Assembly (NCBI RefSeq): GCF_000011805.1
Contig: NC_006841.2
Length of the DNA stretch: 32,000 bases
Source: Aliivibrio fischeri ES114
GTDB taxonomy: Bacteria > Pseudomonadota > Gammaproteobacteria > Enterobacterales > Vibrionaceae
Strand: one strand, 5' to 3'
Part shown: one piece after another, positions 1-32,000 of the stretch
Layout of the letters: the number at the start of each line of letters is the position of its first letter
Position numbering within the stretch: position 1 is the stretch's first letter
The notes under the pieces: generated by a model
Databases searched by the model: none
Told to the model about the DNA's origin: nothing
The model's input: the letters and a program-made list of their open reading frames with translations, nothing else
Made by a program: the position numbers and the translations under genes

Positions 1-312
1 GGGATAGAAAGAAAAACACAACTTAACTTGATTAAGTTGTTTGATGATAATGCAATAATACAAGGTTATTATTATTCATATCCATTGCCATTAGAGTGCG
101 TAATTAAAAACAGATACAGTGTTGAAAAAAATAGAGTATCTTTAAAAAGAACAACAGTTTTAGATGAGATTGAAAAGAAAATATATAAAATGATTATTTC
201 TGAAAGCAAGGATAAGATTAATAATGAAATAAAAGATATAGATACAATGTTAGAAGTTTATAATGTTAATTATAAAAATACAATTTCAAATTTTAAAAAG
301 AATTATTATTGA
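1..312 (+). CDS. hypothetical protein, probable 3' part of a CDS running off the left edge
   Basis: Frame 1 has no stop codon from base 1 to the stop at 310-312. The listed start at 28 is a TTG. The product is very AT-rich and Lys/Asn/Ile-rich, with no motif I recognise. Confidence 0.3.
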   Translation, partial: GIERKTQLNLIKLFDDNAIIQGYYYSYPLPLECVIKNRYSVEKNRVSLKRTTVLDEIEKKIYKMIISESKDKINNEIKDIDTMLEVYNVNYKNTISNFKKNYY

Positions 313-594
313 TTAATTCTTTAAATTTGTTTTATTTTTAAGTGGGGTAAAGGTAATTTTATTTCTTATAAATGCAATTCTATGGCGATCTATATTGAAT
401 AAATACAGTGATCTTATGTATTCAATTGATATTGGATTTTATATATCGGTTATTATAGGGTTGAATATCCTTGTTGGATATTTATACTAGTTTAAATTTA
501 AGATATTTATAATAAAACAACGAAAACAATCAAAAAGCATAAATAAATGCTGTCAATTAAAAACTAAGTTAGTCTTTTTAGGATATAAGTATAA

Positions 595-2205
595 ATGAAT
601 AAAATAACATTAAAAATGTTTTTCAATCTAATGATAAGTATCATAATTATAATATCAACCTCATCTATTTTAATCTTCAATATAACTACTATTGAGATTA
701 AAGAGAAAGAAAATTTTTTACAAGAGCAAATTATTGGTTCACTTAATAGTATTAATAGAATAAATGGACTAATTAATGAAATAAGAAAAAGTGATATTCT
801 TATTTTTAGTAAAATTAATGTCGAGAGTGCTAGAAAAAATCGTGAAACTTTTAATGAGGAATTAGTTAAAGAACTTGATACATATTCTCAGTTTCATGCT
901 AATGAAGCTGATGCTAAGGCTTTTGACAAGTTAAAAGTTACAATATCAAAATACAATGATACATTAACATTTGATATGATTGATTATGAGTATAGTTTGT
1001 CTCTTATAGTTGACATTTTAAAATTAACTGATGAGTTAACATTTATTAATAATAGCTATGTTTCAGATTACATGGAGAGTAATGAAAAAAGTCTTAATAA
1101 TAATATAAAATATATCTCGTTCTTTTTCTTAGTAACTTTAATTGTTACTATTTTGTTTACAATGAGAATGATGAAAGATATTAATTCAAGAATTAAACTC
1201 ATTAATGATGCAATAAAGAGATTTGTAAGTCTAGACATTAGAACTAGTGAGTTATGTTATTTTATAGAATCTAAAAAATTTAAAAATGATGAAATAGGTT
1301 CTATTATGCTAAATTTGAAAGAGTTTAGAATAAAAATAACTGAGGTTTTAACTTTAACTAGTAACTCTATAAATAATAATAAAATAGGTATTGATAAAAT
1401 TGGAGGCTCTTTATCTGATAATAAAAATTTTATGGTTACACAATTTGATAATATGAGTCAATTAGTAACAGCGATAAACGAGCTTCAATGTGCAGCAATG
1501 GAAGTTGCTAGTAATATTAATCAATCTGCTGGATTAACACAAGAATCATCACAGCAATGTATTGAAACAAAAGATGTAATTCAGGGAACTAAAAAAGCAA
1601 TTAATAATACAAGTTTAAGTCTTGAAGAATGTAATAGTATTGCTGATCTGCTTCAAAAAGATAGTGAACAAATTGCATCTGTTTTAGTGTTGATAAGAAA
1701 CATTGCAGATCAAACTAATTTATTAGCTCTAAATGCAGCAATTGAAGCAGCACGAGCTGGAGAGTCAGGTCGTGGTTTTGCTGTTGTAGCAGATGAAGTG
1801 CGTATGTTAGCTCAGAAAACTCAAGAATCAACAATTAAAATTGAGAGTATTATTTCTGTTTTACAAGATAGAACAACAGGTGTACAAGAAAAAATTAATG
1901 ATAGTAACTTATTGATGAATAGCTGTGTTGAGAAAATTAACGATGCTGAAAGTTATATAGAAAATGTATCAAATAATCTTGTGGCTTTGTCTGAAATGGG
2001 GCATCAAATAGCAACAGCTTCAGAAGAACAAACATCAGTTATCAACGAAATTAATGTAAACGCTGTGGCTGTAAATGATATTACAACTGAAAGTGTAAAT
2101 TTATCAGAAAATGTTGCTATCGAAATTATTGATATAAATAGAGATATTTCAAGTACAAAAGATATGATTAGCCAATTTGAAATCGATAAATATGAAGATA
2201 AGTAA
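595..2205 (+). CDS. methyl-accepting chemotaxis protein
   Basis: It has an N-terminal TM helix and a second TM segment (YISFFFLVTLIVTILFTMRMM). The canonical MCP signalling hairpin is present: [42 protein letters not shown]. Confidence 0.93.
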   Translation: MNKITLKMFFNLMISIIIIISTSSILIFNITTIEIKEKENFLQEQIIGSLNSINRINGLINEIRKSDILIFSKINVESARKNRETFNEELVKELDTYSQFHANEADAKAFDKLKVTISKYNDTLTFDMIDYEYSLSLIVDILKLTDELTFINNSYVSDYMESNEKSLNNNIKYISFFFLVTLIVTILFTMRMMKDINSRIKLINDAIKRFVSLDIRTSELCYFIESKKFKNDEIGSIMLNLKEFRIKITEVLTLTSNSINNNKIGIDKIGGSLSDNKNFMVTQFDNMSQLVTAINELQCAAMEVASNINQSAGLTQESSQQCIETKDVIQGTKKAINNTSLSLEECNSIADLLQKDSEQIASVLVLIRNIADQTNLLALNAAIEAARAGESGRGFAVVADEVRMLAQKTQESTIKIESIISVLQDRTTGVQEKINDSNLLMNSCVEKINDAESYIENVSNNLVALSEMGHQIATASEEQTSVINEINVNAVAVNDITTESVNLSENVAIEIIDINRDISSTKDMISQFEIDKYEDK

Positions 2206-2223
2206 ATAAATATAACTAGAATC

Positions 2224-2247
2224 AGCTCTATCGATATCGATAGAGCT
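2224..2247 (+). terminator. perfect 24-nt palindrome downstream of the first MCP gene (possible terminator hairpin)
   Basis: agctctatcgatatcgatagagct is exactly self-complementary and begins 19 nt after the stop codon. The downstream sequence is A/T-rich but has no clean T-run. Confidence 0.4.
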
Positions 2248-2285
2248 AATAAATTTAATACCAATTAACATAAGAAGATTATCAG

Positions 2286-2552
2286 ATGAGCTTAGAGAAA
2301 AATATTATATCCTCTCTTAAAGGAGATTTTATATGGAATGGAGTGAAAACAGAAATACTTTTGCCTTTATCTATCTTAGATTTAATGTGTATACATGAAA
2401 AAAAATATGACGAAATAATTAATTGTATTTTTTCTATTATCAATACTCATAACGATGATGTTGTGAATACAATACATGACATTATGAATCATGATGATTT
2501 ATTTAGTGCCAAAGAGAAATCTCATATAAATTTTGATAAAAATAGAACATAA
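2286..2552 (+). CDS. hypothetical small protein
   Basis: An 88-aa ORF lies between the two MCP genes on the same strand. It has no recognisable motif and the same extreme AT-rich composition as its neighbours. Confidence 0.3.
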   Translation: MSLEKNIISSLKGDFIWNGVKTEILLPLSILDLMCIHEKKYDEIINCIFSIINTHNDDVVNTIHDIMNHDDLFSAKEKSHINFDKNRT

Positions 2553-2633
2553 AAATAAGTTTAATGAAGTTTAATGTTTAATTGAAAATCATTAAGTAAG
2601 GTTAGTACTTTGATAAGTATATGGAAATAAATT

Positions 2634-4277
2634 ATGGGCACTATCTTAAAATTAACAGTTCGAACTAGATTAATTACTGGCTTTGGATTAATCCTATTTT
2701 TAATATTCTTATTAACTATTTTAGGAATACAAAAAGTAAATTATATAGATGATACGTTAACTGAAATGACTGATGTTAACTCAGTAAAACAGCGATATGC
2801 TATAAATTACCGAGGTAGTGTCCATGATCGAGCTATAGTAATTAGAGATATAGCGATTGCAAGAACACCACAAGAATTATTAAAACTAGAACGAGAAATG
2901 ATTAAATTAACAGAGTTTTATGTTCAATCTGAAATTAAAATGAATGAAATGAGTTTACGAGGTATAAATTTCACAGAAAAAGAACAAAGTATTTTAGCCG
3001 AGATTAATAGAGCGAAAAATAAAACACTTCCTTTAATTGAAAATATTATTGATGACAAGAAATCAGGTTCTGTTATGGCAGGTGCTATTCTTGATTCTGC
3101 TCGACCTGCATTTATTCAGTGGCTAACGATAATCAACGAATTTATTGATTATCAAGAACAATATAATCAAGTGCTAACTTTTGAAGCTAGATATATCGCT
3201 GGTGGTTTTCAGCAACTAATGTTATTACTTAGTGCTTTTGCTTTAACTATATCTTTATTTATTATTTTTATTATTGAACGAAGTTTTAAAATATCTTTAG
3301 GGGGTGAACCATGGGAACTATCGGAGATGATAAAAAAAATATCAGAAGGAAACTTATCTCAATATTTTGATAATAATCCGGATGATATTGGTATATATTA
3401 TTCTCTAATCATGCTGAATAAAAAAGTTGGGTATGCAATTAGAAATAGTAGAGATATATCAAATCATGTAGCGACTTCATCTAAGCAATTAACAATTGTT
3501 ATGCAAAATACAGCAAGTAATGCTCAACATGTATTATCACAAGTTGACGAAATTTCAAATGTCATTAGTGAGTTGTCTGCAAAATCAAAAGAGGTAACTT
3601 CTAATGCTGTTCATGCAAAAGATGAGGTTAATAAAGCTATCGACAATGTTTGCCAAGGAAATAAAACGTTAGATGAATCGATTTTTTTAACGCAAAAAAT
3701 TAATGAATCAGTACAGCACACAGCGAGTATGATTGCAGAGTTAAAAACGGATGCAATGGATATTGGCGAAGTAACAGCTGTTATTAATTCTATCTCTGAT
3801 CAAACTAATTTATTAGCGTTAAATGCTGCTATTGAAGCTGCTCGTGCTGGTGAGTATGGTCGTGGTTTTGCTGTTGTAGCAGATGAAGTTCGTAACCTTG
3901 CCTCTAAAACTCAAGAATCGACACAAAGCATTCAAAAGATTATTATTAAATTGCAAGCTCAATCTGAAAGAGCTAATGATAATATGATAAGTAATGTAGA
4001 ATTTATTCAAGAATTAGTTGCTCTATCTGAAAATGTAAAATCATCTTTTGACTATATTGAAAATTCAGTTCAATCAATTTCCAAAATGAACGCTTTAGTA
4101 GCAAATACTTCTCAAGAGCAATTCACTCTTACAGAAAGAATAGAGCTGAATGTTAGCAATACAGTTAATTTAGTTAACCAAAATGTAGTAGTGATGAATC
4201 AAACGCAGCAATCAACTAAAGAATTGTCGCAATTAGCTGTAAAACAAAAAGAAGAACTGGAGTTTTTTAAAGTATAA
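2634..4277 (+). CDS. methyl-accepting chemotaxis protein
   Basis: Two TM segments flank a periplasmic sensor region of about 170 aa, followed by a HAMP-like stretch. The signalling hairpin is [42 protein letters not shown]. Confidence 0.93.
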
Positions 4278-4339
4278 TTAATGGCTTTATTCACAAGAAG
4301 TATATGTAATTGGGGGTAAATTTTTTTGGGTTAAATAAT

Positions 4340-4578
4340 TTAACTCCGGTAGAAGTTTAATCTAATGAAGGGCAGTTTTATGCTAACCACTCGAAGTATA
4401 TATAATCTTTTTCCTGTCTCTATGTAGTTACAGGGTCACTATATTTAAGTTGCTAAGGTTTCCTTCCTTTTGGACGTATACGTAATCCTAACCATCAGAG
4501 AATTTATATTCTTTTCTCGTTGAAGTGACTGATTTTACCTATCTATTACCTTCTTTGAATCTCATTACTTTAGACCAT
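4340..4578 (-). pseudogene. decayed 5' fragment of a P4-type tyrosine integrase gene (about the first 75 codons)
   Basis: The reverse complement aligns collinearly with the 5' end of the intact integrase at 30681-31880. Exact shared words are ttacagggtcact (4428-4440 = 31727-31739), ttggacgta (4470-4478 = 31769-31777) and accatcaga (4491-4499 = 31798-31806). An ATG equivalent lies at 4576-4578. The fragment has several in-frame stops and frameshifts, and its left limit is approximate. Confidence 0.7.
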
Positions 4579-4838
4579 AGAACAACTCTGTAATAGCTGA
4601 GCAGTTATGTTGATTATCCCAAAGCAGCACATCAAGTATTCCAAATAATTGATAGTTTAATTTCATCGATAGGTTCTATTTGAGATTTTACTGAAATTTG
4701 AATGTGCTCAAGTTGGTATATTTAATGGATAGTATATAAAAATCTGATGACGCTCTATTGTTAGGGGACAAATGTCCTCTTTATCCTAGATGATCCTGTT
4801 TTATGATTTTGATACTGATAACAATAAAGGACAACAAC

Positions 4839-5573
4839 ATGGATTTACTTTCTCTATTAGATATTAATAATACACTAGTCAACATTCCAATTGGTGGTGG
4901 GTATGCCATGAGTTGGGTTGAGGGATTCGGAACTATTTTTGGATTATTGTGTATTTGGTTTGCAAGCCAAGAAAAAACCATCAATTACGTTTTTGGTTTA
5001 CTTAACGTTACATTATTTGCAGTCATTTTCTTTCAAATACAACTCTATGGACTGTTATTACTTCAGCTCTTCTTTTTCTGCGCCAACATCTATGGCTGGT
5101 ATGCATGGACAAAACCTAACTCTAGTGGAGAAACACTTGAAGTTCGTTGGTTAAGTCAATCCAAACTTCTTGCTATCTCTGGGGGGAGTATTGCTGCTAT
5201 AGCTTTACTTACTATTTACATCGATCCATTTTTCTTTAGCTTAGCAACTATCGCTGTTGATGGGATGAATCTATTCGGTGCAGAGTTAGCTGAACCTGTA
5301 TTAGCGCCTGATGCATTTCCATTTTGGGATTCGACTATGACCGTTTTATCTATCGTGGCTCAGATTCTAATGACTCGTAAATACGTTGAAAATTGGATGC
5401 TTTGGATAGTTATTAATATCATTAGTATAGGAATTTATGCTACTCAAGGTGTTTTTGCTATGTCAGTTCAATACTCAATTCTTATGTTTATCGCCGCTAA
5501 TGGTGCTCGTGAGTGGGCTCGTACAGCAAAAGAAAATATAAATAACAAACAAGTAGAAAAGGCAATAGCATGA
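4839..5573 (+). CDS. pnuC: nicotinamide riboside transporter PnuC
   Basis: The product is a multi-TM protein with the PnuC-type N-terminus (VNIPIGGGYAMSWVEGFGTIFGLLCIWFASQEK) and the W-rich motif NIYGWYAWTK. I prefer the ATG at 4839, which has AAAGGA 7 nt upstream, over the track start at 4803. Confidence 0.85.
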   Translation: MDLLSLLDINNTLVNIPIGGGYAMSWVEGFGTIFGLLCIWFASQEKTINYVFGLLNVTLFAVIFFQIQLYGLLLLQLFFFCANIYGWYAWTKPNSSGETLEVRWLSQSKLLAISGGSIAAIALLTIYIDPFFFSLATIAVDGMNLFGAELAEPVLAPDAFPFWDSTMTVLSIVAQILMTRKYVENWMLWIVINIISIGIYATQGVFAMSVQYSILMFIAANGAREWARTAKENINNKQVEKAIA

Positions 5574-6304
5574 GTAAACAACCACATATTTGCGTTGATG
5601 AAAATCAAGTTTCCCCTTATGTCATTGTGTGTGGAGAGCCAGATCGAGTAAATCGAATCGTTGAATTAATGGACAACGTAGAGCTACTTGCTGAAAACCG
5701 AGAATATCGAGTGTTTAATGGTGTGTATAAAGGCACAACGATAACGATTTGTAGTACAGGAATTGGCGCACCATCCATGATCATTGCTGTGGAAGAGCTG
5801 AAACTATGCGGTGCTACACACGTCATACGAGTGGGTTCTGCTGGTGCAATGCAAGATCATATCCAGTTAGGAGAATTGATTGTTGCTGAAGGTGCAGTGC
5901 GTGATGAAGGAGGATCTAAAGCCTATATTAGCTCTGCTTATCCAGCTTATGCGAGCTTTGCTTTATTAAAAGAAATAAGCCATTTTTTAGAAAATCAATC
6001 TGTAAAGTACTACTTTGGCGTAGTTCGATCTCACGATAGCTTTTATACCGATGAAGAAGATCAACTCTGCCAGTACTGGAATAAGAAAGGTATCCTAGGT
6101 GCCGATATGGAAACATCAGCACTATTCACTGTAGGGAGACTTCGTGGATTACAGGTTGCTTCTATTCTTAATAATGTCGTTCTTTACCAACAAGATGTTA
6201 AAGAGGGCGTAAATCAATATGTGAATGATAATAAAGCGATGATGAATGGTGAAAGGTTAGCCGCCATTACTGCGTTAGAAACTCTATGTAAACAAGGAGC
6301 ATAG
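5570..6304 (+). CDS. nucleoside phosphorylase, uridine phosphorylase (Udp)-like, PNP/UDP family
   Basis: ICSTGIGAPSMIIAVEEL and VRVGSAGA resemble the E. coli Udp motifs VCSTGIGGPSTSIAVEEL and RIGTTGA, recalled from memory. DMETSALF matches the family E-M-E-S/T motif. The start overlaps the pnuC stop in an ATGA. Confidence 0.8.
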   Translation: MSKQPHICVDENQVSPYVIVCGEPDRVNRIVELMDNVELLAENREYRVFNGVYKGTTITICSTGIGAPSMIIAVEELKLCGATHVIRVGSAGAMQDHIQLGELIVAEGAVRDEGGSKAYISSAYPAYASFALLKEISHFLENQSVKYYFGVVRSHDSFYTDEEDQLCQYWNKKGILGADMETSALFTVGRLRGLQVASILNNVVLYQQDVKEGVNQYVNDNKAMMNGERLAAITALETLCKQGA

Positions 6305-6315
6305 AGTAATTAAAA

Positions 6316-6351
6316 TTGTGCTTTAGTGAATTAAAGCGATCTAAAGCACAA
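6316..6351 (+). terminator. 11-bp hairpin after the phosphorylase gene (possible terminator)
   Basis: ttgtgctttag (6316-6326) pairs perfectly with ctaaagcacaa (6341-6351). The loop is 14 nt and no T-run follows, so the function is uncertain. Confidence 0.35.
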
Positions 6352-6434
6352 CTTATGGGCAAAAGGCTAGAAAGAGTTGTATTTATGGTTGGATCTAATT
6401 AACGTTGCAGCCATTGTTTCTTGATGAGTTCATT

Positions 6435-7118
6435 ATGAAAATCAGTCCTTATTCTTCTGGTCGCTTTTACTCATTTTTAGCCAGTAAAAGTAATAAATTT
6501 AAAGAGCTGCTTTATCAGTGCCAAGTAAGTACGGGTTATGTTGATGTAGGTACTGAAATTCTTCGTCAAGGAGAGGCGCTAGACTACATTTATATTGTTC
6601 CTGGCGGTCGTGTGTCTATGAGTATTTTGGCTATTAATGGACGACGATTTCAGCTTGGTGAGGCTAATTGTGATTATCATATCTTTGGAGAAATGGAGTT
6701 TTTCACTCAAACACCTTGTCAGTGGACTGTTATTGCCGATGAGTATTTACAAGTAGATACGATCTGCTTAAAAGCGTTAACTAAAGCCTTATATAAACAG
6801 CCAGAGATGATGTTCTTTTTTGCAGCAGCATTAGCAGAAGATTATCAAGACTCGATGGATATTTATACCAACCGATTATTGCATCCTATTGCGTATAATA
6901 TTGGATATGATCTATTAATGCAGAAAAGTGGTATAACTACTGCATTAGGGAGCTTTAATAAAGTACTTCAAGAAGCTGAGCGATTTGGAACGTCTGAAAG
7001 AGTATATCGAAGAGCAGTTAAAAGCCTAATAGATAAAAATCTCATAGAAAAAAGCGACCAAGGCTTAGTTATTATTAATGAAGATGAATTAAGAGCTTTT
7101 TTAGAAGGACATGAATAG
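6435..7118 (+). CDS. Crp/Fnr-family transcriptional regulator (cNMP-binding-like domain plus C-terminal HTH)
   Basis: A beta-barrel-like segment (ILRQGEALDYIYIVPGGRVSMSILAINGRRFQLGEANCDYHIFGEMEFF) is followed by a C-terminal HTH-like segment (GTSERVYRRAVKSLIDKNLIE). I prefer the ATG at 6435 to the TTG at 6405. Confidence 0.65.
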   Translation: MKISPYSSGRFYSFLASKSNKFKELLYQCQVSTGYVDVGTEILRQGEALDYIYIVPGGRVSMSILAINGRRFQLGEANCDYHIFGEMEFFTQTPCQWTVIADEYLQVDTICLKALTKALYKQPEMMFFFAAALAEDYQDSMDIYTNRLLHPIAYNIGYDLLMQKSGITTALGSFNKVLQEAERFGTSERVYRRAVKSLIDKNLIEKSDQGLVIINEDELRAFLEGHE

Positions 7119-7120
7119 AA

Positions 7121-7164
7121 CATAAACCCCACATCGTAAAGGTGTGGGCTTTCTGTTTTTTTTG
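7121..7164 (+). terminator. rho-independent terminator
   Basis: The cccaca/tgtggg stem (7128-7133 / 7143-7148) has flanking partial pairing and is followed by ctttctgtttttttt. Confidence 0.6.
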
Positions 7165-7307
7165 CTTGGGTTCTCTTTCAGTTCACCATATTTATTTTAT
7201 CTCTAATTTTAAAATCAAAATTTATAATCCATTCTCCTAGCAGACAATCTTGCACAGTTCCTTTAATCTTAAATCTCAATTTAAACAATCAATTAAAGGA
7301 AACTATT

Positions 7308-7451
7308 ATGCCTAATTCAAAAACACCAATGACACCAAATGCAGCAGCTCGAATTCAAAGTGCAGAGGCGAAAGCAAATAGTGGGCAAGTAGCAAAAGGA
7401 AGTTTTGCAGCTAAAGCTCAAAAAGCAGCAGCAAAGAATAGCAATAAATAG
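7308..7451 (+). CDS. small Ala/Lys-rich protein (47 aa), not in the supplied ORF track
   Basis: The ATG at 7308 has AAGGA 8 nt upstream and the stop is TAG at 7449-7451. The translation is MPNSKTPMTPNAAARIQSAEAKANSGQVAKGSFAAKAQKAAAKNSNK. Its own terminator lies at 7461-7490. The motif resembles small SMP/LEA-like bacterial stress proteins as I recall them, so the family call is weak. Confidence 0.5.
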   Translation: MPNSKTPMTPNAAARIQSAEAKANSGQVAKGSFAAKAQKAAAKNSNK

Positions 7452-7460
7452 AAATGATAA

Positions 7461-7490
7461 AAATGGGCCTTTGTGCCCATTTATATTGTT
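7461..7490 (+). terminator. rho-independent terminator
   Basis: aaatgggc (7461-7468) pairs with gcccattt (7475-7482) around a 6-nt loop, followed by a T-rich tail. Confidence 0.55.
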
Positions 7491-7530
7491 AAAAAGGGTG
7501 TAAAAAACACTTAATCAAAAACATATCAGT

Positions 7531-9771
7531 GTGCTAGGTAAAATGAATAATATCGAAATGCCATACATTACAATACAGAGTCTATTACGTGAGTTTTCTA
7601 AAGCGTTAGGAACAAAAAAACTGGCAGCAAAAGAAATAGATAATGCATGTAAACAAGTAGAAATTAATCCTTATCAATTACAAAAGTTAAAGATGAAATT
7701 GATCCATGAGCCACTAAGTAAACACGTTAATGTTTACTTTGCTGATCATGTTTTAGGTCAGATAGACTCTGTATTTAAGCAATATTTATATATTGTTCAA
7801 ACAATAGAACTAGACGGCGTTAATGCAAAGAAAGCACAGAATTTAATTAATAATAATTATATATCAATGGTCGCGGCTTTCGTATGCACTGAAGTACTTG
7901 ATAGTTTACGCATAACACCTAAAGAGTTGGCTAATAATGGTCAAACAGCAATGCAAGCTGTGTTTGATAATTTTAAAGGGATAACAACTTGGCGTAAGCA
8001 TTTTGACAGTGCGACAAAAGAGCAAAAAGATAGATATCGAATGTGGTCTAAAGGAAAAAACGGTGAGTTGCCAGATATTGAAGGTATCGGTGCTATTGGT
8101 GACTTATGGAGTAATGATCGAGACTGGGGAGTAATAAAAGCAAGATTGGTAACTGCCCATATTTGGGATTACTTTTTTTATCGTTCAGGGTTATGTGATT
8201 TTACGATTATTGGGACGATGGATATTGAGCAACAGTGGAAAACTCTTGTTGAATCACTTCAATTATTACAAAGAAAAGAAAGTGAGCAGTATCGTATATC
8301 AACACCTACCGCGTTAGAGCTTTATGAATTGCTAAGACTAAGAAAGAGTAAATCAGAGGATGATAAAAATAAATGTCAGTTATTACTTGAGCGATTAAAG
8401 CAGTATCAAGATGAATTAGATCATAATCATGAAACAACATATTACTATCATTGGATGGAAGCTCGTTATCATCTTCATTGTGGTGAATTAAACCGGGCGT
8501 TAATAAGCTATAAGCTTGCCTATGAACAGTCAATTTACCGTGCTGGTGAAAACATTGGATGCATAATAAAAGAAGCTATTTTGGTTGCATCGCGTCTTCA
8601 AAAACCAGACAAAGCATTTATTAATAAATTACGAAGCATGGCTGCTGTTTTTGGGTTTGATATTTTACCTAATCTTCCAACGGATGATACAAAGAAAAAG
8701 CCAGAAGTTATAGAGGAGTGGGAGATCAGTGCTTACGCTCAATATTTTGAGCATTACTTTACAAAAGCTTCTTTTTTTCCTGAGGCGGAATACCCTAAAT
8801 TTTATGATATTCGCCACGGTGCTTGGCTGGTTAATGAGACTAAATATACAGTAAATGTAAACACACCAAATAAAATGCTTAAAGTTGGTGAGGCCGGACT
8901 CTTAGTTAAACGCATGCCGCAATTGGTTTATTTTGCGATGAATGACGATATAACAGCAGTAAACAAATTGATTGAAGCAGGGGCTAGTGTTAACAAACTC
9001 TCTGAATCGAATGAGAGTGTTTTATTAATGGCTGTACAAGCATTACAAGTAAATTTATGCCCATTAAACTCCATGCGTGATGATTTACTAAAAGTAATTA
9101 CTTCTAAACAGCATACAAAAGAAGCGGTAAACGCCATAACGACGAAACGAAAATTGACAGCATTAGGGTGTGCGGTTCAAACAGGTAGGCTTGATGTTGT
9201 TAAAGCAGTTATTGAATTAGGTGCAGAAATAGACCAGCGTCATGATGTGGGTGGAGAAACGCCATTATTCACATGTATAGGATTAATTACTCAACATAAA
9301 AGACCATGGATTCCTATAGCGCTTGCAGAAGTATATAAGTATAGTGATCAAAACCTTAATGCATATATGGCCTATTCAGCAGGTTTTGTTCCGCATGATA
9401 AAGAAGAGTTGAAGCAGGTTATTAAATCAAAAGAAGCGGATCCTATATTCTTAGAGTATAAAAATGTGGTTGGAAAATACATCAGTGAAAATATTAAAAA
9501 GCATACAAGTCTTGATGGATTTCGTGAAATTGCGAAATATTTAATAGAAAAAGGGGCAGATGTAAATGCTAGGCATGATACCGCATTACAGGGGTACACT
9601 CCATTAATGTTAGCGGCTGAACTGGACGAAGCAGAGCTTTTTTATCTGATGGCGAAAGCAAAAGGCAACATCAATGATTCATGTGTTAATCCAGAAAATA
9701 ATCGTCGAATGTCATGTCGTGAGATTGCTCGCTATTGGCGATCACAATCAGTGATTGCGTTATTTAGATAA
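7531..9771 (+). CDS. large ankyrin-repeat protein with an unknown, partly TPR-like helical N-terminal region
   Basis: The C-terminal ~290 aa contain at least four ANK-like repeats. Examples are LVYFAMNDDITAVNKLIEAGASVN, LTALGCAVQTGRLDVVKAVIELGAEIDQRHDVGGETPLF and GFREIAKYLIEKGADVNARHDTALQGYTPLMLAAELDEAELF. The N-terminal ~450 aa have no motif I recognise. The start is either the GTG at 7531 or the ATG at 7543. Confidence 0.75.
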   Translation: MLGKMNNIEMPYITIQSLLREFSKALGTKKLAAKEIDNACKQVEINPYQLQKLKMKLIHEPLSKHVNVYFADHVLGQIDSVFKQYLYIVQTIELDGVNAKKAQNLINNNYISMVAAFVCTEVLDSLRITPKELANNGQTAMQAVFDNFKGITTWRKHFDSATKEQKDRYRMWSKGKNGELPDIEGIGAIGDLWSNDRDWGVIKARLVTAHIWDYFFYRSGLCDFTIIGTMDIEQQWKTLVESLQLLQRKESEQYRISTPTALELYELLRLRKSKSEDDKNKCQLLLERLKQYQDELDHNHETTYYYHWMEARYHLHCGELNRALISYKLAYEQSIYRAGENIGCIIKEAILVASRLQKPDKAFINKLRSMAAVFGFDILPNLPTDDTKKKPEVIEEWEISAYAQYFEHYFTKASFFPEAEYPKFYDIRHGAWLVNETKYTVNVNTPNKMLKVGEAGLLVKRMPQLVYFAMNDDITAVNKLIEAGASVNKLSESNESVLLMAVQALQVNLCPLNSMRDDLLKVITSKQHTKEAVNAITTKRKLTALGCAVQTGRLDVVKAVIELGAEIDQRHDVGGETPLFTCIGLITQHKRPWIPIALAEVYKYSDQNLNAYMAYSAGFVPHDKEELKQVIKSKEADPIFLEYKNVVGKYISENIKKHTSLDGFREIAKYLIEKGADVNARHDTALQGYTPLMLAAELDEAELFYLMAKAKGNINDSCVNPENNRRMSCREIARYWRSQSVIALFR

Positions 9772-9830
9772 GATCTATTTGAATTTAATTGTATGGTTTC
9801 AGATTAATTCTAACCTTCCACCACTAAAAA

Positions 9831-9870
9831 CATAAAGCCCATATCGAAAGGTATGGGCTTTATGTTTTTT
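9831..9870 (+). terminator. rho-independent terminator
   Basis: A perfect 13-bp stem, cataaagcccata (9831-9843) with tatgggctttatg (9852-9864), has an 8-nt loop and is followed by tttttt. Confidence 0.8.
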
Positions 9871-10062
9871 AGCTTTAAAAAATGCCACTAAAGTTATTAA
9901 ATCGTAGATTACTTTAAAGTGAGAGTAACACTTGATTATACAATATGTTACAAACGCTCATTTATCTGATTTGAATGATGAATATCATTGTCCTTTCCTC
10001 AATTTTCTCATATCCTCTTAGAATTATTGTCATAAAAAACCTTACTGAAGGTAACACTAAAC

Positions 10063-10233
10063 ATGACAGACCAGATATTGACCTTGAAAGAGGTAGTAAC
10101 TTATTTAAAATTGGCTGAAAAAACAGCGTATAGATTAACTAGTGAAGGCAAGTTACCTGGATTTAAAGTAGGTGGATCATGGCGCTTTAAGCGTGAAGAT
10201 CTCGAAGCTTGGATAGAAGAGAGTAAAAAATGA
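10063..10233 (+). CDS. excisionase-family (MerR/AlpA-like) helix-turn-helix DNA-binding protein, 56 aa, not in the supplied ORF track
   Basis: The translation is MTDQILTLKEVVTYLKLAEKTAYRLTSEGKLPGFKVGGSWRFKREDLEAWIEESKK. This matches the typical excisionase-type HTH pattern (L-T-x-x-E-x-A-x-Y-L ... G-x-x-W-R-F). Its stop overlaps the hsdM start in an ATGA. Confidence 0.75.
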   Translation: MTDQILTLKEVVTYLKLAEKTAYRLTSEGKLPGFKVGGSWRFKREDLEAWIEESKK

Positions 10234-11711
10234 TTGAAAAACTAACGCTCTCCCAATTAGAGCAATACCTATCGAAAGCCGCGTGGATCTTAAAAGGTCC
10301 TGTTGATGCTTCAGATTTCAAAGTATACATATTTCCATTATTATTTTTTAAGCGAATTTCAGACGTTTATGATGAAGAATACCGTGTAGCATTAGAAGAA
10401 TCTGATGGTGATGAAGAATATGCTTCGATGCCAGAAATGCACCGTTTTGAGATTCCAACGGGCTGCCACTGGCGTGATGTGCGAGAAACGACCACAAGTG
10501 TAGGTATTACGATAGAAGATGCTCTTCGTGGTATTGAACAAGCTAACCAAGAATATTTATATGGTATTTTTGGTGATGCCCAGTGGAGTAACAAAAATAA
10601 GCTTTCAGATGAATTACTTATCAACTTGGTAGAGCACTTCTCGCAGTATACACTGGGTAATCAGAATGTAGAACCAGACATGCTTGGCAATGCCTACGAG
10701 TACTTAATTAAGCACTTTGCTGATTTAACAAATAAGAAAGCGGGGGAATTCTACACACCTCGTTCAGTAGTTCATTTACTGGGTATGATTTTAGACCCGC
10801 ATGAAGGCGAAACCATCTATGACCCTGCTTGTGGTACTGGCGGTATGTTGCTTGAGTGTGTCGATCATCTAAAAGACAACAAAGAAGATTACCGTACCCT
10901 AAAGCTATTTGGACAAGAGAAAAACCTAACCTCTAGTTCAATCGCTCGAATGAACATGTTCCTTCATGGCATTGAGGATTTTGAAATCTTACGTGGTGAC
11001 ACCTTACGTCACCCTGCATTCTTTGAAGCTGACGGCCTTAAGACTTTTGATTGTGTGATTGCTAATCCGCCGTTCTCTTTGAAAGACTGGGGATCAGAAA
11101 ACTGGGCTAACGATCCTTATGGTCGAAATATTGCTGGCGTGCCTCCTAAAGGTAATGGTGATATGGCTTGGGTGCAGCACATGGTTAAGTCTCTGAATAG
11201 CACTGGCCGTATGACAGTTGTACTTCCTCATGGGGCTCTATTTAGAAAAGCAGCCGAAGGTAAAATTCGTAAGCAATTGTTAGATCAAGACATGTTAGAA
11301 GCCGTGATAGGCTTAGGTCCTAACGTGTTTTATGGTACCCAGCTTGCTGCTTGTGTCATGGTGTTTAAACAAAACAAACCAGCCGATAAGAAAGGCAAGG
11401 TGATGTTTATTGATGCATCAGATCAAATTAGAGTCGGTCGAGCACAAAACTTCCTTGAGCCTAATCATGTTCAGCAGATTTACGATTGGTACCACAATTA
11501 TCAAGATGTAGAGAACTACGTCAAAGTTGCTTCTATGGATGAACTTGCTGAAAACGACTATAACCTCAACATTCCGCTGTATGTAGAAAAGATCATTGAA
11601 GATAACCTACCCTCAGTTGAAGAAGCAATGGCTGATTTGAAGCAAGCATGGCAAGCAAGCCTTGAAGCTGAAGAGAAGTTTAAGAGTGTCTTAAAAGGTT
11701 TTTTGAAATGA
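10230..11711 (+). CDS. hsdM: type I restriction-modification N6-adenine DNA methyltransferase subunit (HsdM paralogue 1)
   Basis: It has an HsdM N-terminal domain (YIFPLLFFKRISDVYDEE), the FYTPR motif, AdoMet motif I DPACGTGGML and catalytic motif IV NPPF. Confidence 0.93.
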   Translation: MIEKLTLSQLEQYLSKAAWILKGPVDASDFKVYIFPLLFFKRISDVYDEEYRVALEESDGDEEYASMPEMHRFEIPTGCHWRDVRETTTSVGITIEDALRGIEQANQEYLYGIFGDAQWSNKNKLSDELLINLVEHFSQYTLGNQNVEPDMLGNAYEYLIKHFADLTNKKAGEFYTPRSVVHLLGMILDPHEGETIYDPACGTGGMLLECVDHLKDNKEDYRTLKLFGQEKNLTSSSIARMNMFLHGIEDFEILRGDTLRHPAFFEADGLKTFDCVIANPPFSLKDWGSENWANDPYGRNIAGVPPKGNGDMAWVQHMVKSLNSTGRMTVVLPHGALFRKAAEGKIRKQLLDQDMLEAVIGLGPNVFYGTQLAACVMVFKQNKPADKKGKVMFIDASDQIRVGRAQNFLEPNHVQQIYDWYHNYQDVENYVKVASMDELAENDYNLNIPLYVEKIIEDNLPSVEEAMADLKQAWQASLEAEEKFKSVLKGFLK

Positions 11712-13579
11712 GAATGCCTTCAAGTTCAGCACAAGATAGACAAGTCTCTGTATGGTTCCAAAAAATTCAAAGCGGTGAGATAAAACTACCTCGTTTTCAG
11801 CGTCATCAAGCTTGGGATAAAAACCGAGTGTGTAGCCTACTAGATACAGTGACTAAAAACCTACCGCTAGGTGTAACCTTACTGCTCAATGTTGATAAAG
11901 AGCAGTTTGTTTCGCGCTATTTAGTTACCGCACCTGAAACTCAAGGTCGAGTGACTGAGCATCTATTAGATGGTCAGCAACGTCTTACAGCCTTATGGCG
12001 TGCCTTGCATAACAACTATGATGGCATCTCATATTTTCTTTATATCGATACTTATAATGAAGCTAAAGATGAGAGTGAGAAAACACATGAATCACAAGTT
12101 TGGTATTGGTCACGCTGGACAAACAAAAGTGGTAAAACAATGCCTTTGTGGGTCGATGTACCAAGTGAATGCTTGAAGCGTGGTGTTATTCCTATGCATC
12201 TTTTCCGTCCAGGGGATATTGCGAGTGAAATAGATGCTTGGGTAGATAAAGCATTGAAGACATCTAAACCGTCATCTTATATGGAGAGCTTTGAAACTCT
12301 GTTAATGGAGTGGATGAATAAAAAAGCTAAGCTAAAAGATTACATTCGAGATGTTCGAGAAACGATCACGCACTTTAATTTGCCTTACTTGGCATTGCCA
12401 TCTCAAACAACGAAAGAAACGGCTCTGCAAGTATTCATCAATATGAACACGAATAGTAAACCTCTTTCACAGTACGACATTATTCGTGCAGAGATTGAGG
12501 GGGTTAAAGACGTTTCACTAGATGACTATCAACATGAGTTAGATAAAAAATACCCAGCAATTCAGCACTATTTTGAGTTGCCGTTCCTAATACTTGCTAC
12601 TTCAGCTTTGATGCAAGGTAAGTTGCCAAATCAACGTGGCATGTGGGACATGAGCAAGGAGAGTATGGTAGATAACTGGGAAAAAATGGCTTTAGGACTG
12701 TCTAAAATGGCAGCTTTCATGGAAAGCCAGTCTATTTACGATAGAAGCAGATTACCTACAAACGCGGTATTGGCCGTAATTGCCGCGCTATATGTAGATA
12801 TCCCTGAAAATTTAGACTCCAGAGGTAATTTTGAAATATTACTTAAAAAGTACCTTTGGTCTAGCTTCTTCACCGACCGCTATGAAAACTCGGCTGCTTC
12901 ACATGCGTTTAATGACTTTGTTGCCTTGAAAGGCATTATTAATGGTGAGTGTAAATCTGATGGTTCCCCGTTTACAGAAAGGGATGTACCAGTACTGAAT
13001 CGCGAACTATATCCGCTATCAACGGATGATGAACTTAAACGTGTTGGTTGGCCTAAACGTGAAAATATCAGAGGCCGAGGAATAATGGCTGTATTCAGTA
13101 AGCTAGGAGCTCAGGATTTTGCTGATGGCTCGCAATTGAATCGACAGCAGCTTATTGACGGCCGTAGACACTATCATCATGTATTCCCTGATGCCTTATT
13201 AAAAGATGTAGGGGCGGAGAGTTACTTTGCACTTAACTGTGCATTGATTACAGATAAAACGAACCTGAACATTAGCAATAAAGACCCGATGAACTACCTT
13301 AAAGATCGTTATAACTGGACTAGTGAAGATATCGTAAATACTCGCTTACAATCTCATCTAATTCCTTTAGAGGAGTTAAAGTGTGGTGACTATGAAGGTT
13401 TATCTGGAGAAGATAAAGTAATCAAAGTAACGCAAGACTTTGCGCAATTTATCGCTAAACGTGCTGCGTATGTGGCAAAAGCCGTTGAAATTCTCGCGCA
13501 GGGCAGAGATATCATTGCCTCTGAAATTATTAATAGTGTAGAGCAGCAATTAGCACTTGAAGAGGAGGTGTCGGCATGA
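11708..13579 (+). CDS. DUF262 (ParB-like NTPase) plus DUF1524 (HNH-like) protein, GmrSD/SspE/BrxU-like type IV restriction candidate
   Basis: The N-terminus has LPRFQRHQAW and LLDGQQRLTAL, the DUF262 hallmarks. The C-terminus has RRHYHHVFPDALL ... NCALITDKTNLNISNKDP, a DUF1524-type His-Me finger pattern. ATGA overlaps occur at both ends. Confidence 0.85.
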   Translation: MRMPSSSAQDRQVSVWFQKIQSGEIKLPRFQRHQAWDKNRVCSLLDTVTKNLPLGVTLLLNVDKEQFVSRYLVTAPETQGRVTEHLLDGQQRLTALWRALHNNYDGISYFLYIDTYNEAKDESEKTHESQVWYWSRWTNKSGKTMPLWVDVPSECLKRGVIPMHLFRPGDIASEIDAWVDKALKTSKPSSYMESFETLLMEWMNKKAKLKDYIRDVRETITHFNLPYLALPSQTTKETALQVFINMNTNSKPLSQYDIIRAEIEGVKDVSLDDYQHELDKKYPAIQHYFELPFLILATSALMQGKLPNQRGMWDMSKESMVDNWEKMALGLSKMAAFMESQSIYDRSRLPTNAVLAVIAALYVDIPENLDSRGNFEILLKKYLWSSFFTDRYENSAASHAFNDFVALKGIINGECKSDGSPFTERDVPVLNRELYPLSTDDELKRVGWPKRENIRGRGIMAVFSKLGAQDFADGSQLNRQQLIDGRRHYHHVFPDALLKDVGAESYFALNCALITDKTNLNISNKDPMNYLKDRYNWTSEDIVNTRLQSHLIPLEELKCGDYEGLSGEDKVIKVTQDFAQFIAKRAAYVAKAVEILAQGRDIIASEIINSVEQQLALEEEVSA

Positions 13580-15042
13580 TGACCCAACAAGAATTAGAAA
13601 AATACCTTTGGGGCGCAGCGACCACATTACGCGGCACCATTGATGCGGGTGATTACAAACAATACATCTTCCCATTGATGTTCTTTAAACGTATCTGTGA
13701 TGTATACGATGAAGAATTCGAAAATGCGCTAGCGGAAAGTGATGGTGATTTAGAATACGCCGCCTTTGCTGAAAACCATCATTTTCAAGTGCCAAAAGGT
13801 GCTCACTGGAACGATGTGCGTGAAACCACCACCAACATTGGTCTAGCGCTACAAAATGCTATGCGTGCGATTGAGAAGGCTAACCCCGACACCTTAGAAG
13901 GTATCTTTGGTGATGCAAGCTGGACTAATAAAGAGCGTCTGTCTGATGCCATGCTCACTAACCTAATTGAGCATTATTCCGAGCAAACATTGAATCTCAA
14001 AAACGTACCGGACGACAAATTAGGTAACGCTTACGAGTACTTGATCAAAGAGTTTGCTGACGATAGCGGCCATACCGCAGCAGAGTTTTACACCAACCGT
14101 ACCGTGGTTAAATTAATGACCATGATCATGGCCCCACAACCGGGTGAGTCAGTATATGACCCTACCTGTGGCTCTGGTGGTTTATTACTTAACTGTGCTT
14201 TGCACCTTAAAGATGAGGGCAAAGAATACCGCACACTTAAATTATACGGTCAAGAGATTAATCTATTAACCTCAGCGATTGCACGAATGAACATGTTTAT
14301 GCATGGCATAGAAGAGTTTGACATTGTTCGTGGCAATACACTCTCTAACCCAGGTCTACTTGAAAACGATGAACTAAAAAAATTCAACGTTATTCTCGCA
14401 AACCCGCCATACTCGATTAAATCATGGGACCGCAAAGCATTTGAAAGTGATCCCTATGGCCGAAATGTATGGGGCACACCACCACAAGGTTGTGCTGATT
14501 ACGCCTTTCAACAACACATTCAAAAAAGCCTTGATTTAGGCAATGGTCGTTCAATTTCACTTTGGCCACACGGTATTTTGTTCCGTGATGCTGAAACAGC
14601 AATGCGTAGAAAAATGATTGAGCAAGACCAAGTTGAATGTGTCATTGGCCTTGGCCCAAACCTGTTCTATAACTCGCCTATGGAAGCTTGTTTGTTGATT
14701 ACCAAAACAAACAAAATCGAGAGTAAAAAAGATAAAATCCTTTTTATTAATGCCGTTAAAGAAGTAAGACAAGATAAAAACATTGGCTACCTAGACCAAG
14801 TTCATATCGATAAAATATTTAATGCTTACAATAAATTTGAAAATGAAGATAGCTTTGCTGTGTTAGTTGATAAACAAGAGGTATTAGATAAAAAAGCAAA
14901 TATGGCAATTAACCTCTATATTCGTCCTGACTCTTTAGTCAGTAGCGAAGAAGCTTGTTTTGCAACAGCATATCAAGAGTGGCAACAATCATCAGGTGAC
15001 CTAAAACAGTCAATGGAAAAGTTATTTAAGGAGCTAGTGTAA
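13576..15042 (+). CDS. hsdM: type I restriction-modification DNA methyltransferase subunit (HsdM paralogue 2)
   Basis: It is collinear with paralogue 1 and roughly half the residues are identical by eye. Motifs are YIFPLMFFKRICDVYDEE, DPTCGSGGLL and NPPY. It reads FYTNR where paralogue 1 has FYTPR. Confidence 0.93.
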   Translation: MMTQQELEKYLWGAATTLRGTIDAGDYKQYIFPLMFFKRICDVYDEEFENALAESDGDLEYAAFAENHHFQVPKGAHWNDVRETTTNIGLALQNAMRAIEKANPDTLEGIFGDASWTNKERLSDAMLTNLIEHYSEQTLNLKNVPDDKLGNAYEYLIKEFADDSGHTAAEFYTNRTVVKLMTMIMAPQPGESVYDPTCGSGGLLLNCALHLKDEGKEYRTLKLYGQEINLLTSAIARMNMFMHGIEEFDIVRGNTLSNPGLLENDELKKFNVILANPPYSIKSWDRKAFESDPYGRNVWGTPPQGCADYAFQQHIQKSLDLGNGRSISLWPHGILFRDAETAMRRKMIEQDQVECVIGLGPNLFYNSPMEACLLITKTNKIESKKDKILFINAVKEVRQDKNIGYLDQVHIDKIFNAYNKFENEDSFAVLVDKQEVLDKKANMAINLYIRPDSLVSSEEACFATAYQEWQQSSGDLKQSMEKLFKELV

Positions 15043-16262
15043 TGTTAGACATGGAAGCGGTTAAAAACTTTTCTATCGATAAATCAGACTGGAAAAAAGT
15101 AAAGTTTGGTGACGTTGTATTTGAGCCTAAAGAATCAGTTAAAGATCCTGTTTCTGAAGGTATTGAGCATGTTGTTGGTTTAGAGCATATCGAAAGTGGA
15201 GATATGTATTTACGCCGCTCAGCAAGTATTGAAGGTAGTACCACGTTCACTAAAAAATTCGTTAAAGGTGATGTTTTATTTGGTCGCCGAAGAGCATATT
15301 TGAAGAAGGCAGCTAAAGCTAAATTTTCAGGAATTTGTTCGGGTGATATTACTGTCATGCGAGCAAGAGATGAGTTGCTTCTTCCTGACTTAGTGCCATT
15401 TATTGTGAACAACGAAAAGTTTTTTGATTACGCAATTACTCATTCAGCTGGTGGTTTATCACCAAGAGTTAAATTCAAAGATTTAGCAAATTTTGAGTTC
15501 TTTATTCCAAGTAAAACAGATCAAAAAAAGCTGCTTTCACTCTTGGAAGGTTTAGATGAATCCTTACAAAATGAATTGATTCTAAAACAAAAACTCGTCT
15601 CTAATTTAGAAGCTCAAATTGAACATCAAATACATGGTGAGCATTTAGATGGTAAGACTATTAATCAAGTAATTAAGAGCTTATCTAGCAAGAAGAAAAT
15701 CATAAAGTTAAAAGGGTTGGGCGAGATCATAAAAGGGAAGGGGATCGCTAAATCAGAAGTTGTCGAGAGCGGAATACCTTGTGTCAGATATGGTGAGCTT
15801 TATACAAAGCACCACCGAATGATTCGAAAATTTCATTCTTATATTTCCTTAAAATCATCTGAAAAATCCGTAAAGCTTAGGGTTAATGATGTTTTGTTTG
15901 CAGGTTCTGGAGAAACTATATCTGAGATTGGTAAATCAGCTGCTTTTACAGAAAGTGTTGATGCATATGCAGGGAGTGATATTTTAATTTTTCGCCCTAA
16001 AGACATGGATGGCTCTTACTTAGGATATTTGATGAATTCACTGCTAGTGAGGCATCAATTGAATAAATTAGGAACTGGAGCAACAGTTATGCATGTATAC
16101 GGTTCAGATATACAAAAGATTGTTGTTCCATATAGAGATAAAGATGAACAGGTCCAAATAGCAAATTGTTTAGAAGAGATAGCTAGCAATATAAGGCTGT
16201 TAGATAGAAAGATTCATAAAACTAAAGAATTATTAGCTGTATTACTTAGCAAGGTGTTTTAG
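15042..16262 (+). CDS. hsdS: type I restriction-modification specificity subunit HsdS
   Basis: Two variable target-recognition halves are separated by a central helical conserved region (LLSLLEGLDESLQNELILKQKLVSNLEAQIE). A C-terminal helical region follows (IANCLEEIASNIRLLDRKIHKTKELL). It shares a 1-nt TAATG overlap with hsdM. Confidence 0.88.
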   Translation: MLDMEAVKNFSIDKSDWKKVKFGDVVFEPKESVKDPVSEGIEHVVGLEHIESGDMYLRRSASIEGSTTFTKKFVKGDVLFGRRRAYLKKAAKAKFSGICSGDITVMRARDELLLPDLVPFIVNNEKFFDYAITHSAGGLSPRVKFKDLANFEFFIPSKTDQKKLLSLLEGLDESLQNELILKQKLVSNLEAQIEHQIHGEHLDGKTINQVIKSLSSKKKIIKLKGLGEIIKGKGIAKSEVVESGIPCVRYGELYTKHHRMIRKFHSYISLKSSEKSVKLRVNDVLFAGSGETISEIGKSAAFTESVDAYAGSDILIFRPKDMDGSYLGYLMNSLLVRHQLNKLGTGATVMHVYGSDIQKIVVPYRDKDEQVQIANCLEEIASNIRLLDRKIHKTKELLAVLLSKVF

Positions 16263-16264
16263 GT

Positions 16265-19258
16265 ATGGGATTTACCGAATTAAATAGTGTGGAACACTAC
16301 ATCATTCATCAAATTAGTGGTGTTAACTTAAACGACGCTCAATGCAAGAATCAAGTGTCTGAGCCTCAAGCTACGTATGCATTGCAATGGCAGTTCAAGT
16401 CTTCAGAGCAACTTGGTCGTGATGTTAATGAGGTACTAGTTGAATCTGAATTAGTTAAAGCGTTGATTCGCCTTAACCCTGAGATTGAAGCTAACCCACA
16501 TTTGGCTGATGAAGTAATACATAAGCTTCGCGCTATTTTAATTTCGGTAAATCAAGTTGGCTTAGTGAAAGCCAATGAAGAGTTTTTCGCCTGGATGACG
16601 GGCGAAAAAACAATGCCCTTTGGCGAAAATAACCGCCATGTACCAGTAAAGTTAATCGATTTAGAAGACTTAACTCGCAACGGCTATGTGGTCACTAATC
16701 AGTTCCGTATTCATCACAGAGAAACCAAAATACCTGACGTGGTATTAATGATTAATGGTATTCCGGTTGTGGTGGGTGAAGCGAAAACACCGATTCGGCC
16801 ATCTGTAAGTTGGCTAGATGGTGCCCATGAAGTACACAACATTTACGAAAACGCTGTACCGCAATTGTTTGTGCCGAATATTTTATCTTTTGCTACTGAA
16901 GGCAAAGAGCTGTTCTATGGCGCAATCCGTTGCCCATTAGAGTTCTGGGCCCCTTGGCGCACTGAAGAGGACGATAATTCAAAAGGCATCGGCCAAGTAT
17001 CTAAGGCTTTGGGGTTAACCGAGATTGGTAAAGAACTCATTGATCTATTAAGCCCTGTACGCTTACTCGATATTATGCGTAATTTCTCATTGTTTACCAC
17101 CAACAAAAAGAAACAGCGTATAAAGGTTATCCCACGCTTTCAGCAGTACGAAGGTGCCAATAAAATTGTTGAGCGCGTTATTGAAGGCAAAATCAAAAAA
17201 GGCTTAATTTGGCACTTCCAAGGTTCAGGTAAGTCATTGTTAATGGTCTTTGCTGCACAAAAACTTCGCCGTACCGCACAACTTAAAAGCCCAACAGTTA
17301 TTGTGCTGGTTGATAGAACCGATTTAGATACCCAAATCAGTGGCACCTTTAATGCTGCTGATGTCGCGAATGTGGAGTCAACCGATAGCATTAAAGAACT
17401 ACAGCGAATGCTAGAGCGTGATACACGTAAGATCATTATCTCGATGATCCACAAGTTCCGTGATGCTAAACCCAACATGAATACCCGTGAAAATATTATC
17501 GTGCTAGTGGATGAAGCCCACCGTACTCAAGAAGGTGATTTAGGCCGTCAAATGCGTGCAGCCTTACCTAATGCTTTCCTATTTGGTTTAACGGGTACGC
17601 CTGTAAACAAAGCAGATAAAAACACGTTCTGGGCATTTGGTGCAGAAGAAGACAAAGGCGGCTACATGTCGCGTTATACCTTTCATGACTCTATTCGTGA
17701 CGAAGCAACATTACCATTGCATTTTGAACCACGTTTAGTTGATGTTCATGTAGACAAAGAAGCGTTAGACAAGGCGTTTAAAGACTTTAAAGAAAGTGCA
17801 GCGCTTAGCGATGAAGAAGCCGATGCGCTTAATCAAAAGTCTGCAAAAATGTCGGCCTTTTTAAAATCACCAGAGCGAGTAGAAAAGATAGTTGAAGACA
17901 TTGCTATTCACTTTATGGATAAAGTTGAACCGCATGGTTTTAAAGCAATGGTAGTGACTCCGGATCGTGAGGCTTGTGTTCAATACAAAGAAGAGCTAGA
18001 TAAGCATTTCCCAGAATCTGCAAGTAAAGTTGTTATATCAACCAGTGCGAATGATGACTTTGAATTTAAACAGAAGTGGGGTGTTGATAAGAGCCAGCAA
18101 GAAAAACTAGTGGATGAATTTAATGATGAAAAGTCAGACCTGAAATTTCTTGTTGTTACCGCTAAATTGTTGACTGGATTTGATGCGCCAATCTGCCAAA
18201 CTATGTACCTCGATAAATCTATCAAGGATCACACGTTGTTACAGGCAATTTGTCGTACCAACCGTTTATATCCAAATAAAACCTTCGGCTGTATTGTTGA
18301 TTATTTTGGGGTGTTTGACGATGCAGCAAAAGCGCTAGAGTTTGATGAAGAAAGCGTTCAGCAAGTTATCTCCAATTTAAGTGAGTTACGCTCTAAACTT
18401 CCACAAGCAATGCAAGATACCTTAGCGCACTTTATTGGTGTAGATAGAAGCTTAGAAGGTTTCGAGGGGTTAGAAGCAGCGCAAAACGCCATTGGTGATA
18501 ATGATAAGAAAGATGCTTTCGCATTGGACTTTAAGTACCTTGCCAAGCTCTGGGAATCGCTTTCACCTGATAGTGTTCTCGATGAATATAATGAAGATTA
18601 TAAGTGGCTTGCTCAGGTCTATGAGTCAGTAAAACCAGCCTCAGACAATATTGGTAAACTGTTGTGGTTAGCTCTTGGCGCTCAGACAACTCAACTGATA
18701 CACGACAATGTACATGTTGGTGATGTTCATAACTTGGAAGAATTTGTTCTCGATGCTGATGTTATTGAGAATATTTTCAATAACCCCGATCCCCGTAAAA
18801 TAAAACAACTTGAAAAAGAGTTAGCAAAGCGTTTCAAAGACCGTGGTGATCTACCAGTATTCAAATCTTTGAGTGAACGTCTAGAAGAGTTACGTGATAA
18901 GGCTGAGAAGGGGCTAATTGCCTCAATCGATTTCGTAAAAGAGCTTTGTAAGATAGCGAAAGAAACCGTACAAGCAGAGAAAGACCTAGATGATGAACTT
19001 CAAGAGAAAACACCTCAAGCGGCTTTAACCGATCTTTTCTTAGAACTTAAAGACGATCAGACACCAGCAGTTGTCGAGCGTATTGTCACCGACATCGATG
19101 CTATTGTGCGTATCGTCCGATTCCCTGGTTGGCAAACCACAACTGGCGGTGAACGTGAGGTTCAAAAGTCTCTTCGTAAGGCTCTACTAAAGTACAAGCT
19201 ACACACAGACCAAACCCTATTCGACAGGGCTTATGGATACATTAAGGAATATTATTGA
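16265..19258 (+). CDS. hsdR: type I restriction endonuclease subunit HsdR
   Basis: It has an N-terminal PD-(D/E)xK motif (IPDVVLMINGIPVVVGEAKTP), Walker A (FQGSGKSL), a DEAH box (VLVDEAHRTQ) and helicase motif VI (LLQAICRTNR). Confidence 0.93.
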   Translation: MGFTELNSVEHYIIHQISGVNLNDAQCKNQVSEPQATYALQWQFKSSEQLGRDVNEVLVESELVKALIRLNPEIEANPHLADEVIHKLRAILISVNQVGLVKANEEFFAWMTGEKTMPFGENNRHVPVKLIDLEDLTRNGYVVTNQFRIHHRETKIPDVVLMINGIPVVVGEAKTPIRPSVSWLDGAHEVHNIYENAVPQLFVPNILSFATEGKELFYGAIRCPLEFWAPWRTEEDDNSKGIGQVSKALGLTEIGKELIDLLSPVRLLDIMRNFSLFTTNKKKQRIKVIPRFQQYEGANKIVERVIEGKIKKGLIWHFQGSGKSLLMVFAAQKLRRTAQLKSPTVIVLVDRTDLDTQISGTFNAADVANVESTDSIKELQRMLERDTRKIIISMIHKFRDAKPNMNTRENIIVLVDEAHRTQEGDLGRQMRAALPNAFLFGLTGTPVNKADKNTFWAFGAEEDKGGYMSRYTFHDSIRDEATLPLHFEPRLVDVHVDKEALDKAFKDFKESAALSDEEADALNQKSAKMSAFLKSPERVEKIVEDIAIHFMDKVEPHGFKAMVVTPDREACVQYKEELDKHFPESASKVVISTSANDDFEFKQKWGVDKSQQEKLVDEFNDEKSDLKFLVVTAKLLTGFDAPICQTMYLDKSIKDHTLLQAICRTNRLYPNKTFGCIVDYFGVFDDAAKALEFDEESVQQVISNLSELRSKLPQAMQDTLAHFIGVDRSLEGFEGLEAAQNAIGDNDKKDAFALDFKYLAKLWESLSPDSVLDEYNEDYKWLAQVYESVKPASDNIGKLLWLALGAQTTQLIHDNVHVGDVHNLEEFVLDADVIENIFNNPDPRKIKQLEKELAKRFKDRGDLPVFKSLSERLEELRDKAEKGLIASIDFVKELCKIAKETVQAEKDLDDELQEKTPQAALTDLFLELKDDQTPAVVERIVTDIDAIVRIVRFPGWQTTTGGEREVQKSLRKALLKYKLHTDQTLFDRAYGYIKEYY

Positions 19259-19282
19259 TGACTAAAGTTTTGGAGTATCCTC

Positions 19283-20608
19283 ATGCAAGTATTAGATGAT
19301 ATTTGGTCGTCAATAAAAGGTAATGCAAAAACAAGATACCGAGACCCTTTAATTGGTACTTTTATTGTGTCTTGGTGTTTCTGCAACTGGGATAAATTAG
19401 CATTCCTATTTTGGGGAACAGCAAAAGTTGAAGATAGAATCAGCTCTCTTGCTGAGAGCATGTCTGTTGTTACTGAACCTAGCTTAGTATTCACCGATTG
19501 GGATTTGATTATATTCCCAGTGGTGATCACGGCAGGCTACTTATTTCTTATGCCGTGGGCATCGCTATGGGTGAAGAGGAAGCAAGAGAAAAGCATTATC
19601 TCCCAGCATACACATGCGGTAGATTTAGACATCGAGCAGGCAAAGAAACAATGGGAGCTAAACAAAGAGAAGCTTCGTTCAAATCCTGAGAAAGATTTTC
19701 TAGCGAAGGATGTTGAATTAGATATACAAAGAGAAAAAGAACGTTTGGAGCGTAGAAATAAGATAACGAATTATATTGATAAAAAGGTTGAAGCTGCGAC
19801 TTTATTAGCTGAAAAAAGTAAACTAGATCTTGAAGACAAGAAAAGGTCAGATGAGAAAGAACGATTGGCACTACAAGAAAAGCAGCGTAGAGAAGACTCC
19901 GAGAAGCAACGCTTTGAAGAACATACCGCAATCCATCGTGCGACTCTAGCTTCTCACCGTTTCCCAGCAACCTATTACTTTATGGATTTACTTTCAAACT
20001 CTTTAAAAGAGGACAACGTAGTATTATCACTATCAGCACTTTCGTCTTGTGTAGCAGCAATTTTTGGCTATAAAACCGTAGATGAGTTAATCAACGATAA
20101 AGAGTTTCATAATGATAATTTAAAGTTGCTGAAATACATTGTGTTAGATGATGACCTAACGAAGAAACTAGATTCTATTTGTGAGCAAGAAGGTTCAGAT
20201 AATGAAGATGTAACACCAGATTTATTGTTTGATCATATATATGGCCTTTTTGATGAATTACCATACGAGTTGCTGTCAGATGAATCATTGGCAGAAATTA
20301 TTTCAGAAAGGATCAATACAGATGCTTATGATTTACTACAGAGTGATGATCTGTCAGGTTCTATGGCTGAGACGGATACAATTTTTGATGAAATAATACT
20401 AGAAATGGATGATTTTTCTTTGAATGATAGTTTTGACGTAAAGCTAAGCGGTTATGCAAGTGGTTCACACAGAAGAGAAGAAGGTGTTCATGGACAAGAT
20501 CTTACCGTCCATGTTGAAGCAAGTTGCCTGCCAGTGTTGGGATCATTTGGTTTGAAGGACTATGAACTTGAGATCAGTGGTAGCCCAAGAGACTATAGTC
20601 GTGAGTAG
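19283..20608 (+). CDS. hypothetical membrane-anchored coiled-coil protein with an acidic C-terminal domain
   Basis: GGAG lies 8 nt upstream of the ATG. Two hydrophobic segments are present (LIGTFIVSWCFCNWDKLAFLFWG and LIIFPVVITAGYLFLMPWASLWV). A K/E/R-rich coiled-coil stretch follows, then a D/E-rich C-terminus. There is no catalytic motif I recognise. Confidence 0.6.
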   Translation: MQVLDDIWSSIKGNAKTRYRDPLIGTFIVSWCFCNWDKLAFLFWGTAKVEDRISSLAESMSVVTEPSLVFTDWDLIIFPVVITAGYLFLMPWASLWVKRKQEKSIISQHTHAVDLDIEQAKKQWELNKEKLRSNPEKDFLAKDVELDIQREKERLERRNKITNYIDKKVEAATLLAEKSKLDLEDKKRSDEKERLALQEKQRREDSEKQRFEEHTAIHRATLASHRFPATYYFMDLLSNSLKEDNVVLSLSALSSCVAAIFGYKTVDELINDKEFHNDNLKLLKYIVLDDDLTKKLDSICEQEGSDNEDVTPDLLFDHIYGLFDELPYELLSDESLAEIISERINTDAYDLLQSDDLSGSMAETDTIFDEIILEMDDFSLNDSFDVKLSGYASGSHRREEGVHGQDLTVHVEASCLPVLGSFGLKDYELEISGSPRDYSRE

Positions 20609-20700
20609 AGAAAGAAGGGCTCTTCCGTTTACCCTAAAGATTTGACCTGCTACATGAACCTTTGGCCGTTTTGAGGTAGATTCTTGATACGATGGTTTGT

Positions 20701-20737
20701 GGTATGTAATACCTACCTATTTTACTGTTTTTATTTT
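20701..20737 (+). terminator. weak candidate terminator after the R-M operon
   Basis: ggtatgtaatacc forms a 5-bp stem with a 3-nt loop, nested in a longer aggtag...ctacct pairing (20674-20679 / 20713-20718). It is followed by attttactgtttttatttt. Confidence 0.3.
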
Positions 20738-21000
20738 AAATTATTGAAGGACTAAATATCTTCCTTATTCGTGTCATATTCTAAGTTCGGCGTTTTAAAG
20801 CTTCAACTAAAACTAAATGGGGATATTATTCGATATTAACATTTATAACAAAGTTGTGTAGGTCTACTTATGGCTCTTTCCTTTTATTTTTAGGTTAGGT
20901 CTAATGCTTTGAAAAGGTACGAGGCTTTGTGTCTAGTGACATGTTGTGTCGCATAAACGTAAGCTGTTTTATTTGATGTAAATTAGAAAGATAGATTTTA

Positions 21001-22650
21001 ATGGACAATATATACAAAGGCACGTTTATAGCCTTAGAGGCATGGACTAAAAGCCATAAGAATGAAGATGAGATAGTCGGTGATATTCATTTTCCAGATG
21101 ACGATATGATATATAGCGGAATTCTGGACTCATCATTGCTAAACAAGTGGAAGGTTTTTGAATTTGAAGCTGAAGCAGAAATACCAGTGTCTCTGGTAAG
21201 AGTGCAAAAAAGCGATGATTATGAATACGATTTTAAAGTTGAGACAGTAGACTTTGAAGTTGAAAACAAGTTTTCAACGACAGTTACTAACCTTGTCGCT
21301 GACACAAATAATGATAATAAAGTGAAAGGTAGGGTAACTATTTCTCAAGATAGCAAGCCTGGAATTAGGTGCTATATCAATATAGATCTGGGTACAAATA
21401 CATTTACTCTCCCTTCACAAAAATCCGCTTCGGATGGTGTTCATGCTGTTGTTAAATACAATTCAAAGCGTGAGTGGCCGTTTAGTGCCATCCAATTAGT
21501 GGGTGGATGTGTAGGCAATTTAATTGAATGTCCACAGTTAACCTTTCCAAAGACAACGCATGTGCCAGATGAAGGCTTTGATGAAGTCACTTTTCAATTT
21601 GGCACATTGAGCATTTACACACCACTTAGTGGCCAATTGTGGCACAAATTCAAAGACTCATTAGATTCTTATCGGTTACGTTTGAATATCCCCCAACACA
21701 ATGAATTCATTTTCCCGGTTGTTTATAAGTTATGGAAAAACGAGCAAAACCGCATTGATTTAAATAAGGCACATATTCGTAGAATCTTTTCAAAACAAAC
21801 ATGTATTGCTATAGAAGCCGACATCGAAGCAAAGGCAACTTCTACATGGTTTCGCCCTGAGGGCGTTAGATATGACGTAAGTATTCAGCACAATGAAATG
21901 ATGCTTCATGGTTTTAGAGATATAGAGATCAATACATCTGTTCAGTTTCAGCTCGAAGACGTTTGGGAAAAGCGACAAAGAGAAACGGACGAAGGAACAA
22001 AGATATTTTATAACAACAATAACCGCTGGCGTATTAAGCATATACAGTCCAATGAACAGCGAGTCTTGGCACTTAATGGAAAGGAGTTTAATGGTGAAGT
22101 GTTATTCGATTGGTCGTCTATTGGTGCCGAACATGATCTAGATGATGACCATTTACGGCGTTTAGTCCCATCTACGCAGTCTCAATGTTGGGTGACTGTA
22201 GAGGCTAAAGGAATCGGAAAGGTCGCCATTCAAGTCAACCCTTCAATGCTAAAGTTACATTCATTCATACCTTCAGGCAGCCAAGTAAAAATTAAGTTAC
22301 GTGTCGCACAACGTCGCGGTTTTGAAGATATCAATGAAGAAGGTGTTTTCGAAATATGGTGTGCAAGTATTTATGTCGATATTGAAAAAAGAACGCCTTC
22401 AATCTCGAGGACTCGCCGTTTGAAAATTGAGAGTGTTGAAAAATCAATAAGCAAGAATGACAATGAGATGTTGAAAATTAGTTTTTCTGATCCCACATCT
22501 AAATCTATAACAGTAAAAGAGTTTTCTCATCCCTTGTCTTATTTGAAAGCAATGAATCTTATCGATGTAACTGATAAATATTGCCATGTTACTGCCTTCC
22601 AAATTAATGACACTTTGCATGTGAAACGTATCGATTTAGTAGAGATGTAA
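21001..22650 (+). CDS. hypothetical protein (549 aa), first gene of the helicase-topoisomerase-like operon
   Basis: This long ORF ends 4 nt before the helicase gene. The sequence looks beta-strand-rich (alternating hydrophobic patterns) and has no catalytic motif I recognise. The Shine-Dalgarno is weak, so the exact start is uncertain. Confidence 0.6.
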   Translation: MDNIYKGTFIALEAWTKSHKNEDEIVGDIHFPDDDMIYSGILDSSLLNKWKVFEFEAEAEIPVSLVRVQKSDDYEYDFKVETVDFEVENKFSTTVTNLVADTNNDNKVKGRVTISQDSKPGIRCYINIDLGTNTFTLPSQKSASDGVHAVVKYNSKREWPFSAIQLVGGCVGNLIECPQLTFPKTTHVPDEGFDEVTFQFGTLSIYTPLSGQLWHKFKDSLDSYRLRLNIPQHNEFIFPVVYKLWKNEQNRIDLNKAHIRRIFSKQTCIAIEADIEAKATSTWFRPEGVRYDVSIQHNEMMLHGFRDIEINTSVQFQLEDVWEKRQRETDEGTKIFYNNNNRWRIKHIQSNEQRVLALNGKEFNGEVLFDWSSIGAEHDLDDDHLRRLVPSTQSQCWVTVEAKGIGKVAIQVNPSMLKLHSFIPSGSQVKIKLRVAQRRGFEDINEEGVFEIWCASIYVDIEKRTPSISRTRRLKIESVEKSISKNDNEMLKISFSDPTSKSITVKEFSHPLSYLKAMNLIDVTDKYCHVTAFQINDTLHVKRIDLVEM

Positions 22651-22654
22651 ATAT

Positions 22655-25600
22655 ATGAAAAAAGCTCTAGCCCTGCATTATAACTTATTACAAGGTCATC
22701 CATTTGGTCAGCTCAGTAAGCCATTATTGAGTAATCAGGATACTTTAATCGAAGCTCATGGCGACATCAAACCCAATGCTTTTGGTGCACTTTCAAAACT
22801 AAGCTGCCTTTATCCTTATAAAGGGTTTGAAACATACAATAAAGACTTATTGAAAACGTTAAATGACGTCAAAGTCTCTAAATCTAAAGAAAGTGATAGC
22901 GCTGGTGATGATAATCAAAGTTTAGACAAAAAACTACCCACTTTCAGCGGTGATAGATATGTTTTAGCAATTGATGTCAATCCTGCATATGGGCGAAAAA
23001 CGATCACGGTAATGATTATTCCTGTGAGAATAAAAAACCTTAGTGGGAACTATAATCGTTTTGTATTTTATCCAGATACATCTTCATTTCCGATAATCAA
23101 TCCAGAACTTTTGGAGGTAGAAGGAAATGTACCGCCACATTGTATCGGGAAAATGGAAAACTTTGATAAATTTGATTATTCAGTATTCAAAGAACCGACA
23201 GAAGACTTGCATGAGCTGTTTACAGTTTCTGAAGCAATGTTTGACAAAATCTGCGATACAACACTAGGTTCTATGGAACACCATGAATCACTCGGTCTCG
23301 ATAACCCAGATGTTACAGTGACGTTGCGTCGTGTGATGGCTGATAATTCGGCGAATCAACACATCATTAACCTCTATCGTGATCTCTTTACTGTTAGTGA
23401 CGATTCATTGACAGGAACGTCTGTATGTAAAACAGATTCTGCTTATAAAGATAATGGCAACGTAAAAAATCTAAATGATGATTACCTTATCAGCTTGCTC
23501 CAATCTCGAGAGAAGCCATTTCTGGCTCATATGGACGAATGCACCGGTACTGATACCGGCGATTACAGACACAGGGAGCTGTTTGCTCTAGATAACACAC
23601 AACGTGGAGCAGCGAGTGTTGCAACGCTCATGCGTGAAGGTGATGTTTTGGCCGTAAATGGACCACCAGGGTCTGGTAAAACCGCGATGCTCAAAGCCAT
23701 TATTAGTCATCAATATGTAGAAGCTGCTTTGGCTAAAGGTGATTGCCCGATCGTTATTGGTGTCGGTGGAACAAATCAGTCTGTTACTAACATTGTTAAT
23801 GCATTTCCTAACGTGTTGTATCAAGGCGATAGTAAAACACTGTTGCACATGAGACGGTGGATTGATGGACCTGCTAATTACGGTACATACTTTCCATCAA
23901 CTAGTATCAAAAATAATATGTCTCCCGAACTGCTCAAATCAGCGGTGCTAGGAGAGGTAGATAAATCAAATAAAGGTGGGGTTGTACGTTGGAGTGGAGA
24001 GCTAGCCAATTTAAATAACCCCTCAAAGTTAGATCAACTCATAGGTCAATTTACGAACTATTGTGGGCAACATTACACTACAACATTTAGTGATTTAGAA
24101 AGCTGCGTTGCACAATTACATCATACACTCACAGCTTACTCTAAAGCGATTAATACCTTGTATTATCAGCTTGTTGAAGAGTTTGACAAAGGTTTTGAGA
24201 CACACCCTAGTATTCACACATCATTTTCAAAATTTTTTGACGAGAAACACAGTAACAGTCAGGGGGCAGCCCAAATTAAAACCATGTACGATTTACTGCA
24301 TGGTGATGATTCGAAAAAAATTCAAATTATTTCAGACGTATGTCGAGAGTACCTGCGAGATAATGACTTAGAAGGTAACAATCCGGCTATATTAGCTAAC
24401 TTTGGCGTTCTTTCTGGTATGGCAAAAGTCATTCTTGCTGATCGCGCGGTAGACCTGCTAGTACGTTCAGAGCTGTTCCATTACGCAGCCCGTTATTGGG
24501 AAGGACGCTATCTGCTTTCTTGTTCGGAGCACTTCTTAATCTACGCATCTCCGTCAAACCTTGAAACTGCGCTTCGAAGAATGTGCATGATTACGCCAAT
24601 ACTGGTCTCAACTGTACAATCTGCGCCCAAAATTTTTGCTTATCAAAAGCCTTCAGGGATATCTGAGCAACCATATTTGTACGGGAAAGCAGATTTATTG
24701 ATTATTGATGAAGCTGGACAGGCAGATATAAGGAGTACGTTACCATTACTTGCGTTGGCAAAGAAAACCATCGCAGTCGGGGATATAGCTCAAATCCCTC
24801 CAGTAATACAAGATGTTACTCCGATACAAGAGCAAGGGTTGTTTCAGACATTGGGTATGGGAGTGAACGAAGCTCATACAAAGCGCTGTTTTGTTCATGC
24901 ATTTAAAAACCAGCTACTTCCTAGTATCAGCGGTAGCATCTTGCATGTGCTTCGACAGATCTCATGTGTCAACCACCAAGGGCAAGGCATGTCACTGCGT
25001 GGTCATTATCGATGCCAAGAAGTCTTGAGTCAGTTTTGTAATGAATTGGTCTATGACAATAGTATTTTTATTATCCCACCTCTTTTTAAAGAGAGGGGAC
25101 CATTTCGCCCACTTACTTGGGTTTCATCAGCATCGGAAACTCAAAAAGTAGGCACATCTCATAAGAATGAAAAAGAAGCTCGGACAATTGTAGAGTGGCT
25201 TATTGACCAATGGCCAAGGATTCATGATCACTATAACAAGCCGAGCAAGCCTAAAAAGCGTTTACCTGACTTAGTGGGTATTATCAGTCCATACAAAAAA
25301 CAAAGCTTAGTTTTTATTGGTCACGACGAGGATGATAGTGGAAGTAAAGGTAAAACTCAGGGCATGTTACATAGCCTTCTAATCAAAAAATTTAAAGGTA
25401 CTGAATATGAAATCACGGTTGATGATGTAGATAAAATGAAGATCGGTACCGTCAATGCACTGCAAGGTGCTGAAAAGCCGATTATTTTATTTAGCGGAAC
25501 TAAAAGTATTAAGTTTGGCGGAGATGTTCATTACCGTGCTGCAGCATATATCTTAAACGTTGCAGTTTCTCGTGCGAAAGAATGCTTTGTGGCATTTATT

Positions 25601-26719
25601 TGCGAAAAGACATTTGGGATCCCCACGGTAACAGAAGGGTTAATACCGCCAACTGACCCAAAATCTGATTCAGTAGGGTATTTAGGTTACTACATCGGCA
25701 AACGTGGAGAACGATTGTTCCCAAGAAGCGTTGTTATCATTGAATCAGACAACAAGATAAAGAAGCTCGAAGCGTTGCTCGGTAAGCGCTACATAGTGGT
25801 TAGCACTAAGGGGAAAGTATTAGGGTTACCATTTAGTGATGAAGAAGCTTTACTGGTAAAGAACGGTTTACACCCTAAATACCAGTACAATGTTAAAAAG
25901 AATCCGAAGAAAAAAAGTAATGACAAAGGTAACGCAGCTCGTAAAGCAGTTAGCGATATTTTACAGCTCTGCGGTGGTGCAGATATTGATGAAATTATTT
26001 TGGCAACGGATGATGACAATGTTGGTGAACACATCGCATGGCATTTACAAGAACTATTTAGGCAGCACCAACCTGACTCTCTTAAAAAGCTTCAGCGTGT
26101 TAGGCTCCGTGGTCTATCACCTAAAGCTGTTAAAGAAGCATTCGATGTAGATAATCGAGATTCGTTAGATATTGCACGAGCTTCTGCTGAGATGGTCAGA
26201 GAGTCATTGGATTTAATTCTAGGGAGAAAGTTAAGTGCAATTGCGCAGAAGTGTCCACTGGTTGGTCAAGGAGAAAGTGTTCGATTAGCTTTAGAGAAAC
26301 GACTAATTCAAGAGGTTGATGAACCTCAAGTCAAGGGAATGGGGCGAGTGAAGGCTGCTATTTTATCTCTCGCTTATGGTCATCTTAAAGAACAACTAGC
26401 TTCAATTACTCACCCCACAGAAGCGCCAGTAACTGTGATCGTAAACGGGAAAAAACTTCGAGGAAGGCTGGTTCAGCAGAGACAAAAGACTGAGGGCCAA
26501 GAGGTAGACAAGTCCATAGAATATATTCGTAATAAAGCGCCATTCGAGTCTGAGGGTTCAGGCTGGACCGTAATCGAATCTGAATTTGAGGAAAGGACGG
26601 TAAGCCCGCCGGATGCATCAACACTTAACGTGATGCGTCAAAATGCCATTGAACAACAAGTTAAACCCGTTGAGAGCTATAAAGCACTAACTGGGCTCTA
26701 TGAGGGAAATGATTTATGA
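22655..26719 (+). CDS. SF1B (Upf1/DNA2-like, AAA_11/AAA_12-type) helicase fused to the Toprim/N-terminal part of a topoisomerase IA core
   Basis: Helicase motifs are I GPPGSGKT (23660-23683), II IIDEAGQ (DEAGQ at 24707-24721), III VGDIAQIPPV, IV LRGHYRC, V GTVNALQGAEKPIILFS and VI LNVAVSRAKE. After residue ~1024 come the Toprim Glu (VVIIESDN, E1030 at 25742-25744) and DxD (ILATDDDNVGEHIAWHL, D1119-D1121 at 26009-26017). TopA-like GRVKAAILSL and LYEG follow. Confidence 0.85.
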   Translation: MKKALALHYNLLQGHPFGQLSKPLLSNQDTLIEAHGDIKPNAFGALSKLSCLYPYKGFETYNKDLLKTLNDVKVSKSKESDSAGDDNQSLDKKLPTFSGDRYVLAIDVNPAYGRKTITVMIIPVRIKNLSGNYNRFVFYPDTSSFPIINPELLEVEGNVPPHCIGKMENFDKFDYSVFKEPTEDLHELFTVSEAMFDKICDTTLGSMEHHESLGLDNPDVTVTLRRVMADNSANQHIINLYRDLFTVSDDSLTGTSVCKTDSAYKDNGNVKNLNDDYLISLLQSREKPFLAHMDECTGTDTGDYRHRELFALDNTQRGAASVATLMREGDVLAVNGPPGSGKTAMLKAIISHQYVEAALAKGDCPIVIGVGGTNQSVTNIVNAFPNVLYQGDSKTLLHMRRWIDGPANYGTYFPSTSIKNNMSPELLKSAVLGEVDKSNKGGVVRWSGELANLNNPSKLDQLIGQFTNYCGQHYTTTFSDLESCVAQLHHTLTAYSKAINTLYYQLVEEFDKGFETHPSIHTSFSKFFDEKHSNSQGAAQIKTMYDLLHGDDSKKIQIISDVCREYLRDNDLEGNNPAILANFGVLSGMAKVILADRAVDLLVRSELFHYAARYWEGRYLLSCSEHFLIYASPSNLETALRRMCMITPILVSTVQSAPKIFAYQKPSGISEQPYLYGKADLLIIDEAGQADIRSTLPLLALAKKTIAVGDIAQIPPVIQDVTPIQEQGLFQTLGMGVNEAHTKRCFVHAFKNQLLPSISGSILHVLRQISCVNHQGQGMSLRGHYRCQEVLSQFCNELVYDNSIFIIPPLFKERGPFRPLTWVSSASETQKVGTSHKNEKEARTIVEWLIDQWPRIHDHYNKPSKPKKRLPDLVGIISPYKKQSLVFIGHDEDDSGSKGKTQGMLHSLLIKKFKGTEYEITVDDVDKMKIGTVNALQGAEKPIILFSGTKSIKFGGDVHYRAAAYILNVAVSRAKECFVAFICEKTFGIPTVTEGLIPPTDPKSDSVGYLGYYIGKRGERLFPRSVVIIESDNKIKKLEALLGKRYIVVSTKGKVLGLPFSDEEALLVKNGLHPKYQYNVKKNPKKKSNDKGNAARKAVSDILQLCGGADIDEIILATDDDNVGEHIAWHLQELFRQHQPDSLKKLQRVRLRGLSPKAVKEAFDVDNRDSLDIARASAEMVRESLDLILGRKLSAIAQKCPLVGQGESVRLALEKRLIQEVDEPQVKGMGRVKAAILSLAYGHLKEQLASITHPTEAPVTVIVNGKKLRGRLVQQRQKTEGQEVDKSIEYIRNKAPFESEGSGWTVIESEFEERTVSPPDASTLNVMRQNAIEQQVKPVESYKALTGLYEGNDL

Positions 26720-27219
26720 TCCAGTCAAATAGTGCGCATGAACCAATTGAAATTATTGTGGATGAACATGAGTTAGCTGAAACATATAAATTACTTGCGC
26801 AAAAACATAAATCTAGTTCAAACGACTCATATCTACATATGAGTAAAACACTTAATACTCTTGAAGCTTTTGAGAAAGCTAACAACACAGGTGACTGTGA
26901 ATATCAGATGGCTCGTGTGGTCTTACAATCAAACAAAAGAGGTTCTGTTGTAGTTGAGCTTGAAACTCATGTTTTGGTAGAGCAAGGTTGGACTGAACAT
27001 TTGTCCATTGACATAGAGAACACAGTTGACGTCGGAATTACCAAGGCTGATCTTGCGGCATTTAAGCAAGGAAACTTTAGTGTTGAGATCTCCAAGCCAC
27101 AAGCAATCTCAAATCTGACAGTTGAAGACTTATTGTCATTAATGGACAAGTACATGATTGGTCGTCCATCGACTTATGCCGAATTATTTGCGATCTTACA
27201 GAAGAGAGTAATTTGTTAA
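26716..27219 (+). CDS. topoisomerase IA core fragment (middle part), separate ORF
   Basis: SAHEPIEI, EQGWTEH and MIGRPSTYAELFAILQKR match TopA EAHEAIRP, FDGWTKV and GIGRPSTYASIISTIQDR, recalled from memory, in the same order. The start forms an ATGA overlap with the helicase ORF. Confidence 0.7.
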   Translation: MIQSNSAHEPIEIIVDEHELAETYKLLAQKHKSSSNDSYLHMSKTLNTLEAFEKANNTGDCEYQMARVVLQSNKRGSVVVELETHVLVEQGWTEHLSIDIENTVDVGITKADLAAFKQGNFSVEISKPQAISNLTVEDLLSLMDKYMIGRPSTYAELFAILQKRVIC

Positions 27220-27479
27220 ATATTGATGGCGATAACGTTAGATTAACGACTTTAGGACTCTTGATGGCAGAACATCTTGCCAATGAGACGTTGGACGAGT
27301 TCTCACCGACTTTCAGTTTGATACTTGGTCAAGATTTAGAAAAAATAGGACAAGGAAAAATGTCGCCACTGGATGTTCTGATAAAGTACCTTCCTCTTGT
27401 AGGGGATGAAAATGAGTTCGATGACTTCAGAGAGAACGTATGGCATACCTTGTCTGATATTAGTATTGAAGTGTATTAG
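27213..27479 (+). CDS. topoisomerase IA core fragment (C-terminal part), reached by a -1 frame change; separate ORF or frameshifted continuation
   Basis: LNIDGDNVRLTTLGLLMAEHL continues the TopA alignment ([21 protein letters not shown]) directly after ...LQKRV of the previous ORF. The only available start is the TTG at 27213, which overlaps the previous ORF by 7 nt. Confidence 0.55.
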   Translation: MLNIDGDNVRLTTLGLLMAEHLANETLDEFSPTFSLILGQDLEKIGQGKMSPLDVLIKYLPLVGDENEFDDFRENVWHTLSDISIEVY

Positions 27480-27489
27480 GGGATAGTTT

Positions 27490-28893
27490 GTGAGTAAGAT
27501 CAGCTACCCACGCACGCAAACAAAAAGAGCAACTCAGAGTAAGTGTAGTGAGTTGATAAAACGCATCGATTATTTGCTTTTAAAAAGTCACTTAACCGAA
27601 GCTGAGCTTGAAGAGTTAATTGCCCTTATTGGTTGTATAAATTGGGCTTATGGTGCTCGAAGTTACAGGCTCAAAGCTCTCAGACGTATACACGAGTTAC
27701 GTCAAAAGGTGTTACATGAGCAAGATGAGCAATATCAACAAGAGCTAGACACCTATTATCAAAAGCAAGCTGAGTTAGAAGAGCAACGCAAAGCAGCTAT
27801 AGAGGCTGGAAACAACATCAATATGTTTGATGCCCAGCTAACGTCGTTACAGCAGAATATCGCCTTACATAATGCTTTCATCAAGAGCGCTAATGAACTG
27901 AAGCTAGAAATCCAAACTGCAACGTTACTGTTGACGTCTAGTCACGATGTACGTTCAAGTGCGGATAAACTAAATCAGCCGTTTGAAGATGACTCTTCTT
28001 TTAAGCCCTACAATTTTAAAGAGTTAGCTGATACTAATGGTTCTAAATACTATCACGACCAGTACGGTGAAATATTACGTGAGACCGACTTGGAACAAGT
28101 TGATATAACACAGTACGAAGATCGTGCTAAAAATATCAACAGGGATAAATTAATTTCGGACGCTGAACGGTCACAGTTAGAAAGTGAAGTGGATAACATC
28201 AACACTTTATCTATCGACGCGCGGAAAGCAATTTTTGATGGGTGGATGAAAGGTGGAATCACTCATCTTGATAACGAGTTTGAAGAACTAAAAGATGTTA
28301 ATAAGTGTATTCAAGTGCTAAATGACTTTGGTGTGATGTTTGATACGTACAGTGAGTTAGGAAAGCGAGGAGTTGGTCAGGAAATGTTCCATAAATATGG
28401 CTATCAAAAGGAGCATTATCCTCCATATTCATGCTTTACAGAAAGGTTGAAAATCGGCAAAGAGTCACGAGGCAGTATTCCGTTGATTGATGGGTTGAAT
28501 AACTACAATGAGAAAAAGGCTCTTTGCTTTGCGATTTTTGATGGTCAACACATTGATGAAGAACATTATAAAGTTACCCGTGCATCTGAAGCGTTTATGA
28601 AGGAACTACAGGCGAAAGGTGAGAATGCCACTTTAGGCCAATGGCTTGATAAAGCTGTTGAGTGGAATGCCGAAATTTTCACTGAACGCTTAGAGCGTGA
28701 TGCAAAAGAACCGTACGATAGGGATGCTCTGGCGAAACAAGGACGCAAAGCCGCTGTTGCCATGAGAAATGTTACACAAGCACACTTTGTTAGTTTGGAA
28801 GGTTCTAATGTATTGAGTCTCAAATTAGAAAATGGGAAACACAGAAACAAACTAAACCCAAAGACAGCGAGCAGGGACCAAAATGATTTATAA
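27490..28893 (+). CDS. hypothetical coiled-coil protein (467 aa)
   Basis: The GTG start has AGGGGA upstream. A long Q/E/L-rich heptad-like stretch is present (EQYQQELDTYYQKQAELEEQRKAAIEAG...). No catalytic motif is recognisable. Confidence 0.6.
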   Translation: MSKISYPRTQTKRATQSKCSELIKRIDYLLLKSHLTEAELEELIALIGCINWAYGARSYRLKALRRIHELRQKVLHEQDEQYQQELDTYYQKQAELEEQRKAAIEAGNNINMFDAQLTSLQQNIALHNAFIKSANELKLEIQTATLLLTSSHDVRSSADKLNQPFEDDSSFKPYNFKELADTNGSKYYHDQYGEILRETDLEQVDITQYEDRAKNINRDKLISDAERSQLESEVDNINTLSIDARKAIFDGWMKGGITHLDNEFEELKDVNKCIQVLNDFGVMFDTYSELGKRGVGQEMFHKYGYQKEHYPPYSCFTERLKIGKESRGSIPLIDGLNNYNEKKALCFAIFDGQHIDEEHYKVTRASEAFMKELQAKGENATLGQWLDKAVEWNAEIFTERLERDAKEPYDRDALAKQGRKAAVAMRNVTQAHFVSLEGSNVLSLKLENGKHRNKLNPKTASRDQNDL

Positions 28894-29860
28894 CCACGAA
28901 ATTTCACGCCTTCGTGAAACCAAAAATAGAGATGCAGTTCTGGCAATAATGGTCAGTGTTCCTGACAACGGCAGTATGCCTACGAGTGATGTTTATCTTG
29001 GTATCTTTGATGAAAGCAAGGATAGTGGCTTTTGCTTTTGGACAAACAGTACCGTACTGGATGCCGCTATGACTCTGTCTAACCAGTTCTGGTGTGTAGA
29101 TAATGAAGGGCATGTATTTACAACATCAACATTGGTTAACGCTCCTTTGGCAGTATTGGAGGACGTTTCTTTTGGTTATAAAAAAGAGTACCTCTCCAAA
29201 ATTAATGCTTATCGTTTTTCTGAGTTACCAATCAATACGTTATGGTGTTGTGATCGACTAACTATACTTGCAGACGAATCGGGTACAGTGTGTCATATCG
29301 AAGGTGACAAAGTCACGTTACACTCTCTGGATCTAATTCCATTATCTTTTTTTGGAAATGCTTACAATGATTTATATCTATATGGCCGAAAAGCGAAGCT
29401 TTGGCATTTCAATGGTATACAGTGGACTGAAATCGCATTGCCTGATGTTGGACTTGATCATTTAGCGATCTCTGGAGGAATTGTACTTAGTGACGGGAAT
29501 GTGATGTTTGTGACATCTTACGGATTTGTTTTCAAAGGTAATGCTAAAAAAGGATTTTCGCTACTCTCAACTCTTAAAAAACTTTATTCGGGAATCTGTC
29601 AGTATCAGGGGCGCTATTTTGTCAGCGCAAAAGATGAAGGGTTGTTTGAGGTGACGAATATTGATAATCAATGGCAATTTCATCTCATTTCACCAGCGCG
29701 GCTTCCTCTTTCACTTCATACAATGGGTCAGGAAGGGAACCAAGCTCTATTTATGGTGAGCGCATTGAATATTGGGAAACCGCATTTTGTTGTTGTGGAT
29801 CCAGGCAACAATTTTGGAGAAAAAGAAAGAGCATATAGTTGGGAGATAAACATTGAATAA
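28883..29860 (+). CDS. hypothetical protein (325 aa), possibly beta-propeller-like
   Basis: It overlaps the upstream ORF by 11 nt. Short strand-turn motifs recur (GHVFTTS, GTVCHIEGDKV, LWHFNGIQWTEI, GNVMFVTSYGFVFKG, GRYFVSAKDEGLFEV), reminiscent of propeller blades. The fold call is inference only. Confidence 0.55.
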   Translation: MIYNHEISRLRETKNRDAVLAIMVSVPDNGSMPTSDVYLGIFDESKDSGFCFWTNSTVLDAAMTLSNQFWCVDNEGHVFTTSTLVNAPLAVLEDVSFGYKKEYLSKINAYRFSELPINTLWCCDRLTILADESGTVCHIEGDKVTLHSLDLIPLSFFGNAYNDLYLYGRKAKLWHFNGIQWTEIALPDVGLDHLAISGGIVLSDGNVMFVTSYGFVFKGNAKKGFSLLSTLKKLYSGICQYQGRYFVSAKDEGLFEVTNIDNQWQFHLISPARLPLSLHTMGQEGNQALFMVSALNIGKPHFVVVDPGNNFGEKERAYSWEINIE

Positions 29861-30443
29861 CATAACGATCGTACAGCAGATTGAAGAACTTTCTGTTTAT
29901 GCAAATTACCTAGATGAATCTGATCAACGCAAGCTGGTGGTTTGGTTCGAGTTGTTAAGAAATGCACTTCAAAGCAATGATTTAAATAAATCACAGAGAG
30001 AGTCGTTGTGTCGACTGATGGTTGCTCAATGTACGCCAAATCGTTGTAAGAATGCAGGTGCTGTATTGTTCTATGTTCCATATGCACTTCGCTGTTACTT
30101 TATCCTAGGAGACTTTTCTGAAGTAAATCTTAAGAGAATGAAGGAGTTATATGCATTATTAAACCCTGAAAATTTGATTGAGGTATTGGATTGCCACTTT
30201 TTCTTCCACCAACTCTTTGGCTTTCCCAAAAAGTTGGTGAGAATCATAGAAGATGCAGATAAACAGTCAGCTCAATCGTCTATGGATGTTAAAGCGTTTG
30301 TCTTTGCAATTAAACAAGCAAACACAATGACAATGGGAGCGATTAACAAGTTTGAATATTTACCAAGTATTAAATCAGATAGTGCTTGGAAAAAATTGCC
30401 GTGGTTGAAGTGGCAGTTGAGCACGATGAAAAACATAATGTAA
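29853..30443 (+). CDS. hypothetical helical protein (196 aa), last gene of the operon
   Basis: The TTG start has GGGAG 9 nt upstream and overlaps the previous ORF by 8 nt. No motif is recognisable. Confidence 0.5.
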   Translation: MNNITIVQQIEELSVYANYLDESDQRKLVVWFELLRNALQSNDLNKSQRESLCRLMVAQCTPNRCKNAGAVLFYVPYALRCYFILGDFSEVNLKRMKELYALLNPENLIEVLDCHFFFHQLFGFPKKLVRIIEDADKQSAQSSMDVKAFVFAIKQANTMTMGAINKFEYLPSIKSDSAWKKLPWLKWQLSTMKNIM

Positions 30444-30671
30444 GGATATGGGAATGTTGAGATAAGGATAAATGTTTGATGAGCAGTTGAAGTTTGAATC
30501 TAGCAAGACTTAACATTTGATTAAAAATTATCTTCAAATTGAAGAACGATAATACATATTCTTATATTCTGGAAGATATTAGTTAGAGTAATATTTTAAA
30601 TACTATGATTATTAATCAAAAATATGGATTGTATAATCGAGTCCAGTAGCGGCTTTAATTTATTTAATGAA

Positions 30672-30692
30672 GAGGCAGCTTTACGCTGCCTC
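30672..30692 (-). terminator. hairpin spanning the integrase stop codon (candidate terminator)
   Basis: gaggcagc (30672-30679) pairs with gctgcctc (30685-30692) around a 5-nt loop. On the minus-strand transcript it is followed by ttcattaaataaatt. Confidence 0.5.
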
Positions 30693-31880
30693 ATCTATAT
30701 AATTACTCCACCAGCACATAATCTCTTTTCTTTGTTCTAAATAATCAGAACGGTTGTAACTGGCTCTCACTTCATTTTGGTCGGCATGTGATAAACAAGC
30801 TTCAATCAATAAACTATCAAAACCGTACTCGTGAAGGGCAGTAGAAGCTATAGCACGCAATCCATGAGCAACTAACTCATCTTTTAGCCCAAGACTACGC
30901 TTTATGGCTGCATTTGCTGTAAACAAGCTTACATGGCTATTTATATCTCGCTCACCAGGAAAGACATAATCACATCGTTTGCTTTGTAATCGAATCTGAT
31001 TCAGAATGTTGATTGCTTGTGATGTCAGCGGTATACGGTGTTCTTTTCTGCGTTTCATATTCTCAGCAGGGATAGTCCATACGCCTTTTTCTAAATCAAT
31101 ATCTATCCAGCGAGTTGTTGCCGCTTCCTTTGGGCGCGTCATTGTGTGTAGCTGCCATAAAATGAGCAATTTAGTTTTAGTTTGTATTGTTGAACATGAA
31201 TGCAGTCGTTTTAAAAAATCAGGTAATTGCTCTGGCCGAATAGTAGGCATGTGCAAAACTGTATTTTTACGAAAAACTTTAATTATTTTTGCTAATGGAT
31301 TTGCGTGTATTAAACCGTGGTTAACTGAGTAATCCATGATTTGGTTAAGGCTTTGGCAAATTCGTTTAACCGTCGAGTATTTACCTTCTTTTTCTAGAGG
31401 TCGTAATACATCTATTGTTTCTACAGCAGTGATCGTAGCAACAGGAATTTTGCTCATATGAGGGAAAATATATTTTTCTAATGTCCGCCATTCCCGGTAT
31501 GAATGCGCAGGAGAAACCGTTTCTTTTTTTCGTTCAAACCATTGTTCTGCAACTACGATAAAAGTCGACGTCTGTACTCTTTTCGCCTCAAGCTCTTTAC
31601 TTTGTTCAAATGACTTAGGGTTGATTTTTTGAGCTAAGAGTGTTCGGTACTCAGTTGTTTTGGATCGAGCATTAGCAAGAGATAATTCAGGATAAGGGCC
31701 AAGTGCTATTTTCTGAATCTTTCTTGTTACAGGGTCACTGAATTTAAATTGCCATGATTTAGCCCCAGTTGGACGTACACGCAATTGTAATCCTTCACCA
31801 TCAGATAATGTAAATTCTTTCCCTGTTGGTGCTGCTGATTTTATCTTTCTATCAGTAAGACGAATTACTTGACGAGCCAT
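30681..31880 (-). CDS. int: P4-type tyrosine recombinase/integrase (DUF4102 N-terminal arm-binding domain plus phage-integrase catalytic domain)
   Basis: The N-terminus LTDRKIKSAAPTGKEFTLSDGEGLQLRVRPTGAKSWQFKF is typical of P4-like integrases. Catalytic-domain landmarks are TMTRPKEA (Arg), AHGLRAIAST (HxxR) and CLSHADQNEVRASYNRSDY (His ... Tyr). Confidence 0.93.
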   Translation of the reverse strand: MARQVIRLTDRKIKSAAPTGKEFTLSDGEGLQLRVRPTGAKSWQFKFSDPVTRKIQKIALGPYPELSLANARSKTTEYRTLLAQKINPKSFEQSKELEAKRVQTSTFIVVAEQWFERKKETVSPAHSYREWRTLEKYIFPHMSKIPVATITAVETIDVLRPLEKEGKYSTVKRICQSLNQIMDYSVNHGLIHANPLAKIIKVFRKNTVLHMPTIRPEQLPDFLKRLHSCSTIQTKTKLLILWQLHTMTRPKEAATTRWIDIDLEKGVWTIPAENMKRRKEHRIPLTSQAINILNQIRLQSKRCDYVFPGERDINSHVSLFTANAAIKRSLGLKDELVAHGLRAIASTALHEYGFDSLLIEACLSHADQNEVRASYNRSDYLEQRKEIMCWWSNYIDEAA

Positions 31881-31930
31881 GATGATTACCTCAAAACTAG
31901 ATAGAAACAGTATATATTAGTTTTGGATCA

Positions 31931-31972
31931 TGGGGTACATCCTGGGGTACTAAAAATGCTGGCTTGGGGTAC
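31931..31972 (+). repeat. three direct copies of TGGGGTAC upstream of the integrase gene (candidate arm-type or regulatory sites)
   Basis: Exact 8-mers occur at 31931-31938, 31943-31950 and 31965-31972, starting 51 bp (31931) to 85 bp (31965) beyond the integrase start codon. Confidence 0.6.
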
Positions 31973-32000
31973 TATTTAGTGGACGTTAATGGATTTACTT

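Follow-up and report, generated by a model that had tools for sequence, protein, structure and literature searches.

A six-gene operon in a defence island of Aliivibrio fischeri

The window analysed here is a stretch of 32,000 nucleotides from Aliivibrio fischeri ES114 chromosome II, in which the locus under study (VF_A0541-A0547) occupies positions 21001-30443. A sequence-only reading of this DNA had described the locus as a seven-gene operon, and all seven open reading frames (ORFs) are indeed present on the plus strand at the coordinates given, with the junctions claimed for them (a 4-nt gap, an ATGA overlap, a 7-nt overlap, a 10-nt gap, an 11-nt overlap and an 8-nt overlap). Two of these ORFs, of 167 aa and 88 aa, are, however, halves of one frameshifted 254-aa gene, and the operon consists of six genes rather than seven, which we name A to F. 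The same reading had placed the operon in a defence island, and this holds: the operon is preceded by a type I restriction-modification (R-M) system with a GmrSD_N gene and followed by a P4-type integrase, and its relatives are found near defence genes or integrases. The features of the window are as follows.

10063-10233, plus strand: small HTH gene, upstream context (ORF, Pfam)
10230-11711, plus strand: hsdM, upstream context (Pfam)
11708-13579, plus strand: GmrSD_N/DUF262 gene, upstream context (Pfam)
13576-15042, plus strand: second hsdM, upstream context (Pfam)
15042-16262, plus strand: hsdS, upstream context (Pfam)
16265-19258, plus strand: hsdR, upstream context (Pfam)
19283-20608, plus strand: VF_A0540, 441 aa, function not assigned (ORF, PHROG matches)
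21001-22650, plus strand: gene A, VF_A0541, 549 aa, first gene of the operon (ORF)
22655-26719, plus strand: gene B, VF_A0542, 1354 aa, SF1 helicase with Toprim and the first part of a type IA topoisomerase (topo IA)
26716-27479, plus strand: gene C, VF_A0543 and VF_A0544, 254 aa if intact, topo IA core piece
26716-27219, plus strand: VF_A0543, 167-aa ORF, first half of gene C
27213-27479, plus strand: VF_A0544, 88-aa ORF, second half of gene C
27490-28893, plus strand: gene D, VF_A0545, 467 aa, tyrosine segment, coiled coil and toxin domain
28883-29860, plus strand: gene E, VF_A0546, 325 aa, looks like an immunity partner of the D toxin domain
29853-30443, plus strand: gene F, VF_A0547, 196 aa, helical protein (ORF call)
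30681-31880, minus strand: P4-type tyrosine integrase, downstream of and convergent with the operon (Pfam Arm-DNA-bind_3, Phage_int_M, Phage_integrase)

Gene C is a single gene interrupted in the ES114 record

Alignment of the third and fourth ORFs to the Salinimonas homologue runs through the change of frame. Other assemblies of the island are identical over 19,347 bp save for one additional base at window position 27183, where they read GCCGATATTATT and the ES114 window reads GCCGAATTATT; with this base the intact 254-aa product of gene C is encoded. The intact protein is recorded on 95 contigs and the split form is found in the ES114 reference only (as VF_A0543 and VF_A0544); the 1-nt deletion is peculiar to the ES114 record. 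Since the two ORFs are one broken gene, the 7-nt overlap arises from the frameshift and is no true junction, which leaves six genes in the operon. It also follows that the reference copy may be inactive, provided that the deletion is real.

In all relatives gene C is a single gene (246-282 aa), colinear with the C-terminal part of fused forms of 1573 and 1646 aa. The gene C product starts with 'SNSAHEPI', which corresponds to the AHEAIRP motif of topoisomerase domain III, and also contains the 'GRPSTYA' motif of domain IV. It was matched by Pfam Topoisom_bac (model positions 251-354 of 411) and aligned to residues 444-535 of T. maritima Topo I.

Gene B joins a Mokosh-like helicase to a Toprim domain

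Following an N-terminal region, gene B encodes a Upf1/Mokosh-like SF1 helicase (residues ~290-985, window ~23522-25609), and its C-terminal part (residues ~1020-1354, window ~25712-26716) consists of a Toprim domain followed by the first parts of domains IV, II and III. Pfam AAA_11, AAA_12 and Toprim all match the protein (Toprim E = 3.6e-13). The residues that had been singled out for mutagenesis were correctly placed. K342 lies within the Walker A motif GPPGSGKT, and the Toprim residues E1030 and D1119 are, together with D1121, invariant in 26 homologues, with E1125 present in at least 90% of them. Positions 2-160 of NCBIfam topA_bact match residues 1027-1198, and phmmer aligned the C-terminal part to residues ~5-253 of TopA from both Mtb and E. 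coli. Against the PADLOC models, gene B scored 437 bits with MkoC (E = 3.9e-131) and also matched MkoA (E = 4.3e-23); the best-scoring stretch of the MkoC match stops at model position 941 of 1136.

A type IA topoisomerase core split over B, C and the start of D

The 1354-aa protein had been thought to hold a full topo IA core. This is refuted by comparison of the sequences, according to which the core is naturally divided among three polypeptides, namely B, C and the N-terminus of D. Domains I-IV are not found in one chain, the topA_bact score being 78 bits against a cut-off of 456. The Toprim glutamate and the DxD(x3)E acidic cluster of type IA topoisomerases are present in B, and the tyrosine motif of domain III (Y-x-R-T/S) is also present, but on the separate polypeptide D, whose residues 1-~35 (window 27490-27594, 'MSKISYPRTQT...') constitute the active-site tyrosine segment with Tyr6 and Arg8. 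In a 19-sequence alignment of D, no columns but Y6, P7 and R8 are invariant. The gene that follows C (or fused BC) carries the motif '(I/L)(S/T)YPR(T/S)' within its first ~10 residues in ~35 loci covering all clades, and the motif is also present in one IMG/VR contig and one Polaromonas plasmid.

B terminates in '...LTGLYEGNDL', the 'LY(E)G' end being conserved among homologues, and C opens with '(S)AH(E/D)'. The TopA stretch between LYEG and AHE is missing even in the fused 1573- and 1646-aa relatives, where a Pro-rich linker is found instead and the tyrosine is still carried by a separate protein. We grafted the D peptide between B and C (real, shuffled or no peptide) and compared the Pfam Topoisom_bac scores of the resulting chimeras.

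Chimera of locus L006: real peptide 84.5 bits, shuffled 61.6 bits, none 61.3 bits
Chimera of locus L003: real peptide 56.7 bits, shuffled 36.5 bits, none 31.9 bits
Chimera of locus L021: real peptide 103.0 bits, shuffled 83.1 bits, none 79.7 bits

Grafting the real peptide thus gained 20-23 bits in three clades and the shuffled peptide 0-5 bits. For L006 the graft produced one colinear match over HMM positions 3-410 of 411, compared with 211-410 without the peptide. The junction of B and D also aligns without a break to human TOP3A ('...KLYtQGYISYPRTET'), and, going by sequence colinearity, the N-terminus of D would fit the domain III gap between B and C. Each active-site residue checked in the three proteins is invariant or almost invariant, namely E1030, D1119, D1121 and E1125 of B, the Y and R of D and the H of C.

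Gene D carries a domain shared with RHS-type toxins

Beyond the tyrosine segment, D contains a long coiled coil (residues 57-148) and a C-terminal alpha/beta domain (~residues 275-455, window ~28312-28854) that is shared with RHS-type toxins. Its AF2 model has a pLDDT of 87.8, with residues 1-8 alone disordered. Relatives of the C-terminal domain are found at the tip of an RHS protein (P0054, with Pfam RHS and RHS_repeat matches and the D-type domain at its end) and as short toxin-like proteins, and an independent toxin HMM made from the RHS and short proteins only recovered D of clades 1 and 3 with E-values of 1e-9 to 1e-34. H309, D351, Q353, E358 and H359 are invariant in this domain and E308 is present in at least 90% of sequences. 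Pfam, PDB sequence and Foldseek fold searches returned no match for the domain. Nor did Pfam find an RHS, PAAR or secretion-type module at the N-terminus of D, which has the topo IA peptide and coiled coil instead.

Polymorphic toxins are recognised by a C-terminal toxin that varies and by a downstream gene that matches it. The C-terminal domain of D is common to a bona fide RHS protein and differs between relatives: in the Polaromonas plasmid variant D bears an HNH domain and is followed by the gene for a SUKH/YrhA immunity protein. From these gene pairs, the downstream immunity-like gene appears to co-vary with the toxin domain. Stand-alone homologues of the D toxin domain occur at two unrelated loci (L054 and L055), and in both the next gene is a homologue of E (E-HMM E-values of 4.9e-27 and 1.9e-33). 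This placement of E homologues directly after the toxin domain, at unrelated loci, suggests that E is an immunity protein. The gene pairs of these two outside loci agree with the wider distribution, in which E is found only where D bears the RHS-shared toxin domain, the exception being L022 and L023. Profile searches with gene E gave weak matches, all of them to beta-propellers, and E is probably a beta-propeller. The earlier statement that the partner proteins carry no placeable motif is therefore wrong for D, which has the tyrosine motif and the RHS-type domain, and probably also for E as an immunity-like partner.

At L022 and L023 an E-like region is fused to the N-terminus of D and the toxin domain is absent, an arrangement at odds with a simple toxin-immunity picture.

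Genes A and F

Gene A is beta-rich and the most variable component of the operon, with homologues of 540-735 aa at the same position in clade 1 loci and no match in Pfam, NCBIfam or PHROG. Its AF2 model is poor (pLDDT 48.5), and Foldseek with this low-confidence model returned nothing significant (best E = 0.01). The non-significant top fold matches are mostly OB-fold ssDNA binders (SSB, LEF-3, Teb1, Rim1, Lin28 CSD, HIN, RMI1-RMI2), a weak hint that gene A may contain OB-fold ssDNA-binding modules. Gene F encodes a helical protein conserved in clade 1 and, by HMM, weakly similar to the gene that closes the clade 3 cassettes; it matched no family in Pfam, PADLOC, NCBIfam or PHROG and no PDB entry.

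Distribution and genomic context

The genes form a conserved co-oriented unit, with one gene order kept at ~40 loci, which belong to several proteobacterial orders and to organisms outside the Proteobacteria. Split points, gene order and gene lengths are kept in many genera at 25-35% identity. The spread is rare and patchy: 185,579 species genomes contain 44 loci, and D forms 48 clusters among 1.84 billion representatives. Near-identical copies are present in Vibrionales and Alteromonadales, which points to horizontal transfer. Neighbouring genes across loci include type I R-M, McrBC, AAA_15/21, AlpA and integrases, as well as a Bil-like E1-E2-JAB cluster and a TerY-P-like VWA-PP2C-kinase cluster. 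Several Pseudomonas loci are flanked by housekeeping rather than defence genes, several loci have no nearby integrase and the position within islands is variable. The chromosomal loci examined have no conjugation genes in their neighbourhood; the Polaromonas variant sits on a conjugative plasmid. Viral contigs gave one match in 2.9 million, and no homologue of D was found in the phage collection or in 72,556 plasmids.

Comparison with known systems

The operon had been proposed as an undescribed defence system, built differently from the known Toprim-containing ones. Among the PADLOC defence models, helicase B alone finds a match and the other products none, which agrees with that proposal; the helicase itself is not unrelated to every named system, given its strong match to MkoC of Mokosh type II. 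No paper describing the cassette or its locus tags was found in the literature searched, and the operon has the appearance of an anti-invader system of a type not described before.

Mokosh systems consist of one or two genes and fall into types I (MkoA/MkoB) and II (MkoC), and their defence needs the helicase ATP site and a nuclease effector; this PLD-family nuclease is part of the same protein in type II and is encoded by a partner gene in type I (Millman et al. 2022, bioRxiv 10.1101/2022.05.11.491447). The operon resembles Mokosh in its Upf1-like, COG1112-type SF1 helicase with intact Walker A in B, in the logic of coupling such a helicase to an effector that cuts nucleic acid and in its defence-island location. 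In contrast to Mokosh, none of the six products has a PLD nuclease (Pfam and NCBIfam, E<=0.1), the effector position is held by Toprim and the split topo IA core, and five further conserved genes are present.

Naturally split type IA topoisomerases are on record, namely the reverse gyrase of Methanopyrus kandleri and both Topo III and reverse gyrase of Nanoarchaeum equitans (PMC4117796; PMC10969213, table). Like the operon, the two reverse gyrases have a helicase module and a type IA topoisomerase divided among polypeptides, which in their case reassemble. Those archaeal enzymes are, however, two-piece, essential and equipped with an SF2-like helicase, whereas the operon has an SF1 helicase and a three-piece core, with the tyrosine on a ~35-residue N-terminal peptide of a toxin-domain protein. 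Its gene order (B, C, D) is also permuted relative to the order of the fold (B, D, C). Reverse gyrase as such was rejected: the helicase is of the SF1 type (AAA_11/AAA_12), and the NCBIfam model TIGR01054 reached 34.2 bits, with a cut-off of 471.7, and matched the Toprim region only.

With RHS-type toxin-immunity pairs the operon shares a C-terminal domain found on an RHS tip and an E homologue as the next gene, but here the N-terminus is a topoisomerase active-site peptide and the pair lies within a helicase operon. D having no secretion part and belonging to a helicase operon, the toxin presumably acts within the cell. Gabija GajA, PARIS AriB, Wadjet JetD and OLD nucleases also employ a Toprim metal centre in defence. 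None of the seven ORFs matched the PADLOC models of GajA/B, AriA/B or JetA-D at E<=0.1, and the Toprim of the operon is of the topo IA type, with core and tyrosine, not of the OLD, topo VI or primase type paired with an ABC ATPase. The RecQ-Top3-RMI1/2 dissolvasome likewise combines a helicase, a type IA topoisomerase and, if the low-confidence model of A is a guide, possibly an OB-fold protein; the B/D junction aligns best with human TOP3A, and RMI1-RMI2 and SSBs are among the non-significant folds of A. The operon differs from it in helicase superfamily, in its split topoisomerase, in its toxin and immunity-like genes and in its island location.

A proposed conflict system and its alternatives

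On balance, we think it probable that the six genes form a conflict system, most likely anti-phage or anti-plasmid, around a helicase-coupled, three-way-split type IA topoisomerase. B, C and the N-terminal ~35 residues of D would assemble into one topo IA-like cleavage centre. To this, B would contribute the acidic residues of Toprim, C the histidine of domain III and the greater part of domains II and IV, and D the nucleophilic Tyr6 and the adjacent arginine. D would serve as the effector carrier, its coiled coil leading to the RHS-type toxin domain at the end, and E would restrain that domain; A is possibly an OB-fold ssDNA binder and F may be an accessory protein. The Mokosh-type helicase of B would engage the nucleic acid of an invader and expose a single strand, which the split topoisomerase would then cut. 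As the tyrosine sits on a separate protein, D would be left covalently on the 5' end after the cut, the break would be hard to reseal and the toxin domain would be brought to, or released at, the target. Against this reading, type IA topoisomerases normally reseal their break, and the split enzyme might therefore simply be a working topoisomerase.

We consider it possible, at a clearly lower probability, that the operon is instead a Mokosh-like abortive infection system in which the topoisomerase pieces act as scaffold or switch and no covalent adduct is needed. RNA or DNA intermediates of a phage would be sensed by the helicase, B-C-D would change conformation and free the toxin from E, and the cell would die, the tyrosine being retained for nucleic-acid binding or assembly. 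That B is a strong homologue of MkoC fits this well, as does the reliance of Mokosh defence on the helicase ATP site and a separate nuclease effector; the toxin-immunity logic of D and E holds here too, and the C-terminal domain of D differs by clade while its N-terminal peptide is constant, as for a docking handle. A scaffold-only role is nevertheless doubtful, because the catalytic set (Toprim E, DxD..E, Tyr, Arg, His), invariant across clades at ~25-30% identity, is hard to explain without chemistry, and even the fused BC forms keep the tyrosine on a separate protein.

TraI-type relaxases operate by the logic of a helicase combined with a 5'-tyrosyl linkage. The operon resembles this logic, and it could process the DNA of a mobile element in a relaxase-like manner or in replication initiation, the helicase unwinding, the split topoisomerase nicking and D serving as a 5'-linked pilot or terminal protein; it could also be an addiction module of the island. 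The integrase-bearing islands, the conjugative Polaromonas plasmid and the horizontal transfer indicated by the near-identical Vibrionales and Alteromonadales copies agree with such a role, yet we regard it as rather improbable. Genes for a T4SS, a coupling protein, an oriT-type relaxase partner or replication are not conserved adjacent to the operon, its position in islands varies among defence-gene neighbours, with several loci away from any integrase, and D is without a homologue in the plasmid set; a pilot protein, moreover, has no need of a toxin domain, RHS-type or HNH, that is paired with an immunity-like protein. The frameshift in gene C and the fragmented topo IA core might suggest a decayed topoisomerase gene among unrelated ORFs that are co-oriented by chance, but this has a negligible probability and is ruled out by the comparative data across genera, in which split points, order and lengths are conserved, catalytic residues are invariant and the frameshift is unique to the ES114 record. 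An unusual cellular helicase-topoisomerase, akin to reverse gyrase or RecQ-Top3-RMI, would alter DNA or RNA topology with the extra genes as regulators; it has the natural split precedents of M. kandleri and N. equitans and the complete conserved active-site set on its side, and the helicase, topo IA and possible OB-fold protein A weakly echo the dissolvasome. We hold this to be a little less probable even than a mobile-element function: a cellular enzyme would sit poorly with so rare and patchy a spread and with the island location, horizontal transfer and toxin-immunity pair, and the helicase is of the Mokosh defence family, not of the SF2 RecQ or reverse gyrase type.

Operon layout and a reading frame broken in gene C

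Analysis of the ORFs in the window bore out the seven plus-strand ORFs of the sequence-only reading, together with their positions and the short gaps and overlaps that join them. Its count of seven genes did not survive: the 167-aa and 88-aa ORFs are the two halves of one gene, so the operon has six genes, designated A to F.

21001-30443, plus strand: operon, VF_A0541 to VF_A0547
VF_A0541: gene A
VF_A0542: gene B, 1354 aa
VF_A0543 and VF_A0544 (26716-27479, plus strand): gene C, split at 27183
VF_A0545: gene D
VF_A0546: gene E
VF_A0547: gene F

These ORFs lie on chromosome II of Aliivibrio fischeri ES114. The record names each of them 'superfamily I DNA helicase', 'DNA topoisomerase' or 'hypothetical protein', and annotation pipelines label the genes of the system 'AAA domain-containing protein', 'DNA topoisomerase' and 'hypothetical protein'. 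A scan for promoters and terminators was uninformative, returning fewer sites than in shuffled sequence.

A 253-aa homologue of C from Salinimonas aligned to the window through a change of frame near 27190. Over 19,347 bp, the same island in other assemblies differs from the window at just one place, window position 27183, where those assemblies have an additional base (GCCGATATTATT, against GCCGAATTATT in the window). Compared with at least 20 otherwise identical assemblies, the window has a 1-base deletion at this position, which splits C into VF_A0543 and VF_A0544. Assemblies with the extra base encode an unbroken C protein of 254 aa. This protein is recorded on 95 contigs, and the ES114 reference is the only record with the 167-aa and 88-aa halves. 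The deletion is either a sequencing error in the reference or a mutation private to the sequenced stock, and in the latter case the system could be inactivated in that stock.

A Mokosh-type helicase among products without family matches

The B protein contains the Pfam helicase domains AAA_11 and AAA_12 and a Toprim domain. In PADLOC it matched the helicase models of Mokosh, MkoC of type II (E 3.9e-131) and MkoA (E 4e-23), and defence finders may mislabel it accordingly. No other operon product matched any PADLOC defence model. Mokosh consists of a Upf1-like helicase and a PLD nuclease (Millman et al. 2022, bioRxiv 10.1101/2022.05.11.491447); no PLD domain was found in the operon products by Pfam and NCBIfam searches. 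Membership of Gabija, PARIS or Wadjet was ruled out, as no model of these was matched in PADLOC. A, D, E and F found nothing in Pfam, NCBIfam, PADLOC or PHROGs, and family searches with the accessory genes of other clades' cassettes were likewise without match. The earlier proposal of a candidate undescribed defence system is supported in part: the literature searched describes neither the system nor its locus tags, and the helicase alone matches a defence model.

A and F gave little more. A also returned nothing in a profile search of PDB sequences; its AF2 model is poor (pLDDT 48.5), and the non-significant Foldseek list consists mostly of OB-fold ssDNA binders, which is a hint only of OB folds in A. 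F is helical and had no match in PDB sequences either.

Distribution and cassette forms

Scanning a single genome of each species yielded 44 loci, chiefly in Gammaproteobacteria but also in Burkholderiales, Alphaproteobacteria, Verrucomicrobia and Silvanigrellaceae. Homologues of B with 1260-1354 aa occur in Vibrio, Photobacterium, Salinimonas, Psychrosphaera, Pseudomonas and others, and two fused relatives of 1573 and 1646 aa carry Pfam Topoisom_bac. Gene maps revealed four recurrent forms of the cassette.

Recurrent cassette forms (protein lengths in aa)
Clade 1, Vibrio and relatives: A(540-735)-B-C(246-254)-D(440-467)-E(about 322)-F(about 195)
Clade 2, Pseudomonas and others: A'(655-696)-B-C(about 264)-D(358-393)-(about 172)
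Clade 3, Psychrobacter and others: A''(about 590-606)-B-C-D-E-(about 235)
Fused form, metagenomic and other contigs: X(330-401)-BC(1573-1673)-(301-324)-(260-280)-(108-130)

B recurs at 95-96% identity in Pseudoalteromonas and Alteromonas, which shows recent horizontal transfer. One relative of B was present among 2.9 million viral contigs (IMG/VR), and no homologue of D was found in phage or plasmid collections. A phage- or plasmid-borne system was rejected on these counts, with a single plasmid variant known.

A type IA topoisomerase core divided over B, C and D

The sequence-only reading had taken the core of the type IA topoisomerase (topo IA) to be 'full'; instead, the core is split. The last ~335 residues of B align to residues ~5-253 of bacterial topoisomerase I, a stretch made up of Toprim and the beginnings of domains IV and II. 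C aligns to the final section of the core, where the 'GRPSTYA' motif lies. In 24 of 26 aligned homologues, B ends a few residues past an invariant 'L-Y-x-G' (L1348, Y1349, G1351); the other two are fused forms that run on beyond it. All C proteins begin with 'M..(S)NSAH(E/D/A)', corresponding to the domain III motif 'AHEAIRP'. In E. coli TopA, 'LYEAG' is followed by 'YITYMRTDS', which bears the catalytic Tyr319 and Arg321, and 'AHEAIRP' comes ~40 residues later. The stretch between these two motifs is absent from both B and C, and a Pro-rich linker takes its place in the fused BC forms. A frameshift artefact as the source of the B/C split was rejected, given the shared 'LYEG' end of the 1260-1354-aa homologues.

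The missing motif is found at the start of D. In an alignment of 19 D sequences with a mean identity of 25%, Y6, P7 and R8 are the only invariant columns. A motif search located '(I/L)(S/T)YPR(T/S)' among the ~10 residues that open the gene following C or fused BC in ~35 loci of all clades, with few and scattered other matches among 5,362 ORFs. The Y-P-R motif has the same N-terminal placement in the one IMG/VR relative and in a Polaromonas plasmid. With this motif on D, a core without tyrosine acting as a hydrolytic Toprim nuclease was rejected.

In a graft test, D residues 3-40 were placed between B(1020-1351) and C(4-254) and the product was scored with Pfam Topoisom_bac. The graft raised the score from 61.3 to 84.5 bits, against 61.6 bits for a shuffled peptide from the same locus, and extended the match from HMM 211-410 to a single colinear stretch spanning HMM 3-410 of 411.

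Topoisom_bac scores in the repeats of the graft test (bits)
Second clade: real peptide 56.7, shuffled 36.5, no peptide 31.9
Third clade: real peptide 103.0, shuffled 83.1, no peptide 79.7

Similarly, a short B-D chimera aligned unbroken over the B/D junction to human TOP3A (E 1.3e-4), with '...TMRIAEKLYtQGYISYPRTET' against '...TMRILQQLY-EGYITYPRTSGS', and also aligned to TOP3B. The Toprim Glu and DxD..E, the Tyr, the Arg and the domain III His are each invariant or almost so. The order along the fold is B, D(1 to ~35), C, whereas the gene order in the window is B, C, D. At the level of sequence, these comparisons show a three-part architecture of the topoisomerase. Split type IA enzymes exist in nature, namely the reverse gyrase of M. 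kandleri and the Topo III and reverse gyrase of N. equitans (PMC4117796, PMC10969213); in the literature on naturally split enzymes we found none with a trans-acting tyrosine peptide.

An exchangeable toxin domain in D and its partner E

The AF2 model of D is confident (pLDDT 87.8) and is organised as follows.

Regions of the D model
Residues 1-8: disordered
Residues 12-49: helices
Residues 57-148: long antiparallel coiled coil
Residues ~265-443: C-terminal alpha/beta domain

The D profile had no match among PDB sequences, and Foldseek of the model against the PDB returned coiled-coil look-alikes only (best E 0.26). Relatives of D form just 48 clusters in a full HMMER scan of 1.84 billion representatives, and the full-length ones retain an N-terminal Y(P/I)R motif. 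The C-terminal domain, for which there is no Pfam family, also recurs without the rest of D: in proteins of ~200 aa, after N-terminal regions of various kinds, and as the tip of an RHS protein (Pfam RHS and RHS_repeat matches; 'DPMGL' boundary). H309, D351, Q353, E358 and H359 are invariant in this domain, and E308 is kept in at least 90% of sequences. An HMM built solely from non-cassette toxin-domain proteins found the D proteins of clades 1 and 3 and of a further locus, L044 (E 1e-9 to 1e-34), with no match to D of clade 2 or of the fused forms.

The distribution of E follows that of the toxin domain: E is confined to cassettes whose D has this domain, except in L022 and L023. In two unrelated loci, the gene directly 3' of a stand-alone toxin-domain protein is an E homologue (E-HMM 4.9e-27 and 1.9e-33). 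These stand-alone pairs (L054, 5001-10854; L055, 6001-7616) lie one beside RHS genes on a chromosome, the other on a mobilisable element with relaxase, ArdA and AbiH. A profile search of E against PDB sequences gave weak beta-propeller matches only. In the two exceptions (L022, 8436-10136, and L023, 6704-8404; a Pseudomonas MAG and a Thiopseudomonas MAG), a single 566-aa protein combines the N-terminal part of D, including YPRS, with an E-like region; the RHS-type toxin domain was not detected in it. This fusion fits poorly with a toxin-immunity model.

A variant of the cassette is present on plasmid 2 of Polaromonas sp. JS666 (L056, NC_007950.1 109399-117800).

Genes of the Polaromonas variant
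Gene 1: 590-aa protein without assigned identity
Gene 2: B-like protein, 1414 aa
Gene 3: D equivalent, 262 aa, start 'MSGVSSYPRTRG', annotated as HNH-motif-containing
Gene 4: 'YrhA family' protein, Pfam SUKH-1 (E 7.8e-5)
Gene 5: C equivalent, 363 aa, start 'MTMHAHPMLTP'

Here B, D, immunity and C stand in the order of the topoisomerase fold, which suggests a toxin-immunity cassette inserted into a topoisomerase gene. The D domain with E, and HNH with SUKH in this variant, make the toxin domain exchangeable together with its matching downstream partner; a tyrosine-bearing protein that carries such a domain follows the logic of polymorphic toxins. Immediately 3' of the Polaromonas cassette is a HepT/MNT toxin-antitoxin pair.

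Proposed mechanism and alternatives

We lean towards a model in which B, C and the N-terminus of D form a helicase-coupled cleavage centre of the topo IA type that leaves D covalently 5'-linked, with its toxin placed or freed and E restraining it. Assembly, cleavage, covalent tethering, the trigger and a defence phenotype are what we infer here. The three parts would assemble, the Mokosh-type helicase would expose single-stranded nucleic acid, and Tyr6 of D would attack the exposed strand. Because the tyrosine is on a separate protein, D would stay covalently bound at the 5' end of the cut strand, where it would hinder resealing and place or free the toxin domain otherwise held in check by E. 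More tentatively, a 5'-phosphotyrosyl bond between the toxin and invading ssDNA or RNA might form an irreversible adduct, with a tethered nuclease-like domain activated at the target. It is equally tentative that, as in polymorphic toxins, the toxin-immunity pair of such a system may be exchanged, an unplaced fold plus beta-propeller for HNH plus SUKH.

Among the rival explanations, a Mokosh-like abortive system in which the topoisomerase parts are scaffold only is unlikely, a DNA-processing or addiction module of a mobile element is distinctly improbable, and an unusual cellular helicase-topoisomerase is less probable still. A chance or decayed gene set is scarcely credible and is refuted by conservation. 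Set beside known kinds of system, the operon has its helicase in common with Mokosh but lacks the defining PLD nuclease. It shares the active site with topo IA but not the single-chain core, and helicase-topoisomerase coupling with reverse gyrase but not the SF2 helicase module or the family model. With polymorphic toxins it shares the toxin-immunity logic but not a trafficking domain on the toxin protein. We rate this candidate system outside every known kind.

More interesting than the candidate defence system itself is the division of the topoisomerase into three pieces, with the tyrosine carried by a toxin-bearing subunit. If the favoured covalent-linkage model is right, bacteria made a topoisomerase into a weapon: with the tyrosine on a separate, toxin-bearing protein, a cleavage intermediate that is usually reversible would become a covalent lesion of protein and DNA (or RNA). 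Trapping of the cleavage intermediate as a covalent lesion is the principle of topoisomerase poisons; to our knowledge it is not known from immune systems. This would be a defence mechanism without known precedent and the first natural topo IA whose nucleophile is given in trans by a short N-terminal peptide. It would also lend itself, as it stands, to studies of how the gate opens and the strand is religated, and might serve to tag nucleic acids covalently at chosen sites. The system links three fields, those of Mokosh/Upf1-type helicases, topoisomerases and polymorphic toxins. Its host, Aliivibrio fischeri ES114, is a genetically tractable model, so the system is directly testable. Vibrio lentus, V. 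crassostreae and V. splendidus, in which phage-host interactions have been studied, carry close relatives of it.

Genomic neighbourhood

In the window, the operon has a type I R-M system (10230-19258) upstream and a P4-type integrase downstream. Two hsdM genes of this R-M system (10230-11711 and 13576-15042) enclose a GmrSD_N/DUF262 gene (11708-13579); ATGA-type overlaps join them, and hsdS and hsdR come next. Upstream of the V. owensii cassette (L004) are R-M, an AAA_15/21 gene and McrBC; downstream are a ThiF-UQ_con-Prok-JAB cluster (19662-23009; Bil-like ubiquitin-like conjugation) and an integrase. A VWA-PP2C-Pkinase cluster (TerY-P-like) precedes the P. leiognathi cassette (L005, 552-3101), and the V. 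vulnificus cassette (L002) neighbours an AlpA/RadC island and type I R-M. Among 101 flanking ORFs of 17 further loci, the commonest Pfam families were ResIII/DEAD (6), Phage_integrase (6), N6_Mtase/HsdM_N (4), HSDR_N (3) and rve (3); housekeeping families were also present, and conjugation genes were not among the top families. Searches of the island ends turned up neither a tRNA nor a convincing att repeat.

Several further observations concern the surroundings of the cassette. A tandem double-hsdM type I R-M system also adjoins it in V. vulnificus and V. thalassae (L025). VF_A0540 (19283-20608; 441 aa), starting 24 nt 3' of hsdR, appears to begin with hydrophobic segments, continue through a charged region resembling a coiled coil and end in an acidic part. 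No Pfam family matches it, but PHROGs of unknown function do (phrog_4780, E 1.5e-19). The gene accompanies the island in Aliivibrio, is present in some Vibrio and could, as a single gene, be a defence candidate in its own right. A 56-aa ORF (10063-10233) of excisionase/AlpA-like HTH appearance (MTDQILTLKEVVTYLKL...GGSWRFKREDLEAWIE) has an ATGA overlap with the hsdM start, and V. vulnificus has a 58-aa HTH_17 gene in the same position before R-M. Two further features stand out at 1-4300 and 7531-9771: the left part of the window is of very low G+C (22-32%) and holds two MCP genes, and just left of the island is a gene for a 746-aa ankyrin-repeat protein, which is unusual in a bacterium.

Follow-up and report, generated by a model that had tools for sequence, protein, structure and literature searches.

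The window analysed here is a stretch of 32,000 nucleotides of the Aliivibrio fischeri ES114 contig NC_006841.2, and within it lies a gene for a helicase that continues into a type IA topoisomerase-like core and stops where the strand bearing the active-site tyrosine is expected. The original prediction was of a module spread over three ORFs and working without covalent tyrosine chemistry, and the question raised by this locus is whether the tyrosine has been lost, or has moved elsewhere. The surrounding genes, designated A to F, form a tightly packed operon with 4-nt overlaps, and are arranged as follows:

21001..22650, + strand: gene A (549 aa), an ORF that opens the operon and stops 4 nt upstream of gene B
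22655..26719, + strand: gene B (1354 aa), with an N-terminal region, an SF1B (Upf1/Mov10-like) helicase core, a Toprim domain and the N-terminal part of the topo IA toroid, ending LYEGNDL
26716..27479, + strand: gene C (254 aa if intact), the remaining topo IA toroid, read here as ORF2 plus ORF3
27490..28893, + strand: gene D (467 aa), with a GTG start 10 nt past the gene C stop and an N-terminus that carries a putative topo IA active-site strand
28883..29860, + strand: gene E (325 aa), an ORF with an 11-nt overlap with the end of D
29853..30443, + strand: gene F (196 aa), an ORF with an 8-nt overlap with the end of E
30681..31880, − strand: an ORF for a putative tyrosine integrase, assigned by reading its translation and given for context only

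Genes A, E and F have no family match in Pfam, NCBIfam, PHROGs or PADLOC, and their counterparts from four other clades match nothing in Pfam. In most orthologous loci the position of gene A is taken by a gene of 277–735 aa that adjoins or overlaps the beginning of B; these upstream genes belong to several unrelated sequence clusters. Gene E is kept in the Vibrio and Alteromonas clades, and is fused to D in two loci (L023 and L024). The minus-strand ORF, if it does code for an integrase, would define the boundary of the island. A scan of viral contigs for the system yielded one locus and a plasmid search solely ordinary topA, and the helicase-topoisomerase system is essentially chromosomal.

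The topoisomerase-like core of genes B and C

The motifs and domains discussed below have the following positions:

23660..23683, + strand: Walker A, GPPGSGKT (aa 336–343), invariant in a 24-sequence alignment (A5)
24707..24712, + strand: Walker B, D685-E686 (DEAGQ), invariant in the same alignment
25730..26077, + strand: Toprim (aa 1026–1141; Pfam PF01751, E 3.6e-13)
25742..25744, 26009..26011 and 26015..26017, + strand: codons of the Toprim acidic residues E1030, D1119 and D1121, respectively
26078..26716, + strand: topo IA domains II, IV and III (N-terminal portion), placed by alignment to canonical topo IA and by AlphaFold/Foldseek of an unsplit homologue
26696..26707, + strand: LYEG helix, the last canonical element ahead of the missing tyrosine strand
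26737..26739, + strand: H8 of the NSAHE histidine motif, which starts gene C
27160..27174, + strand: GRPST motif, within gene C
27182..27183, + strand: 1-nt deletion (GCCGA[T]ATTATT, with the T missing), which gives rise to the apparent break between ORF2 and ORF3
27499..27516, + strand: I4-S5-Y6-P7-R8-T9 codons of gene D; Y6 (TAC, 27505..27507) is put forward as the catalytic tyrosine and R8 as the YxR arginine

Gene B has Pfam matches to AAA_11, AAA_12 and Toprim, in agreement with the proposal of an SF1B helicase attached to a topo IA-like core, and its helicase region is matched by the PADLOC MkoC model (3.9e-131). The resemblance to type IA topoisomerases is real, as seen in several ways. 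First, ORF2 matches Topoisom_bac (Pfam) with an E-value of 1.7e-9 over profile positions 251–354 of 411, PDB TopA chains are matched at 1e-13 to 1e-14, and NCBIfam topoisomerase I models match the repaired gene C; the NCBIfam family scores lie below the curated cut-offs (78 bits against 456 for TIGR01051 topA_bact, and 17 against 516 for topB). Secondly, the IIES, ATDDD..GE, GRV, LYEG, SAHE and GRPST landmarks align with canonical topo IA, bearing out the claim of a full-length core. Thirdly, the four-domain toroid (domains I–IV) is seen in the AlphaFold model of the module of an unsplit homologue, P0044, rather than of the window protein itself (pLDDT 83.7, pTM 0.85); Foldseek aligns this model with 67-kDa fragments of TopA over about 580 columns (E 2.6e-27, TM 0.63–0.70), and with the reverse gyrases of T. 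maritima and A. fulgidus at about 1e-20.

The Toprim domain has the conserved glutamate and DxD of type IA enzymes, but has lost the third acidic residue of DxDxE. E1030, K1034, D1119, D1121, R1231 (the arginine of the GRV motif) and Y1349 are invariant among 24 homologues in alignment A5, and the Toprim glutamate, lysine and DxD are kept in all 28 members compared. The claim that the acidic residues are intact thus holds for E1030, D1119 and D1121 but fails at the position that we take to be equivalent to TopA E115, which is valine, methionine or alanine in 28 of 28 members; the arginine preceding it in the DxDRE motif is also lost in the family. Mutagenesis of TopA has shown the E115-equivalent residue to be important for Mg2+-dependent religation, and loss of the two residues could impair Mg2+ binding and religation here.

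The three ORFs of the original description (22655..26719, 26716..27219 and 27213..27479, of 1354, 167 and 88 aa, in frames 2, 1 and 0) correspond to two natural genes, B and C. The break between ORF2 and ORF3 is not a gene boundary but the 1-nt deletion after position 27182. A contig that is 99.986% identical over 6993 bp (L010) differs only in having the missing T, the V. owensii orthologue has the same reading frame across the deletion site, and gene C is a single ORF of 246–301 aa in close orthologous loci and of 421–434 aa in a distant subfamily (L036/L040); since the near-identical contig and every orthologue carry a single gene C, ORF2 and ORF3 are one broken gene. Programmed frameshifting at this site was considered and rejected, as the break is absent from the near-identical contig. 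The copy in the window is either inactive or mis-sequenced, and the previously quoted match of ELFAILQKR to SIISTIQDR falls in the out-of-frame tail, where the true reading is DIICDLTEESNLLNIDGDNV.

The junction between B and C is of a different kind. The helicase ORF does end where the tyrosine strand should begin, as first described, with the stop codon following LYEGNDL, ORF2 beginning within an ATGA overlap, and a TGA closing the ORF2 frame two codons upstream of its start. Between LYEG and SAHE about 43 residues are missing (53 in comparison with TOP3B), including the tyrosine motif, and the Tyr-x-Arg strand (GYI[ST]Y.R[ST]) that type IA enzymes carry within domain III of the same chain is absent from B, C and every fused B-C protein. 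The 27 B homologues (1253–1452 aa) end at the same point, and the boundary is retained in every split homologue seen, down to 31% identity; split forms stop 2–9 residues past LYEG, whereas unsplit forms have a short linker without a tyrosine. About 66 helicase-Toprim proteins (1100 aa or longer), split or unsplit, all lack a [ST]Y.R[ST] motif. Because the boundary is kept in split homologues and the unsplit forms also lack the segment, this junction, as judged from the sequences, is not the product of pseudogene decay. Two other explanations of the junction were rejected: the LYEG tyrosine is conserved but non-catalytic in canonical enzymes and does not qualify as an alternative nucleophile, and programmed frameshifting does not fit a conserved stop/start overlap.

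A tyrosine motif at the start of gene D

The prediction that some 40 residues including the tyrosine are absent is correct for B and C, but the tyrosine motif opens the next gene. The N-terminus of D reads MSKISYPRT (MGYITYPRT in some genera), and the sequence of human TOP3B at its catalytic tyrosine is LYTQ followed directly by GYISYPRTET, such that the ISYPRT string is identical in the two. YPRT at residues 6–9 does not vary among 10 D homologues that can otherwise scarcely be aligned, and D is conserved across clades solely at about aa 1–70; the rest is a poorly conserved helical region, probably coiled-coil.

All 41 orthologous loci that have the topoisomerase module also have, beside the topoisomerase genes, a protein whose N-terminus bears a Y[PS]R[TSA] motif (background rate 1.2e-4 per residue); none of nine related helicase loci without the module has one. 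In 38 loci this protein directly follows C or a fused B-C, and in the other three, which form a subfamily (L039, L042 and L050), it is interposed between B and C′; the latter is the ancestral position of the tyrosine protein.

Profile comparisons place this motif at the catalytic strand of type IA enzymes. With hhalign, a D profile of 10 sequences matches canonical topo IA at the catalytic motif only (E 0.0054, columns 291–304), and one of 41 sequences matches over 40 columns (292–331) that include the tyrosine strand and the next helix (E 7.7e-5, probability 62%). In a search with an HMM of the canonical segment, D proteins are 10 of the top 19 matches among 3513 ORFs. Searches with the N-terminal profile from 10 D sequences, and with a 30-aa peptide of D against PDB sequences, gave nothing beyond chance matches, since the motif is too short; D has no significant match in Pfam, NCBIfam, PHROGs or PADLOC, and a single-sequence AlphaFold model of D has a pLDDT of 41, too low for use. 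We also note a weak hint of Tox-GHH2 in D (E 0.12).

The proposal that the module lacks covalent tyrosine chemistry is thus not supported: at each of the 41 loci, D opens with a [ST]YPR[TS]-type motif, which aligns with the canonical catalytic strand. The conserved active-site tyrosine that had been named as evidence against that proposal is present at the sequence level, in trans.

A proposed three-chain enzyme

We think it probable that the operon encodes a Mokosh-like SF1B helicase in which a three-chain type IA topoisomerase takes the place of the PLD nuclease, one of its chains providing the nucleophilic tyrosine in trans. Gene B would contribute an active-looking helicase followed by Toprim and the toroid as far as the domain III LYEG helix, C the rest of the toroid from the conserved histidine motif on, and D, in trans, the piece of 50–70 residues excised between them, comprising the Tyr/Arg strand (Y6 and R8) and the following helix. 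The N-terminus of D would dock in domain III and rebuild the active site; the helicase would expose single-stranded nucleic acid, and D Y6 would attack it to give the 5′-phosphotyrosyl link that is common to all type IA enzymes. The operon may act against invading DNA, as it lies in defence islands, the genomic neighbourhood being the one pointer to this role. Cleavage may be followed by resealing, with true strand passage, or may be irreversible through release of a D-DNA adduct. As a counterweight, the D match is to a short motif and one helix, at the middling hhalign probability given above, and the effector could lie elsewhere, in the C-terminal part of D or in A, E or F, which have no recognisable domain.

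The irreversible outcome can be put, tentatively, in the form of a "suicide topoisomerase", although we regard this more specific scheme as rather less likely to be right than wrong. The helicase would load the topo IA core onto invader DNA, Tyr6 of D would cleave a strand and stay covalently attached to the 5′ end, and B-C would leave, giving an irreversible, protein-capped nick; departure of the B-C body is suggested because only non-covalent contacts would hold D, and because the residue for religation is degraded. The resulting protein-DNA crosslink would block replication or packaging, and D, sometimes fused to E, would be consumed stoichiometrically.

The contrary outcome, in which the three chains reseal the cleaved strand and form a genuine ATP-driven topoisomerase, is a possibility that we hold about as tentatively. 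Such an enzyme would be a mesophilic counterpart, with an SF1B helicase, of reverse gyrase or the RecQ-Topo III pair. Its output would be altered DNA or RNA topology (supercoiling, catenation, knotting) and not damage. Strand passage needs the complete toroid, which is retained; the helicase is N-terminal to the topoisomerase module as in reverse gyrase, and split reverse gyrases are active heterodimers (PMC4117796). However, the E115 equivalent is lost throughout the 28 members, the module occupies a nuclease effector slot and falls well short of the cut-offs of the reverse gyrase and topA models, and there is no apparent reason for such an enzyme to have its tyrosine on a separate chain.

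It is improbable that B-C is a tyrosine-less module that binds nucleic acid or nicks it hydrolytically through the Toprim metal site, in the manner of OLD, GajA and AriB, with the SYPRT of D unrelated to catalysis. Toprim nucleases are common defence effectors, the slot otherwise holds a PLD nuclease, neither B nor C has a tyrosine motif, and the Toprim glutamate and DxD are invariant; but this reading leaves unexplained both the exact copy of the catalytic strand beside the module at all 41 loci, with none in module-less relatives, and the conservation of the whole toroid, the histidine motif and GRPST. Finally, that the genes are a dead remnant of a helicase-topoisomerase fusion is scarcely credible: the ORF2/ORF3 break is a real frameshift, but in this record only, decay is already refuted for the B/C junction, the catalytic and helicase motifs are invariant, and the B/C boundary, the excision of the tyrosine segment and the D motif persist from 96% to about 25% identity, across genomes of alpha-, beta- and gammaproteobacteria and MAGs of Verrucomicrobia and Silvanigrellaceae.

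Relationships to known systems

To our knowledge, every type IA topoisomerase described has its nucleophilic tyrosine in the toroid chain, with no exception in the literature searched, and our search found no description of a helicase-topo IA family with a detached tyrosine. If the proposed three-chain enzyme is correct, type IA chemistry would have a new enzyme architecture, and the family would serve as a natural experiment on what holds the DNA gate together; it would also be a candidate for a new class of anti-phage effector that works through covalent protein-DNA adducts or ATP-driven changes in topology.

Topoisomerase III and TOP3B share with it the four-domain fold, and ISYPRT and a downstream HPP(I/L/V)xP match TOP3B 333–341 and 387–394; however, here there are three chains, a Toprim DxDxV/M and not DxDxE, a helicase fusion and no C-terminal zinc ribbons. 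Type IIA and IIB topoisomerases (GyrB/GyrA, Topo VI) and Wadjet JetD/MksG can also have Toprim and tyrosine on different polypeptides or across subunits, but with a dimeric 5Y-CAP/WHD gate, in contrast to the monomeric type IA toroid cut on both sides of the tyrosine strand here. The OLD-family effectors (GajA, AriB and retron Toprim effectors) likewise combine a Toprim defence effector with an NTPase, but OLD-family Toprim nucleases are hydrolytic and without topo IA domains II–IV or a catalytic tyrosine, unlike B-C-D; no protein of the operon has a PADLOC GajA or OLD match, and with Topoisom_bac and the full toroid present the operon does not group with OLD/Gabija, whose nucleases pair an ABC-type ATPase with Toprim and have no topoisomerase domains.

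Reverse gyrase is similar in having a helicase module N-terminal to a type IA topoisomerase module and in having natural split forms, as in the two-subunit enzyme of Methanopyrus kandleri, in which the topoisomerase domain is divided between the subunits (PMC4117796). It differs in several respects: its helicase module is SF2-like, whereas that of gene B is SF1B (AAA_11/AAA_12); the TIGR01054 reverse gyrase model scores 34 bits with the B-C family against a cut-off of 472; the hosts here are mesophilic proteobacteria with the genes in defence islands; and the tyrosine strand has been cut out of the module and placed on a third protein, an arrangement reported for no reverse gyrase in the literature searched.

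The Upf1-like SF1 helicase core of gene B, with its MkoC match and defence-island setting, resembles Mokosh type II. MkoC, however, is an SF1B helicase with a PLD nuclease, where gene B has Toprim and the topo IA toroid, and Mokosh type II is a single gene whereas this is an operon of 5–6 genes. The best MkoC stretch in gene B ends at model position 941 of 1136, and the PLD family is absent among gene B Pfam matches with E-values up to 1. In the nearest module-less relatives (L038 and L047) a PLDc_2 domain directly follows the helicase, and these PLD-bearing relatives show an effector swap. Though the nuclease is missing, the PADLOC MkoC match could lead automated annotation to call these loci Mokosh type II.

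Operon organization and topoisomerase identity

The three ORFs of the original prediction are present in the window, and belong to a tight operon of six genes, A–F, that adjoin one another with overlaps or gaps of 4–11 nt. The relevant features are:

22655..26719, frame 2: gene B (ORF1), 1354 aa, SF1B helicase, Toprim domain and first part of the topo IA toroid
26021..26023: B residue V1123, at the third acidic position of the Toprim DxDxE motif
26716..27219, frame 1: ORF2, 167 aa, within gene C (remainder of the toroid)
27213..27479, frame 0: ORF3, 88 aa, within gene C
27490..28893: gene D, starting 10 nt past C, N-terminus MSKISYPRTQT

The similarity to type IA topoisomerases is significant both in Pfam and in phmmer searches of PDB sequences: a Toprim domain spans B residues 1026–1141 (E = 3.6e-13), ORF2 matches Topoisom_bac over the gathering score (E = 1.7e-9), and bacterial Topo I chains are matched at 1e-13 to 1e-14. 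The NCBIfam topA models match both pieces, with scores far under their cut-offs. In a MAFFT alignment the landmarks IIES, ATDDD..GE, GRV, LYEG, SAHE and GRPST are collinear with those of the canonical enzymes, as had been proposed.

The break between ORF2 and ORF3 is an artefact of the window record. Alignment of 26716..27479 with the Vibrio owensii orthologue places a 1-nt gap on the window side, and a Logan contig (L010) with 99.986% identity to the window over 6993 bp differs solely by one additional T after 27182, its intact C being 254 aa long; the other eight split loci of the initial set each have C as a single ORF of 246–270 aa. ORF2 and ORF3 are thus not separate natural ORFs, and because the window's C lacks one nucleotide, the previously proposed ELFAILQKR match falls within an out-of-frame tail. 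The T may have been lost by genuine mutation or missed in sequencing.

The excised tyrosine segment and gene D

The gene boundary at the junction between B and C is conserved. In Vibrio, Photobacterium, Salinimonas, Psychrosphaera and Pseudomonas, B homologues with identities from 96% down to 31% are similar in length (1253–1452 aa), and the split ones terminate 2–9 residues past LYEG. Among the best 150 matches in a search covering 1.84 billion cluster representatives, about 50 are helicase-Toprim proteins (counted from the length column), at least 14 of which are unsplit forms of 1466–1650 aa, in which a short Tyr-less linker connects LY[DET]G to GHPP[LVI]xP. Since these linkers lack the tyrosine and none of 66 scanned family proteins contains [ST]Y.R[ST], excision of the Tyr-Arg strand is family-wide and not a product of decay. 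A pseudogene model is refuted by the conserved boundary, except for the 1-nt lesion in the window's copy.

The YPRT motif of D is invariant at residues 6–9 in all ten homologues first examined, which include D genes adjoining unsplit B-C fusions, and D can be aligned across clades over about its first 50–70 residues only. D opens with MGYITYPR[TS] in Psychrobacter, Methylophaga, Marinomonas and Thiopseudomonas, and human TOP3B (PDB chains) reads AERLYTQ-GYISYPRTET at its catalytic tyrosine with GDHPPITP further on, such that the end of B and the start of D coincide exactly with the canonical LYE/GYI[ST]Y junction; the start of C is marked by the His motif on the far side of the excised segment. 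Scanning across genomes added 44 loci. An N-terminal Y[PS]R[TSA], with a background rate of 1.2e-4 per residue, is carried by a plus-strand ORF adjoining the topo genes at 41/41 loci with a Toprim/topo module, directly after C or fused B-C in 38 of them, and at none of nine related helicase loci without the module. The originally predicted Tyr-less Toprim nuclease, acting without covalent chemistry, fits the motif's absence from B and C but is rendered very improbable by its presence on the adjoining D at every one of these module loci.

In profile-profile comparison the N-terminus of D aligns only to the catalytic motif of the canonical topo IA profile, with E = 0.0054 for 10 sequences and 7.7e-5 for 41 (probability 62%, 40 columns including the following helix), and D proteins make up 10 of the top 19 matches to a canonical-segment HMM among 3513 ORFs. 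In a distant subfamily (L039, L042 and L050, from a Spartobacteria MAG, Acidithiobacillus marinus and Pelomonas candidula) the gene order is B, a 155–175 aa ORF, D' with an N-terminal TYSRT, and C' beginning HHPMLQP; the Tyr piece between the toroid halves is in the ancestral position. Three Pseudomonas and Azoarcus loci (L036, L040, L041) have a longer B (1718–1782 aa) and a short D (241–290 aa) that still starts [IL][ST]YPRT, and C is 421–434 aa in L036 and L040.

Fold, catalytic residues and proposed activity

The AlphaFold2 model of the module from P0044, an unsplit B-C homologue (52-row alignment), has a pLDDT of 83.7 and a pTM of 0.85, and its low-confidence linker (308–340) is exactly the expected site of the Tyr strand and helix. 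The best Foldseek matches in the PDB are TopA 67-kDa fragments (2.6e-27, TM 0.63–0.70, ~580 columns), followed by Topo III, TOP3B and reverse gyrase. Bacterial Topo I heads the list despite the Topo III-like motifs of the family (ISYPRT, and the TOP3B-like GHPP[LVI]xP of P0044, P0045 and other unsplit homologues).

The Toprim acidic residues, predicted to be intact, are so only in part. The Glu, Lys, DxD and GRV Arg are kept in 28/28 members, but the third acidic residue of DxDxE (equivalent to TopA E115) is V, M or A in all 28 (family alignment A1); 24 of them have Y, F or N in place of the Arg preceding it, a residue that does not vary among canonical enzymes, and two keep the Arg. Walker A and Walker B of the helicase show no variation.

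We consider it likely that B, C and D together form a type IA topoisomerase-like transesterase of three chains, coupled to a helicase and with its nucleophilic Tyr in trans; D would dock into domain III, covalent chemistry would proceed via its Tyr, and the operon would act in defence. Because the E115-equivalent is lost and the Tyr chain is detachable, we lean slightly towards an irreversible D-capped nick over a resealing, reverse-gyrase-like topology engine.

Relationship to Mokosh and genomic neighbourhood

The helicase part of B matches the PADLOC MkoC model (3.9e-131). Mokosh type II has a PLD nuclease after the helicase, whereas B has the Toprim-topo module, and since the nearest relatives without the module carry a PLD domain directly behind the helicase, the module fills the Mokosh nuclease slot. 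Split reverse gyrases are on record (PMC4117796), and Toprim nucleases in defence have already been described; our literature search found no type IA enzyme whose tyrosine is carried by a separate subunit, and no fusion of a topo IA core to a Mokosh-like helicase. B-C-D would be a variant of both type IA topoisomerases and helicase-effector defence systems.

B, C and D are universal across the loci, and A, E and F fall into several unrelated sequence clusters without a match in the profile libraries searched. In L023 (8436..) and L024 (6704..) D is fused to E in a 566-aa ORF (D, residues 1–246; E family, 268–564), which suggests that the two cooperate physically. The system is rare on viral contigs and absent from the plasmids searched. 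Its neighbours include type I restriction-modification, GmrSD and McrBC genes, and a putative integrase, as read from its translation. In the window these include:

10230..19258: type I restriction-modification operon, two hsdM (10230, 13576), then hsdS and hsdR
11708..13579: GmrSD/DUF262-type gene between the two hsdM genes

A 441-aa ORF (19283..20608) begins 25 nt past hsdR and matches only PHROG families of unassigned function (phrog_4780, 1.5e-19), and is perhaps left over from a prophage, or else an accessory defence gene. The GC content of the defence island is ~39–42%, compared to a very low 22–32% in 1..4300, where there are two methyl-accepting chemotaxis protein genes. The V. owensii locus (L001) is another defence-island setting, with McrBC and an AAA_15 ATPase upstream of the orthologous operon and a ThiF/E2-like/JAB cluster (19436..22009) downstream.
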